Shown here: positions 1-52,753 of the stretch, piece after piece | Position numbering within the stretch: position 1 is the first letter of the stretch | Layout of the letters: every line of letters starts with the position of its first letter | Origin: Myxococcota bacterium | GTDB lineage: Bacteria > Myxococcota > XYA12-FULL-58-9 > JASMKV01 | DNA: 52,753 nucleotides | Direction of reading: 5' to 3' | Assembly: GCA_030749035.1 (NCBI GenBank) | Contig: JASMKV010000329.1 | Span: 1 to 52,753, forward strand | Notes under the pieces: model-generated | Databases searched by the model: none | What the model was told of the DNA's origin: nothing | Seen by the model: only the letters and a program-made list of their open reading frames with translations | Made by a program: the position numbers and the translations under genes

Positions 1-2
1 AA

Positions 3-611
3 GGAAAAGCTATAGGCTGGTTTCAGGGACGTATGGAATTTGGACCCAGGGCTCTTGGGGGGCGCTCTATTTTGGCCGACCCTCGCTCTACGCGCATGCA
101 AAAAACACTCAATTTAAAAGTTAAATATCGAGAATCGTTTAGACCCTTTGCCCCGTCTGTTTTATACGAACACGTGAATGAATGGTTTGAGCTGAAAGGC
201 CCAAGTCCCTATATGCTTTTGGTTGCCGATGTTCACGAAAGCCGCCAAGTCAAAATGAATGCTGAAGAGGAAAAGCTCTTTGGCATCGAGAAATTAAACG
301 TTCCCCGATCTAGCGTCCCCGCAATCACGCACGTCGATTATTCTGCAAGAATTCAAACGGTCCACAGCGAAACAAATCCACTTTACCATAAGCTCATCAG
401 TGCCTTTAAAAAACACACCGGTTGCCCCATGCTGGTCAATACCAGTTTCAATATACGAGGAGAACCTATCGTCTGTACCCCCGAAGATGCATTTCATTGT
501 TTTATGGGTACAGAACTCGACCTCTTAGTCTGTGGAAACTGCGTGCTTGTCAAAGAAAATCAGACCGATAAAGCCAAAACCGACTACCGTGAACTCTTTG
601 ACTTGGACTAA
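3..611 (+). CDS. Carbamoyltransferase (NodU/CmcH family), C-terminal part; gene begins before the window
   Basis: Frame is open from position 3 (GKAIGWFQGRMEFGPRALGGRSILADPR). Also VKYRESFRPFAP, THVDYSARIQTV and LVNTSFNIRGEPIVCTPEDA, hallmark motifs of the Carbam_trans_C domain. Confidence 0.95.
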   Translation, partial: GKAIGWFQGRMEFGPRALGGRSILADPRSTRMQKTLNLKVKYRESFRPFAPSVLYEHVNEWFELKGPSPYMLLVADVHESRQVKMNAEEEKLFGIEKLNVPRSSVPAITHVDYSARIQTVHSETNPLYHKLISAFKKHTGCPMLVNTSFNIRGEPIVCTPEDAFHCFMGTELDLLVCGNCVLVKENQTDKAKTDYRELFDLD

Positions 612-612
612 T

Positions 613-1752
613 ATGATGAGAGAGAGCAATAGCCAGGAAATCCCTAATAAAAAAGTTCCGCATCTCCTTTTCAAGGAGATGTTACGCTTATCCGTGCAAA
701 CATGTGTCGAACAAAGTCATCAGACCATAGATGCACGAATGGTGGCCAAGCTTGAGCGACTGCTCAATACAAATCACACGGAACTCACACCACTCATTCC
801 ACTCATTTATAAAAAGATAAAAGGTCAGGAGCAGAATACGCCACTTTCTGAAAAACTCATTGCAAAAATGAAATATATTGCCCACCAAGCCATCGCCGTC
901 GACATGGAGAATCAGCAAGTCTTGTCTAATGTTTTCAATGAGTTCGCAAAAAACGACATTAAGGTCATACTCCTAAAATCCGCCGCCTTTTCTGGAACCA
1001 TATACAGTTCTGCTGCACCCCGGATTGGTGTCGACCTGGACATTTTGATACAACAACAAGACATCCAAAAAGCATTTGCAGTTATATCCCAAATTGCATC
1101 TCCCAAAGAAGTTCCTACACAAAGAGCCCACTCGCATCACACAAGCTTTGAACATTCCTTTATATTAAAGCCTCAAGAAAATACGGAAGTCATCATTGAA
1201 CTTCACACTGGTTTTTTTCATCAAGGTTTATTTAGCGAAATACCACATGCGTTTTGGCATCAAAGTGTTCCGCACCCTGCATATACACACGACAACGTAC
1301 GCATGCTATGTCCCGAACATAATCTTATTCATCTCGCCATCCACGCATTTGGCAACCTGTCCTATACACATCATAATGTTTTAGATGCCCATGAGTTGAT
1401 TAGCCAAAACGAAATTAACTGGCCCTTGCTCTATGAATGCGCTTCAACGATGCGCTCTCGTAAAGCTCTCTATGCATTGCTTACACACAGCATCTCCCTC
1501 TTTGGAACGAGCGTTTCAATGGCCCCTGAAACACCGCTTAAACTCAAGGGAAGAAATACCGTGTCCATTAAAATCGCAAGCGGTCTTCCTGACAAGCTCA
1601 ATCTGCCATTTAAGGGCCTTTCATATCGTCTGATGCAACTCCTTATTTGGCCAATTATGTGTGACCGCACAGTAGACTTTCTGCTCTTTCAGAAAGACTA
1701 TTTTAACAAGAGAAAACAAGACTTATGGCAATGCAAATCATCAAAAGAGTGA
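613..1752 (+). CDS. Nucleotidyltransferase family protein (NTP_transf_5-like)
   Basis: ILLKS...Y...R..VDLDILI (DxD), IELH and PEHNLIHLAIH motifs match this family. ATG at 613 follows the upstream TAA (609-611) by 1 nt, so it is preferred over 532. Confidence 0.8.
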   Translation: MMRESNSQEIPNKKVPHLLFKEMLRLSVQTCVEQSHQTIDARMVAKLERLLNTNHTELTPLIPLIYKKIKGQEQNTPLSEKLIAKMKYIAHQAIAVDMENQQVLSNVFNEFAKNDIKVILLKSAAFSGTIYSSAAPRIGVDLDILIQQQDIQKAFAVISQIASPKEVPTQRAHSHHTSFEHSFILKPQENTEVIIELHTGFFHQGLFSEIPHAFWHQSVPHPAYTHDNVRMLCPEHNLIHLAIHAFGNLSYTHHNVLDAHELISQNEINWPLLYECASTMRSRKALYALLTHSISLFGTSVSMAPETPLKLKGRNTVSIKIASGLPDKLNLPFKGLSYRLMQLLIWPIMCDRTVDFLLFQKDYFNKRKQDLWQCKSSKE

Positions 1753-2136
1753 TTTAAACCCGGCACCATCATAAAATACGGATCTTTTGTCGTCCTGTCT
1801 CAGCATCGCTCGAACATATTCTGCGAGAGAGCATCGATCTCGGTATTTAACATTGGCAAGGTGTCCGCCTATAAAGGTCTCTTCATTCTCTCCTGTATTT
1901 CGTCGTTCTGACTCAAGGGCTAAGGAAAAACTTTTATCTGAAAGGCTAAAGGATAGCGTCAATACTGATTTTCCCTCAGGCGCTTGTTCAGCAGACAAGT
2001 AAACCCCAAAACCAGATAAGCTGATATTCCCCTGAAAAACAGAATACTGTTGCCCCGAATCATCCTCCAAGAGACTGCCTTCGGGAAGCGGCACACGTGG
2101 ACAAACACGCTGGTTCTGGCGAAGGTCCTCTTCCAT
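1741..2136 (-). CDS. Stand-alone PilZ domain protein (putative c-di-GMP receptor)
   Basis: N-terminal QRVCPR (RxxxR) and NISLSG (D/NxSxxG) motifs at the expected spacing; 131 aa. Confidence 0.8.
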   Translation of the reverse strand: MEEDLRQNQRVCPRVPLPEGSLLEDDSGQQYSVFQGNISLSGFGVYLSAEQAPEGKSVLTLSFSLSDKSFSLALESERRNTGENEETFIGGHLANVKYRDRCSLAEYVRAMLRQDDKRSVFYDGAGFKSLF

Positions 2137-2213
2137 ATCCTATCATAACCCCCTTGCACTTTTTTTTACAAGCTGTTCTTATTGTTGTTATAAGTGAAGG
2201 AATTAAAAAGAAA

Positions 2214-3656
2214 ATGCTTGCCAATCCTGAATCACCTAGCCTGCCAAATCGGCCCAATCAAGTTTTCGTCTCTCGTAACTTAAGACTCGATCAAATCTCG
2301 ATCATTGGATTTGACATGGATTATACGCTGGCCAGATATCACCGAAAACATCTTGAAACACTTGCCCATCGTATTACTTTGGATAAACTTCTCAAAAGAG
2401 GTTATCCTGACGCCATCAAAAGCATCAAGTATGATCCCGATTTTGTCATCAGAGGATTGACCGTCGACAAACAACTGGGCAACATTCTTAAGCTCGACCG
2501 ACATTCTCATGTCGGGCATGTCTTTCACGGCAGACGTAAACTCACGAACGAAGAACGTCGCAAAGTTTATCGCAGTGAAAAAATTCATTTTGAACCACCT
2601 CGCTTTGCAACGGTCGACACACTCTTTTCACTACCTGAGATGTGTCTTTATGCAGATTTGGTTGATTTTTTTGAGCAATATGACGGCCCAAAAATAGACA
2701 ACTGGCAACTTTTTGTCGACACACGTGAATGTATTGACGAGGCACATAAAGATAATTCTTTAAAATCCATCGTGACTGCAGATCTTCCCCATTATGTCGA
2801 AAAAGAACCCATGCTGGCCAAAACTCTGCATAAGCTGCGCTCATCAGGCAAAAAACTATTCTTGCTGACCAACTCTTATTATAAATACACTGACAAGCTC
2901 ATGTCTTACCTTTTAAACGATGAGTTAAGCGAGTATCCTGCATGGCAGGCCTATTTTGATGTTGTCATTGTCGGCGCATCGAAGCCTGGGTTTTTCACAA
3001 AAAATGAACCCTTTGCCAAGCTTGATGAGGATGGGACAATTATCGAGCGGCCAATCAAGAAATTTGAACGCAGTGGCCTTTATCAAGGCGGCAACAGGAA
3101 ATCCTTTGAAAAATTCGTGCGCTATAGTGGCGAAGAGATTCTCTATGTCGGTGACCATATCTATGGTGATATTTTGCGCTCCAAAAAGGCTTCTTTGTGG
3201 CGCACTGCATTGGTCGTCGAAGAACTCGAAGACGAAATCACAATAATTTCTGAAAACACCGATTTGATTTCAAAAATCAATCTTCTCGAGAAAGAACGAC
3301 GCGAACTTGATGCCCTGGCAAATTTACAACGACAAGAATTATCAAGCATGGAAAAAGCAGAGGAAAAAACTCAAGAAACATCGGTTTACAGTCGACTAAA
3401 AAAGGATCGCGACCGCATAAAAAGACAACTCCGACAAGTGTCCAAGCGCATTAATACTTTGGAGACACAGCTGGAACAACAATTCAATAAAAATTGGGGT
3501 CTGGTCTTTAAGGAGGGGCAAGAGACAAGTCGCTTTGGCAAACAAGTTAACGATTATGCATGTCTTTATACCAGTAGAGTAACTAACTTTTTTGGCTATT
3601 CTAATTATCAATATTTCAGAGGGGCGCCAGAGCTGCTTCCCCACGAGCAAACGTAA
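2214..3656 (+). CDS. HAD-IG family IMP/GMP-specific 5'-nucleotidase (cN-II type)
   Basis: VFVSRNL, GFDMDYTLARY (motif I), LFLLTNS, KPGFF, YVGDHIYGDIL, coiled-coil insert and YACLYTSRVTNF. ATG 2214 is preferred because the 2097 start overlaps the divergent PilZ gene. Confidence 0.93.
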   Translation: MLANPESPSLPNRPNQVFVSRNLRLDQISIIGFDMDYTLARYHRKHLETLAHRITLDKLLKRGYPDAIKSIKYDPDFVIRGLTVDKQLGNILKLDRHSHVGHVFHGRRKLTNEERRKVYRSEKIHFEPPRFATVDTLFSLPEMCLYADLVDFFEQYDGPKIDNWQLFVDTRECIDEAHKDNSLKSIVTADLPHYVEKEPMLAKTLHKLRSSGKKLFLLTNSYYKYTDKLMSYLLNDELSEYPAWQAYFDVVIVGASKPGFFTKNEPFAKLDEDGTIIERPIKKFERSGLYQGGNRKSFEKFVRYSGEEILYVGDHIYGDILRSKKASLWRTALVVEELEDEITIISENTDLISKINLLEKERRELDALANLQRQELSSMEKAEEKTQETSVYSRLKKDRDRIKRQLRQVSKRINTLETQLEQQFNKNWGLVFKEGQETSRFGKQVNDYACLYTSRVTNFFGYSNYQYFRGAPELLPHEQT

Positions 3657-3678
3657 AAGACATCGCAAGTGACACGGC

Positions 3679-5223
3679 CTAAACGCCCCGTATGTTTTCT
3701 ATCTCAACCATACGCAGATATTTCGCTCGCCGCATCCAGTTTTGTTGATCTGGGAAATCCGCTACTGGTTGCGGGTCCCCTGTTTTTAGACCAAAAGAGC
3801 GCATGCCTTGTGCTAAATCGGCAATACTGTCATCCAGGGTTTCACCTGAACGATGCGAAACAATACATTCGAGACCATGCTCCTGCGCATGATTCATAAC
3901 CTCAATCGTACCGAGCATATTACCATTTTGATTAACCTTAATCAAAATAGCGGAGGCCGATTTTTCATTCACACCACGCCTGAGCCGTGTCATCTGTGTC
4001 ACAAAAAGGTCATCACCGATACTCAAGATTTCTCTTTTAGAAAGTTCTGCACTTAAAGCGGGCCACGAAGCCCAATCGTTCTCACCTAAGCCATCTTCAA
4101 TAGAAACAATTTTTCCCGGATAATCATCCGCCAGAGACACATAATAGTCTATCATGCTCTGAGCGGAAACTTGCTTACCTTGAAATGCGTACTTACCGGA
4201 GTCCACATCGTAAAAAGAGCTTGCAGCCACATCCAAGGCGAGCTGCACATCTTGACCTGGAATAAAACCCGCATCCTCGATCGCCTGCATGACATACTTA
4301 ATCGCGCGACGACTTTCCCCTAAACCTTTGACCGAAAAACCTGCTTCGTCAGCTCTCATGATATCATCGGGGGAAAAATCTTTATATAAGAGGTTTTTGA
4401 GCGCCTGGTCGATGGCGTCACCCATTTCTAATGCCTCTTGATAAGAAGATGCCGAACGTGGGACAATCATCACCTCTTGAATATCAATGCGATCTCGACC
4501 AAGTGCTTCACCATCACGCAAAGCGTGCAAGCCACCATTGAATATATTCATAAAAAATCGAACTGGACGCTTAGATTGTGAGGTCGAACAATGCTTAGAA
4601 ATATACGCACACAATTCCTGGCCTTGTAGCTTGGCTGCCATTCGCCACAGTGCCCTGGAGACAGGTACAGTCGCGTTGGCACCCAAATCGACATAATTTG
4701 GACCAGCCATTTTGGCTATCGCTTGCTCCAGCTGAATCAAATTTTGATGCACTGACAAATCGACATCAAGATCTCTGATGAGCGGTAAAATTTTGTTCTC
4801 AATATTGGCCAAAGCAACACTGGACTCGACTGTATTCGCCTCATCCTCACCTGTTGATGCACCCGCAGGTACATCACCAAACACTTTGAACTCCCCCAGC
4901 TTTAAAAATACAGATACGGTATCTCGCCCACGCGAATCTTGAGCCAGCGTTGCCTCTAATTGTATCGCCGAACTCATCGATTGCACCTGCGTTTTATTGG
5001 CTTCGCCAATTCGAAAATTGAGCAAATTACCTTTTTGTTTAATACCTGCATGAAAATCAGGTGCGCGTTTTTCTAAACCCGCACCTAACGAACCACCACG
5101 TACAACTTGGTCGTCACTGAAAGCATCGGTACGACGACGTTTTTTACGTGTCTTCTTATACGATTTGTTTTGAAAATCAGGAGAATCTGGACTTTCACCA
5201 TCCCCATAGGTCGGTCCCCCCAT
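3679..5223 (-). CDS. eno: Enolase (phosphopyruvate hydratase), divergent; start at 5223 (with ~82-aa extension) or 4977
   Basis: DSRG, GASTG, LGANA, NGGLHA, QEVMI, DEAGF, ALDVAAS, SIEDG, GDDLFVT, ILIKVNQ, SHRSGET and KTG: the catalytic and Mg-binding residues are recognisable. Confidence 0.88.
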   Translation of the reverse strand: MGGPTYGDGESPDSPDFQNKSYKKTRKKRRRTDAFSDDQVVRGGSLGAGLEKRAPDFHAGIKQKGNLLNFRIGEANKTQVQSMSSAIQLEATLAQDSRGRDTVSVFLKLGEFKVFGDVPAGASTGEDEANTVESSVALANIENKILPLIRDLDVDLSVHQNLIQLEQAIAKMAGPNYVDLGANATVPVSRALWRMAAKLQGQELCAYISKHCSTSQSKRPVRFFMNIFNGGLHALRDGEALGRDRIDIQEVMIVPRSASSYQEALEMGDAIDQALKNLLYKDFSPDDIMRADEAGFSVKGLGESRRAIKYVMQAIEDAGFIPGQDVQLALDVAASSFYDVDSGKYAFQGKQVSAQSMIDYYVSLADDYPGKIVSIEDGLGENDWASWPALSAELSKREILSIGDDLFVTQMTRLRRGVNEKSASAILIKVNQNGNMLGTIEVMNHAQEHGLECIVSHRSGETLDDSIADLAQGMRSFGLKTGDPQPVADFPDQQNWMRRAKYLRMVEIENIRGV

Positions 5224-5226
5224 CCT

Positions 5227-7152
5227 CTACTCTACTTCTTCTTGTTCCGAATTTTCGGTTTCGGGAGCGGGTGCAGGGACTCCTGACTCTAAAGACTCAT
5301 CCTCAAGCGCCTGCATTTCTTCTGCGCTTAAATCTTCTTCGCTCGTTTCTTCTTCCGATGTTTTTTCAGCCTCTTGGTTGTCTGTATTTTCCAACGCAGC
5401 CTCATCGTTCTGGCGGCTGAATGAATCCAATGTCACCAAAGCCGAATCACCACGATCCTCCTTCGCGCTGTCTGCGATCGGGGCTCGCCCCGACTTAGGC
5501 ACGCCTCGCTGAGGAATGCGGGACTTTGTAGAAGACTTTTCGGCTTTACGTGCAAGGACCTCGCGTCCCATAGCATCTTGCATATACGCGAGGATCTTCA
5601 TTAAAGTTTGACCATATCGGTTTCGAAAAAAAGTTTTGAGTTCATCATCGTCTCCAGCACCCCAAAGTAAAAGCTTTAAATAAAGTTCTTCGGCTTGTGG
5701 CAGCTGCCCTTCATTGACCCGCATTTGAGCTTGCTTTTTGACATCAGAAACCCAAGTGGCAATCGATTCATCTAAGGCCAGTGATATCTTTTTTGTCAAC
5801 GCTTCAGTCGCTTCTTGCATCAACTCCTCTAAAGGCCTTACCTCAACAGTGTCTTCAGGTAAAAGAAGCCCTTGCTTTTCTGCTCGAGGGTGCCCACTAT
5901 CTTTAGATTCACGCACCACATCAAAGGGCTCCTGACTCTTGATGGCCCCTGCTATTTTTAACTGACCTCGAAAAGCGACCTGGCGCGTGATGGTTGTTTC
6001 TTCGTATTTTAAGACCTTGTCATCGGGAAGCTCTTCTTTAATCGGTCGCCGTTTTTCAATCTTCCTTATTTTTTCAACTTTTCGCTTCTTTGTGACCGGG
6101 ATGCGCTCCTCTATTTTTTCAACCCACTCTCTGCAGCCTCTAGGTTGCCCTGGTCGAGGTGCACAATCACGTCGTTTTTCATTGCGAACCCTGACTTCCT
6201 CAACGGTATACTCTTCAATTTCCGTGTAAGGCTCTTCAACATAATAGATCTCTTCGGTCTTAATATTGACCCCTGGCAGTGGCTTTGCCGCTTCAACAAC
6301 ATCTTTATCATCAACAATTTTAGCCTCAGCAATGTCCACGAGGACTTGCAATTGCTTTGTGCCACTCTCACAATTTTGCCGTAACCCCGCAACTGATTTC
6401 TTAATATTGCCGTTCAACACAGAAACAAGATCACCTGATTTACCCTTTTTGACCTTAATTTGAATTAAGGGCTCAGAAAAACAAGACGGAGAAGTAAATC
6501 GTTTCCAGCTGCTTTGCACACGACTCGGCTTGACTTGCCCCCCTAAGCGCTTAGCTAAAGCAAGCTGTACAGAAGCTGTTCCATTCATGCCGCGCTGACG
6601 AAATTCTTTGGCCAAACGCAAATAGTGTCGAACAGCCTTCGCCTGCACTTCATCGGCCCAAGCCTCACGTGAACTTATACCTGGAGAGGCATCAACAATG
6701 CGTTGACTTAAGCCCACAGCGCGCAGGTAATGTCCCATTTTCATCCATTCACCAACTTTTTCTTCGGCCAACTGTGCTGATTTGGTGATAAGACGGTCAA
6801 TTTTTCTCACCAAATCAACGTCCTCAAGATCGAGCGGCATCCGGCGAGCTTGAAGGCCATATTTTAAAGCCGTCGGGTAATATCCCTCGGAAAGCTTGTT
6901 CTGAGCCTGGTTAATTTTTTCCAGTACTGCGGCTCGGCGTGTACGACGCACTCTGCTCCAGGCCAATTTATCATCGGGAAATTCGCGCAGAGCCTGCTCA
7001 TAGGACTCAATCGCCTTGGTATAATCTTTCTGCTTAAAGAAAATGTCGCCTTTAGCGATATGTTGACTTCCCGCACAGGCCGTCAATACCATGGTCAACA
7101 CCAAGCAAAAGCCCAACACCGTGAACGGCGATTTTTTTATCATTTCGGCCAC
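5227..7152 (-). CDS. TPR-containing lipoprotein, unknown function
   Basis: Basic N-terminus, hydrophobic stretch and lipobox LTAC; N-terminal TPR (GDIFFKQKDYTKAIESYEQALREFPDD); acidic C-terminal tail. The start may be ATG 7143. Confidence 0.75.
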   Translation of the reverse strand: MAEMIKKSPFTVLGFCLVLTMVLTACAGSQHIAKGDIFFKQKDYTKAIESYEQALREFPDDKLAWSRVRRTRRAAVLEKINQAQNKLSEGYYPTALKYGLQARRMPLDLEDVDLVRKIDRLITKSAQLAEEKVGEWMKMGHYLRAVGLSQRIVDASPGISSREAWADEVQAKAVRHYLRLAKEFRQRGMNGTASVQLALAKRLGGQVKPSRVQSSWKRFTSPSCFSEPLIQIKVKKGKSGDLVSVLNGNIKKSVAGLRQNCESGTKQLQVLVDIAEAKIVDDKDVVEAAKPLPGVNIKTEEIYYVEEPYTEIEEYTVEEVRVRNEKRRDCAPRPGQPRGCREWVEKIEERIPVTKKRKVEKIRKIEKRRPIKEELPDDKVLKYEETTITRQVAFRGQLKIAGAIKSQEPFDVVRESKDSGHPRAEKQGLLLPEDTVEVRPLEELMQEATEALTKKISLALDESIATWVSDVKKQAQMRVNEGQLPQAEELYLKLLLWGAGDDDELKTFFRNRYGQTLMKILAYMQDAMGREVLARKAEKSSTKSRIPQRGVPKSGRAPIADSAKEDRGDSALVTLDSFSRQNDEAALENTDNQEAEKTSEEETSEEDLSAEEMQALEDESLESGVPAPAPETENSEQEEVE

Positions 7153-7228
7153 AACAAAACCCTACCTTGCGCCGTGTGATAGCCAGCAAAAACCGATATG
7201 TCAACAATATCAGAGGGAAAGCAACGGG

Positions 7229-8176
7229 TTAGAGAGGATTCGCCTCCAGCCAGCGCTCCGCATCGATCGCCGCCTTACAACCGCTCCCCGCAGCCGTAAC
7301 TGCCTGACGATAAACGGAATCTTGCACATCTCCACAAGCAAAAAGGCCATCGATATTCGTATAGGTGGAACTCGCTTGGGTCACAATATAGCCCTTTTCA
7401 TCCAGATCGACTTGGCCGCTAAAAACGGCAGTATTAGGCGTATGCCCAATGGCAACAAAGACCCCTGCCACATCCTTTTGACTCACATCACCCGTTTCGA
7501 GCATTTTAATCTTTACAGATTCAACCTGCTCGTCACCACATATCTCTTCAATCACTGCCGGTACGATAAATTCGATCTTTTCATGCGCACGGGCGCGCTC
7601 AAGCATAATTTTCGATGCTCTAAACACATCGCGGCGATGTACAAGCCAAACTTTTGCAGCAAAACGGGTCAGAAAAAGGGCTTCCTCCATAGCTGAATCC
7701 CCACCGCCAACCACAATAAGCTCCTGATTGCGAAACATGGGTAAAGCACCATCGCAAGTCGCACAAGCTGAAACTCCACGATTCATAAACGCCTTTTCAC
7801 TTTCAAGACCAATATAACGTGCCGAGGCCCCTGTCGCGACGATGACCGCTTTGGAGAAGTACTCTTTCCCCCCCGAGATAACCTTGAATGGCCGAGTGCT
7901 CAAATCCACTTCATCAACATCCTGTGTCAATATACGGGTTTCAAACCGCAGCGATTGGTTACGAAAATGGTCCATCATCTCAGGACCGGTCACACCTTGA
8001 GGAAACCCTGGATAGTTCTCAACTTCGGTCGTAATCATCAATTGGCCTCCGGGGACCCCACCTGCACAAAAGCCTTCAAACATGAGCGGCTTCAAATTAG
8101 CCCGGGCAGAGTAAATTGCTGCTGTATGCCCGGCAGGGCCTGAACCAATGATAATAATATTTTCGACTTCCGACAT
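7229..8176 (-). CDS. trxB: Thioredoxin-disulfide reductase
   Basis: IIGSGPAGHTAAIY, GGQLMITTEVENYPGF, CATCDG redox motif, GGGDSAMEEA, YRQAVTAAGSGCKAA. ATG 8176 has GGAG/AAGG upstream. Confidence 0.97.
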   Translation of the reverse strand: MSEVENIIIIGSGPAGHTAAIYSARANLKPLMFEGFCAGGVPGGQLMITTEVENYPGFPQGVTGPEMMDHFRNQSLRFETRILTQDVDEVDLSTRPFKVISGGKEYFSKAVIVATGASARYIGLESEKAFMNRGVSACATCDGALPMFRNQELIVVGGGDSAMEEALFLTRFAAKVWLVHRRDVFRASKIMLERARAHEKIEFIVPAVIEEICGDEQVESVKIKMLETGDVSQKDVAGVFVAIGHTPNTAVFSGQVDLDEKGYIVTQASSTYTNIDGLFACGDVQDSVYRQAVTAAGSGCKAAIDAERWLEANPL

Positions 8177-8386
8177 CCTTGTTTCTCCATTGAAGATGAT
8201 TAAAACATGCCTCGTAGCGCAACCATGTTCCACCACAAGACCGGCCCGAATAAAAGTAAAAAACACCAAGGGAACTCCATTTCCCCCGCATTGCACAAAA
8301 GGATCTTGATATCGACGCCATGATAAGTGGCAGGTTCTACCAATACGTACTGGAGTATCACCACCACTATCGTATAAGGTGAACTC

Positions 8387-9196
8387 GTGTTTGATGATCG
8401 TCCCATTGGTATTTTTGATTCAGGACTCGGCGGACTTACTGTGGCGGCTGCGCTCAACCGCCAGCTTCCCGACGAATCGCTCTGTTATTTGGGCGATACC
8501 GCACGCGTCCCCTACGGCAATAAATCAGCCCATGTCGTCAAAAGCTATACCCACCACTGTGCGCGCTTTCTTCAGAACAAAGATGTCAAATTGATTGTTG
8601 TCGCCTGCAACACCGCCAGTGCCTATGGGCTCGAGCATTTACGTCAAACCTTTAATGTCCCTGTTGTCGGTGTTGTCCATGCGGGTGCTGAGCTCGCGAT
8701 ACAAACTTCTTCGACAAAAAAAATTGGTGTCATTGGTACCCGAGCCACTGTTCAAAGTCAGCGCTACGCGGAAATCCTTCGCGAATTAGACCAGACAAGT
8801 CAGTGCAAAGCCATCGCTTGCCCGCTTTTGGTACCCTTAGCCGAGGAGGGCATGGTTGACCATCCGATGACTGAGGCACTCTTGCGGGAGTATTTAAATG
8901 ATTTTTCAGATTACCCCATGGATACCCTTATCTTAGGATGCACCCATTATCCTCTTTTTGAAAAAACCATCACCAAGCTTGTCGGTAAAGATGTCCAAGT
9001 CATCAACAGCGCTCCGGCTGTCGCGCAAAGCGTCATGGCAAATCTCTCCGAGCGCCATCTTATGTGCCCAGACAAGAGTGGTCAAAAACACGAATTCTAT
9101 GTCACCGATTCAGCCGAGGAGTTTGCGCGTGTTGGCGAACGCTTCTGGGGCCAACCGCTCGAAAACATCACGCATGTGGACTTACAAATAAGTTAA
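8387..9196 (+). CDS. murI: Glutamate racemase
   Basis: IGIFDSGLGGLTV, DTARVPYG, VACNTAS and LGCTHYP (both catalytic Cys). AAGGTG precedes the GTG start. Confidence 0.97.
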   Translation: MFDDRPIGIFDSGLGGLTVAAALNRQLPDESLCYLGDTARVPYGNKSAHVVKSYTHHCARFLQNKDVKLIVVACNTASAYGLEHLRQTFNVPVVGVVHAGAELAIQTSSTKKIGVIGTRATVQSQRYAEILRELDQTSQCKAIACPLLVPLAEEGMVDHPMTEALLREYLNDFSDYPMDTLILGCTHYPLFEKTITKLVGKDVQVINSAPAVAQSVMANLSERHLMCPDKSGQKHEFYVTDSAEEFARVGERFWGQPLENITHVDLQIS

Positions 9197-9208
9197 CCGG
9201 CATTCATC

Positions 9209-12200
9209 CTAGCTGGGCTCATACGCCAACTGCGGCTCCAACCAGCGTTCAACCTCTTCGATGCGCATTTTTCGCGCTTTCGCATAGGCTTCGACTTGAT
9301 CCAACGCAATAGGGCCAACGTTAAAATAGCGTGATTTTGGATGATTAAGATAAAATCCACTGACCGAGGCTGCTGGCCACATGGATGCATGCTCCGTAAG
9401 TCGAACATCAATCTTTTTTTCTGCTCCAAGAAGGTCAAAAAGCGTAAACTTCAAAGTATGATCTGGGCATGCTGGATAACCTGGTGCGGGACGAATACCC
9501 CGATAATCTTCGGCGATTAATTGCGCATGGTCTAAATTTTCATCGGCACCAAACCCACAATCGAGGCGTGCTTGTTTATGCGCATATTCAGCAAAAGCTT
9601 CTGCCAATCGGTCGGCCAACACTTTCGCCATAATCGCAGAAAAATCATCGTGTTTCTTTTCATGATGTGCCACAAAATCATCGAGTCCATGCCCTGTCGA
9701 AACGACAAAAGCGCCTAAATAATCTCTATACCCCGAATCTTTGGGGGCCACAAAATCAGCCAAAGAATAAAAGTGTTCGGAGCGACCAAACTTTTTCTGC
9801 TGACGCAGGCAATAAAATTGGTGACTCGATACAGAACGCTCCTCATTCGTGTACACGACAATTTCTTGTTCTGACGACGCTGCGGGAAAAAAACCATAAA
9901 CACCTCGAGGCTCCAAAACATCCTGCCTGATGATTGTCTCCAGTGCCTCCTGCCCCTGCGCATAAAGCTCCTTAGCCACTTTGCCCACATCTTCTTTTGA
10001 AAAAATCTTTGGATAAATGCCCTTGAGGCCCCAAGCATGAAAAAATGGCGTCCAGTCAATATATTCTCGCAATACGGTAAGATCCACTTTTTCAAATTGG
10101 CGCACACCCAAAACTTCCGGCTTGGCAAGCTCTTGCTCTTGCCAAGGCAAGTCAAATGCATTGGCGCACGCGAAATCATATGTCACCAACTCTTCAGAAC
10201 GCCGATTTGCAAATGTCTCACGCAAACGCTCTTGATCGTTCTCGACTTCCGCGATGAAGCTCCCCCGCATCTTTGTATTCTCTAAATTTGAAAGCACACC
10301 TGCTGCCTTAGATGCATCTTGCACATACACTGTGGTATGTGCATACGCTGGTGCAATCTTAACCGCCGTATGCTTCGCACTTGTCGTCGCTCCACCAATC
10401 AATAAAGGGACCTCAAAATTTAAACGCTGCATCTCTTTAGCCACATGAACCATTTCACCCAATGATGGCGTAATCAGGCCACTCAAGCCGATAACTTTCA
10501 CATTTTCATCACGCGCTGTCTTGAGTATTTGCTCACAAGGCACCATCACGCCCAAGTCAATAATTTCGTAGCCGTTACAGGATAAAACAACCTTCACAAT
10601 ATTTTTTCCGATGTCGTGCACATCGCCTTTGACTGTCGCTAAAAGGATTTTTGTCACAGCCTGAGTTGAATCTTTATCATCCTCCATAAAGGGCTCAAGA
10701 TAAGCCACAGCGCGCTTCATCACACGTGCACTTTTAACCACCTGGGGTAAAAACATTTTTCCTGCGCCAAAGAGGTCGCCGACAACATTCATTCCTGCCA
10801 TCAATGGTCCTTCAATGATATGCAAGGGCTTCTCATATTCTTGTCGCAGCTCTTCGACATCATCAACAATATAGTCATCAATGCCATGAACCAAGGCATG
10901 CTCTACCCTCTTCGTCACATCTTCCTGGCGCCATTCTTCCGTATTTGTCTCGTCAGTCTCACTGGCTACAACCGTTTGCGCTAAATCGACAAGACGTTCT
11001 GTCGCATCGGGCCGTCGGTCAAAAATAACATCTTCAATATGCTCCTTTAAAGTCGAATCAATATCATCATAAAGGGCAAGATGGCCGGCGTTGACAATCG
11101 CCAAGTCCAACCCGGCCTGGCAAGCGTAGAATAAAAACACTGAATTCATGGCTTTACGTACTTCTTCATTACCTCGAAATGAAAAAGAAAGATTAGACAC
11201 ACCACCAATAATTTTTGCTTCAGGAAAACGCTGACTTAATTCTGCGCATGCATCAATAAAATATTTGCCATAAGCATTATGCTCTTCGATGCCAGTCGCC
11301 ACAGTCAACACATTAGGATCAAAGAGAATATCGCGACTCAAATATCCGGCTTGACAAATCAAAAGGTCATGCGCACGACTCAAAATAGAAACTTTTTCAT
11401 CGCTCGATGTGGCCTGTCCTTTCTCATCGAATGCCATCACAACAACAGCCGCACCATAGCTTTTAATAAGGCGTGCACGGCGCAAAAATTCCTCTTCACC
11501 ATCTTTCAAACTAATAGAATTAACAATACCTTTACCCTGCAAACACTTTAAGCCCTGCTCCAGGACGTTAAAATCACTCGAATCCAACATGATGGGCAAA
11601 CGGGAAATCTCTGGCTCCATCGCCACAAGATTTAAAAAGCGACGCATGGCCTGCACTGAATCGACGAGACCTTCATCCATATTAATGTCAAGAATGTTTG
11701 CACCACCACGCACCTGCTCCAACGCCACACTTAAAGCTTCTTGATAATTTTCTGTACGAATCAGTCGGGCAAATTTTCGTGATCCCGTCACATTGGTGCG
11801 TTCACCGACAACAATCAGGTTGGCCTCGGGGCTTATCGTCAGGCTTTCCAAACCGCTATAGACACTTGCTGTCTTGGGCTGGACAATGTCGCGTGGGGAA
11901 ATTGACTTCACCGCACCTGCAATCGCTTCTATATGCGCAGGCGTTGTACCACAGCAGCCCCCAACAAGATTCAAATGCCCACATTGCGCAAAGTCTTTCA
12001 AGACGCTTGCCATCTGTTCTGGTGTTTCATCGTATTCACCAAAAGCATTAGGTAATCCCGCATTAGGCACACAACCCGTTGCAATTGGTGCATTCTGAGC
12101 CAATACCTCAAGATAAGGTCGCATGGCCTCAGGGCCTAAAGCGCAATTAAGGCCCACACCCAACAATGGATAAGGACTCACCGACGTCCAAAACGCCTCC

Positions 12201-12883
12201 ATGGTTTGCCCCGATAAAGTCCGACCACTCGCATCCGTAATCGTGACCGACAACATCACAGGGACCTGCTCTTGTGAATTTCTCTGTACTTCTTCTATCG
12301 CTGCTAAGGCCGCCTTCGCGTTAAGTGTGTCAAAAATGGTTTCCACGAGAAGAATATCGACACCACCATCAATTAACCCTTTAACTTGATCAGTGTATGC
12401 GCTTTTGAGCGCATCGAAAGTTAAAGCCCGGTATTCAGGCTCCTCAACCTTGGGTGACATCGATAGTGTTATATTGGTGGGTCCAATAGAACCCGCAACC
12501 CAGCAATGCCCCTTACCAAGCTCTTTGGCCACTTCATCAGTCGCTTCTCTGGCCACCTTTGCTGCCGCAACATTGATATCATAAGCCGCATCCACCAAAT
12601 GGTAATCCCCAAGAGAAACACCATTGGCATTAAATGTATTCGTCTCAATGATATCGGCGCCTGCTCTTAAATAAGCTTGATGAATTTCTTTAAGAGCCTC
12701 AGGCTGTGTCATCGACAAGAGGTCATGACAACCCGCCACCGCCTGGGGGTGATCTGTGAAATGCTCGCCCCGATACTCTTCTTCACTAAAATTCTTTGCC
12801 TGAAGCATTGTGCCCATAGCACCATCAAGAACGAGGATACGATCAGCCAAAGCTTCCTTGAGTGCTATGTAACGGGAAATCAT
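9209..12883 (-). CDS. metH: Cobalamin-dependent methionine synthase
   Basis: [14 protein letters not shown] and GGCCGT (Zn), GERTNVTGS pterin domain, [12 protein letters not shown]12-binding motif, C-terminal activation domain ([12 protein letters not shown]); 1224 aa. Confidence 0.98.
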
Positions 12884-12955
12884 CGGTATGTTTTTCTATA
12901 GGCCAAGAGCTCAAAACTAAAGTCTATGCCCATGCCGAACGCAAAGAGAGCAAGC

Positions 12956-13687
12956 CTAGAAAGTGTAGCGCAAAGTAAAGGCTGCTCCAAGTGCTGGGAT
13001 ATTGGGGCCAATGACATAATAACCCGTCAATGACATACCGGCGGTAAAGTCCGTCAGCAAAGTCAAATATTTCAGATCTAATCCACCTGAAACATGTGGC
13101 GCCATCGCCGGAAGATCCGCATTTTGATCTGCCGGATCGGTTAATGCTGGGTTCATCGAGGTCAATCCGCCACCCACCTTGGGCTCCAAGGCGAAACGTT
13201 GACCGGGCCGCAGGGCTGCAACCAATTGCACGCCAATATTAAAGAGACCATAGTTTTGCTTGCCTGTTGCATAAATAGGCTGATTGTTCTCTGAAATCGC
13301 ATTTCCAGAAGCGTACCCCGTCGACATACTACCTTGCACACTAATATAGTCGTTCAAATCAACCCCTGCATTTAAGCCCAAGTAAGGCTGCACATTAGAC
13401 ATCCCACTGGCACCTGCAAAGGTCAGAAACACACCCATATCTGTGGAGAGATAATAACCGCGTTGCAATTCAAAGACGGCCAAGCGATCCTCCTCACCAA
13501 TCTCTGGTAATTCTTCATCGCCTTGAGCCTCACCTGTATCGCCATCAAGCTCTGCTTCATAATCATCAAGTCCCTCTAAGAGGTCTTCGTCTTCGGCCGC
13601 TTCCTCTGCCCATGAGACCGCCGGTACCGCAAAAGTAACCAAACACGTCACACTAAACAGAACAAATAGATTCTTCAACCACAACAT
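12956..13687 (-). CDS. gltH: GltH/CglE-like outer-membrane beta-barrel protein
   Basis: Signal peptide, acidic linker, amphipathic strands and C-terminal LRYTF beta-signal. Lies directly downstream of gltG, as in the myxobacterial glt/nfs clusters. Confidence 0.7.
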   Translation of the reverse strand: MLWLKNLFVLFSVTCLVTFAVPAVSWAEEAAEDEDLLEGLDDYEAELDGDTGEAQGDEELPEIGEEDRLAVFELQRGYYLSTDMGVFLTFAGASGMSNVQPYLGLNAGVDLNDYISVQGSMSTGYASGNAISENNQPIYATGKQNYGLFNIGVQLVAALRPGQRFALEPKVGGGLTSMNPALTDPADQNADLPAMAPHVSGGLDLKYLTLLTDFTAGMSLTGYYVIGPNIPALGAAFTLRYTF

Positions 13688-13692
13688 TAATC

Positions 13693-15249
13693 TTAGCCCC
13701 CTGATTTGAATATCCACGGATAGGTCACATCAACCGTGCCCCCACCTGAGCATGGTGGGAATTTAAGTCTCTTGATCACTTTAAGAATACAATTCTCAAC
13801 ATTTGCATCCCCCATTGTGGATTCACCAATTTTCGATGAGATGACGGAGCCAGTAGGGCCAATAACGAATTGACAAGCAATCTTACCTTCAAGGTTTGGA
13901 TTTCTTGGCAATTCTTTTTCGTAACAATAACGTATTTGATTGTTTACGCGCCCAATAACCCGTCCAACAACAGCTCTGGATAAGCAACCTTTGGTGATTG
14001 TTCGCCCAGGAATGACAGCATATTTACCTTTACCACGACCACCCAAATCGATGTCGCCCATGCCACCGGTACCACGTCCAGTACCGCTGCCCAAGCCACC
14101 AATACCTAAACTGTTACCACCGCCACCTGGACCTGTACCACGTGAGCCCAGACCACCGGCACCACCGGCATCGCCCATCGCCGTACCACGTAAACCACCG
14201 AGGGCATTATTGATGCCTGTCCCTAAGCCACCTGGACCAAAAATATTGGAGGCTGCACCGCCTTCACCACCCTTAAGGGCGGCAAAAATTCCTGAATCCA
14301 TAGCGATCTTACGATCCTTTTCACGTTTGTTTGGATCAACCTTGGGTGCTCCGGCAGTACTCGCCAATGCATCTTGTTTATTCTCTTCAGGCTTACCAAA
14401 CTTACCCTCATCGTCCTTATGCTTAGCGCCACCTTTAGAACCGGAAAGTTCAAACTTTTTCTTCGGTTCTGGTGCTTTTTCTGGCTCCTTCAATATCAAT
14501 TTTGCAAATCGGTTCGGATTCTTGAACAAGTCCTCTTCCAAATCGCTGGGATCGATTGGTGTTAAAAGCAATGCCAAAAGGACAAACAAATGCCCGACAA
14601 AGGAAAGGCTTAAAACTTTTGTAAAATATAAATCAAGCGTCTTCATCAACGCGGCACGAGGAAAACGTGCTGGCGCAACATATTGTAAGACAAAGGTAAG
14701 TTGATCTATCTGGATAGCCACACGGTCGTTAAGCCCAACCCTATAGCTGAATTCTTTGTAGATCTTGCCATCAAGGCCTTCCTTCTGCTCACTCGTGACT
14801 TGTTTCGCGTCAACCAGCGCATCACCGGTGGTGATTTCGCCATCCTCGGCACGCACTTCCATGCTCATGGCATCAGACCACTTGACCACAAAGCTATCAT
14901 CCCTGACGTCAAGCAGAGAAAAATGCTCTAACGGCAAGCTCTCTGCCGCAATACGGAAATCATTCTTCTTGCCATCACCGACAGTAATGATTCGAGGCTC
15001 AATATAATGCCCCACGCTCATGACCGCCTCATGCCACAAAAGCACGACTTCGAGGGCCTTTTTATCGGCACTTGGTCTATCTTCGTCAGGCAAATGGTCC
15101 TTAAATATAAAGGTCGGTATGCCCGAAGCATCACGCTCCAAATCAGGCAAATCCATCTTTATGGGGCCATGCGACTCAACGCCCCCGTCATCACCCGATC
15201 GACGTGCAAAATCCTTTGCTTCCGATGTATTTTTCTTTTCCTCACTCAT
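13693..15249 (-). CDS. gltG: GltG/PglI-like TonB/TolA-type inner-membrane energy transducer
   Basis: Single TM with S-x3-H motif (LSFVGHLF), Gly-rich linker (GGAGGLGSRGTGPGGGG) and AgmX/PglI C-terminal domain (QIRYCYEKEL..NPNLEGK...VENCI...FP...VTYPWIF). GAAGGA RBS before ATG 15249. Confidence 0.88.
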   Translation of the reverse strand: MSEEKKNTSEAKDFARRSGDDGGVESHGPIKMDLPDLERDASGIPTFIFKDHLPDEDRPSADKKALEVVLLWHEAVMSVGHYIEPRIITVGDGKKNDFRIAAESLPLEHFSLLDVRDDSFVVKWSDAMSMEVRAEDGEITTGDALVDAKQVTSEQKEGLDGKIYKEFSYRVGLNDRVAIQIDQLTFVLQYVAPARFPRAALMKTLDLYFTKVLSLSFVGHLFVLLALLLTPIDPSDLEEDLFKNPNRFAKLILKEPEKAPEPKKKFELSGSKGGAKHKDDEGKFGKPEENKQDALASTAGAPKVDPNKREKDRKIAMDSGIFAALKGGEGGAASNIFGPGGLGTGINNALGGLRGTAMGDAGGAGGLGSRGTGPGGGGNSLGIGGLGSGTGRGTGGMGDIDLGGRGKGKYAVIPGRTITKGCLSRAVVGRVIGRVNNQIRYCYEKELPRNPNLEGKIACQFVIGPTGSVISSKIGESTMGDANVENCILKVIKRLKFPPCSGGGTVDVTYPWIFKSGG

Positions 15250-15293
15250 CTTTTTATCCTTCAAATGCAATCATTAGGCTATGCGGTTCTTGT

Positions 15294-15542
15294 TTAGAGA
15301 TGATCCGGAGTGGACAAAAGCTCCGGCACAAAATTCTCTCGTAACTTAATCAAAGAAGAAAAACGACTTACCTTGCGGTTCACGATGTAGGAGCCTTCCG
15401 GCTTGGTCAACTCCCCCTCAATCAAAGCTTCGGAAAAATCAATCACCGTGCGTTTTTTGTACTTCACATCATCACCGGCCAAGCCGACAGCACCATACAA
15501 AAACAAGCTTAAAAAGGCCAAATATTTTAATGCTTTCATCAT
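15294..15542 (-). CDS. gltF: GltF/CglF small periplasmic gliding protein
   Basis: Signal peptide, then KKRTVIDFSEALIEGELTKPEGSY...FSSLIKLRENF, the characteristic CglF sequence. AAGGAG RBS; position between gltE and gltG. Confidence 0.92.
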   Translation of the reverse strand: MMKALKYLAFLSLFLYGAVGLAGDDVKYKKRTVIDFSEALIEGELTKPEGSYIVNRKVSRFSSLIKLRENFVPELLSTPDHL

Positions 15543-15552
15543 CACTCCTTCT

Positions 15553-16830
15553 TTAACTCCAACGCGTTTCAGTGTTCAACAATAATATCGAGCTTGCAGC
15601 ATCATCGGGCTTTACCGTTTCAACATTGCCCTCGGACGGCCCCGCATCAAGAGCTTGGCCCTCGTTTTCGCCACCCTCTTGCGGCGCACCTTCATCCTGA
15701 GGCAATTCGACGGGCCCTGCTTCCTCTTCAGCCTGCATCGCCCTTATCGCATCAATTAAACCATGGACGTGATGATCTTTCGCCAGGTTTTGCTTGGACT
15801 TCTGATAGGCCTCAAAATTTTCCAAGGCGCACTTATTGTCTCTTAACTGCGCCATACAGATGTTGCCCATCGCAAAGAGGAGTTCTTTCTCTGCAGGACA
15901 CAGCGCATAAGCTCTACCAAACTGCGCCAGTGCGTCCTTGCCTTTCTGCATACCTTCCAAAGCATAGCCAAGTGCACTGCTCGTATCACAAGTAAGAACA
16001 CCGGACTTAATGGCCTTATCGTAACTTGCCGCCGCACGCCCATAATCACGCCAGCGTAAAGCAATGGCGCCTATATTCGCATGCGCGACCGCATTATCGG
16101 GTGCAAGCTTTAAGCCCTGTTCAAACTCAAAAAGGGCACGTTGCTCATTGCCTCGTCTGGCCTGCATAAGACCTAAGTTGACAAAAATGGATGCATCCTT
16201 CTCATTAAGCTTTAACGCGTTACGCAAAAATGTCTCAGCCAAAGTCAACTTGCCCATGTCCGCATAAGTCAAACCAATGGACTTTGTCGCTTCGGCATTC
16301 GTCTGGTCCTTCATCAGAACTTTCCGCGCCGTATTGATGGCTTCGATAAATTTCTTATCTAAGCGCAAAATGACTGCATAAGTATTAAGCACATCGATAT
16401 CATCAGGATGCGCTTTTAACACTGGATGCAAAACTTTTGACGCATCCCCCACGCGCCCCAAAGCCACATAAACCCGCGCCAAATTTAATGCTGAAGCAAT
16501 ATTTTCTGGTTGAGCCTTTGCCGCAGCCTCAAACAACGCTGCTGCCTCTTTCATCTCGCCATGTCTCTCCAAAGAAATGGCATGGTTCACTTTGGCTGAA
16601 ATAAGTCCTGCATCAAGGGCATACGATTTTGCAAAATATTTTGCCGCCAACGGCCAATTTGCCTCGCGCCCCGCTTTTAAGCCTTCTACAAATTTACCTT
16701 CCGCAGGAGTCTTTGCCTCCGGCAGTGGTTCAAATTTATTCTGTGTTCCGGCACACCCCCACAACATGAGAGCCAAAAACAAGCTGGCCAGTTGACCACT
16801 TTGTCGAACGATGATGTTGCTCTTTTTCAT
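15553..16830 (-). CDS. gltE: GltE/AglT-like TPR lipoprotein
   Basis: Lipobox LWGC, tandem TPRs, acidic tail; TAATG overlap with gltD; position between gltD and gltF. Confidence 0.78.
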   Translation of the reverse strand: MKKSNIIVRQSGQLASLFLALMLWGCAGTQNKFEPLPEAKTPAEGKFVEGLKAGREANWPLAAKYFAKSYALDAGLISAKVNHAISLERHGEMKEAAALFEAAAKAQPENIASALNLARVYVALGRVGDASKVLHPVLKAHPDDIDVLNTYAVILRLDKKFIEAINTARKVLMKDQTNAEATKSIGLTYADMGKLTLAETFLRNALKLNEKDASIFVNLGLMQARRGNEQRALFEFEQGLKLAPDNAVAHANIGAIALRWRDYGRAAASYDKAIKSGVLTCDTSSALGYALEGMQKGKDALAQFGRAYALCPAEKELLFAMGNICMAQLRDNKCALENFEAYQKSKQNLAKDHHVHGLIDAIRAMQAEEEAGPVELPQDEGAPQEGGENEGQALDAGPSEGNVETVKPDDAASSILLLNTETRWS

Positions 16831-19800
16831 TATCGCATCTCCACCAATTCCGGTGAGGCAAAAAGCGACTCATCGGCTATAAGTTCATATTTATGAATCG
16901 CGGGAAAGCGCCCCGGCTCATACACCGCCAAAGCCTCCTGCGTTTTCTGCAACCAATCGTTATAAAGCCCCAGGTCGTATGCCTTCGTCAGCGCATTATC
17001 ATAGGCTTCGATGGCTTTTTCTTCCAAAGGAAAGCCTTTTTCCTGCAATGCAGCTTGGTAAATAATACATTGGTCTTCAGTCAAGCGTGACGGACAAGGC
17101 GCTTCAAACAATTCGTTGGCCAAGTTCTGATAGACCCGCCCAATACGGTAAAGTGATGCGATACCATAATCACCCTGACCCAACTGTAAGACCTGAGTGT
17201 AATGACCTTGCAACTCCTCAACTTTTTTCAGTTTTTCCACAAGATTCTTTGTGATCTGCTTTTCACTGCCCGTCAAAGTAAGCGCCATATAAGTCTCATA
17301 CTCAGCCTGCAAAAGCTCAAATGATGCATGCCCAACCGCATCTAAAGCACAGGCATCGGTCTTCTTATCATCAGGGAGCGCCTTATAAACCTTCACCAGA
17401 TTTGTCCAAGTGCCTGAATCCGCACGCTGCAGCTGCACCTTCGCCTCCGCAATCTTATATTCCGCACACATAAAACGCCCTGGATCGGACTTTTTGACTT
17501 TGGCCTTATAAATCTCGTAATGCTTAATCACCACGCTATAGTTTTTTTGCTTCTCGTGAATCAAACCAATACGCCAAACGATGTCTAAGACATCCTTTTT
17601 ACTCGGGAACTCACGCACGTAGGCATCAAAATCCAAAATCGCTTCAGTGTACTGCCCGAGACCTTCACGGAAAAGCCCCGCATTGAAAAGTGCATCTGCT
17701 TTTTTAGGGCCTTTCTTGAACTGCTTGGCATAAGCCTCATAATACTTCGCCGCACGCTCAAATTCCGCCAAGCGTTCATAAAAAGAAGCCGCCAAAAACA
17801 AAGTCTTCTCACGCAAGAGATCTGGCTCTGGCAAAGATGTGCCTTCTTTTTTGGTTTTCTTAATCTCGGCTGCGCTGATTTTGAAAGACGAGTACTCATT
17901 CAAAAGCTTTTCACTGGTGTCGATAGCTCTTTGCAGCAACCCTGCCTTGTCGTAATTGATCAGCGCATTAAACAAGCCGACCATCGCATATTTACTCTTA
18001 GGAAACTCAGTGGAAAAACCGTTATAATAGTTTGCAATTTCCTTAGGAGAAGCTTTAGGCTCGAACACGAAATGGATTTCATTAAATGAAGCCCCTTCGA
18101 CCAACTCGTCAACCTTTTTCTTGAAAGCCTTATTGGCAATTAAAATCTTGTGGTCCCTAAATTTACGAGACCATTGATTCAACTGCGACCAGTCCTCACG
18201 CACATTAAACGACTGCAAAATGGACTCTGCGCCCAAGCGCGCCAACTTATCATTTGGCCAGCGGTCAATGACCTCGCCAAAACGCTCAGCGGCTTTTTCA
18301 AATTGATTGTGGATGTAGTAGAGCCGTGCACTCTTAAACTTCACCTTAACCACTTCGGCATCCTTCGGTGCAACCTCGACAAAACGGTCATAGGCTTCAG
18401 CCAAACGCAATTCATTGGCGTCTAAAGTCTTTTCGGCGTAACTTTCGCCTTTTTTGAGAACCTTTAATTTCTCAAGCTCTTTGAGCGCACCTTTCGAGCG
18501 CCCTTTCTTCGATTCTCTAATCTTTTTACCAAGTGTTTCTTTGACACCACTGACAACTTTTTCCAAAGCCAAAACGGCAGTATAAGCTGAAGGAGTCGCA
18601 AACTCTCCTTTCTTATTCGCATTGATGACTGCGGTGTACTGAATCGCCGCTTCATCAAATTGCTTTAACTCAAAAAGAATTTCCGAATAGAAGAATCGGA
18701 ATTTATAACTGTTCACCGTTTCTCTAAACTTATCGAGATACTCCTTATAAATATCCCGAGCTAACTTATACGTTGCAACATCTTTTGTGCGCTGCGCATC
18801 ACGATGCTGTTCGGTCACCAAAGAAGCCAATTCCTGCTCAACAACCTCAAAGGCCGACTCCAAAATCCGCGCATTTCCAGAATTTTTCTGCGCCCAAATA
18901 CCGTTTGGCGAATAGAGGTCAATAAGACGTCGCACTTCACGACGCACATCTTCGGTCCTGCCGAGACGGGCATATGCGGCCATAATGGATGTCTGATTCT
19001 GAGGCGCTTCCCCCGCATAGGGCGCTTTATTATTCAATCTTTGAAATGTTTGAATCTCAAGAGCCGACTTACCTTCACGATTATAAAGTCCAGCTAAACG
19101 ATGCAGATATTTATAAGCACGCTTATCACCGACTTCTTCCTCATAAAAAGTAAATGCCTCTTCAACCGCATCTAAATGCGAATAAGTACGCACCATATCT
19201 GAAAGAGATTCACTCATCAGTTGGATACGATCACGCTTACCTAATTTACTCTTACCCTTCGCAGGACTTTGCTTCTTCGCATACGCTATGACTTGTCTAA
19301 ATTTTTCAAGAGCCTTCCCGTATTCCTGCAGGTTGTAATCACACCACGCCAGTTTATAGAGCGCAAACGAATAGATACGTGCTTTTTTGGTCTTAGCTGC
19401 TTTTTTATAAGCTTTAATCGCATTACTTAACTTATTCGCGTTAAAGAAATGCTCCCCCAGCTGCAACCATGCATCCGGCACATACACAGAGCGGGGAAAT
19501 TGCTTAATCAATTTCCAATAATATCTCACACCCTTCTTCTTTTGTCCCGCTTCATAATGGGCTGTACCCAGTGTATAGAGGACTTCGTCTTTTCTCGGAT
19601 ATGTACGATATTTTTTAAGGATCTTACCATAAAGCTTTAATGCTTCGCGACGATACAAACCGCTTTGCTTAAGCTCTGGCATGTCTTCAAACTTTGGCTG
19701 ACGGCCTTTCGAACCACGTTTATGCCATGCATCCAACGCCTCGTCCCATTCCTGCATGCCACGTAAATGCAGAAATTTACTTTTTGCCCAATACATTTCA

Positions 19801-20081
19801 GCCAATCGAAAAATTAACTCCGCTTTTTGCCCACCTTCAGGAATGGTGCCCATGAGTTTTTTTAGCTTGGCGATAGCTTCGTCACGCTTTCTGTCCGCCC
19901 TGACACTCATATCCACACCATCGCTCGAGCTAAGGTCAAATTGTGCCGGTGCCGAACGTTCTTCACGTGCATTTGCTCCCGGTTCCCCGCCACCCTTCGT
20001 CATCTTGGAGGCCTGCGCATACAAAGGCAGACTTAAGAGCATCGAAGTCAGGATTGCTTTACATGTCAATTGATTTACCAT
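16830..20081 (-). CDS. gltD: GltD/AgmU-like large periplasmic TPR protein
   Basis: Signal peptide; ELIFRLAEMYW, FALYKLAWCDYN, KFRFFYSEILF and C-terminal APCPSRLTEDQ..IY..AL...PLEEKAIEAY pattern of AgmU/NfsD; 1083 aa. Confidence 0.85.
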   Translation of the reverse strand: MVNQLTCKAILTSMLLSLPLYAQASKMTKGGGEPGANAREERSAPAQFDLSSSDGVDMSVRADRKRDEAIAKLKKLMGTIPEGGQKAELIFRLAEMYWAKSKFLHLRGMQEWDEALDAWHKRGSKGRQPKFEDMPELKQSGLYRREALKLYGKILKKYRTYPRKDEVLYTLGTAHYEAGQKKKGVRYYWKLIKQFPRSVYVPDAWLQLGEHFFNANKLSNAIKAYKKAAKTKKARIYSFALYKLAWCDYNLQEYGKALEKFRQVIAYAKKQSPAKGKSKLGKRDRIQLMSESLSDMVRTYSHLDAVEEAFTFYEEEVGDKRAYKYLHRLAGLYNREGKSALEIQTFQRLNNKAPYAGEAPQNQTSIMAAYARLGRTEDVRREVRRLIDLYSPNGIWAQKNSGNARILESAFEVVEQELASLVTEQHRDAQRTKDVATYKLARDIYKEYLDKFRETVNSYKFRFFYSEILFELKQFDEAAIQYTAVINANKKGEFATPSAYTAVLALEKVVSGVKETLGKKIRESKKGRSKGALKELEKLKVLKKGESYAEKTLDANELRLAEAYDRFVEVAPKDAEVVKVKFKSARLYYIHNQFEKAAERFGEVIDRWPNDKLARLGAESILQSFNVREDWSQLNQWSRKFRDHKILIANKAFKKKVDELVEGASFNEIHFVFEPKASPKEIANYYNGFSTEFPKSKYAMVGLFNALINYDKAGLLQRAIDTSEKLLNEYSSFKISAAEIKKTKKEGTSLPEPDLLREKTLFLAASFYERLAEFERAAKYYEAYAKQFKKGPKKADALFNAGLFREGLGQYTEAILDFDAYVREFPSKKDVLDIVWRIGLIHEKQKNYSVVIKHYEIYKAKVKKSDPGRFMCAEYKIAEAKVQLQRADSGTWTNLVKVYKALPDDKKTDACALDAVGHASFELLQAEYETYMALTLTGSEKQITKNLVEKLKKVEELQGHYTQVLQLGQGDYGIASLYRIGRVYQNLANELFEAPCPSRLTEDQCIIYQAALQEKGFPLEEKAIEAYDNALTKAYDLGLYNDWLQKTQEALAVYEPGRFPAIHKYELIADESLFASPELVEMR

Positions 20082-20110
20082 CTTGTCCTTTTCCTAACTT
20101 AAGAGAGCAC

Positions 20111-21595
20111 CTAGAAGCATTCGCTACGTACTGCGTGCTCAATATAACCGATCTCATCTTTCCAGTATTCCCGCCGAAAACCCCAATGCTGCCATTGGTC
20201 GTTGGGAATCGCTGGACGGGGCAAACGAGCTCGTCTTCCTTTAAGAATTTCTTTTCCTTGTTCGAGCCACTTTCTCTCAGCGTCTGTGACCTCAAAATCG
20301 AGAATATTGATTTGATTTTGAAAATGCTGCAACATCACCTCTCGGTTACGAAGCTGCATACGGGCCCAGTTTCCTACCGCCGGTTCAAGCTGTTCTTGCT
20401 GCGAGATCAACACGGCTGTTAAATCATCCTGCAGTCGCGTAGAGCGCCAGGTGGCCATATTGGCAACGGCCTTTTTCTCCCACTCAATATGGGTCAAAAG
20501 ATAGTGGAAATCCTTGAAACGTTTTGTGTGACGCACTGAACGCGAGAGCTCTATAGAATAATTCGGATTGGAATCAGCGATCACGTGCCGATAATATTCC
20601 GCTGGAGCTCGAGATTCCTCCAAGTAGACACGAAGATCTGAAAGCATCGGATCATAATTTTCTTTGAAATAATCGACAGCCAGCCGCACACGATCCCATT
20701 GACATAAAACGAAGTATGTCGTCCCTTGCACAACATAAGCCTCAGGCATGTGACGCTTAGAGAAATAAGGCGCGGTTGCACTTTGCAGCTCGCCTAAGGT
20801 CTTGCCATATTCTTCCAAGCGGAAATAGGCCCATGCATTCTCATACATCGCGGTAAACCAAGACTCGCTAAAACGTGGCACCTCTTTAAAGCCCTCAGCC
20901 GCTTCACGATATTGTCCCAAGCCATATTTAACACGAGCCGCCGCCAGCTTAGACATGTCGCTGATGTATTTATGGTCCTCATCACTGGTGTCGTGATACA
21001 TCTGAGAGATTGCCCCAAAATGCTGCAATGCCTTCTCTGGCTGACCACGACGAATACTTAAAATCCCCAACAAATAACGGGCGCGCGGATAATAACGACT
21101 GTCATCAGCAACATACTCTAAAAATGCCTGGGCATCCTGATTCTTGCGCTGTCGAAAGGACAATTCCCCAACCATATAGTTGATTTGTGCAATCGAAGCA
21201 GAATCCAGCTGACCAAACGCATCTGGATTTAACCCATCGTTGATAAGATTTGGCACAATAAGGTGATCATGCAATTTGCGCTGAATATCCAACAAACCTT
21301 CGATGGCGTTAAAGTAATAACGGTTTCGAGGACCAATCTTAAATAGGTCAGAATAGTAAAAAAGCGCAGGAAGATAGAGTTCAAGTTTACGTAAACCTTC
21401 TGCCAAATAAATCTGTGCCTGATCGCGGTTATCCGGGTTGGCATCATTTAAGAGCACATCATAAAGTGCAAACACGGCTTGTTCGTATTTGTGGTCTTTA
21501 TAAAGTGAGAGCCCTTCATCCAAAGACTGGGCGTGTAACGCCACAGGGGATAAAATCAGCCAGAAAACAAGTAAATTCTTTTTCCAAAGTGTCAT
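20111..21595 (-). CDS. gltC: GltC-like periplasmic TPR protein
   Basis: Signal peptide, TPRs, MYENAWAYF..LG.L...APYF and the characteristic C-terminal HWGFRREYWKDEIGYI..V.SEC. ATG 21595 has AGGTG upstream. Confidence 0.88.
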   Translation of the reverse strand: MTLWKKNLLVFWLILSPVALHAQSLDEGLSLYKDHKYEQAVFALYDVLLNDANPDNRDQAQIYLAEGLRKLELYLPALFYYSDLFKIGPRNRYYFNAIEGLLDIQRKLHDHLIVPNLINDGLNPDAFGQLDSASIAQINYMVGELSFRQRKNQDAQAFLEYVADDSRYYPRARYLLGILSIRRGQPEKALQHFGAISQMYHDTSDEDHKYISDMSKLAAARVKYGLGQYREAAEGFKEVPRFSESWFTAMYENAWAYFRLEEYGKTLGELQSATAPYFSKRHMPEAYVVQGTTYFVLCQWDRVRLAVDYFKENYDPMLSDLRVYLEESRAPAEYYRHVIADSNPNYSIELSRSVRHTKRFKDFHYLLTHIEWEKKAVANMATWRSTRLQDDLTAVLISQQEQLEPAVGNWARMQLRNREVMLQHFQNQINILDFEVTDAERKWLEQGKEILKGRRARLPRPAIPNDQWQHWGFRREYWKDEIGYIEHAVRSECF

Positions 21596-21604
21596 CAGTT
21601 GCAC

Positions 21605-22477
21605 CTACAGTAAAAAGCTCACGCCAATGAGGATCATTAATCGGTTTTGAATATCGGTATAAGTCCATCCAGCTTCCGTCGCGAGATCTGGATAAGCCAC
21701 ATCCCGTACTTCCACCCGATAGCCAAGAAAATCACTAAAGAACACACGCATACCGCCACCTAAGTGACCGGCAATTTTAAAACGATCGCTGCCACCTTCA
21801 GGGCTTCGCAAGCCTCGCCCAATGCCAACATCCTCGCCACAGCCATCTTGACTGGGCACACATGTTTCAAGCGTACTGGTTAAACCAAAGCCTGCTGAAA
21901 GATAGACATCATAATCCATCACCCAGTCGTAAAAGACCATTTTGCCGTAAAGTGCGGAGAACTGGGCACTCAAGGCACCAAAATAATTCATTTGCTTGAG
22001 GTCAACAACTTCAGGTGTCAATGACTCATACTCATACACATCGTAAACAAGCCCCGCATAATAGGCACCGAAAAGAAAAGGTATCGTCGTTGTAAAATCC
22101 AAAGCCAGATTTTCACGCATATGATAGGTTGCGGAAAACCCCAGACCATAGTGACCCACAAACTTATTGTTCAAAGAAAACACGCCCAAAGGTGCAAACT
22201 CAAAAGCGCTCTTCTTAGAAAAAGCGCGACGCTGAATCAAATAAATCGACTGGTCTTTGGTGCCGCGTAAAACTGGATCAACATGTGTCCCAGGAATCGA
22301 TATCGGCTCCTCTTCGACCTCTGCCTCCATCTCTTCTGCTGATTCATCATCGGCTTCGGCTTCCGCTTCGGGATCATCCTCAAGCAGGTCCTCGAGTTCT
22401 GACAATTCATCCGCCAGAGCAAGTTGTGGCTGCCCCAAAAAGAAAAGGCCAATACAAAAAGCAATAAACAATCGCAT
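21605..22477 (-). CDS. GltA/GltB-type outer-membrane beta-barrel protein
   Basis: Signal peptide from ATG 22477 (GAAGGA RBS), acidic linker, IQRRAFSKKSAFEFAP, LYGKM, GGGMRVFFS..VEVRD, terminal GVSFLL; immediately upstream of gltC. Confidence 0.82.
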   Translation of the reverse strand: MRLFIAFCIGLFFLGQPQLALADELSELEDLLEDDPEAEAEADDESAEEMEAEVEEEPISIPGTHVDPVLRGTKDQSIYLIQRRAFSKKSAFEFAPLGVFSLNNKFVGHYGLGFSATYHMRENLALDFTTTIPFLFGAYYAGLVYDVYEYESLTPEVVDLKQMNYFGALSAQFSALYGKMVFYDWVMDYDVYLSAGFGLTSTLETCVPSQDGCGEDVGIGRGLRSPEGGSDRFKIAGHLGGGMRVFFSDFLGYRVEVRDVAYPDLATEAGWTYTDIQNRLMILIGVSFLL

Positions 22478-22488
22478 GCTAAATCCTT

Positions 22489-23274
22489 CTAAAAGAGCAA
22501 AAAGCTCAGGCCAAACTGACCAAACCAATGATGAGACGCATAGGAATCCTCGACCCCATCTTTGTCAAAATCAAACTTGTCGAAAAAGACCAAATCCCGA
22601 AACTCTGCACGCAGAGCTAAACGTTCAAGAAAAAAGAAACGAATACCGGCCCCAACCAGGCCATTGACTTTCATGCCATCTAAAAAGCCGCCCGCCCCAA
22701 AGCCTTGCGCTGAGAGCGTATAATCTGCTGCGGAGACGGGGTTAGACGCCTCGATATTGCGTGTGCCATTCACACCCAACCCGGCAAGGTAATAAATCTG
22801 CATACTCGCATCGAGCTCAGAAACCATATTGATTTTGCCGTAGAAAGGCGACCACTCAAAAATCGCATCGATCATACCTGTCATTTGCGCATAATCGGGC
22901 AAGTCAGGATTGATGTCGCAACCGCCCACCTCTGTACACTTGGTAATTTTATTTCCAATCACACCGGCAGGATCGGTGACAATATTGGTCAGCTGACCAT
23001 TGAGCATCCCGACACTCAATGCGGCCCCCATGGTGTCACTAAAGTGATACGTGAAATCCAGAACACCGCCCAGATGTTTCGTGTATTTGTCGATCATCGA
23101 TGTCGCGAAAAGCAAAGAAACCTCGCCGCGTCCTAACGTGGGATAACCGGAATCTTCAATCGCAGGCGCACCTGCAAAATCGCTGTCACCAAAAGGGTCA
23201 TTGGAATATTCAGGACCCGCTGCAAAAGCCGAACCTGCCAACAAAGTCCAAAGCAGAACTATTGTTATACGCAC
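22489..23274 (-). CDS. GltA/GltB-type outer-membrane beta-barrel protein (first gene of the operon)
   Basis: Signal peptide, WSPFYGKIN, GAGIRFF..ALRAEFRD, terminal GLSFLLF; paralogous to its neighbour; AAGGAG RBS before GTG. Confidence 0.82.
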   Translation of the reverse strand: MRITIVLLWTLLAGSAFAAGPEYSNDPFGDSDFAGAPAIEDSGYPTLGRGEVSLLFATSMIDKYTKHLGGVLDFTYHFSDTMGAALSVGMLNGQLTNIVTDPAGVIGNKITKCTEVGGCDINPDLPDYAQMTGMIDAIFEWSPFYGKINMVSELDASMQIYYLAGLGVNGTRNIEASNPVSAADYTLSAQGFGAGGFLDGMKVNGLVGAGIRFFFLERLALRAEFRDLVFFDKFDFDKDGVEDSYASHHWFGQFGLSFLLF

Positions 23275-23613
23275 ACCGCACTCCTTCTAAGAAGCATGTT
23301 AGTTGGCCATGTTCAGAAGACGCCCAGACGAAATAGACACGCTGCGCCATATCAAGCACACGTACTCGCACTGAGATCAAAAGACTTTGGCCACGTCAAG
23401 GCGGCGTTTCTTAGCAAAACTTGAGCGAATCTGCAACGCTATAACACCCGCTATCCACCTAAAATGCATGCAAAAATTACCCACCGAACGGCATAATAAG
23501 ATCAAAATCACAAAAAACTTGCCTGAATCCGCTAAAATGAGGCAAAAGGCCCCCTAAGAAACGCTATAAGTACCATTCGATCGCGCTTCCCCTTAAGGAA
23601 AAGGAGTCCCAAA

Positions 23614-24069
23614 GTGCCCTTAGTTGATCTGTTTTCAGAGCCTGAACGCTTCAAGGCACTCCTCAAAGATTCTGCCAAGCTGCTGGAAAATCAGGTCGCC
23701 AATAAAAAAGGACTCGCCGGTATGGCCATCAAAACCAGCTTTGGGGTCGTCAAACAAATGAAGCCGGGCTTTATTGAAGAAGTCTTAACCCATCTTTTAC
23801 CGAAGTTTCTGGAAAAACTTGAACCTTTTTACGCGCATTTTCAAAAAGAAGAATGGGAAAATTTTGCAACCTTCCTGCGCTCTAAGACCGAAGAAGTTGC
23901 CAATGCGCTCTTGAGTGTCACCGATCAAAGAGCCGCACAGACAGAACTGACCTCGCTGAAAAAAACCTACGAAAAATTGCGACCTGCCGCCCAGCGCCAT
24001 GTACAAGATGCCATCCCCGCTTTAGCGGAACTACTTGATAAGTACATCAAAACCGATCATAAAGGCTAA
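23614..24069 (+). CDS. Conserved helical hypothetical protein (DUF6918-like)
   Basis: KKGLAGMAIKT.F..VK..KPGF, LLP.F...LEPFY, VANALLSVTDQRA, YEKLRP.A..HV pattern; AAGGAG RBS. Family name is from memory. Confidence 0.7.
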   Translation: MPLVDLFSEPERFKALLKDSAKLLENQVANKKGLAGMAIKTSFGVVKQMKPGFIEEVLTHLLPKFLEKLEPFYAHFQKEEWENFATFLRSKTEEVANALLSVTDQRAAQTELTSLKKTYEKLRPAAQRHVQDAIPALAELLDKYIKTDHKG

Positions 24070-24072
24070 ATC

Positions 24073-24615
24073 ATGACAGAAGAGCCCAAAATCCCGCAAC
24101 GCTTCGAGGTCAAACTGGCCAGCATCGACCCAATCTTACCCAAATGCTGCACCGCCTGTTTGAGCGAAGACATCTCCGAAGAGCGACGTCACGCTTTTCG
24201 CCGCGCCGACGGTACCGTCGAACGGGTTTCGGTAGTGTACTGGCCCTATTGCCAAAAATGTCATCAAGGTTTGGCCAAACTTGATCGGGCCCAAAGCCTC
24301 CTCACCTTGATTGGATTTATTCAAATGTGCTTGGTCATCTACGCCATTGGCGCGTCGATGGATTACTACGATTTTTGGATGCCCGTAAGTGGCCTCTTTG
24401 CCTTGTTTTTCTGGGTGTTTTTTCACTTTGGTAAGAAAGCACGAAGCCTATGGCGTTTCGAATGGGCGCGCATCGAAGATGTCTACAAGGGCGGTTTTGG
24501 CGCCAACTACAGCTTTCGCTCTCGTGAATTTGCCCAGAAGTTTGCCGATACTAATCGAAAAAACGACGACGGGACGGCCGAAAACACCACACCAGAAGCC
24601 CCAGCAGCAGATTAA
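24073..24615 (+). CDS. Hypothetical membrane protein with putative Zn-binding Cys pairs
   Basis: LPKCCTAC...PYCQKC followed by two hydrophobic helices; starts 3 nt after the upstream stop. Confidence 0.65.
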   Translation: MTEEPKIPQRFEVKLASIDPILPKCCTACLSEDISEERRHAFRRADGTVERVSVVYWPYCQKCHQGLAKLDRAQSLLTLIGFIQMCLVIYAIGASMDYYDFWMPVSGLFALFFWVFFHFGKKARSLWRFEWARIEDVYKGGFGANYSFRSREFAQKFADTNRKNDDGTAENTTPEAPAAD

Positions 24616-26644
24616 AGAACATATGGCTTGGCGGCTCTTCTGAACTCAGCGCACAAGCACAACCGCCAGATTCGGGTACTGTCGGCTCTACAGGCGGCAG
24701 CACTGGACCATCCTTTCGCCAACATTGACCTTCACCAGAAAGAATCAGGCACTCAAATTCATCGTTCACCCCATCCCCATCCAGATCTTCATCTGGACAA
24801 CCTTCCTTCGTCACCACATTACAGCCGCTCGTGCATGCTGCCTGCCCGCCATAACGTAAACAATCCCCCGAAGCACAATCCGCATTCACATTGCAGGCTT
24901 GACCAACTTCAGCCGCCAAAACATCCATGGGCGGCTCACATAAACTAAACGCATTACAACCATCGTTATACGTGTTGCACGATTGTCCTGAACGACAGTC
25001 GGCAACAGAATCGCACAATGCAAAGCATTTTGAATTTGTGACCTGATCAAGATAAAAACACCCCGCATCGCCAGAACAAATGCTTTTTTCACTGGTCACA
25101 CAAGATTCATTTTCCGTGCGGATATCAAAACAACCACCATGGGGCATCGCACTCGAATCCGCATTACAATTGCCCGATTCGGTAATGCCAAAACAGCAGG
25201 TCTGTTCTGGGTTTTCACAGGGTTTATCAAAAGCATTACAGTATTCGACGCAATTGCCCTCCTGCCCATTCGAGGGGTTATTATAATCGTAACAGCGCAA
25301 ACGAAACAAAAAGCAAACCAAGCCGCCACCACAAATACCGTAAGCATCATCATCGGTGGAACCCGGATTATACCCAATATAACACAAGTCATTTTTGACA
25401 CCCAAATTGCTATTCGCATTCACCGTACCGCATAGACTCATGTCGCCGGGCCAACACACCGCGGAGTTGTCATCGGTGCCGAGGCAGCCAAAGCCCGTTG
25501 GACAATTACTGCCTAAGTCATCCGAATTGACACAAGATTGCGTGCAAATAGAATTGCCACTATCATCATGCACGCAAAGGCCATTAAAACATTCAGTCCC
25601 ATCGCCACAGGGCGCACAAAGGTCGGAAGGAAACCCTTCGTCATCGACAATATCGACAACCGCATCACCAGTGGCATTAAGGCCTGGCTTACAAAATGCA
25701 TCCTCGCCACAAACCGCCGCATCATTACAACACACAAAACCAGCACCACAGTCATCGGTCGTCGTGCATTCGGCGGCACACCAACCATAACCGGCTTCGG
25801 CTGCGGCACCGACCACGCAAACGTGATCGCCTGGACATGTATGCGTACCCGTCGTACACCGTTCTCCCGTAAAACGGTCATAAGAGCCGTCAACCCGCGG
25901 CGGGTAAATCGTGCAAATGGCGGTTTCTTCATGCACACTCAAGTCGCTAAGCTGCGACGTCGATGAGCCTTCGGGAAACATCACCGCATCGGTACACTGC
26001 ACATGATCAAAACCAAAAAAGTGCCCGGCTTCATGCAAAGCCACCGCGTGGATATCGTAACAATCGTTCGCGCCTGCGGTGCAGCCTGAGTTCTCTGCAC
26101 GCCATTGGTAATCAATGCCATTGAATTCCATATCACCGGTCACCACAAACCCTGAATCGCTAAAATGCAGATTGGTGGTCAGCCCCACTGTACCACTGTC
26201 CAAACCGGTTGGTCTCTCCGCTTCATCTTTGACCCAGTAAATAATATTCTTCATCTCATCGATGGGCGTAATCAGCTCACCATCATCATTATAGCTTTCA
26301 CCACGATCTCTGTCTGGGTAATCCACATTATCAACATTATAACCATCATCCATCTGAATGTTGGGCGTCACACCACTGCCGGTACAATCGACCATCAACC
26401 ATTTGCTGAACGCATCATTGACGGCGCCAATCGCAGTCGCTGCCGTAATGTCCGACTGTTCCGGACCATCTTCCTGATAGCGAATAATGATTTTATTTTC
26501 ACTGGCGGGGGGAACAATGGCCCAATGATCTCCGCGCGGATAGTAAGTCGCACTGGAGCCACACTCCAACGCACTGGCATCAACCTGCGCCAAAGCCATA
26601 CTGGTCGGTAACAAAACGCAAAGCAGCGCCAGAAACCTTACCAT
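24551..26644 (-). CDS. Secreted matrixin-like (metzincin) metalloprotease with Cys-rich repeats and MYXO-CTERM sorting tail
   Basis: Signal peptide from ATG 26644; GDMEFN, HEAGHFFGFDH (HExxHxxGxxH) and AVMFP Met-turn; many C-x4-5-C-x5-C repeats; C-terminal GGCAC + hydrophobic helix + RRR. Confidence 0.88.
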   Translation of the reverse strand: MVRFLALLCVLLPTSMALAQVDASALECGSSATYYPRGDHWAIVPPASENKIIIRYQEDGPEQSDITAATAIGAVNDAFSKWLMVDCTGSGVTPNIQMDDGYNVDNVDYPDRDRGESYNDDGELITPIDEMKNIIYWVKDEAERPTGLDSGTVGLTTNLHFSDSGFVVTGDMEFNGIDYQWRAENSGCTAGANDCYDIHAVALHEAGHFFGFDHVQCTDAVMFPEGSSTSQLSDLSVHEETAICTIYPPRVDGSYDRFTGERCTTGTHTCPGDHVCVVGAAAEAGYGWCAAECTTTDDCGAGFVCCNDAAVCGEDAFCKPGLNATGDAVVDIVDDEGFPSDLCAPCGDGTECFNGLCVHDDSGNSICTQSCVNSDDLGSNCPTGFGCLGTDDNSAVCWPGDMSLCGTVNANSNLGVKNDLCYIGYNPGSTDDDAYGICGGGLVCFLFRLRCYDYNNPSNGQEGNCVEYCNAFDKPCENPEQTCCFGITESGNCNADSSAMPHGGCFDIRTENESCVTSEKSICSGDAGCFYLDQVTNSKCFALCDSVADCRSGQSCNTYNDGCNAFSLCEPPMDVLAAEVGQACNVNADCASGDCLRYGGQAACTSGCNVVTKEGCPDEDLDGDGVNDEFECLILSGEGQCWRKDGPVLPPVEPTVPESGGCACALSSEEPPSHMFFNLLLGLLVWCFRPSRRRFFD

Positions 26645-27219
26645 CCTTGCACCTCGCTCGACCACGGCAACACCGGTTGACCAGTCAGAATCTCGATGCG
26701 TTTAACGTATTCCTTTAAGGGCTCAGGCGTTTGTAAGAGATTGATTTTCCCGCTGGTCTGACTTGTGCGCGTCAAATAGAGCCCGTCCATCTGCCGAAAA
26801 ACAAAAGCCTCACCTTTTTCATTGAGCCGCACGCGCAAGAGTCCATAGGACAAACCCAGCGGCCAAAAGACATCACCGTGACGCTCAAGATAGCCTAAAA
26901 CAATATCTCCAACGGCCAATCTCGGCGCCCCTGAGGTCACCGCTTTGAGCCCATTGGGCAGCTCACCACCGGGTACTTCAAGCGTGACAAAACGGGTCGC
27001 TTCTGCGCCTAATAAATGCTGATTGATTTGCAAAACCGCCCTGGTGACAATTTCCTTGCCACCCTTGACCCCCACGGCTGTATGCACCACGCTTCCCATC
27101 ACAATCACATCAGAGCGCGACACCAGATCTTGTTCACTCAACGCCACAACGCTGGAGGCGTGCGCAACGGTTGGGATAGCAAGAAGCACAAAAACGCTTA
27201 ACCACTTAAACAACGTCAA
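26638..27219 (-). CDS. Secreted hypothetical protein, partner of the downstream protease
   Basis: Signal peptide (AHA|S); LSEQDLVSRSDVIVMGSV...VPGGE...SGAPRL..GD..L.YL pattern, seen fused to or adjacent to matrixin-type proteases; CAGGAG RBS; 7-nt overlap with the protease start. Confidence 0.75.
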   Translation of the reverse strand: MTLFKWLSVFVLLAIPTVAHASSVVALSEQDLVSRSDVIVMGSVVHTAVGVKGGKEIVTRAVLQINQHLLGAEATRFVTLEVPGGELPNGLKAVTSGAPRLAVGDIVLGYLERHGDVFWPLGLSYGLLRVRLNEKGEAFVFRQMDGLYLTRTSQTSGKINLLQTPEPLKEYVKRIEILTGQPVLPWSSEVQGW

Positions 27220-27232
27220 TCTCCTGAAGTTC

Positions 27233-27249
27233 TCTTGAAGTATTCAAGA
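27233..27249. promoter_or_regulatory. Perfect inverted repeat TCTTGAA-N3-TTCAAGA, candidate operator
   Basis: Seen directly, 13 nt upstream of the 27219 start and next to a minus-strand TTGACA. Function is inferred only. Confidence 0.3.
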
Positions 27250-27369
27250 TCTTGTCAATGACTGCAAGGTTTACATGCATTTAGACGATTTAAAATATGT
27301 TTTAAAAACATCCCCTTAACGTGGCACACCATCGAGACCTTGATGCACAACACGAACTTAAAAGGGGTT

Positions 27370-29136
27370 TCAAGGCTGAGCTTCGATGTCTTCTGCCGGC
27401 CCAGGATCGCTTGTTGAATCTTCTGCCTCTGACACCTCGTCTACGCCAGAAGATTTCTCTGCCACGTCTGGCTGCTCTGAAGAAGCCCCCGTGTCCAGAG
27501 GCTCTTCTGGGGTCACATCGGGCTCGAGAGGCGTCTCCGTGACAACCTCACCGGCCGCATTGACCACAGGGATCCCTTGTATGGTGCGATTATGTTCGCG
27601 TATCTGTTCAACCGCATGCTCTTCCATTTCTCCAGGACCGCTGATCTCAATATTTTGCACTTTTTCAGTTTCTTTATCGGTTGCTGAAACCTGCACGATA
27701 CCGTCTGTATCAACCTCAAAAACAACTTCTATTTTCACCGTTCCTGCCGGTAAAGACTTTAAGTCGGGGAGTAAAAATTCGCCCAATGATTCAAATTCAT
27801 CAAAACTCAAATCAGAAGACTGCGCGATTTGAAACTTTAAGGACTCTTGATTGTCACGGGTCGTTGTAAATATTTTTCGTGAACGCGCCGGTACGGTTGT
27901 ATCTTTTTCAATCACCGTTTCAAACTTATTTCCCGTCACAACAAGCCCCAAGTGCTGGGGTGTCACATCAAGTAACAGCGTATCGAGTTCACCTTCTTTA
28001 AGCATGTAGCCTTGTACTGCTGCACCGCAGGCAACGGCCTCATCAGGATGCACTGCCTTGGATGGTGGCACGCCAAAAAAATCCTCTACCGCCGCTTGAA
28101 TCGTCAGCATTCGACTCATACCACCAATAAGAATAACCTGATCGATAGAGTCACCTTGTATATCTGCTGCATCCAGGGCTTTTTGACATATTTCGATGGT
28201 TTTATGCACCAAATCCTCAACCAACTCTGAAAGCTTTTCCCTATTCAAACGTAAGTCGACATTAATAAATGTTCCGTCCTCTTTTTTCGCCAAATAGGGC
28301 AAAGACAGATTCGACTCACTCTTTCCGGTCAACTCAACTTTCATCTTCTCTGCGGCTTGTTTAATGCGCGGCTTTAAATCCCTTTGAGCACGTAAATCAA
28401 CGCCATGTGTTTTTTCTATTTCTTCAAAAATCCAGTCGACAATGCGATGGTCAAAATCATCCCCACCTAGGTTTGCATCACCGGCTGTTGCCAGCACCTC
28501 AAAAACACCATCAGAGATATCCAAAAGAGAAATATCAAAAGTCCCGCCACCAATATCGTAGATGGCAACCCTTTGACCAAGTTTCTTACCAAAGCCATAA
28601 GCTAAAGCCGCCGCGGTTGGTTCATTGATAATGCGCACGACGGTTAAGCCGGCGATTTTTGCCGCATCACGGGTCGCCTGCCGCTGTCTATCGTTAAAAT
28701 GCGCCGGTACCGTCACAACCGCATATTCAACATCTTCGCCCAAGGCCTCTTCAGCCAAACTTTTGAGTTCCTCCAAAAGCATGGCACTTATTTGAACGAC
28801 CGGAACTTTTTTGCCTCCGAAATCAATTTCGACCGCATTGCTATCACTTGCACTCACATTAAAAGCGACTTTATCGGCAAATTCCTGTGTGTCTCTTGAA
28901 TTCCATCTCCGACCGATCAAGCGCTTAAATGAATAAAAGGTATTTTCTGGATTCGTGATGGCCTGCTCATGCGCCGCTGATCCTGCGATGCATTTACCTT
29001 CAGCGGTCAACGCCACCACGGATGGCACGGTGCGTTTATCGCCAGCACCAGAAAGTACACGTGGCCCCTCTTTATCAACTAAGGCCACACAAGAGTTGGT
29101 GGTGCCAAGATCAATTCCTATAATATGCGTCAACAT
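27370..29136 (-). CDS. Hsp70/DnaK-family paralog with truncated lid and acidic tail
   Basis: [63 protein letters not shown] and linker LLLDVTP. The C-terminal ~70 aa are low-complexity acidic. Confidence 0.92.
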
Positions 29137-29166
29137 CGCTTATCTCGTATCCTTTAACCCTGCGTC

Positions 29167-30435
29167 CTAGCGTATTTCTTTGGCTAAGCGTTTAATCATT
29201 TTTTTGATATTGGCATCCTCTTTATCGATACTTTGCGCCATTTCTGCATGCACCAATGCGCCCGCATAATCTTGACGGGCTTCGAGAACACTCGCCGCAA
29301 CAAGGCGAGATTTCTTCGACCTTGGCGCCGCTTTGACCGCGCGATTTGCATAAAACCACGCTGCATCATAATCATCGGTCTTAAAATACTCCTCGGCCGC
29401 ACGAACGGCAAAACGCTCAGTATTTTGCACCAAATCAGAGGCTTGCGCATATTCTCTCGCAGCCTGGCCAGGGTTACCCGCCGATGAATCGAGATCTGCT
29501 GTTTCTGCTATACCTATCGCTTTTTGTTCAACTGCTTTGTCTTGTGTTTCTTTAAACTGATGTCGATATTCACCATTATGTGGCGCAAAAGTGCTCGCTA
29601 ATTTAAAACTCGCTGCGGCCGAATATAAATCGCCAGCACGCAATTGCTCCATCCCCATTTCATGCAAATCTTTGGCTTTTTTCAAGTTGCCTTCGGCCGG
29701 TACACGGGAACGCCGCTTGTCTTTAATCAATCGACGCCGCTCTTCAAGCCGCTCTTGTCTTTCATCCTTTTTTTTGCGTTGCGCCTCGATCAATTCCAAG
29801 CGGGCGCGACGCTCTGGATCCATCTCAATTTCACTCTCAGCGTCATCCTCATCCTCAACTTCATCCATCACCACCTGATCAAGTCCACTTTCTTCAATAA
29901 TCTTTTTGGCGTAAACCTTGCGCTGGTCATCTTCGGCAAGAAAATCGTGCGCCTCCTTCATCGCACGAAAAATGATCTCCATACGCTTACGAAAATCACC
30001 AAGCTTTCGACCAAAATACATGTCGGGATGAAAACGCTTTGAACCTGCCAGGAAAGCCTTGCGAAGATCCGCACCGCGCACAGAAGGAGCAAGATCCAGA
30101 ATCTCAAAATAATTTCCTTCAGCAATGACTTTTTCCTGGGCAATAATCATATTTTGTTCATCAGGCGTGAGATCGCATTTGGCATCAGACTTCGCCACAG
30201 GCGCAACATCCTCAAAGCCGATGACGCCATTCTGCTCGAGTAGAGCGAGCTTTGTGCGCAATTCTTCCTGCGAAAGCTTCATTAACACAGCAAGTTTTTC
30301 GCAATCGTTTTCACCATCGATATGGGCAAGGATGCTGAGCACCTCTTCGTCAAGATTTAAGGCTGGAACATCAACCTCTTTAAGCAGCTTGGGCTTCTGC
30401 TTTAATCGCTCCTCAACAAGTGCACCCATCTCCAA
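29167..30435 (-). CDS. J-domain protein with C-terminal TPRs
   Basis: Internal J domain (YFEILDL...RFHPD...AHDFL...RKVY) with intact HPD, a charged coiled coil, then TPRs; 30 nt upstream of the Hsp70 gene. Confidence 0.88.
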   Translation of the reverse strand: MEMGALVEERLKQKPKLLKEVDVPALNLDEEVLSILAHIDGENDCEKLAVLMKLSQEELRTKLALLEQNGVIGFEDVAPVAKSDAKCDLTPDEQNMIIAQEKVIAEGNYFEILDLAPSVRGADLRKAFLAGSKRFHPDMYFGRKLGDFRKRMEIIFRAMKEAHDFLAEDDQRKVYAKKIIEESGLDQVVMDEVEDEDDAESEIEMDPERRARLELIEAQRKKKDERQERLEERRRLIKDKRRSRVPAEGNLKKAKDLHEMGMEQLRAGDLYSAAASFKLASTFAPHNGEYRHQFKETQDKAVEQKAIGIAETADLDSSAGNPGQAAREYAQASDLVQNTERFAVRAAEEYFKTDDYDAAWFYANRAVKAAPRSKKSRLVAASVLEARQDYAGALVHAEMAQSIDKEDANIKKMIKRLAKEIR

Positions 30436-30509
30436 ACTATTGAGGATTTACGCCGAAGTTGCAAGAGCTGATTGTGCCAAGCACACAAGTTCGAGAGAAC
30501 GGCCTGAGC

Positions 30510-31841
30510 TTATTGCTGGTATTTCGCAATCACTTTTTTAACCTCTGGCGTATCAGCGTGCTCAGGCTCAAGCTCAACAAAGCGCTGATAAAAAGAAACC
30601 GCCTGCGTAATATTTCCAGCACGCATATAGGCAATACCCAGTGACCGAAAAGCCAAGCCAAAATGTGGATTCTCCGCAATCGCCAACTCTAAAGATTTGA
30701 TCGACTCTTCAACCCGGTTTTCATTCAAAAATTGATTGCCGGCCAAATAATGGCTGCGCGCTTCCTTTTCATCAACAGGCGAGATGACCTTTGGCTTTTC
30801 AGATGGCTTTTCAGACACACTCTTTTGCGCGTGTGTTTTGTCACCGGCTTCTGCAGCAGATGTACCGACTTTCTCTGGCGTATCTTCCCCTTGATGCTCT
30901 ACCCCTTTGGGTTCATCTTTCTGTACCGTTTCGGGGGCTTCAATCCTGGCTGATGTCTGACTTGGCTCGTTTGGGCTAAAAAAAGTCACCATGCCAAAAC
31001 CTGCAAGGGCCAAGACCCCCAGCGCAACAAGTGGCTTGCGATTTTGCTTCGGACGGATATGAACCGACCGTATTGCGGTTGGCGAAACAGGCTTGGGCGT
31101 TGGGGCCTGAGAAGACTCAACCTTAAACGATGGCCGAGCACGTCCAAACACAACATCGTCCTGGGAAACCTTGGACCACTTATTAGGACCACCGGCAGCC
31201 GCTTTTGCGCCTGCACCGGAGAGATGATCGCTGGCCACAGCCTTTTGCTCGCGAAAACGCTCCTTGGCTTCATTTAAGATATCCCTACCCTCCACGTCCT
31301 CACTTGCTGCCGGAGGAGGCGCAAACGCTAAGTGTGCATCCTCAACAAGAGGTTCGCCCCCAGCATCTGACTCGCTGTTCTCGAGAACCTCCGAAGCCTC
31401 AACATCTGAATCCGCCGGCACAGAAGACTCGACCACGCCATAAGGCATCTCCGATTCGGACTCGACAGAGGGCTCAGGCTCCACAGAGGGCTCAGGTTCG
31501 ACAGAGGGCTCAGGCTCCACAGGGGCCTCGGCAGCGTCCTCGTCCACACTCGCCGGCGCAGATTCTAGCGATGTGGGTGCGTCTAAAACATCATCTGGAG
31601 CGTCTTCGTCTTTTGAAATTTCAGCATTCAGGGCAGATGCCGGAACCAATTCGCTGCCATCGTCAGCCTGGGCATCTGCGTCTTCGGTCTCCACCATATC
31701 GGGCGCCGGCATCACCAAACCATCGGGCGCAACACGAGTGAGACCCTGGCACGCCTTGCATTCGACAAGATTCACATCATCAAGCAGCTGAGCCGAACGT
31801 ACAAAGATGGGCTGAGTGCAATATGGGCACGGAACAAGCAT
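30510..31841 (-). CDS. Zn-ribbon / acidic linker / TM / periplasmic TPR protein
   Basis: N-terminal CPYC-x19-CKAC (MJ0042-type), long acidic disordered linker, one TM (LVALGVLALAGFGMVTFF) and C-terminal TPRs. Confidence 0.8.
   Translation of the reverse strand: MLVPCPYCTQPIFVRSAQLLDDVNLVECKACQGLTRVAPDGLVMPAPDMVETEDADAQADDGSELVPASALNAEISKDEDAPDDVLDAPTSLESAPASVDEDAAEAPVEPEPSVEPEPSVEPEPSVESESEMPYGVVESSVPADSDVEASEVLENSESDAGGEPLVEDAHLAFAPPPAASEDVEGRDILNEAKERFREQKAVASDHLSGAGAKAAAGGPNKWSKVSQDDVVFGRARPSFKVESSQAPTPKPVSPTAIRSVHIRPKQNRKPLVALGVLALAGFGMVTFFSPNEPSQTSARIEAPETVQKDEPKGVEHQGEDTPEKVGTSAAEAGDKTHAQKSVSEKPSEKPKVISPVDEKEARSHYLAGNQFLNENRVEESIKSLELAIAENPHFGLAFRSLGIAYMRAGNITQAVSFYQRFVELEPEHADTPEVKKVIAKYQQ
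31461..31522. repeat. 18-bp tandem repeat (~3.4 copies) encoding VEPEPS
   Basis: ctcgacagagggctcagg / ctccacagagggctcagg / ttcgacagagggctcagg / ctccacag. Confidence 0.92.
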
Positions 31842-31999
31842 GATTTACAACTTCCGACAAACCCTACCATCAGCCTCCTAGTCAGGCAAAATAGCTGCAA
31901 ATTTTGGAAAATATTTCTTCAAATCATAGCCTTCATCGGTGTAATGCGCTATAGCCGGCCTACGCTGGTCGCGATTCATCAGGAAGGTCATATAACGGG

Positions 32000-33358
32000 A
32001 TGCCTATGAGTAATAAAAGTTATATCGGAGCCATACAACATATTCTGCTCTTCTCTGGGTGCATCCTTTTGTGCTCTCCTTTAAATGCTGCTGAGATTAC
32101 AGATGTCCCCGATGCTGCCGATTTCGTTCAAATTGGTAAGCAACGCGTCATGGACCCTTTTGATATTTACGTGCACACCACCTTTAAGCTGGAAAACTCC
32201 TCCGGAATCATCAGCCGCGAATCCACATTGGAAGAAAATTGCTCGGTCGCCAATCCACGCGCCTGCACCCCTAAAGACGAACTCAAATGGACACGCTCTT
32301 CCCAAATTCTGAATGTCGGCGTCGAAACAGGCTTATATCGCGATCTGGCCTTGGTTTTGGATTTTGATGTCACCCTCGGCAATACCCTGGAGTTCGATTA
32401 TGCCACAGGTGTCGATGCCAGCTCGAGCTCTATCGATAATGGAGACGCCAATACTGCTCTTTTTAGCCACGACTACCTCGCCTATCACAAAGGCATCAAG
32501 GGACTTAACCTGGGTCTTCGCTATGGTCCACTGAACGATGAAAGAGACCCCTCTAAGCCCATGTGGGTCCTTTCTTTTATTTGGAAAACTCCTTTTCTCT
32601 CAACAACTTACGATCCTGTTGACGAAGCGAGTAAGGCCAATCCCGGCCCCGTAGGCGACGGCATACACCGCTTAACTTTTGGTACCGCGTTTTCCAAACG
32701 TCTTGGCTATTTCGGCGACATGCTCCTGGAACAAAAAAATCTTTATCGCCGAGGCTATCTCGAGCCCTACGTGGCCATGAATTATGCCCTACCGATTGCC
32801 GATGATTCCAAAGCACTCACACCGAATAAACCCTCGACGAGCGACGAGTTTCGCCGTTCCCCCTCCCATGAAATCAATCTCAAAGGTGGCCTCGAAGTCA
32901 TCGCCAGTGAAGACATACGCTACGGGCGCAAAATCTCATTCGACTTTGGCGTCGACACAACCTACTACACCGAAGGCAGAAACTTATCGGTCATGAGTAA
33001 CCCCCTTAAGGAACTGACCTATACGGAACAATTTTTGCGCATCGCTGGCGTGATTGGGGCAAACTTGCAACTCGCCCCCTATTTTCGACTCAAAACAGGG
33101 CTGCATTTCGGCGCACAGACGCCCTTCTTTGTCACCTATGAGGATGTGGGCATCGATGGCGCCAACGGCACTCCCGATGGCCAAGTTCTGCCCAATGATC
33201 CCAACGATAAATTGAATCCCTATTTTTGCATGAATGATGAAACGGATATCTGCTACGAAAAAAATCTTGCTGCATCCTACGACCAAGTCGGTTTTCGTTT
33301 TCGCAATACTTCGACAAATTTTTTCCGCTGGTTCATTTCTTTACTTTTAACATTTTAA
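32000..33358 (+). CDS. Putative outer-membrane beta-barrel protein, myxobacterial hypothetical
   Basis: Signal peptide (LNA|AEIT), many amphipathic strands, terminal Phe (FISLLLTF), two Cys pairs in probable loops. Confidence 0.65.
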   Translation: MPMSNKSYIGAIQHILLFSGCILLCSPLNAAEITDVPDAADFVQIGKQRVMDPFDIYVHTTFKLENSSGIISRESTLEENCSVANPRACTPKDELKWTRSSQILNVGVETGLYRDLALVLDFDVTLGNTLEFDYATGVDASSSSIDNGDANTALFSHDYLAYHKGIKGLNLGLRYGPLNDERDPSKPMWVLSFIWKTPFLSTTYDPVDEASKANPGPVGDGIHRLTFGTAFSKRLGYFGDMLLEQKNLYRRGYLEPYVAMNYALPIADDSKALTPNKPSTSDEFRRSPSHEINLKGGLEVIASEDIRYGRKISFDFGVDTTYYTEGRNLSVMSNPLKELTYTEQFLRIAGVIGANLQLAPYFRLKTGLHFGAQTPFFVTYEDVGIDGANGTPDGQVLPNDPNDKLNPYFCMNDETDICYEKNLAASYDQVGFRFRNTSTNFFRWFISLLLTF

Positions 33359-33370
33359 AGGAAACGTCCA

Positions 33371-34204
33371 ATGATTGGTGTTATCGGCGGCAGTGGTATC
33401 TACAATCTTGACAATTTTAACATCACCTCCACGCAAGAGGTGAGCACGCCTTTTGGCGCCCCATCAGATAAAGTGATGCTTGGCGAGCTCAATGGCGCTG
33501 AGATTGCCTTTATCCCACGCCACGGCAGTGGGCACCGACTCCTTCCACATGAGGTACCTTATCAAGCGAATGTTTTTGCGCTCAAAAAACTCGGCGCGCG
33601 CGCGCTCATTTCGGTATCGGCTGTCGGCTCAATGCGTCAGGAAATCCACCCTGGCGATATCCTTATCCCAGACCAATTCATCGATCGCACCATGGGCAGG
33701 GCCTCTACTTTTTTTGGTGATGGTCTGGTTGGACATGTTTCTGTCTCCGATCCTGTCTCACCAGAACTTGCGCAGCATTTTACTCAAATGATTGAAGAAG
33801 AAAATATCAAATGTCATAAAAGCGGCACTTACGTCTGCATACAAGGTCCTGCATTCTCAACACGAGGCGAGTCTGAACTTTATCGCACTTGGAATGTTGA
33901 TGTGATTGGCATGACGGCCTGTCCCGAATTTAAACTCGCTCGCGAAGCCCAACTTCACTACATGACATTGGCGCTGGTCACAGATTACGACTGCTGGCAC
34001 AGTGAAGAAGAGGATGTCAGCGCAGAGAGCGTCATTCAAACGCTTAATAAGAATTCTGCAAATGTAAAACGTATCCTGAGCAAAAGCCTGCCCGCTTTAA
34101 GCCAGCGCCTTACGCCACTCAACGCACTTGAACACGCACTGATGAGCGATCCTGCATTGCTCTCAAAAGAGCAACAAGATCTACTCGACATTTTAAAACA
34201 ATAG
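33371..34204 (+). CDS. mtnP: S-methyl-5'-thioadenosine phosphorylase
   Basis: IGVIGGSGIY, TPFGAPSD, PRHG, SAVGS, DQFIDRT, GPAFSTRGES, IGMT..PE.KLAREA, VTDYDCW. Confidence 0.95.
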   Translation: MIGVIGGSGIYNLDNFNITSTQEVSTPFGAPSDKVMLGELNGAEIAFIPRHGSGHRLLPHEVPYQANVFALKKLGARALISVSAVGSMRQEIHPGDILIPDQFIDRTMGRASTFFGDGLVGHVSVSDPVSPELAQHFTQMIEEENIKCHKSGTYVCIQGPAFSTRGESELYRTWNVDVIGMTACPEFKLAREAQLHYMTLALVTDYDCWHSEEEDVSAESVIQTLNKNSANVKRILSKSLPALSQRLTPLNALEHALMSDPALLSKEQQDLLDILKQ

Positions 34205-34213
34205 AATCCTAAA

Positions 34214-36049
34214 CTAAGGAACAACGATAGGGCCCAGTGAAAAATTGCTCACGGGCGATGGGTTTTTGGCCGGTGGAAACTGCCAAAGCAGCATGCGATC
34301 ACTCACGCAGGCTGGTATATTACTCACCAGAATTTTATCCGGACCCTTAATTTTCGCCTCAGAGACACGGCCATTGACACCGATCAACCAATCCATGGTA
34401 AGTCGATAACTTCCGCCTTCAATTTGCTGACGCCCATAAGATTTATTAAAGCATATCTGAACATCACCCTGGTAATCTTTCACCGTAGAGATAATTTGAT
34501 CTAAAGTAAGCGCGTTTTGCGACGCTTCAATTTTCTCTACAATAGGCTCCAAAGCCAGGGCCTTCTGACTGGCTTGCTCTTTCTTCACTGATTTGATGGG
34601 CTTAATCGGTTTCGCATTATGCAATTGCCTTAAGACTTCATCGACACGCTTATTGACCGCCATATCCATATCCGTGGCAGAAGGTCGACTCACCAAGACA
34701 AAAATAAGGGCGCTCGACAAAAGAATAATCGCGCCAAATAAGATAACAGTGAGGCGTTGCGGTGGCTCTACTGAGCGGGGAATTGATTTTTTAGGTACAA
34801 CCCAACCCTGACTCAAATCTTCGGCGGAAGCATCCGAGCTCGCTTCTGTCCGCTTAAGCTCTTCTTGGCTCGGCTCTAAGCCAGCAACTTCGACACTGGG
34901 CCCACTCTCGATATCTGGCTCCTCGGAAAAATCTCCGGCAGGGGCCTGCGCTTCCTCAGCCTGATGCACGCCGTGAATTTCTTCCTGCACCAAATCACTT
35001 AAATCACTCCCAATCGCCGTCACCTGAGTGTCGCCATAAGTCTCTGGCACAGCCAAATCAACACCATCGATAGGGCTATCGAAAGTCAATTCATCAACGT
35101 CGTTCTCTGCAGCCCCGCCCATGGCTTGCTGCCTTAAGTCCGCCAAATTAAGCGAAGCGGCTCTATCAGGAGCGTCTGTCGCGCCCGCCTCTAAACCTAA
35201 ATATGCTGCCAAAACAGGCACTTCAGCCACCGGCACCCAGTCAGCCATACCCGCTGACCACACCAAGCTCTCTTCATCAATTTCCTGCGCCAACCAACGC
35301 GCCTGTAAGGTTGGTCCCAACATAGGGCCGATCTGCTCCCCATCAATGGCCACATACCACTGACGTGTCTCGAGCTCCACATCCATCGGCAACGTCGTAG
35401 CTTGCTCGGCTGTCTTCTCAGCAAATTCATCGTCATCGTCTGAGGCATCATCAAAATCCTCTGAACTTTCCTGATCCTCTTGTCCACCTAAAGACGCCAA
35501 CGCCAGCGCTTCAATATTTCCTCCGGTGTCCAAAGCCCCCACGGGCATTTGCAGCGTCTCTTGACCCACAAAATTACCTTGGGACTCCTGCGCACGCATC
35601 TGCATGCTTTCAAAATCTGCCGTGGTGAAAGCTTCGGTCGGAGGGTCAAAATGACTTACAACCGTATGTTCCGCATTATCGTCCGCAACGTGGGCACTCA
35701 CGACAGCCTGGTGCTCGGCAACTTGTTGCATCTCCAAGCCCCCGTCACCTGCAACCGCTTCGCTTTCCTCATTGCCGGTACGCATTTTAATGTCGTTGAT
35801 GTCTTCGGAACTAAAAGTGCGGGTATCAAGATCCTGAAAATCACTGCTTTCCATCACCAGAGTCGCTTCATGTTGTCCAAAAGCGATCTCCGCTTCTGCA
35901 GGCGAAATGTTCTCTTGTGCAGAGGTATCAGATAAATGCACCGTAATGATGTTCCCACATTTTTTGCAATTAACGCGAATACCCAAAGAACCGATTTTCG
36001 AATCTTCTACCCGGTATTCGGCGCTGCAATTCCCACAAGAAAAATCCAT
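34214..36049 (-). CDS. gltJ: GltJ/AgmX-like protein (Zn-ribbon, GYF_2, TM, AgmX/PglI C-terminal domain)
   Basis: MDFSCGNC...RVNCKKC Zn ribbon from ATG 36049; WYVAIDGEQIGPM...LVWSAGMADW GYF-2 domain; one TM; TonB_C-like tail (W.I..NG.V...C......WQFP); directly downstream of the gltI-like gene. Confidence 0.85.
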   Translation of the reverse strand: MDFSCGNCSAEYRVEDSKIGSLGIRVNCKKCGNIITVHLSDTSAQENISPAEAEIAFGQHEATLVMESSDFQDLDTRTFSSEDINDIKMRTGNEESEAVAGDGGLEMQQVAEHQAVVSAHVADDNAEHTVVSHFDPPTEAFTTADFESMQMRAQESQGNFVGQETLQMPVGALDTGGNIEALALASLGGQEDQESSEDFDDASDDDDEFAEKTAEQATTLPMDVELETRQWYVAIDGEQIGPMLGPTLQARWLAQEIDEESLVWSAGMADWVPVAEVPVLAAYLGLEAGATDAPDRAASLNLADLRQQAMGGAAENDVDELTFDSPIDGVDLAVPETYGDTQVTAIGSDLSDLVQEEIHGVHQAEEAQAPAGDFSEEPDIESGPSVEVAGLEPSQEELKRTEASSDASAEDLSQGWVVPKKSIPRSVEPPQRLTVILFGAIILLSSALIFVLVSRPSATDMDMAVNKRVDEVLRQLHNAKPIKPIKSVKKEQASQKALALEPIVEKIEASQNALTLDQIISTVKDYQGDVQICFNKSYGRQQIEGGSYRLTMDWLIGVNGRVSEAKIKGPDKILVSNIPACVSDRMLLWQFPPAKNPSPVSNFSLGPIVVP

Positions 36050-36099
36050 GATGTTATTTCTTACAAAAGATGGGCCGCACGGCAAGATCAAAGAGCAGC

Positions 36100-39000
36100 T
36101 TATGCAACCGACGTTTCTCTACCCATATCCTTGACTTCGAGTCCAAGACTCTTGCGTAGGCGCAGATACTCTTTAGATGCTGCAAATTTAATAAGCGCAT
36201 CAACAAATTGTTTTGAAGGAAAAGCTGGACCTTCTGGAAGACCAACCTGAATACCACGGGCCGCCGTTGCCAAATCTCCACCCAAGACAAAACCTGAGCG
36301 AACCAGAGTATGTTCAACTCCGGCACAATATTGGCCCATACCACCGCCATCTCTGACACTGCGGTACGCCTCTAATGCACATGGCTGCAATTGCTGTAAT
36401 ATTTTCGTTGGCAATGACCTAAAAATACGTTGCCAATTCTCAACATCTTCGGGATCAGCATCAATTTCCACTTGCGGGTTATATACGGCACAAAGCCCAA
36501 AAAGAATGTGGCGCAACTCATCAACCCCGTAAACACTAGGTAAAAAGAGCTCTGGACGAGCACCAGCCAAAACACGACCAATCTGAAAGCGCACAGCAGG
36601 CTCATCTGCCTGTCGCAGGAGCTCATTATGCTCACCCACAACCAAGGCCGGAGGCTGTGATTGACAAAGTCTCAATGTTTCCATGGAGCCACGCTTCTCG
36701 TACAAGCCCACCGAAGGCAGATTAAAAACGTAACGCGCATAGGTGATTAGCTCAGCAACCGGTGACGAATCTCGCTCAAGATCGATCTGTTCACGCGACT
36801 TAAGCCCTAAACGCTTGGCCGGCACGGTTAAAGAATCCGGTGCCAAACGGCAAAGCGTGGCAAAAAGAGTACCGACAGGGTTTTCAACATCTGGATGCAG
36901 AAGAATCTTCCATTCAGTTTCACGCATCGACTCTTGTGGACGCTCAGGCAATGCTGTGAGTAAACGCTCGAAACGCTGCCGCTGCGGCTCGTCGAGACCT
37001 TCAGAAAAACCGATGATCTCACTCAAGACAAACACCGCATCCCAGTCTTCACTCTTTTCATATAAATCTAAGAGTTGACGGATAATCCCCAAAGGCTTCT
37101 CTTGCTTGAGCAACACCGCATGCAATCGACCGATGGCTTTGTCGCGCGTGTCCGGATTTTGTGCGTATAACTCGGTTAACATCGCATAATCGTCAGGCCG
37201 GCCTGGCTCGAGACTCTCAATGACCTCGTAAGCCATCACCCCATTTTCAGGTTGTTCCAAATAGTGGTGATACAATTCGGCCAATTTACGCCATAATTCG
37301 ACACGCCGGCCCACAGATAAGTCTTTCGAACGTACAATCATAATACGATAATTGTACTCGAGCGCTTCCCAATCTTTTTGCTCGCGAAGAATACGTTCAA
37401 CCGCAGTGAACGCCTTATCGTTGGCAGGAATATGCTCAAGCGATTGATTGTATTTCTGCACCGCCAAACGAGGATTGCGTAAAACTGTTTCGTAGAGATA
37501 TCCCAGTCGGTAATTGAGCTCGGCTAAATTTTCTTGTCCTGAAGCGACTTGAATAGCCTGGTCGAAAACTTCTGCTGCGCGTAATGTGTCACCGCTTTCA
37601 ATATAGAGCTGAGCAATATGCTGCAGATGCTCCAACGAAGGGTTCTTCATATGGCGTATTGGTAAAAGAATATTGATGGCTCGACCAATATCTCGCAATT
37701 TAAAACGGGCAAGATCTGCCATCTCTAATAAAACCTCAACGCGTGTATTTTCCGGCAATGCATCTGCCAAGCGGCTTAAACGCTCGAGGGCCGTCTCATA
37801 ATTCTCAAGATTCTTATCAAGATCAGACAAACAACGCAGTGAATGTGTATGCCGGGGATCAATCGTTAAAGCTTTTTCAAACTGACTGTATGCGCGATCC
37901 GACTGTTGTTGCTTCAAGCATAAATCACCAAGCTGCCAATAAATGTCCACCGCTTCGGCATCCGTAAGACTGTCACGGTGGTAGCGCAAAATGGCTTGAA
38001 ACACTTTCTCGGCTTCTGCCCATAAGCCTGCTGCGAGCAATGCCTGCGAAAGCCCCTCACCAGATGGCAAATACGTACTGTCGGCATCAAAAGAGCGGCG
38101 ATAGTAATCGAGTGCTTCGTCGGCGCGGTTCAGATGCTCGTAGATCGTACCTAAACGGTAGCATTTTTGACAAAAAAGCTGGCGTTGTTTGCCCGCATCG
38201 AGGCCCGTGATGACCTTTCGATATAGCTCTTCTGCATCTTCCCATCGCTGTGAGCGGTAATAAATATCCGCCAAAGCATCGACCGAACGCAAGTGATGCT
38301 CGTCCAAACCTAAGGCTTGTTGATAGTAGCGCACGGAAAGTGCTTCATCATCTCGTACATCTTGATAATAGCGCCCAGCTTCATAAAAAAGTTCAACTTT
38401 GTCGTCACTGGGCTGCGCTGTTTCAAGCTCAGTCAAAAGATAAGTGCCATACACATCCCATTGTTCAGAAGAACGGGCGACTTCGCGTAATGCCTTAAGC
38501 GCCTGTGGACAATGTGGGTCAATCGCCAACGCTTTAGAATAAGCCTGTCGTGCGGACTCCCTGTCCATGACAACATCATTTTGAATCTCACCAATACGAA
38601 CCCATAACGGCACTGCTTTGGGGTTTTCCTTCAAAATCGCTGCTTCAAGCTCAAGCATTTCAATGGCTTTTCGCCATTCCCCTGTACGCTCAAAAAGCTC
38701 ACCCAGGCCATGCAAAGCAATCACATTGGTGCTGTCGAGTTCGCGTACGCGACTGTAGTATTTCTTTGCTGCAAGATAATCAGAAAGTTCTTCTTCAACA
38801 ATGGATGCCGCACGCAAATAGATTTCAATGGCTTTATCGCTGTCACCAATGAGCTCCACATGATGCTCCAGGACTTCGACCAAACGCTGCCATGCCCCCA
38901 TATCCGCAAGCAGACCTTCGAGCTTTTCAATAATAGATAAATGTTTCGCATCAAAAGTAAGCGCTCTCTCATAGCACTCAACGGCCTCACCGATGCTGTC

Positions 39001-42000
39001 TAAACGGTACGCAAAGACTTCCGCCATTTGCTCTAAAAGCGAAACTTTAACATCACTCTCTTCACCATGCTTTAATCGCAACTCTAAAATCTCAAGCAAC
39101 TCACCCCAGCGACTCGTCTGATTATAGAGACGTTCAAGGGCATCAAGAGCGTCAACATGGACGGGGTCAATTTCCAAAATCCCACGATACCAATCAAGAG
39201 CTGTACCGCGATCTTCAAGCTGATCTTCACACAACCGCCCTAAGTGCAGGCGCAACTCCGCCGCATATTTAGGATCCGTTGTTAATTCTAATTGACGCAC
39301 ATAGGTTCGGCTCACATCGTGCCAGCGCGCCGCCTTCGTGTAGATATTGACCATCGAGTCATAAGCTTGCTTCTCATGTCTATCGAGTTCAACAATGCGC
39401 GTCAGCGCTTTAATCGATTCATCAACGTGGTTTAAATTTTGATGCCAGATATTTGAAATCTCAAAAAGGGTTTCTTTGCGCTTGTGGTCATCATCCAAAT
39501 GCATCAGGCGCGCCTCAAGAACTGAGATCTGTTTATCAAAGCGTTCCGTTTGACCATAAAGGTCAATCAAATGGTCCATCGCCTCCATATTGCGCACATC
39601 AATATCAAGTATCCTGCGCAGAATGACTTCCGCAGATGTTCTGTCGAGCAAATGTGTCAGATAACAATGCACCATCCGCCAATACAAACTCAGGCGAAAT
39701 TCAGGATCGGGCAACATTTCAACTTCGTCACGTAACACGTGAACATATTCCTCATGTCCACCAGTTTCATCGGCCAAGCGTTCAAGAATTTCCAGGGCAT
39801 CTGTGTCCACCGGATTATCCCGAACAACCCGTCCTGCTGCCAGAAAAGCCAACTCTTTTTCACCAAGCTCCTGGTCGTAAATATCACGAATAGAGGTTAA
39901 TAACGCACTTCTTGCTGTCACATTGGCATAAGGCATAAAACTCTCATGCAGCGAAAGAAGTTTGCGCCACTCATGCTTTGAGCGATAAATGCCAACAAGG
40001 GCCTCATAAGCGTCAGGGTTTGCAGGCTCGGTCTGCAAAATACATTCATACGCGCTTAAAGCCTTAGCGCCATCATCGAGTTCTTCACGGTACAAGCGCG
40101 CCGCATCTAAAAGAGAGCCCACTTTTTCACCAGTTTCAGTCTCTTCATCGGCGACGGCCTCAAGCGTTTCTGCCATATCCCTAAACGACTTCAACTTACG
40201 AAAATGCACAACCAGTTCTTTACGCTGGGAATTGAGTAAATGTGGATTCTCTCGTAATTCCTGAGCCAAAGCCAAAGCATCATCACGACGGCGCAGATGC
40301 TCAAAGAATACGGTCAAAAGGTCAAAACGCATCAGGTTTTGGTCTGCATCATTTAAGATCGGCAGCATACGATAAGCCGTATCTACAAACGGCTCCCACA
40401 TACGTCGTGTACGATAAATCTCAAGAACCGCATTGAGTGCGCGAACATTGCCTGGCTCGGTTTCTAAAACCTCCAACCATGAACGAAGAGCTTCTTCTGA
40501 GCGACCAAGTTTGTCACCAAGAATTTCACCTAAGCGTGAACGCACTTCTTGTGTGCCACCCTCAACATCGTCACCACTTTCGAGCTGACCTTTGTAATGC
40601 TGGGCTAAGTCTTCCCAACGCTCTTCAGCTCTAAGGAGGATTTCCAATGCCTCTCGACAATCTTTTCTGGTTGGCTCCAAAGCAAGCACATTGAGCCAAT
40701 GCTCTATGGCCATACGGTTGTTTGAAAGCTCTTCGGAAAAAAGTCGGGCCAATTCACAATGGATGCGCACCTGATCTTCGGGCCCGGTAAAGACCTCACG
40801 TTGCATATCCAGATTGTCTCTAAGCGATTCCCAATCGGCAACCTCGGTATAAAACTCCTCCATCGCACGAAGCGCTACAGGATTACGCTCATCAACATCC
40901 AAAATACGCTGGTAACAAGCAATGGCACTAACCCTGTCACCCAAATGCTCTGCCTGCATGTGACCTAAACGTAAAAGCAGTTCAACACGCTTGTCCGCAT
41001 CCCGCTCGTTTTCAATCCTTCGGTCAAGGAACTCCGCTAAGCTCGCCCATTTTTGATTCGACTCCAGAATACTGTCAATGGCATCAAGGGCAGCAACATT
41101 ATCTGGCGCATAACGTAAAACCTGGTGATAATATCCAAGAGCCCGCTCTGCTTCACCAAGATGCTCATTTGTCAAAGCACCCAAGCGCTCATAAAGAGAT
41201 TGACGTAAACGTAAATCACCAAGCTCCTCGATGTCCGTATCAATAATCTCAATCAGTTCTTCCCACAAATCGTATTCTTCAGCGAGAATCTCCATGCGGT
41301 CCAAGAGCGTTAGTTCGGCACGGTTTTCACTATAAGCACGCGTTAAGCATAAAAAGGCCATATCCCCGACCCGCAACTCTTGCGCGTAAGTATCGGCCAG
41401 CGCCAAATAAATCGCATGGCGTTTGTGCCCATCGGAGGTCAGGTTAAGCTTTGAATCGAGAAGCTTCACATACTTTCTCCACGCTCCCTTGGCGCGATAA
41501 ACCTCTTCAAGCACCCCAATCGCCTCAACACTTCCGGTTGCTGCGCGCTTTTCTAAATAATGCAGTGTTTGTGTATGCTCTGGATTCTCACTCAAAATCG
41601 CATCGAAAAGGTCAGTGGCCGCCGGCAGATCATCAAGCTCTTCTTCTAAAAGACAGGCCTTGCGAAACATTAAATCCAGTCGACGCATCACAATATCGCG
41701 TCCTCGACGTTCCGTTAAGCGGCGTATCTCACCTTCGAAAAAGTCCGCCAAGGTTTCCCAATCACCCAACTCCTTGAGTAAACGCTCTACCTCGCCAAAC
41801 ACAATGGGATCATCAGGCGTCAACCCCAATAATGCACGCAGAGTGTCAACGGCCTCAGAATACTGATGCAGTTCCATCGTTTGCAGTTCTGCAATCTCAT
41901 TGAGGTACTGTCGCTTGCGCTGCTGGCTCGACGCTAAAGAAAACCGATGCTTCAAAACATCAATTAAATCAATAAAAGATTCACCGTCACGAAAGATGCC

Positions 42001-43587
42001 TTCTAACCCACCGAGCGCTTTTTCATCCCGCGGGTCCAATTCAAGAATGGCGCGATACACACGTACTGCAGCGGCAGTATCTGCAAGCTTATCGTAATAG
42101 ATGGTCGCTGAGCGCCGGAGAAACTGTAATGCCAGCTGGGGATTCGCCCCCGTTGCCTCCTCGACATAAGCATCCGCCAATGATCGCAAGTCGCCACTAT
42201 CGCTGGCGAGCTTTTCGATCCACATACGTACACCCATATCTGCAGGATCTTCACGTAGCGAAATACGCGCCATTTCAAATGCGCGGTCCTTACGGTCTAA
42301 ACGCTTTTCAAAAATATCACCGATGCGACGCAAAAGACCTTTACGTTGATCAAGCTCATTCGTGCTTTGTAGGCGTTGTTTCAAGACCCAAGCCAATTGT
42401 TCCCAATCCTGATTGACTGTATAAATGGGCTCTAAGATTTGTGCGACATCGCTTTTATGCTCAAGCTGCTCAATGAGCCCCTCAAGTCCTTCAATCGCCT
42501 CTGAGTGATTACGCTTCTTGAGTAAAACTGCACGATAATCCTCTAAAGCTTCTCCGACACGCCCCAAAGCGACTAAAGCCTCCGCGCGTTTAACTTGATC
42601 CTCAAATCGCGCAGGATTGTTTGGCCCTAATTCAATCAGTTTGCCAAGAACATTCACCAAGCCGGCTGAAGGACCTTCCTCATGTAAATGGGTTGCCAAT
42701 TCACGCAGTGATGCCAAATCATCCGACGGCGTCGGCAAATGCTGTCGTGCGTATGTTAACGCGCTTCCCTCTGGGCTCTCCGCAGAAAGCTTCTCCTTCT
42801 GGGCAGCGGCTTCTTCATCCATATTTGCAGCAATAAGAGGAGCGCCGCCTTTGTTTTTGAGTTCTTCGCTGGCGAGATTACCCAATTCAGACTCACCATC
42901 CACTGCTGCATCCTCAAGCATACTCTCTGAGGTTTCCGACACTGCCACATCAGCATCTTGTTCAGGGGCTGTCGTAAGCGCTGCATCTTCTTTTGTTTCG
43001 ATCTCTTCTCTCGCTTCTTCTGTCGAAGTCAGGTCCCCTGCTGAAGGTTCAAGAGCCTCTTGCTCTGAAGCCGCCACTGCATCTTCCAAAGACTTAAGCC
43101 AGGAAGGAACCCCTACAACATCATCGGAAGGAGGTTGCTCAGAATCTGTCAATTGCTCTTGCAAACGGTCAATGGCACGACTCGCCCGCTTATCCTCTGG
43201 TGCCAGAGAAAGGATAAATTGGTAGGTCTGAACTGCTGCAAAAGGGTGATTCTTAATGCCATCGTAAAGCATCGCTAAAGTATGCAGTGCCTGAATTCGC
43301 TCCTGCCTATTTTCAATGCGATTAACCCCGTTTTCAAGGACACCAATAAGACGTGAAAACTGTTCCGTGCGCGCAGCCAATTCCTCGAGCTGCTCACAAA
43401 GTTCACCGGTCGGTTGCAACTCGAAGAGTTCACTCAAGACGGTCAATGCTTCTTGCGGTTTCTCTAAGGGTCCAGCGTAAAGTTGCCCCAGCTCGGCCAA
43501 CACACCGGCCCGATCATGCCCCTGCAAAAGAGGTAATTCCTCTCGCAACTGATTCGCTCGTGAATAAATATTCTCTTCGACACTCAT
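36100..43587 (-). CDS. gltI: GltI/AgmK-like giant cytoplasmic TPR protein
   Basis: 2495 aa with no signal peptide; dozens of myxobacterial-type TPRs (ALDALERLY....RW.EL); terminal LIKFAASKEYLRLRKSLG; adjacent to gltJ. Confidence 0.75.
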   Translation of the reverse strand: MSVEENIYSRANQLREELPLLQGHDRAGVLAELGQLYAGPLEKPQEALTVLSELFELQPTGELCEQLEELAARTEQFSRLIGVLENGVNRIENRQERIQALHTLAMLYDGIKNHPFAAVQTYQFILSLAPEDKRASRAIDRLQEQLTDSEQPPSDDVVGVPSWLKSLEDAVAASEQEALEPSAGDLTSTEEAREEIETKEDAALTTAPEQDADVAVSETSESMLEDAAVDGESELGNLASEELKNKGGAPLIAANMDEEAAAQKEKLSAESPEGSALTYARQHLPTPSDDLASLRELATHLHEEGPSAGLVNVLGKLIELGPNNPARFEDQVKRAEALVALGRVGEALEDYRAVLLKKRNHSEAIEGLEGLIEQLEHKSDVAQILEPIYTVNQDWEQLAWVLKQRLQSTNELDQRKGLLRRIGDIFEKRLDRKDRAFEMARISLREDPADMGVRMWIEKLASDSGDLRSLADAYVEEATGANPQLALQFLRRSATIYYDKLADTAAAVRVYRAILELDPRDEKALGGLEGIFRDGESFIDLIDVLKHRFSLASSQQRKRQYLNEIAELQTMELHQYSEAVDTLRALLGLTPDDPIVFGEVERLLKELGDWETLADFFEGEIRRLTERRGRDIVMRRLDLMFRKACLLEEELDDLPAATDLFDAILSENPEHTQTLHYLEKRAATGSVEAIGVLEEVYRAKGAWRKYVKLLDSKLNLTSDGHKRHAIYLALADTYAQELRVGDMAFLCLTRAYSENRAELTLLDRMEILAEEYDLWEELIEIIDTDIEELGDLRLRQSLYERLGALTNEHLGEAERALGYYHQVLRYAPDNVAALDAIDSILESNQKWASLAEFLDRRIENERDADKRVELLLRLGHMQAEHLGDRVSAIACYQRILDVDERNPVALRAMEEFYTEVADWESLRDNLDMQREVFTGPEDQVRIHCELARLFSEELSNNRMAIEHWLNVLALEPTRKDCREALEILLRAEERWEDLAQHYKGQLESGDDVEGGTQEVRSRLGEILGDKLGRSEEALRSWLEVLETEPGNVRALNAVLEIYRTRRMWEPFVDTAYRMLPILNDADQNLMRFDLLTVFFEHLRRRDDALALAQELRENPHLLNSQRKELVVHFRKLKSFRDMAETLEAVADEETETGEKVGSLLDAARLYREELDDGAKALSAYECILQTEPANPDAYEALVGIYRSKHEWRKLLSLHESFMPYANVTARSALLTSIRDIYDQELGEKELAFLAAGRVVRDNPVDTDALEILERLADETGGHEEYVHVLRDEVEMLPDPEFRLSLYWRMVHCYLTHLLDRTSAEVILRRILDIDVRNMEAMDHLIDLYGQTERFDKQISVLEARLMHLDDDHKRKETLFEISNIWHQNLNHVDESIKALTRIVELDRHEKQAYDSMVNIYTKAARWHDVSRTYVRQLELTTDPKYAAELRLHLGRLCEDQLEDRGTALDWYRGILEIDPVHVDALDALERLYNQTSRWGELLEILELRLKHGEESDVKVSLLEQMAEVFAYRLDSIGEAVECYERALTFDAKHLSIIEKLEGLLADMGAWQRLVEVLEHHVELIGDSDKAIEIYLRAASIVEEELSDYLAAKKYYSRVRELDSTNVIALHGLGELFERTGEWRKAIEMLELEAAILKENPKAVPLWVRIGEIQNDVVMDRESARQAYSKALAIDPHCPQALKALREVARSSEQWDVYGTYLLTELETAQPSDDKVELFYEAGRYYQDVRDDEALSVRYYQQALGLDEHHLRSVDALADIYYRSQRWEDAEELYRKVITGLDAGKQRQLFCQKCYRLGTIYEHLNRADEALDYYRRSFDADSTYLPSGEGLSQALLAAGLWAEAEKVFQAILRYHRDSLTDAEAVDIYWQLGDLCLKQQQSDRAYSQFEKALTIDPRHTHSLRCLSDLDKNLENYETALERLSRLADALPENTRVEVLLEMADLARFKLRDIGRAINILLPIRHMKNPSLEHLQHIAQLYIESGDTLRAAEVFDQAIQVASGQENLAELNYRLGYLYETVLRNPRLAVQKYNQSLEHIPANDKAFTAVERILREQKDWEALEYNYRIMIVRSKDLSVGRRVELWRKLAELYHHYLEQPENGVMAYEVIESLEPGRPDDYAMLTELYAQNPDTRDKAIGRLHAVLLKQEKPLGIIRQLLDLYEKSEDWDAVFVLSEIIGFSEGLDEPQRQRFERLLTALPERPQESMRETEWKILLHPDVENPVGTLFATLCRLAPDSLTVPAKRLGLKSREQIDLERDSSPVAELITYARYVFNLPSVGLYEKRGSMETLRLCQSQPPALVVGEHNELLRQADEPAVRFQIGRVLAGARPELFLPSVYGVDELRHILFGLCAVYNPQVEIDADPEDVENWQRIFRSLPTKILQQLQPCALEAYRSVRDGGGMGQYCAGVEHTLVRSGFVLGGDLATAARGIQVGLPEGPAFPSKQFVDALIKFAASKEYLRLRKSLGLEVKDMGRETSVA

Positions 43588-43824
43588 GCCTTAAATCGTA
43601 TCCCCGTGCTGAGAAAAGACGCAGCTCACGCCTCAAGCTCAGCCTAAACCGCTTTATTAAAGCAGCCATATAGGCCTGTCCAGCGAGAAATTTCAATCCT
43701 TTAAACGCTTATGGTGCAATCTATATCGTAAAATCAGCTCAAAGAAGACTCGAACCCACTAATTGCCCCGTGCATATGTTTAAATATAGACAAATTAAGG
43801 GAAAAAAGGTTAAACCAAGAACAT

Positions 43825-44298
43825 ATGCAACCCTTTGGCGGAAAAATACGCGTCTTATGCATGCTCCTTGGCAGCTTCATCAGCACTGCCTGCGGCTTCA
43901 ATTCGACGCAGAAAAACAGTGTTTTATCAGCGCCTTACGTCAATCTCGTGGGCAGCCAGCAGGTTCATAAAATAGAGGTCGAAATTGCCGACAGCATCAC
44001 CAGCAGAGCACGTGGCCTCATGCATCGCAAAGAGCTCGGCGAAAACCACGGCATGCTTTTCATCTTTTCGAGTTCTTCGAAACGCTCATTTTGGATGAAA
44101 AACACCTATATACCACTCGATATGATCTTTATTGATGAACACCAAACGATCGTGGGCATTGTCGAAAATGCCACCCCGGAAACAACGACTGCGCGTACGG
44201 TAGATGCATCCTCACGCTATGTGTTGGAGGTCAATGGCGGCTTCTGTCAGAAGCATCAAGTCCCAGTCGGCAGCAAAGTCGACTTCCATTTGCACTGA
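43825..44298 (+). CDS. DUF192 domain protein
   Basis: VEIADS...RARGLMHR, GMLFIF, SFWMKNTYIPLDMIFID, YVLEVNGG; N-terminal signal with possible lipobox STAC. Confidence 0.92.
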   Translation: MQPFGGKIRVLCMLLGSFISTACGFNSTQKNSVLSAPYVNLVGSQQVHKIEVEIADSITSRARGLMHRKELGENHGMLFIFSSSSKRSFWMKNTYIPLDMIFIDEHQTIVGIVENATPETTTARTVDASSRYVLEVNGGFCQKHQVPVGSKVDFHLH

Positions 44299-44313
44299 TG
44301 AGAACACAGGCTC

Positions 44314-46560
44314 TTGAATACGCTCTTCAAAAAATACCCCGCTTTTCTGCTCAGCACGACATTACACACAACCTTTGCCTGCGTGTTGTGTTTTGTTCCC
44401 CTCTTTGATCTGCTGGCCTTTGAATTTTGCTTTGCGATTTCATGTCTCGCCGCCCTGAGCGGACCACTCATTGGCTACTGGCAAATCGACGACAAAAAAA
44501 GTCCCCCAAACGCCAGCATGCTCCGTTCGGTTTTTCTCCAAGCACTCACCCACACACTTCCTGCATTGGTGGTGATCCTACTTAATGCATTACGAATACC
44601 TAATTGTAATTTCACACAGGGCCTCATGTTTTTTGTTTGTTTGCCCATCGCATCAAGTGTGTATGGGGCAGCATTAGGCTTGTTGTTCAGTCTGTGGACC
44701 CATCACCTTAGGAAAAAATTTCGAATTGCTCTGTTTTTCCTCTTGCTCGCCGTGCCGCTTCTGAACATTCTTTGGGGACTCTATACACAACCCGCCATTT
44801 TTGTTTTCGACCACTTATGGGGCTACTTCCCCGGTAGTCTTTACGATGAAGGGCGCAGAGTCGATGGTCGCTTAATCGCTTTTCGTGGCTTTACCCTCTT
44901 ACGCTTAGTCGCCCTTTGGATTGGCATCCACTTCACACTCAAATGGAAAGCTGGGCAAACAAAAATAGTCACCGCATTGGTTGGCTTGATAATACTCAGC
45001 CTGAGCGTTATCACTTTGGAATATTCTCAGCGCAAAAGTCTTGGTTTTTATAGTGATCGACATTGGATTGAAGAAAACCTCTCTGAGCGCGCCGATATTC
45101 CCGGATTAACGATACACATGCCTCCCAGTATCAACGAGGAACAAAAACAAGCGCTCATTGCAGAACATCAACATCATTTAGCCAGCATCAAAGACAAACT
45201 GGGGCTCAAAAACCCTCAAAAAATAAATTCCTATGTGTATCTCAACCGCCAACAAAAAGAAACGTTGATGGGGGGAGCAGCAACCATGATTGCAAAACCA
45301 TGGCTTAATGAAATTCATATTCACCATATTACTGTGCCGCATCCAATCCTCGCTCACGAATTAGTGCATGCCCTGGCAAGTAACTTTGGCTCAAAGCTGC
45401 TCGGGGTGAGTGCAAGATTTGAAATATTTGTCAATATGGGTCTCGTTGAAGGATTGGCGGAAGCCTTAAGTACTGTTCGTGGCCCCCTTGATTTACATCA
45501 AGCCGCCAAGGCACTTATAGAAAGTGGCAAAGCCCCCAAACTCGAAAACATTCTAGCCTCACCATTTTTTTGGACCCAGTCCGCCCGGCGCGCCTATAGC
45601 TTAACCGGCTCATTCTTACGTTTTCTGCTGGAAAAATACGGAACCGATGCAATACGAAGACTTTATGCGAATGCTGATTTTATAGGTGTCTACGACAAAG
45701 ACCTCAAAACACTTCTCAAAGAATGGGAGGAGTTTATAGCGAAAATCAAGCTTCAGCCTCATGAAAAACCCATGGCCAAAGCACACTTCAAACGCAAAAG
45801 CATATTCAAGCGTCCCTGCGCCCACGAGATATCGTACCTCAAAGAACAAGCGCAAAAATGCACCCCGACCAAAGCCATCCCATATTATGAAAAGATATCG
45901 GCTTTGCTTGGGCATGCCACCACGGCCCAATATGAGCTCGCATTGGCCTTTAATCGGGCTGATGCACGTGAAAAATTTGAACAATTATCGCACGAATTAC
46001 TAAGCACCAATCAAGTTAAAAAACATGAGCGCCACCGTCTTCTTGAACGCATGGCCGTCAATCTATGGACCGATGGGCGCCTACAAGAAGCTCAAGGTCA
46101 TTTCCAAAAACTTCTTCAGGAGCACTTGAGTATAAACTCTGATCGCCTGCAATGGGTCCGTATTTGGGCGCTCAACAAAGAAGCCACAACCCATCAGAAT
46201 ATTTTAGCGTACCTGGAACAAGAAATGTCTGCCGCCGAAGCGACCCTTTTCCTGCAAGAGTCGCTAGACAAGGAGCCTGAGGATAAAACGTGGGCCTATC
46301 TTCTGGGACGACACCTCTTTAATCATCGTGCTTATACGCGTGCCCTCAGCCACTTAGAACAAAGCGCTCCCCACCCATTCAAGTTGATTGAAGGTGAGCG
46401 TATACGCCTACTCGCCGAGACTCATCGACGACTCAAAAACCAAAACGCTGCTCTGGAGAACTATCTTCTATACGCCAAGATTGCACCTTTAAGTGGTGAG
46501 CAGGCACGCGCAGCAGAATGGGTCAATCGACTCCAGCAAAATGTTCAAAACCGAGAATGA
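44314..46560 (+). CDS. Multi-TM membrane protein with gluzincin-like (clan MA) peptidase domain and C-terminal TPRs
   Basis: About 6-7 hydrophobic helices in the first ~235 aa; AHELVHA (HExxH), downstream VEGLAE, AYSLTGSFLRFLLEKYG; TPR-like C-terminus. Confidence 0.72.
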   Translation: MNTLFKKYPAFLLSTTLHTTFACVLCFVPLFDLLAFEFCFAISCLAALSGPLIGYWQIDDKKSPPNASMLRSVFLQALTHTLPALVVILLNALRIPNCNFTQGLMFFVCLPIASSVYGAALGLLFSLWTHHLRKKFRIALFFLLLAVPLLNILWGLYTQPAIFVFDHLWGYFPGSLYDEGRRVDGRLIAFRGFTLLRLVALWIGIHFTLKWKAGQTKIVTALVGLIILSLSVITLEYSQRKSLGFYSDRHWIEENLSERADIPGLTIHMPPSINEEQKQALIAEHQHHLASIKDKLGLKNPQKINSYVYLNRQQKETLMGGAATMIAKPWLNEIHIHHITVPHPILAHELVHALASNFGSKLLGVSARFEIFVNMGLVEGLAEALSTVRGPLDLHQAAKALIESGKAPKLENILASPFFWTQSARRAYSLTGSFLRFLLEKYGTDAIRRLYANADFIGVYDKDLKTLLKEWEEFIAKIKLQPHEKPMAKAHFKRKSIFKRPCAHEISYLKEQAQKCTPTKAIPYYEKISALLGHATTAQYELALAFNRADAREKFEQLSHELLSTNQVKKHERHRLLERMAVNLWTDGRLQEAQGHFQKLLQEHLSINSDRLQWVRIWALNKEATTHQNILAYLEQEMSAAEATLFLQESLDKEPEDKTWAYLLGRHLFNHRAYTRALSHLEQSAPHPFKLIEGERIRLLAETHRRLKNQNAALENYLLYAKIAPLSGEQARAAEWVNRLQQNVQNRE

Positions 46561-46571
46561 AAGCTGATGGC

Positions 46572-49500
46572 TTAAGCGCTCACCTCACTGGCCTTTAAAA
46601 GGCGCAGCGCCAACACCGCCTGCAAACGCGGTGTCATATCACCTAAGCGTCCGCGCAACCCATCAAAATAGGAGAGCAACATTTCGCGCTCTTCTTTTTG
46701 AGCAACCATAAGGTTCTCTTTGTCTGCAGAAGAAACTCTCGCTAAAGCTCTCTTCTGCTTTCGTCCCATGACCCGTAAGCGCTGTTCGTAAACATCTTCT
46801 ATCTTTTTACCCGCCTCTACACACAAGGCCGTTAAATCTTCATCAATAAGAGTTTGCGCAGCCTTATAGTTGGCATCAACCAAGCCACGCCAGCGCCCAA
46901 TCATACCACGCAAAGGGGCCGCATCCATTTTTTCCAAAGGACGCTCCACATCGTCCAGGATGCCTTCAAAGACAACCTGGCGCTTCCCACTTTCATCAAG
47001 GGCTATCGTAAAATCCTTCCCCGAAAAATAAGTGCCCAATTCCGGCGCGTCATCAGGTGCATCTAAACCGAAACGCCAAACAAACACGGCACCATCTTGT
47101 TTCCAACCGCGTAAAAGTGCCAACGATGCGCTTGCATCACTTTCCTGCTGGGCCCATTCAAAAGCCTGCTCCACCAGGGGGTGCCCAAAAGCAAAAAACT
47201 CAACATCTTCGTGATCAAGCGCGTAGGTCCTGTCATAAGTACCTACAACGACACTTTCATCATCAGAGCGACCACTCGAACTCGGTGCACCTTCAATACT
47301 GACCAATTCTGCGCTTTGCTCGCTCACTTCAAAACGACTGTGTTCGATAAAGTTTGATACAAAATTCTCGGTTTGTGCCTCAATATCCTCAGGTATACTT
47401 TCTAAGAATTCTTGTACGCGTTCCTGATTGAAGCTTGCATGGTCTAAAATAACATCAACGCCGCTGGCAATCCGTTCTCGTGAATCTTGTACTAATTTTT
47501 CTGTCTTGATAAAAAGTTTTTTCCATGCATCGGAGCCTCCACCTTCAAGAATCAGATCTGCCAATTCATCACTCACATACTCAAGAGCGTGATCGATTCC
47601 ACCCACCGTACGATCAAGTACACCGATAGACTGCTGCATGATTTTGAGAATGGCTGCTTCATAACCACTCTTGAAATAAGGCACCAAAACATTCACATCA
47701 TGACGTTGACCAACACGGTCAACACGCCCAATGCGTTGCTCTACCGTGGCCGGGCGCCAAGGCATATCGTAGAGCACAATATTGTGACAGAACTGAAAGT
47801 TACGCCCCTCACCGCCTGCTTCAGTCGAAAGCATGACCTTCGGGCCGCCGGCTTCACGAAACCATGCAACTTGCCGGTCCTGATCGCGCGGCGCCAAAGC
47901 CCGATGAAAAACCGCTACATCCTCTGCGTACAGATTGTCGAGTGAATCCTTCAACGCCTGTACTGCGACAGGCCGTTCAACAAAAACCAATAACTTCTCA
48001 TCTTCCCCAAGCGCTCTGATTTGCTCAAGCAGCCAGCGCAGACGCATATCCACTGTAGGCAAACCCTTCTCATCAACAGGACCATGAATGACCGCGTCAA
48101 CATAGGGCTCAATCTCATTGGCCAATTCGCGTGAAATGGGGCGCACAACATCCATCAATGCGCGTGGCGTCGCCCATAACGCGCGAAAGGACTCTCCCAG
48201 CAATTGGTTTTTATTTTCCATGCTGGTGAAGGTACGTAGAAGGTCTAAAATAACACCTTCACCAATATCCATCAGGTTTTCTTGTTGCTCACTGGGGGCA
48301 AGCGGAAAAAGCTGTGGGCGACGTTCAGGCAATCCGCCAACCGGTCCTCGTCTATTTCGGACCACAAAATCCGCTAAACCGTGTCTCTCCCGTAAAGCGC
48401 CTATAATGTCTGGCAGAATTGCAGCGCGTTTCTTATCGCCCGTTTTTAGTTTCGCAAAACGCTTAAAAGCTTCTTGATCATCCACATCGTCAGCAAAAAT
48501 TTGCTTTGCTTGTTTAAGCACATCCTTATCGAACTCTTCTTTGTTTTCCACCGCCAGAGCTAAAGCTTTGCCTACTTCTCTCACAAGCCCTGCACGTTCT
48601 GTCGCTTCTGCAAAAACTTCCGGTGCGTCAAAACGTTCGCTGTCGAGCAAACGTAAAAGTGCGTGATATTCTGCTGGGTCGAGAGCCATCGGGGTTGCGG
48701 TCAAAAGCAGCAAATGCTTGGTTTTCTCCGCCAAGCCTTCGACAATTTGGTAGCCTCTGTTACCGCCCTCTGCCTCGTTCCAGCGCAAATGGTGCGCCTC
48801 GTCCACAATCACCAAATCCCAATCTGCGAGTAAGGCATTTTGCGCTAAATACACATCGGACTTAAGACTATCTATGGAGACCACGAGATGTTGATGTGCC
48901 TCAAAAGGATTTATTTCACTGTATTCCCGCTCAATATCACTAAGCCGATCTTCATCCAGAAGCACCGGCAAGTCATGAACTTTTCGATAAATTTCACCAA
49001 GCCATTGAATGCAGAGCGAGTTGGGCGCCAAAATCAAAACACGGTTGGCCCGGCGCTCCGCCCGCAAACCAGCAAAGATAAGGGCTGCTTCAACTGTTTT
49101 GCCCAGACCGACTTCGTCGGCCAACAAAAGTCTGACGGGATCATTGGCGACAGCACGTGTCGCCACATCGAGCTGATGGGGTAACCATTGGGCGCGTGCC
49201 CCCAAAATTGCGCTGTGCCCTGGCCTTTGCGCAAACTTGGCTAAGCGCAGTCCTTGAGTGCGCGCTCGTAAAATTTCAGGATGCACCAAATCCAATGATG
49301 CAAGCCGCTCCTTAGCGCCAACAGCACGAATATCGGGTATCAATTCATTCTCTGCACACACCCGCCCGTCATCCAGCTCATAAGTGAGCAAACCGGATTC
49401 GTTGAGTTCATTTGCCGTTTTAATTAAAACTTCATTGCCGTCTTTATCACGCACTTTCTCGCCGGAATTCATCTTGTAACGCATCAAGACCTGTTCACGA

Positions 49501-49655
49501 CCGCTCGCTGCATAAATCCGCTCTTCAGCCAAACGCAAAAACCGTACGCGTACTCTGCGCCCTTCAATATGTGTCACCACCCCAACCCCCAGGGAAGGAT
49601 CGGCCGGTGACCATACTAATTGTCCGGTGGTTTGTTTATTTTGCTGCATCTGCAT
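46572..49655 (-). CDS. rapA: RNA polymerase-associated Swi2/Snf2 ATPase RapA (HepA)-like
   Basis: N-terminal GQLVWS..DPSLGVGVV (RapA Tudor-like), LLADEVGLGKT, DEAHH, LLLTATP, STEAGGEGRNFQF, EQRIGRVDRVGQ and RapA_C-like TYDR..AL..ED..F...GHPLV. Confidence 0.87.
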   Translation of the reverse strand: MQMQQNKQTTGQLVWSPADPSLGVGVVTHIEGRRVRVRFLRLAEERIYAASGREQVLMRYKMNSGEKVRDKDGNEVLIKTANELNESGLLTYELDDGRVCAENELIPDIRAVGAKERLASLDLVHPEILRARTQGLRLAKFAQRPGHSAILGARAQWLPHQLDVATRAVANDPVRLLLADEVGLGKTVEAALIFAGLRAERRANRVLILAPNSLCIQWLGEIYRKVHDLPVLLDEDRLSDIEREYSEINPFEAHQHLVVSIDSLKSDVYLAQNALLADWDLVIVDEAHHLRWNEAEGGNRGYQIVEGLAEKTKHLLLLTATPMALDPAEYHALLRLLDSERFDAPEVFAEATERAGLVREVGKALALAVENKEEFDKDVLKQAKQIFADDVDDQEAFKRFAKLKTGDKKRAAILPDIIGALRERHGLADFVVRNRRGPVGGLPERRPQLFPLAPSEQQENLMDIGEGVILDLLRTFTSMENKNQLLGESFRALWATPRALMDVVRPISRELANEIEPYVDAVIHGPVDEKGLPTVDMRLRWLLEQIRALGEDEKLLVFVERPVAVQALKDSLDNLYAEDVAVFHRALAPRDQDRQVAWFREAGGPKVMLSTEAGGEGRNFQFCHNIVLYDMPWRPATVEQRIGRVDRVGQRHDVNVLVPYFKSGYEAAILKIMQQSIGVLDRTVGGIDHALEYVSDELADLILEGGGSDAWKKLFIKTEKLVQDSRERIASGVDVILDHASFNQERVQEFLESIPEDIEAQTENFVSNFIEHSRFEVSEQSAELVSIEGAPSSSGRSDDESVVVGTYDRTYALDHEDVEFFAFGHPLVEQAFEWAQQESDASASLALLRGWKQDGAVFVWRFGLDAPDDAPELGTYFSGKDFTIALDESGKRQVVFEGILDDVERPLEKMDAAPLRGMIGRWRGLVDANYKAAQTLIDEDLTALCVEAGKKIEDVYEQRLRVMGRKQKRALARVSSADKENLMVAQKEEREMLLSYFDGLRGRLGDMTPRLQAVLALRLLKASEVSA

Positions 49656-49825
49656 GAATGTCTGCTCTTCTTAGCCTATTTGGGACATTTAAAACCGGCG
49701 AACATTGCCAAATGTAATCCAGAAGTGCAAGCAAACCTCCCCTTGCAACGCATTATTTTTCGCTTTTCTTGTGATTATCTTTTGAACTCTGGTCTCTGGA
49801 GGAGTAAGATCGGCTGGAGAACACT

Positions 49826-50383
49826 ATGCCACACGTTGATTTACTTGATTTACCTTATTTTGAAGGACTCTCCTTGGATGATTTGGTCACTTTGGTTGAT
49901 CTTCTCGAGCCAAGACAGTTTTCACCCGGAACCATTATTCTTGCAGAGCGCAGCATAGAACCAGGCCCGCTTTATATCGCCACAGCCGGCTCGGTAAGAA
50001 TAACCAAAAAGAATCCTAAAGGTTTGGACATTCCGCTGGCAGAGCTCAAAAGCCCTACACTCTTTGGCGAGATTGAGCTTTTTTGCGAAATGCCACCAGT
50101 GGCAACCGTCACTGCAACCACTGAAGTTGCCGCCTTTGTTCTGGATCGACGAACCTTTGACAAATTGCTTGGCGACAAACATCCAGCACTGCTGCGCTTT
50201 ACATACAACATGGCGAAAGTGGCCTGTCATCGTCTGGCCATTTGTGATGATATTATGGCCAGAAGCCTCGGGCACGAAGATCTCATTGCTTTGCGACGGC
50301 AAATATTTTCCAGTATGGCCCCTAAAGATAAATGGGCACAAACCACCGGCATGTTTAAATTACCTAATTTCACAAAACCGTAA
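49826..50383 (+). CDS. Cyclic-nucleotide-binding domain protein without HTH
   Basis: LPYFEGLS, F..G..I, LYI...G.V.I.K, LFGEI.L, ATVTA, LDR..FD.L; GGAG RBS. Confidence 0.85.
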   Translation: MPHVDLLDLPYFEGLSLDDLVTLVDLLEPRQFSPGTIILAERSIEPGPLYIATAGSVRITKKNPKGLDIPLAELKSPTLFGEIELFCEMPPVATVTATTEVAAFVLDRRTFDKLLGDKHPALLRFTYNMAKVACHRLAICDDIMARSLGHEDLIALRRQIFSSMAPKDKWAQTTGMFKLPNFTKP

Positions 50384-50391
50384 TTTAAACT

Positions 50392-51444
50392 CTAAGCCGA
50401 GAGTCGTTCAACAATCGCATCACCCATTTGCGAAGTTCCCGTATGGCCTCCCAGGTCTTCGCTCAAATGACCAGCATGAAGTGTTTGCATGACTGCATTT
50501 TCAATCGCCCGGGACGCTTCTCGATGTTCAAGATGCTCAAGCAACATTCCCATGGTAAGAATGGCGGCCAAAGGATTGGCTTTATCCATACCGGCAATAT
50601 CCGGTGCTGAACCGTGTACCGGCTCAAAGAGACAAAGCCCATCCGGGTTTATATTCGCACTTGCGGCCATCCCCATACCGCCCTGCAGCTCAGCGGCCAA
50701 GTCAGTCACGATATCGCCAAAAAGATTGTTCGTCACAATCACCTCAAATTGCTCCGGCGATCTGAGCAAGGCCATTGCCAAAGCATCCACGTAAAAATGA
50801 TTTGCCTCAATCGTTGGATAATCCTGCGCCACCTCTTTAAAGACCCGCTGCCACAAATCGTGCGCATAACGCATCGCATTTGATTTGTCGCTCATGGTCA
50901 CACGCCCAAGATTATTCTTTTGTGCGTATGCAAATGCTGCCCTAATGATTCGTTCTACCCCTTTACGAGTATTGATATCTTCATTAATGGCGATTTCGTC
51001 TGCTGTGCCTTTTTTAAAATTTCCCCCAACACCAACATAAATGCCCTCGGTGTTTTCACGAAACACTTTAAAATCAATCGCATCATGCGTTTTCGCTTTG
51101 AGCGGGCAAAACTGATCTGCCAAACATTTAACCGGTCTAAAGTTAATATAGAGATCTAGCTCGAAACGTAAGGCAAGTAAGATTTCCCGACCGTGTTGCA
51201 TATCCGGAACTCTGGGGTCGCCTAAAGCGCCCAAATAAATGGCGGCGAAGTCATTACGAAAGCGCTCTATCTCCCCTTTGGGCAAAGTCGTTCCATCCCG
51301 AAGATATCTCTCGGCCCCATAATCCAGCTCTTCAACCTCTAAATCTAAATCAAAACGGTCTCTTACCGTATCGAGTGCACGAAGAGCCTGGGCTGTTACT
51401 TCTGTCCCAATGCCATCACCAGCAATCACCGCAATTCGCTGCAT
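50392..51444 (-). CDS. leuB: 3-isopropylmalate dehydrogenase (isocitrate/isopropylmalate dehydrogenase family)
   Basis: IAGDGIGTEV, GALGDPRV, LLALRFELD..INFRPVK, RENTEG.Y, DKSN, NLFGDIVTDL, FEPVHGSAPDIAG. Family is certain; exact substrate is less so. Confidence 0.82.
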   Translation of the reverse strand: MQRIAVIAGDGIGTEVTAQALRALDTVRDRFDLDLEVEELDYGAERYLRDGTTLPKGEIERFRNDFAAIYLGALGDPRVPDMQHGREILLALRFELDLYINFRPVKCLADQFCPLKAKTHDAIDFKVFRENTEGIYVGVGGNFKKGTADEIAINEDINTRKGVERIIRAAFAYAQKNNLGRVTMSDKSNAMRYAHDLWQRVFKEVAQDYPTIEANHFYVDALAMALLRSPEQFEVIVTNNLFGDIVTDLAAELQGGMGMAASANINPDGLCLFEPVHGSAPDIAGMDKANPLAAILTMGMLLEHLEHREASRAIENAVMQTLHAGHLSEDLGGHTGTSQMGDAIVERLSA

Positions 51445-51569
51445 GAAGTCTATCCTTCCCATTCCAAACTCTTAGACAGCCTGGTCGTCTTTGCTGGTAA
51501 GGTCATTTATAATAAAAAGTTAACACTAAAATATCGACCTTTGGCCCAACCTCGCTTATATAGACTGCT

Positions 51570-52058
51570 ATGAAATCAAAATTACCACAAGTCATAAAAA
51601 TTATTGTTTTTCTCTCTTTTGGACTTTGTGCATGCAGCCCAGGGCTCATTGCCGGCACAAAAATTCATAATACAGATGACAACAACGACATCTACAATAT
51701 TGTCACCACTGTTCTCAAAGCACTCGAAGAGCAAGATTCTGAAACCATTCTTGGGTTTGTGTCGTCACGCTATTTCGAAAACATGGGTACACCCAATCCC
51801 GATGATGACTATGGTTATCACGAGCTTAAAGAGACCATACTCCCTGCAAGCATCAAAGCCACCAAGGAATTTTACCTGAGCTTTGAGATTCATGATATTG
51901 TGGCCAGCCAAAACCAGGCTTATGCGGATATTCGATACCGTTCACGTGCACGCATCGAAACCCCTTCGGGCGCATCGATGTGGGATAGCCACAAAGAATT
52001 TAATCGTATCGAATTCATTAAAACAGACAACCGCTGGGAAATTTCAGCGGGCTTATAA
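51570..52058 (+). CDS. NTF2-like fold lipoprotein
   Basis: Lipobox (LCAC); helix ALEEQDSETILGFVS..Y, then alternating beta-strands ending FIKTDNRWEISAGL. Confidence 0.7.
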   Translation: MKSKLPQVIKIIVFLSFGLCACSPGLIAGTKIHNTDDNNDIYNIVTTVLKALEEQDSETILGFVSSRYFENMGTPNPDDDYGYHELKETILPASIKATKEFYLSFEIHDIVASQNQAYADIRYRSRARIETPSGASMWDSHKEFNRIEFIKTDNRWEISAGL

Positions 52059-52072
52059 AGGGTATATGCGAC

Positions 52073-52468
52073 ATGGGTACATTAAACGCAGGCCAGGAAA
52101 TAGATGACCAATGCACGAAATGCAAATTGCTTCTGGCACATACGATTGTGGCGATGGATGGCGAATCGGTCATTAAGGTTGAATGCAACACGTGTCACAG
52201 CGTACACAAATACCGCGGTAAAAAAGCGAAAACCAGCCGAGCAAAATCCACAAAGAAAACCGCCATCAAAGTTGCCCCATTCGAACAACTTATTGCCGGA
52301 AAAGATTTAAGTCGCGCCACACGCTATAAAATATCAACGGCCTTGGCACAGGATGAAATTATCGATCATGCTAAATTTGGCCTTGGCATTGTGACCCATG
52401 TCATGGGTGATAATAAAGTCGAAGTTGAATTTTCAGAAGGGTCTCGTGTTCTTGTCCACAAGCGCTGA
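52073..52468 (+). CDS. Conserved hypothetical: Zn ribbon + basic linker + small SH3/Tudor-like domain
   Basis: CTKC..LAHTIVAM...VECNTCHSVH, Lys-rich linker, IIDHAKFGLGIV...KVEVEF. Confidence 0.8.
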   Translation: MGTLNAGQEIDDQCTKCKLLLAHTIVAMDGESVIKVECNTCHSVHKYRGKKAKTSRAKSTKKTAIKVAPFEQLIAGKDLSRATRYKISTALAQDEIIDHAKFGLGIVTHVMGDNKVEVEFSEGSRVLVHKR

Positions 52469-52714
52469 GAAACACACATCGTCTTACCTAGGCATACATA
52501 TTTGATGCCCACCTCGAACGCCGCACGCATGCCGCTTTGCCTCCACAGGCTTCTGTTATTACAAGACTTTATTCGATAGCGATCGCTTGACCATCGCGCG
52601 TTTAAGCGAAAAACCATTTCACAATGAATATCAGCCTTGGCCGGGACGTCTTTTGCTCCATAGGCCCACACCTTAGAGAACCAGAGTTCTTTTTAAAGAC
52701 GAAAGGAAATACTC

Positions 52715-52753
52715 ATGGGATCAACCGCATCTATGCAGACCAAATCTGAGCGG
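52715..52753 (+). CDS. Probable start of a gene running off the window (MGSTASMQTKSER...)
   Basis: AAAGGA RBS 7 nt before ATG 52715; frame open to the window edge; too short to identify. Confidence 0.45.
   Translation, partial: MGSTASMQTKSER

Follow-up and report, generated by a model that had tools for sequence, protein, structure and literature searches.

Which kind of envelope machine is encoded by a compact block of eight genes in a bacterial genome variously labelled Myxococcota, Deltaproteobacteria or 'Bdellovibrionales'? Machines of the Glt/Nfs family serve gliding and spore-coat assembly in Myxococcus. The original prediction for positions 12956-23274 of the window (the whole stretch of DNA analysed, 52,753 nt) was an Agl-Glt gliding operon of ancestral or lineage-specific type, orthologous to glt of M. 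xanthus with gltA-H still contiguous.

Gene content and order

The block consists of eight co-oriented minus-strand ORFs, A, B, C, D, E, F, G and H of the Glt/Nfs family, tightly packed with longest-ORF spacings of -40, 0, 29, -1, 7, 23 and -25 nt, in keeping with the gaps of 0-45 nt first described. The Glt signatures were also recognised correctly: NCBIfam models match seven of the eight proteins and the eighth, D, is tied to the family by strong homology. The NfsA/GltA-like (22489-23274, 261 aa, signal peptide) and NfsB/GltB-like (21605-22528, 307 aa by longest ORF) proteins are outer-membrane beta-barrels matching TIGR04565 OMP_myx_plus with 79.4 and 81.1 bits (cut-off 60); the true start of B is probably later, at MRLF. 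The NfsH/GltH-like barrel (12956-13717, 253 aa) scores 135.5 bits with NF033755 CglE/GltH (cut-off 70). Between them lie genes for an NfsC/GltC-like periplasmic TPR protein (20111-21604, 497 aa), an NfsD/GltD-like large TPR scaffold (16830-20081, 1083 aa, signal peptide), an NfsE/GltE-like TPR lipoprotein in which LWGC reads as a lipobox (15553-16830, 425 aa; NF033758, 99.5 bits, cut-off 225), an NfsF/GltF-like small exported protein (15294-15545, 83 aa) and an NfsG/GltG-like anchor of the inner membrane whose C-terminal domain is of TonB type (13693-15270, 525 aa). The NF033760 match of G spans model positions 201-649 only, and its AgmX/PglI C-terminal domain scores 101.5 bits with NF033768 (cut-off 40); Pfam and NCBIfam gave no FHA domain in this protein, TonB_C being the only Pfam match. 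For D, NCBIfam matched TPR families and no Glt model; since generic TPR families are likewise all that the true GltD of a Myxococcaceae-family genome matches, NCBIfam appears to have no GltD model. D was assigned from its homologues, 587 of the 8000 candidates scored having E<=1e-10 (one carries the source name 'gliding motility protein U'), and from trees.

Within the window the GC content lies between 43 and 51%, the figure for the whole genome being 48.7%, and a promoter and terminator scan added nothing. The host genome, a MAG, comprises 527 contigs and is 97.7% complete, so that a gene missing from it need not be missing from the organism. The view that an uncultured lineage carries a genuine Glt/Nfs-family envelope machine is supported.

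Among GTDB species genomes 46 loci could be evaluated in full, of which 34 have the contiguous A-H order, and the available text of Luciano 2011 and Wartel 2013 already describes this order for nfsA-H; the former also reports, in that text, G1 and G2 homologues grouped together in Anaeromyxobacter. Contiguity is the norm, and the idea of a lineage-specific or ancestral-type arrangement is not supported. The claim of novelty largely fails, because the proteins nest in a clade which includes described Nfs-type clusters that share the arrangement. The nfs-like order itself was borne out. The A barrel of the window best matches the barrel adjoining true gltC in all three Myxococcaceae-family loci (37-43 bits) and the B barrel matches the one distal to gltC, so the window has the A-B-C order of nfs rather than the K-B-A-C of glt.

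Paralogue assignment

Reference 'Nfs-type' and 'true Glt' clusters were taken from Myxococcaceae-family genomes, as set by synteny and NCBIfam cut-offs. The window misses four of the five Glt equivalog cut-offs, those of GltC, GltE, GltF and GltG; the fifth model, CglE (NF033755), does not separate Glt from Nfs because an Nfs-type H scores 126.6 bits. With the GltC model NF033756 (cut-off 450) the window protein reached 185.8 bits, the Nfs-type protein 212.5 and the main copy of G015, a genome from a sister family in the same bacterial order, 180.5, against 468.3 for the Glt-proper copy of G015. That copy belongs to a second cluster in the sister families which meets the GltC and GltF cut-offs. 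With the GltG model NF033760 (cut-off 650) the window scored 275.2 bits, the Myxococcaceae Nfs-type protein 297 and the G015 second cluster 480.3, the last over a full-length protein with FHA, and with NF033764 CglF/GltF (cut-off 90) the window had 57.7 and the G015 second cluster 95.7. The window scores thus resemble those of Myxococcaceae Nfs-type proteins and differ from those of the second cluster.

The trees gave the same division. In the GltD tree (LG+G4, 36 rows), true Glt grouped with the second cluster (SH-aLRT 99), and the window with the MAG clusters and Nfs-type proteins (100); under a C20 mixture with 25 rows the supports were 97 for true Glt plus second cluster and 99 for the side of the window and Nfs-type, and in the GltG mixture tree (31 rows) 97 and 80. 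An AU test rejected the joining of Myxococcaceae Glt with Nfs-type in a single clade (lnL difference 136.8, p 3.4e-5), the clades put to this test having been named only after the trees had been inspected. The branches of true Glt and the second cluster are long, and attraction between those two is possible. The window cluster forms a subclade apart from Myxococcaceae Nfs-type clusters but on the same side of the split, and the duplication behind Glt and Nfs appears older than the literature has it. Judged from these sequences, the window cluster would be a widespread contiguous Nfs-side paralogue of the family and not gliding Glt proper. The Agl-Glt identity originally assigned is not supported, in view of the sub-threshold GltC, GltE, GltF and GltG scores and the Nfs-side position in the GltD and GltG trees, where the proteins nest with clusters already known in this arrangement.

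GltI, GltJ and other partners in the genome

As first noted, gltJ- and gltI-like genes are indeed close by, about 11 kb upstream of the A-H block on the same minus strand. The GltJ-like protein (34214-36091, 625 aa; NF033761, 106 bits) has a zinc ribbon (residues 15-49), a linker, a GYF domain (GYF_2, 245-293), a membrane span and a TonB-like C-terminus (AgmX/PglI C-terminal domain). The GltI-like protein (36100-43587, 2495 aa) is a giant TPR protein, and the best matches of both occupy positions I and J in true glt clusters. The GltI N-terminus is about 1060 aa shorter than in sister families, the part from residue 276 on aligning at 42% identity with the G015 protein (3549 aa) from its residue 1335 on. 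Between the host genome and its congener, identity is 87.7% for GltI, on a par with GltD (88.3%), which suggests that GltI is under constraint; it is 47.5% for GltJ, and this divergence and the N-terminal loss of GltI could reflect changed or relaxed function. A conserved minus-strand module lies between gltJ and the A-H cluster (24551-31841) and comprises, by Pfam and NCBIfam matches, a TPR protein (443 aa), a DnaJ-domain protein (422 aa), a DnaK-like protein (588 aa) that is a distinct paralogue, a 193-aa protein and an M10-type metalloprotease (704 aa). All or most of it adjoins gltI-gltJ in six other genomes of four families.

The second cluster of the sister families runs barrel-barrel-C-D-E-F-G-H-I-J on one strand in G015 (contig 14) and G024 (contig 7), H being confirmed in G015 only. 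Its Glt-proper A-H genes lie directly upstream of gltI, at the position where the window has an intergenic junction (43588-43824) between gltI and a 157-aa gene; the same junction occurs in G012, of the same genus. The description 'single contiguous glt operon' properly fits this second cluster. The proximity of gltI-gltJ is real, but the meaning first given to it is not supported, since in sister families a separate A-H set adjoins gltI. Genome-wide phmmer and HMM searches found no such set in the host genome or its congener (97.7% and 92% complete): neither has a GltC above 203 bits or an extra GltD or GltG of Glt-proper type, and the only other GltD/GltG-type cluster of the host is of core type, on contig C494. 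Genomes of the genus measure 3.6-4.0 Mb, against 5.9-7.0 Mb in relatives with 3-5 GltD matches. Adjacency of gltI-gltJ and the Glt-proper cluster is not obligatory, for they are on separate contigs in G025. Across the order, 13 further genomes gave hits to the N-terminal portion of GltJ and 12 of these have a Glt-proper-like GltC, and three genomes without GltJ and without Glt-proper GltC (G019, G023, G026) keep the main-type cluster. GltJ thus tracks Glt proper, and GltI and GltJ may not work with the window cluster at all.

Of the gliding partners sought in the host genome, AglRQS-like motors and MglA (E 1.4e-95 to PDB 6h17) were present, and MglB and GltK/CglC were not found. The two candidate motors, each an ExbB with two ExbD, stand alone on contig C370 and inside the core-type cluster on C494. 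Their ExbB proteins are each other's nearest paralogues in relatives (41%), with 35% and 32% to two Myxococcaceae homologues and 26-31% to other TolQ/ExbB proteins.

Proposed working and comparison with known systems

The window cluster is most likely a proton-motor-driven surface-transport complex, and we consider it fairly probable that the eight genes form a complete A-H 'transducer' of the Nfs side. From M. xanthus we infer the protein contacts, energy coupling and output. G would be the inner-membrane protein, its TonB-like periplasmic end contacted by a proton channel of TolQ/ExbB type that has two ExbD-type subunits; D, C, the lipoprotein E and F would build the periplasmic TPR scaffold, and A, B and H would sit as barrels in the outer membrane. 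Protons flowing through the motor would shift the complex along the envelope, dragging surface-bound cargo. Such contacts have precedents in the available text of two papers: AglR binds both GltG and NfsG, one motor serving both machines (Wartel 2013), and GltA, GltB and GltC together make up a platform in the outer membrane (Islam 2023). For the output, gliding-type surface translocation with GltI and GltJ as cytoplasmic couplers is slightly favoured, at somewhat less than even chances, because no other A-H set was found and GltI, GltJ and MglA are retained; Nfs-like arranging of surface glycan without motility comes close behind.

The more specific alternative that the cluster is a glycan machine that plays no part in motility and moves secreted polysaccharide (capsule, slime, coat) around the cell, with GltI and GltJ as leftovers of a lost Glt proper in an independent or fading role, appears unlikely though worth taking seriously. 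Agl-Nfs carries Exo polymer around Myxococcus spores, and the grouping with Nfs-type clusters, the fast divergence of GltJ, the shortened GltI and the failure to find GltK and MglB all agree with it. So do G019, G023 and G026, which imply that a main-type cluster works without I and J, as Nfs does in the available text of Wartel 2013. The intact gltI and gltJ ORFs and the conservation of GltI argue for continued use, no other A-H set was found for these proteins to partner, MglA is kept, sporulation is not known in the lineage and the window showed no linked genes for glycan export. A further possibility, which we hold improbable, is that an ordinary Glt-proper A-H set, served by gltI-gltJ, is missing from the fragmented MAG and the window is the usual Nfs-type paralogue. 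The 527 contigs and the incomplete 97.7% allow for this, as do the separate contigs of G025, but both genus genomes lack the same genes, both have a clean junction between gltI and the 157-aa gene, and both are small. The Agl-Glt operon originally proposed is the least probable reading. It has on its side the 'gliding' Glt/Cgl names of the best NCBIfam matches, the nearby gltI and gltJ, MglA and the AglRQS-like motors; it is largely refuted by the missed cut-offs, the trees, the nfs order, the commonness of the arrangement and the Glt-proper cluster that adjoins gltI in G015 and G024.

Among known systems, the NfsA-H of M. xanthus (G3 cluster, the Agl-Nfs spore-coat machine) resembles the window in its single co-oriented block of the same order, its Glt model scores and its side of the split, and by analogy with the available text of Wartel 2013 an AglRQS-type motor would be expected to act through G in the window system too. 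It differs in that Nfs has no GltI and GltJ, Nfs-type loci encode a G of 622-637 aa whereas the window G lacks the N-terminal extension, and the host lineage is marine and uncultured, has a 4-Mb genome and is not known to sporulate. The Agl-Glt machine (gltK-B-A-C, gltD-J, aglRQS, MglA/MglB, AglZ, CglB) has the same A-H families and shares GltI, GltJ, MglA and AglRQS-like motors with the host genome, and the zinc ribbon-linker-GYF layout given for GltJ in the available text of Attia 2024 matches the window protein; in contrast to the window it has FHA in G and I-J directly after H, it includes GltK and MglB, which were not found in the host genome, and it falls on the other side of the duplication. 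The Glt-proper cluster of G015 and G024 comes from the same order and has the same I and J, flanked as in the window by the 157-aa gene, a 748-aa gene and RapA on one side and the DnaK-like module on the other, but its C and F exceed the Glt cut-offs, its G is full-length with FHA and the cluster groups with true Glt. The grouped G1+G2 homologues of Anaeromyxobacter and the expanded core of Bdellovibrio (Bd0828-0838) are similar in that genes of glt type which M. xanthus has in separate places lie together, with H, I, J and K missing in Bdellovibrio, according to the available text of Luciano 2011. The core-type paralogue cluster (C-D-E-small protein-G-356-aa protein), to which the C494 cluster belongs, contains internal TolQ-ExbD-ExbD genes in the host genome and G015, unlike its Myxococcaceae-family versions.

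Content and arrangement of the eight-gene cluster

The genome that supplied the window, as one whole contig (C329), is a metagenome-assembled genome (MAG) of 3.97 Mb in 527 contigs, with 48.7% GC, 97.7% completeness and 2.1% contamination. On the minus strand at 12956-23274, eight co-oriented ORFs encode proteins of 261, 307, 497, 1083, 425, 83, 525 and 253 aa, with spacings of -40 to +29 nt between the longest ORFs. The A and B barrels (261 and 307 aa) match OMP_myx_plus (TIGR04565) with 79.4 and 81.1 bits (cut-off 60). They are followed by a GltC-like protein of 497 aa (NF033756, 185.8 bits, cut-off 450), a GltD-like TPR protein of 1083 aa, a GltE-like protein of 425 aa (NF033758, 99.5 bits, cut-off 225), a GltF/CglF-like protein of 83 aa (NF033764, 57.7 bits, cut-off 90), a GltG-like protein of 525 aa (NF033760, 275.2 bits, cut-off 650) and a GltH/CglE-like protein of 253 aa (NF033755, 135.5 bits, cut-off 70). 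The G protein also carries an AgmX/PglI TonB-like C-terminal domain (NF033768, 101.5 bits, cut-off 40), and TPR families from Pfam and NCBIfam were matched in the C, D and E proteins. No Glt model of NCBIfam matched the 1083-aa protein, nor did any match the true GltD of a Myxococcaceae-family genome, so NCBIfam seems to be without a GltD model. GltD homologues were nevertheless found 587 times at E<=1e-10 among 8000 scored candidates, one of them named 'gliding motility protein U' by a source. As read from the translations, seven of the eight proteins have signal-peptide-like starts, the E protein has a lipobox-like LWGC and the G protein has a single hydrophobic span. A PDB sequence search with the G protein gave no match.

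An anchor with an AgmX/PglI TonB-like C-terminus, OMP_myx_plus barrels and TPR scaffolds thus stand in one cluster, the combination that marks the Glt/Nfs superfamily. The cluster is a member of this family and is expected to work like it; it is real, complete and ordinary in arrangement. The original prediction of tightly packed, co-oriented A-H genes with Glt signatures was confirmed by the ORFs, by NCBIfam matches for seven of the eight proteins and by homologues for D. Between 12700 and 23700, 7 promoter-like sites were counted (14.2 expected) and 12 terminator-like sites (12.6 expected), numbers that are uninformative. Three sequencing runs from three studies contain at least half of the sampled window words; all are labelled seawater metagenome, with no RNA data set among the matches listed.

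The frequency of this arrangement was counted from an alignment of the GltD homologues, whose profile was scanned against one genome per GTDB species. The best 80 of the 287 stretches encoding a relative were kept, all from MAGs labelled Myxococcota, Deltaproteobacteria, Myxococcales or 'Bdellovibrionales'. Genes around GltD were called by phmmer (E<=1e-3) from the proteins of the window, and 46 of the 80 loci, those reaching 4.2 kb or more upstream of GltD and 4.8 kb or more downstream, were evaluable. The full order A-B-C-D-E-F-G-H was present in 34 of these 46, in a sample that leans to the window type since loci were ranked by likeness to its profile. Six more had A-G with H not detected and three had C-D-E-F-G without barrels; single loci had A-B-C-D and H with E-F-G incomplete, A-B and D-H with C not detected, or D alone. 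In the part of Luciano 2011 available to us, nfsA-H forms one cluster, and the four Anaeromyxobacter genomes have their G1 and G2 homologues together. The contiguous arrangement had been proposed to be lineage-specific, which neither the 34 loci nor these published cases support, and contiguity as the mark of a special lineage was rejected on the synteny count. The cluster itself is ordinary, one more member of a family common in uncultured Myxococcota.

Placement relative to Glt and Nfs

Reference genomes of the Myxococcaceae family were reached via the genome of an 'Archangium sp.' locus, and their clusters were identified by synteny and NCBIfam cut-offs. Three main types were found. Type 1 is a contiguous A-H cluster, present at four loci, all with the same arrangement as the window. 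Since the only contiguous A-H cluster of Myxococcus xanthus is nfs, as described in the accessible text of Luciano 2011 and Wartel 2013, we call this type Nfs-type. Type 2 (D-E-F-G...I-J) has a GltG above the curated cut-off (659-970 bits) and was taken as true Glt; its GltC (841-962 bits in four genomes) is located elsewhere, behind CglC and two barrels. Type 3 is the core type, C-D-E-small protein-G-356-aa protein.

On the Glt models, Nfs-type scores (GltC 212.5, GltG 297 bits) resemble those of the window. The window's GltC, at 185.8 bits, falls below the 450 bits that are exceeded both by true GltC and by the GltC (468.3 bits) of a second cluster in G015, a genome of the same order. Its G protein reaches 275.2 of the 650 bits and covers model positions 201-649 only, where full length is expected; no Pfam match to an FHA domain, whose N-terminal presence marks Glt proper, was found in it. 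GltE and GltF (99.5 and 57.7 bits) also lie under their cut-offs of 225 and 90, the latter passed by the G015 second-cluster GltF with 95.7 bits. GltH/CglE does pass, but the Nfs-type H also scores 126.6 bits on NF033755, so the 'gliding' names of these models do not separate Glt from Nfs. At three of three loci, window barrel 1 best matched the barrel adjoining true gltC (GltA) and barrel 2 the distal one (GltB), with 37-43 bits, so the window order reads A-B-C as in nfs and not K-B-A-C. The GltK/CglC model NF033754 gave no match at E<=0.01 in the 97.7%-complete window genome; in hmmscan the same model scores an ORF of a true glt locus with 114.8 bits.

The trees were quick searches on chosen subsets of rows, with loci having split or truncated genes left out, and their support is SH-aLRT only. 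In the GltD tree of 36 rows (LG+G4), true Glt grouped with the second cluster of the sister families at 99, and the window with the MAG clusters and Nfs-type at 100. The same two groups had 97 and 99 for GltD with 25 rows under a C20 mixture, and 97 and 80 for GltG with 31 rows under a mixture model. Earlier trees without the second cluster came with a long-branch warning; in them true Glt formed a long branch within a basal polytomy. In every tree the window fell within a starred clade of MAG loci, among them locus L013, 88-89% identical in the GltD trees. An AU test rejected Myxococcaceae true Glt plus Nfs-type as one clade (lnL difference 136.8, p-AU 3.4e-5), for a group named after the tree had been seen and with long Glt branches. 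Evidence that does not depend on the trees agrees with them: the HMM scores, the FHA domain and the position next to gltI-gltJ. Judged by sequence, then, the four missed cut-offs out of five, the tree placement and GltK put the window cluster outside Glt proper, and it bears the structural and phylogenetic marks of Nfs-type. The Agl-Glt identity first assigned to it named the wrong paralogue.

GltI, GltJ and MglA, and the second cluster of sister families

The expectation that gltI and gltJ lie near the A-H cluster held. A 2495-aa TPR protein at 36100-43587 and a protein at 34214-36091 with a zinc ribbon, a GYF domain and a TonB-like end have their best matches at the I and J positions, respectively, of true glt clusters. 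Between the window and its one congener in the collection (G012), identity is 86-91% for A-D, 87.7% for GltI and 85.5% for a DnaK-like protein encoded nearby, against only 47.5% for GltJ and 42% for a 443-aa TPR protein. From residue 276 on, the window GltI aligns at 42% identity with the 3549-aa G015 protein from residue 1335 on, so that, relative to sister families, the window protein lacks about 1060 residues at the N-terminus.

MglA is encoded at C262:21531-22127 (E 1.4e-95 to PDB 6h17), flanked by ybaB/recR and ctaA-like genes. It was found through a P-loop screen and the PDB match, a Pfam Ras search having given large GTPases only. No Roadblock/LC7 (MglB) protein was found anywhere in the genome, nor beside MglA, and a crude screen for long coiled-coil-like ORFs showed nothing obvious for AglZ. 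A TolQ/ExbB-type channel with two ExbD genes occurs twice, stand-alone at C370:13651-15323 and inside a core-type cluster at C494:6461-8421; we infer that these are putative AglRQS orthologues. Orthologues of the C370 channel share 82% (G012) and 58% (G015) identity with it; identity is 41% with the core-cluster channel, 35% and 32% with two Myxococcaceae homologues and 26-31% with other TolQ/ExbB proteins, and a PDB sequence search with the C370 channel gave TolQ/ExbB matches only. The core cluster (C494:907-10983) encodes GltD-like, GltE-like, 94-aa, TolQ-like, two ExbD-like, GltG-like, 356-aa and cNMP-binding proteins, and is probably preceded by a GltC-like gene truncated by the end of contig C320 (7375-8847). 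The G015 core cluster has the same layout; Myxococcaceae-family versions are without the three motor genes.

Beside gltJ, a module at 24551-31841 encodes the 443-aa TPR protein, a DnaJ-domain protein, the DnaK-like protein, a 193-aa protein and an M10 metalloprotease. Whole or largely so, it adjoins gltI-gltJ in six other genomes of four families, usually accompanied by an uncharacterised 452-aa gene in the opposite orientation and MTAP (32000-34204, plus strand, in the window); the gltJ neighbourhoods of two Myxococcaceae-family genomes showed no such module. With 49-51% identity across families, versus about 44% to other DnaK copies, the DnaK-like protein stands apart as a paralogue of its own. 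The module may supply chaperones dedicated to the machine, or may reflect mere inherited linkage. The metalloprotease (24551-26665) is a 704-aa exported M10/matrixin-like protein with long cysteine-rich repeats and a weak NF041905 match (48 bits). It ends in a Gly-Cys motif, a hydrophobic span and an Arg-rich tail, which may be a MYXO-CTERM-like sorting signal. Farther off, at 3679-7152, lie an enolase-like protein with an N-terminal extension of about 90 aa (279 against an equivalog cut-off of 300) and, beside it, a 641-aa TPR lipoprotein-like protein with a weakly TraC-like N-terminus. This pair adjoins the DnaK-like module in the same-order genome G024.

The window's GTDB order is represented in the collection by 22 genomes in at least nine families; the genus is shared with G012 only. 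In the order's larger genomes (5.9-7.0 Mb), three to five GltD matches per genome resolve into up to four cluster types. In G015, the cluster of the window's own (main) type has the window's neighbours, with metH downstream and, upstream on the opposite strand, a DUF6918 gene. A second cluster, barrel-barrel-C-D-E-F-G-(H)-I-J on one strand, is present in G015 (contig 14) and G024 (contig 7), with H confirmed in G015 only (95.3 bits). The G015 copy (about 22321-47700, loci L120 and L128) is a contiguous Glt-proper A-J cluster, with GltC and GltF above their cut-offs and a full-length GltG (480.3 bits) with an FHA domain; CglC/GltK was not detected upstream of it. Bordering it are homologues of four window genes, those for the 157-aa and 748-aa proteins, RapA and a cNMP-binding protein; in the window these four sit just beyond gltI, and the 157-aa gene adjoins gltI across 237 nt (43588-43824), a junction repeated in G012. 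No Glt-proper A-H set was found in the window's genome. Genome-wide searches yielded only the window cluster and the core type on C494, and the sole GltC at E<=1e-30 scores 184 bits.

Across the order, GltC was above the Glt cut-off in 10 of the 22 genomes. Main-type GltC only (<=203 bits) was found in five (the window's genome, G012, G019, G023 and G026), with G030 ambiguous; families f2 and f5 had no main-type GltC at the threshold used. GltJ was matched at E<=1e-8 in 18 of the 21 genomes searched (none in G019, G023 and G026), several of these matches covering the TonB-like end only and possibly being other proteins. The N-terminal zinc-ribbon/GYF part was matched in 13 genomes besides the window's, and 12 of these have a Glt-proper-like GltC, the exception being G012. 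GltJ therefore travels with Glt proper in this order, with the window's genus as the exception; as the genomes are kin and not independent, this is a pattern and not a statistic.

Working, output and age of the split

From its homology to Glt and Nfs of M. xanthus, the cluster can be read as an envelope-spanning transducer that would be moved through its G protein by an AglRQS-like channel and would carry surface cargo. The available text of Wartel 2013 has AglR binding both GltG and NfsG, one proton-driven motor serving both machines, and the parts seen of Islam 2023 describe GltA, GltB and GltC as the outer-membrane platform. For GltJ, the accessible portion of Attia 2024 reports that the GYF domain binds AglZ, the linker MglA-GTP and the zinc ribbon MglB.

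Two outputs have to be weighed. With no other A-H set found and GltI conserved, coupling of the cluster to GltI, GltJ and MglA in a gliding-type translocation is favoured, at nearly an even chance. An Nfs-like handling of glycan is a serious candidate, somewhat short of even: the cluster has Nfs-side ancestry, the main type is independent of I and J in three relatives, and FHA, GltK and MglB are missing. Action of Nfs on the spore-coat glycan (Exo) at sporulation is, in what we have of Wartel 2013, known only from M. xanthus experiments.

The available parts of Wartel 2013 and Luciano 2011 present glt and nfs as having duplicated recently, in a terminal branch of the deltaproteobacteria. Both paralogues are present in this distant order and each groups with its Myxococcaceae counterpart, so the split looks much older; the sequences suggest that the duplication predates the divergence of the window's order from Myxococcaceae. 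We found no paper stating an ancient split or describing the clusters of this lineage; the supplements of Luciano 2011 and of Myxococcota MAG surveys may bear on the split. One of two such surveys, in its accessible part, calls nfs homologues 'partial or sporadic' outside Myxococcaceae. A fuller scenario, which we consider doubtful, is an ancient duplication, perhaps a tandem copy flanking gltI-gltJ, of which the Nfs-type copy stayed more conserved and widespread; the gliding copy would have been cleanly deleted beside gltI in this small-genome marine genus, and GltI, GltJ and MglA would now drive the Nfs-type complex. If true, this would be a natural hybrid machine, its cytoplasmic and envelope modules being interchangeable. 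A genus with GltI, GltJ and MglA and only an Nfs-type envelope part is a natural experiment on module swapping.

With a much older split, 'nfs' homologues in families other than sporulating ones cannot be taken for genes of sporulation. Homology-based surveys of A-motility or sporulation will mix up the two paralogues, and NCBIfam puts its 'gliding' names on Nfs-side proteins that score below cut-off. The evolutionary story beside it is of moderate interest; the cluster is ordinary. It shares with Nfs of M. xanthus the contiguous, co-oriented A-B-C-D-E-F-G-H order and the tree clade of Nfs-type, but differs from described Nfs in its host, its shorter G protein and a genome that also encodes GltI and GltJ.
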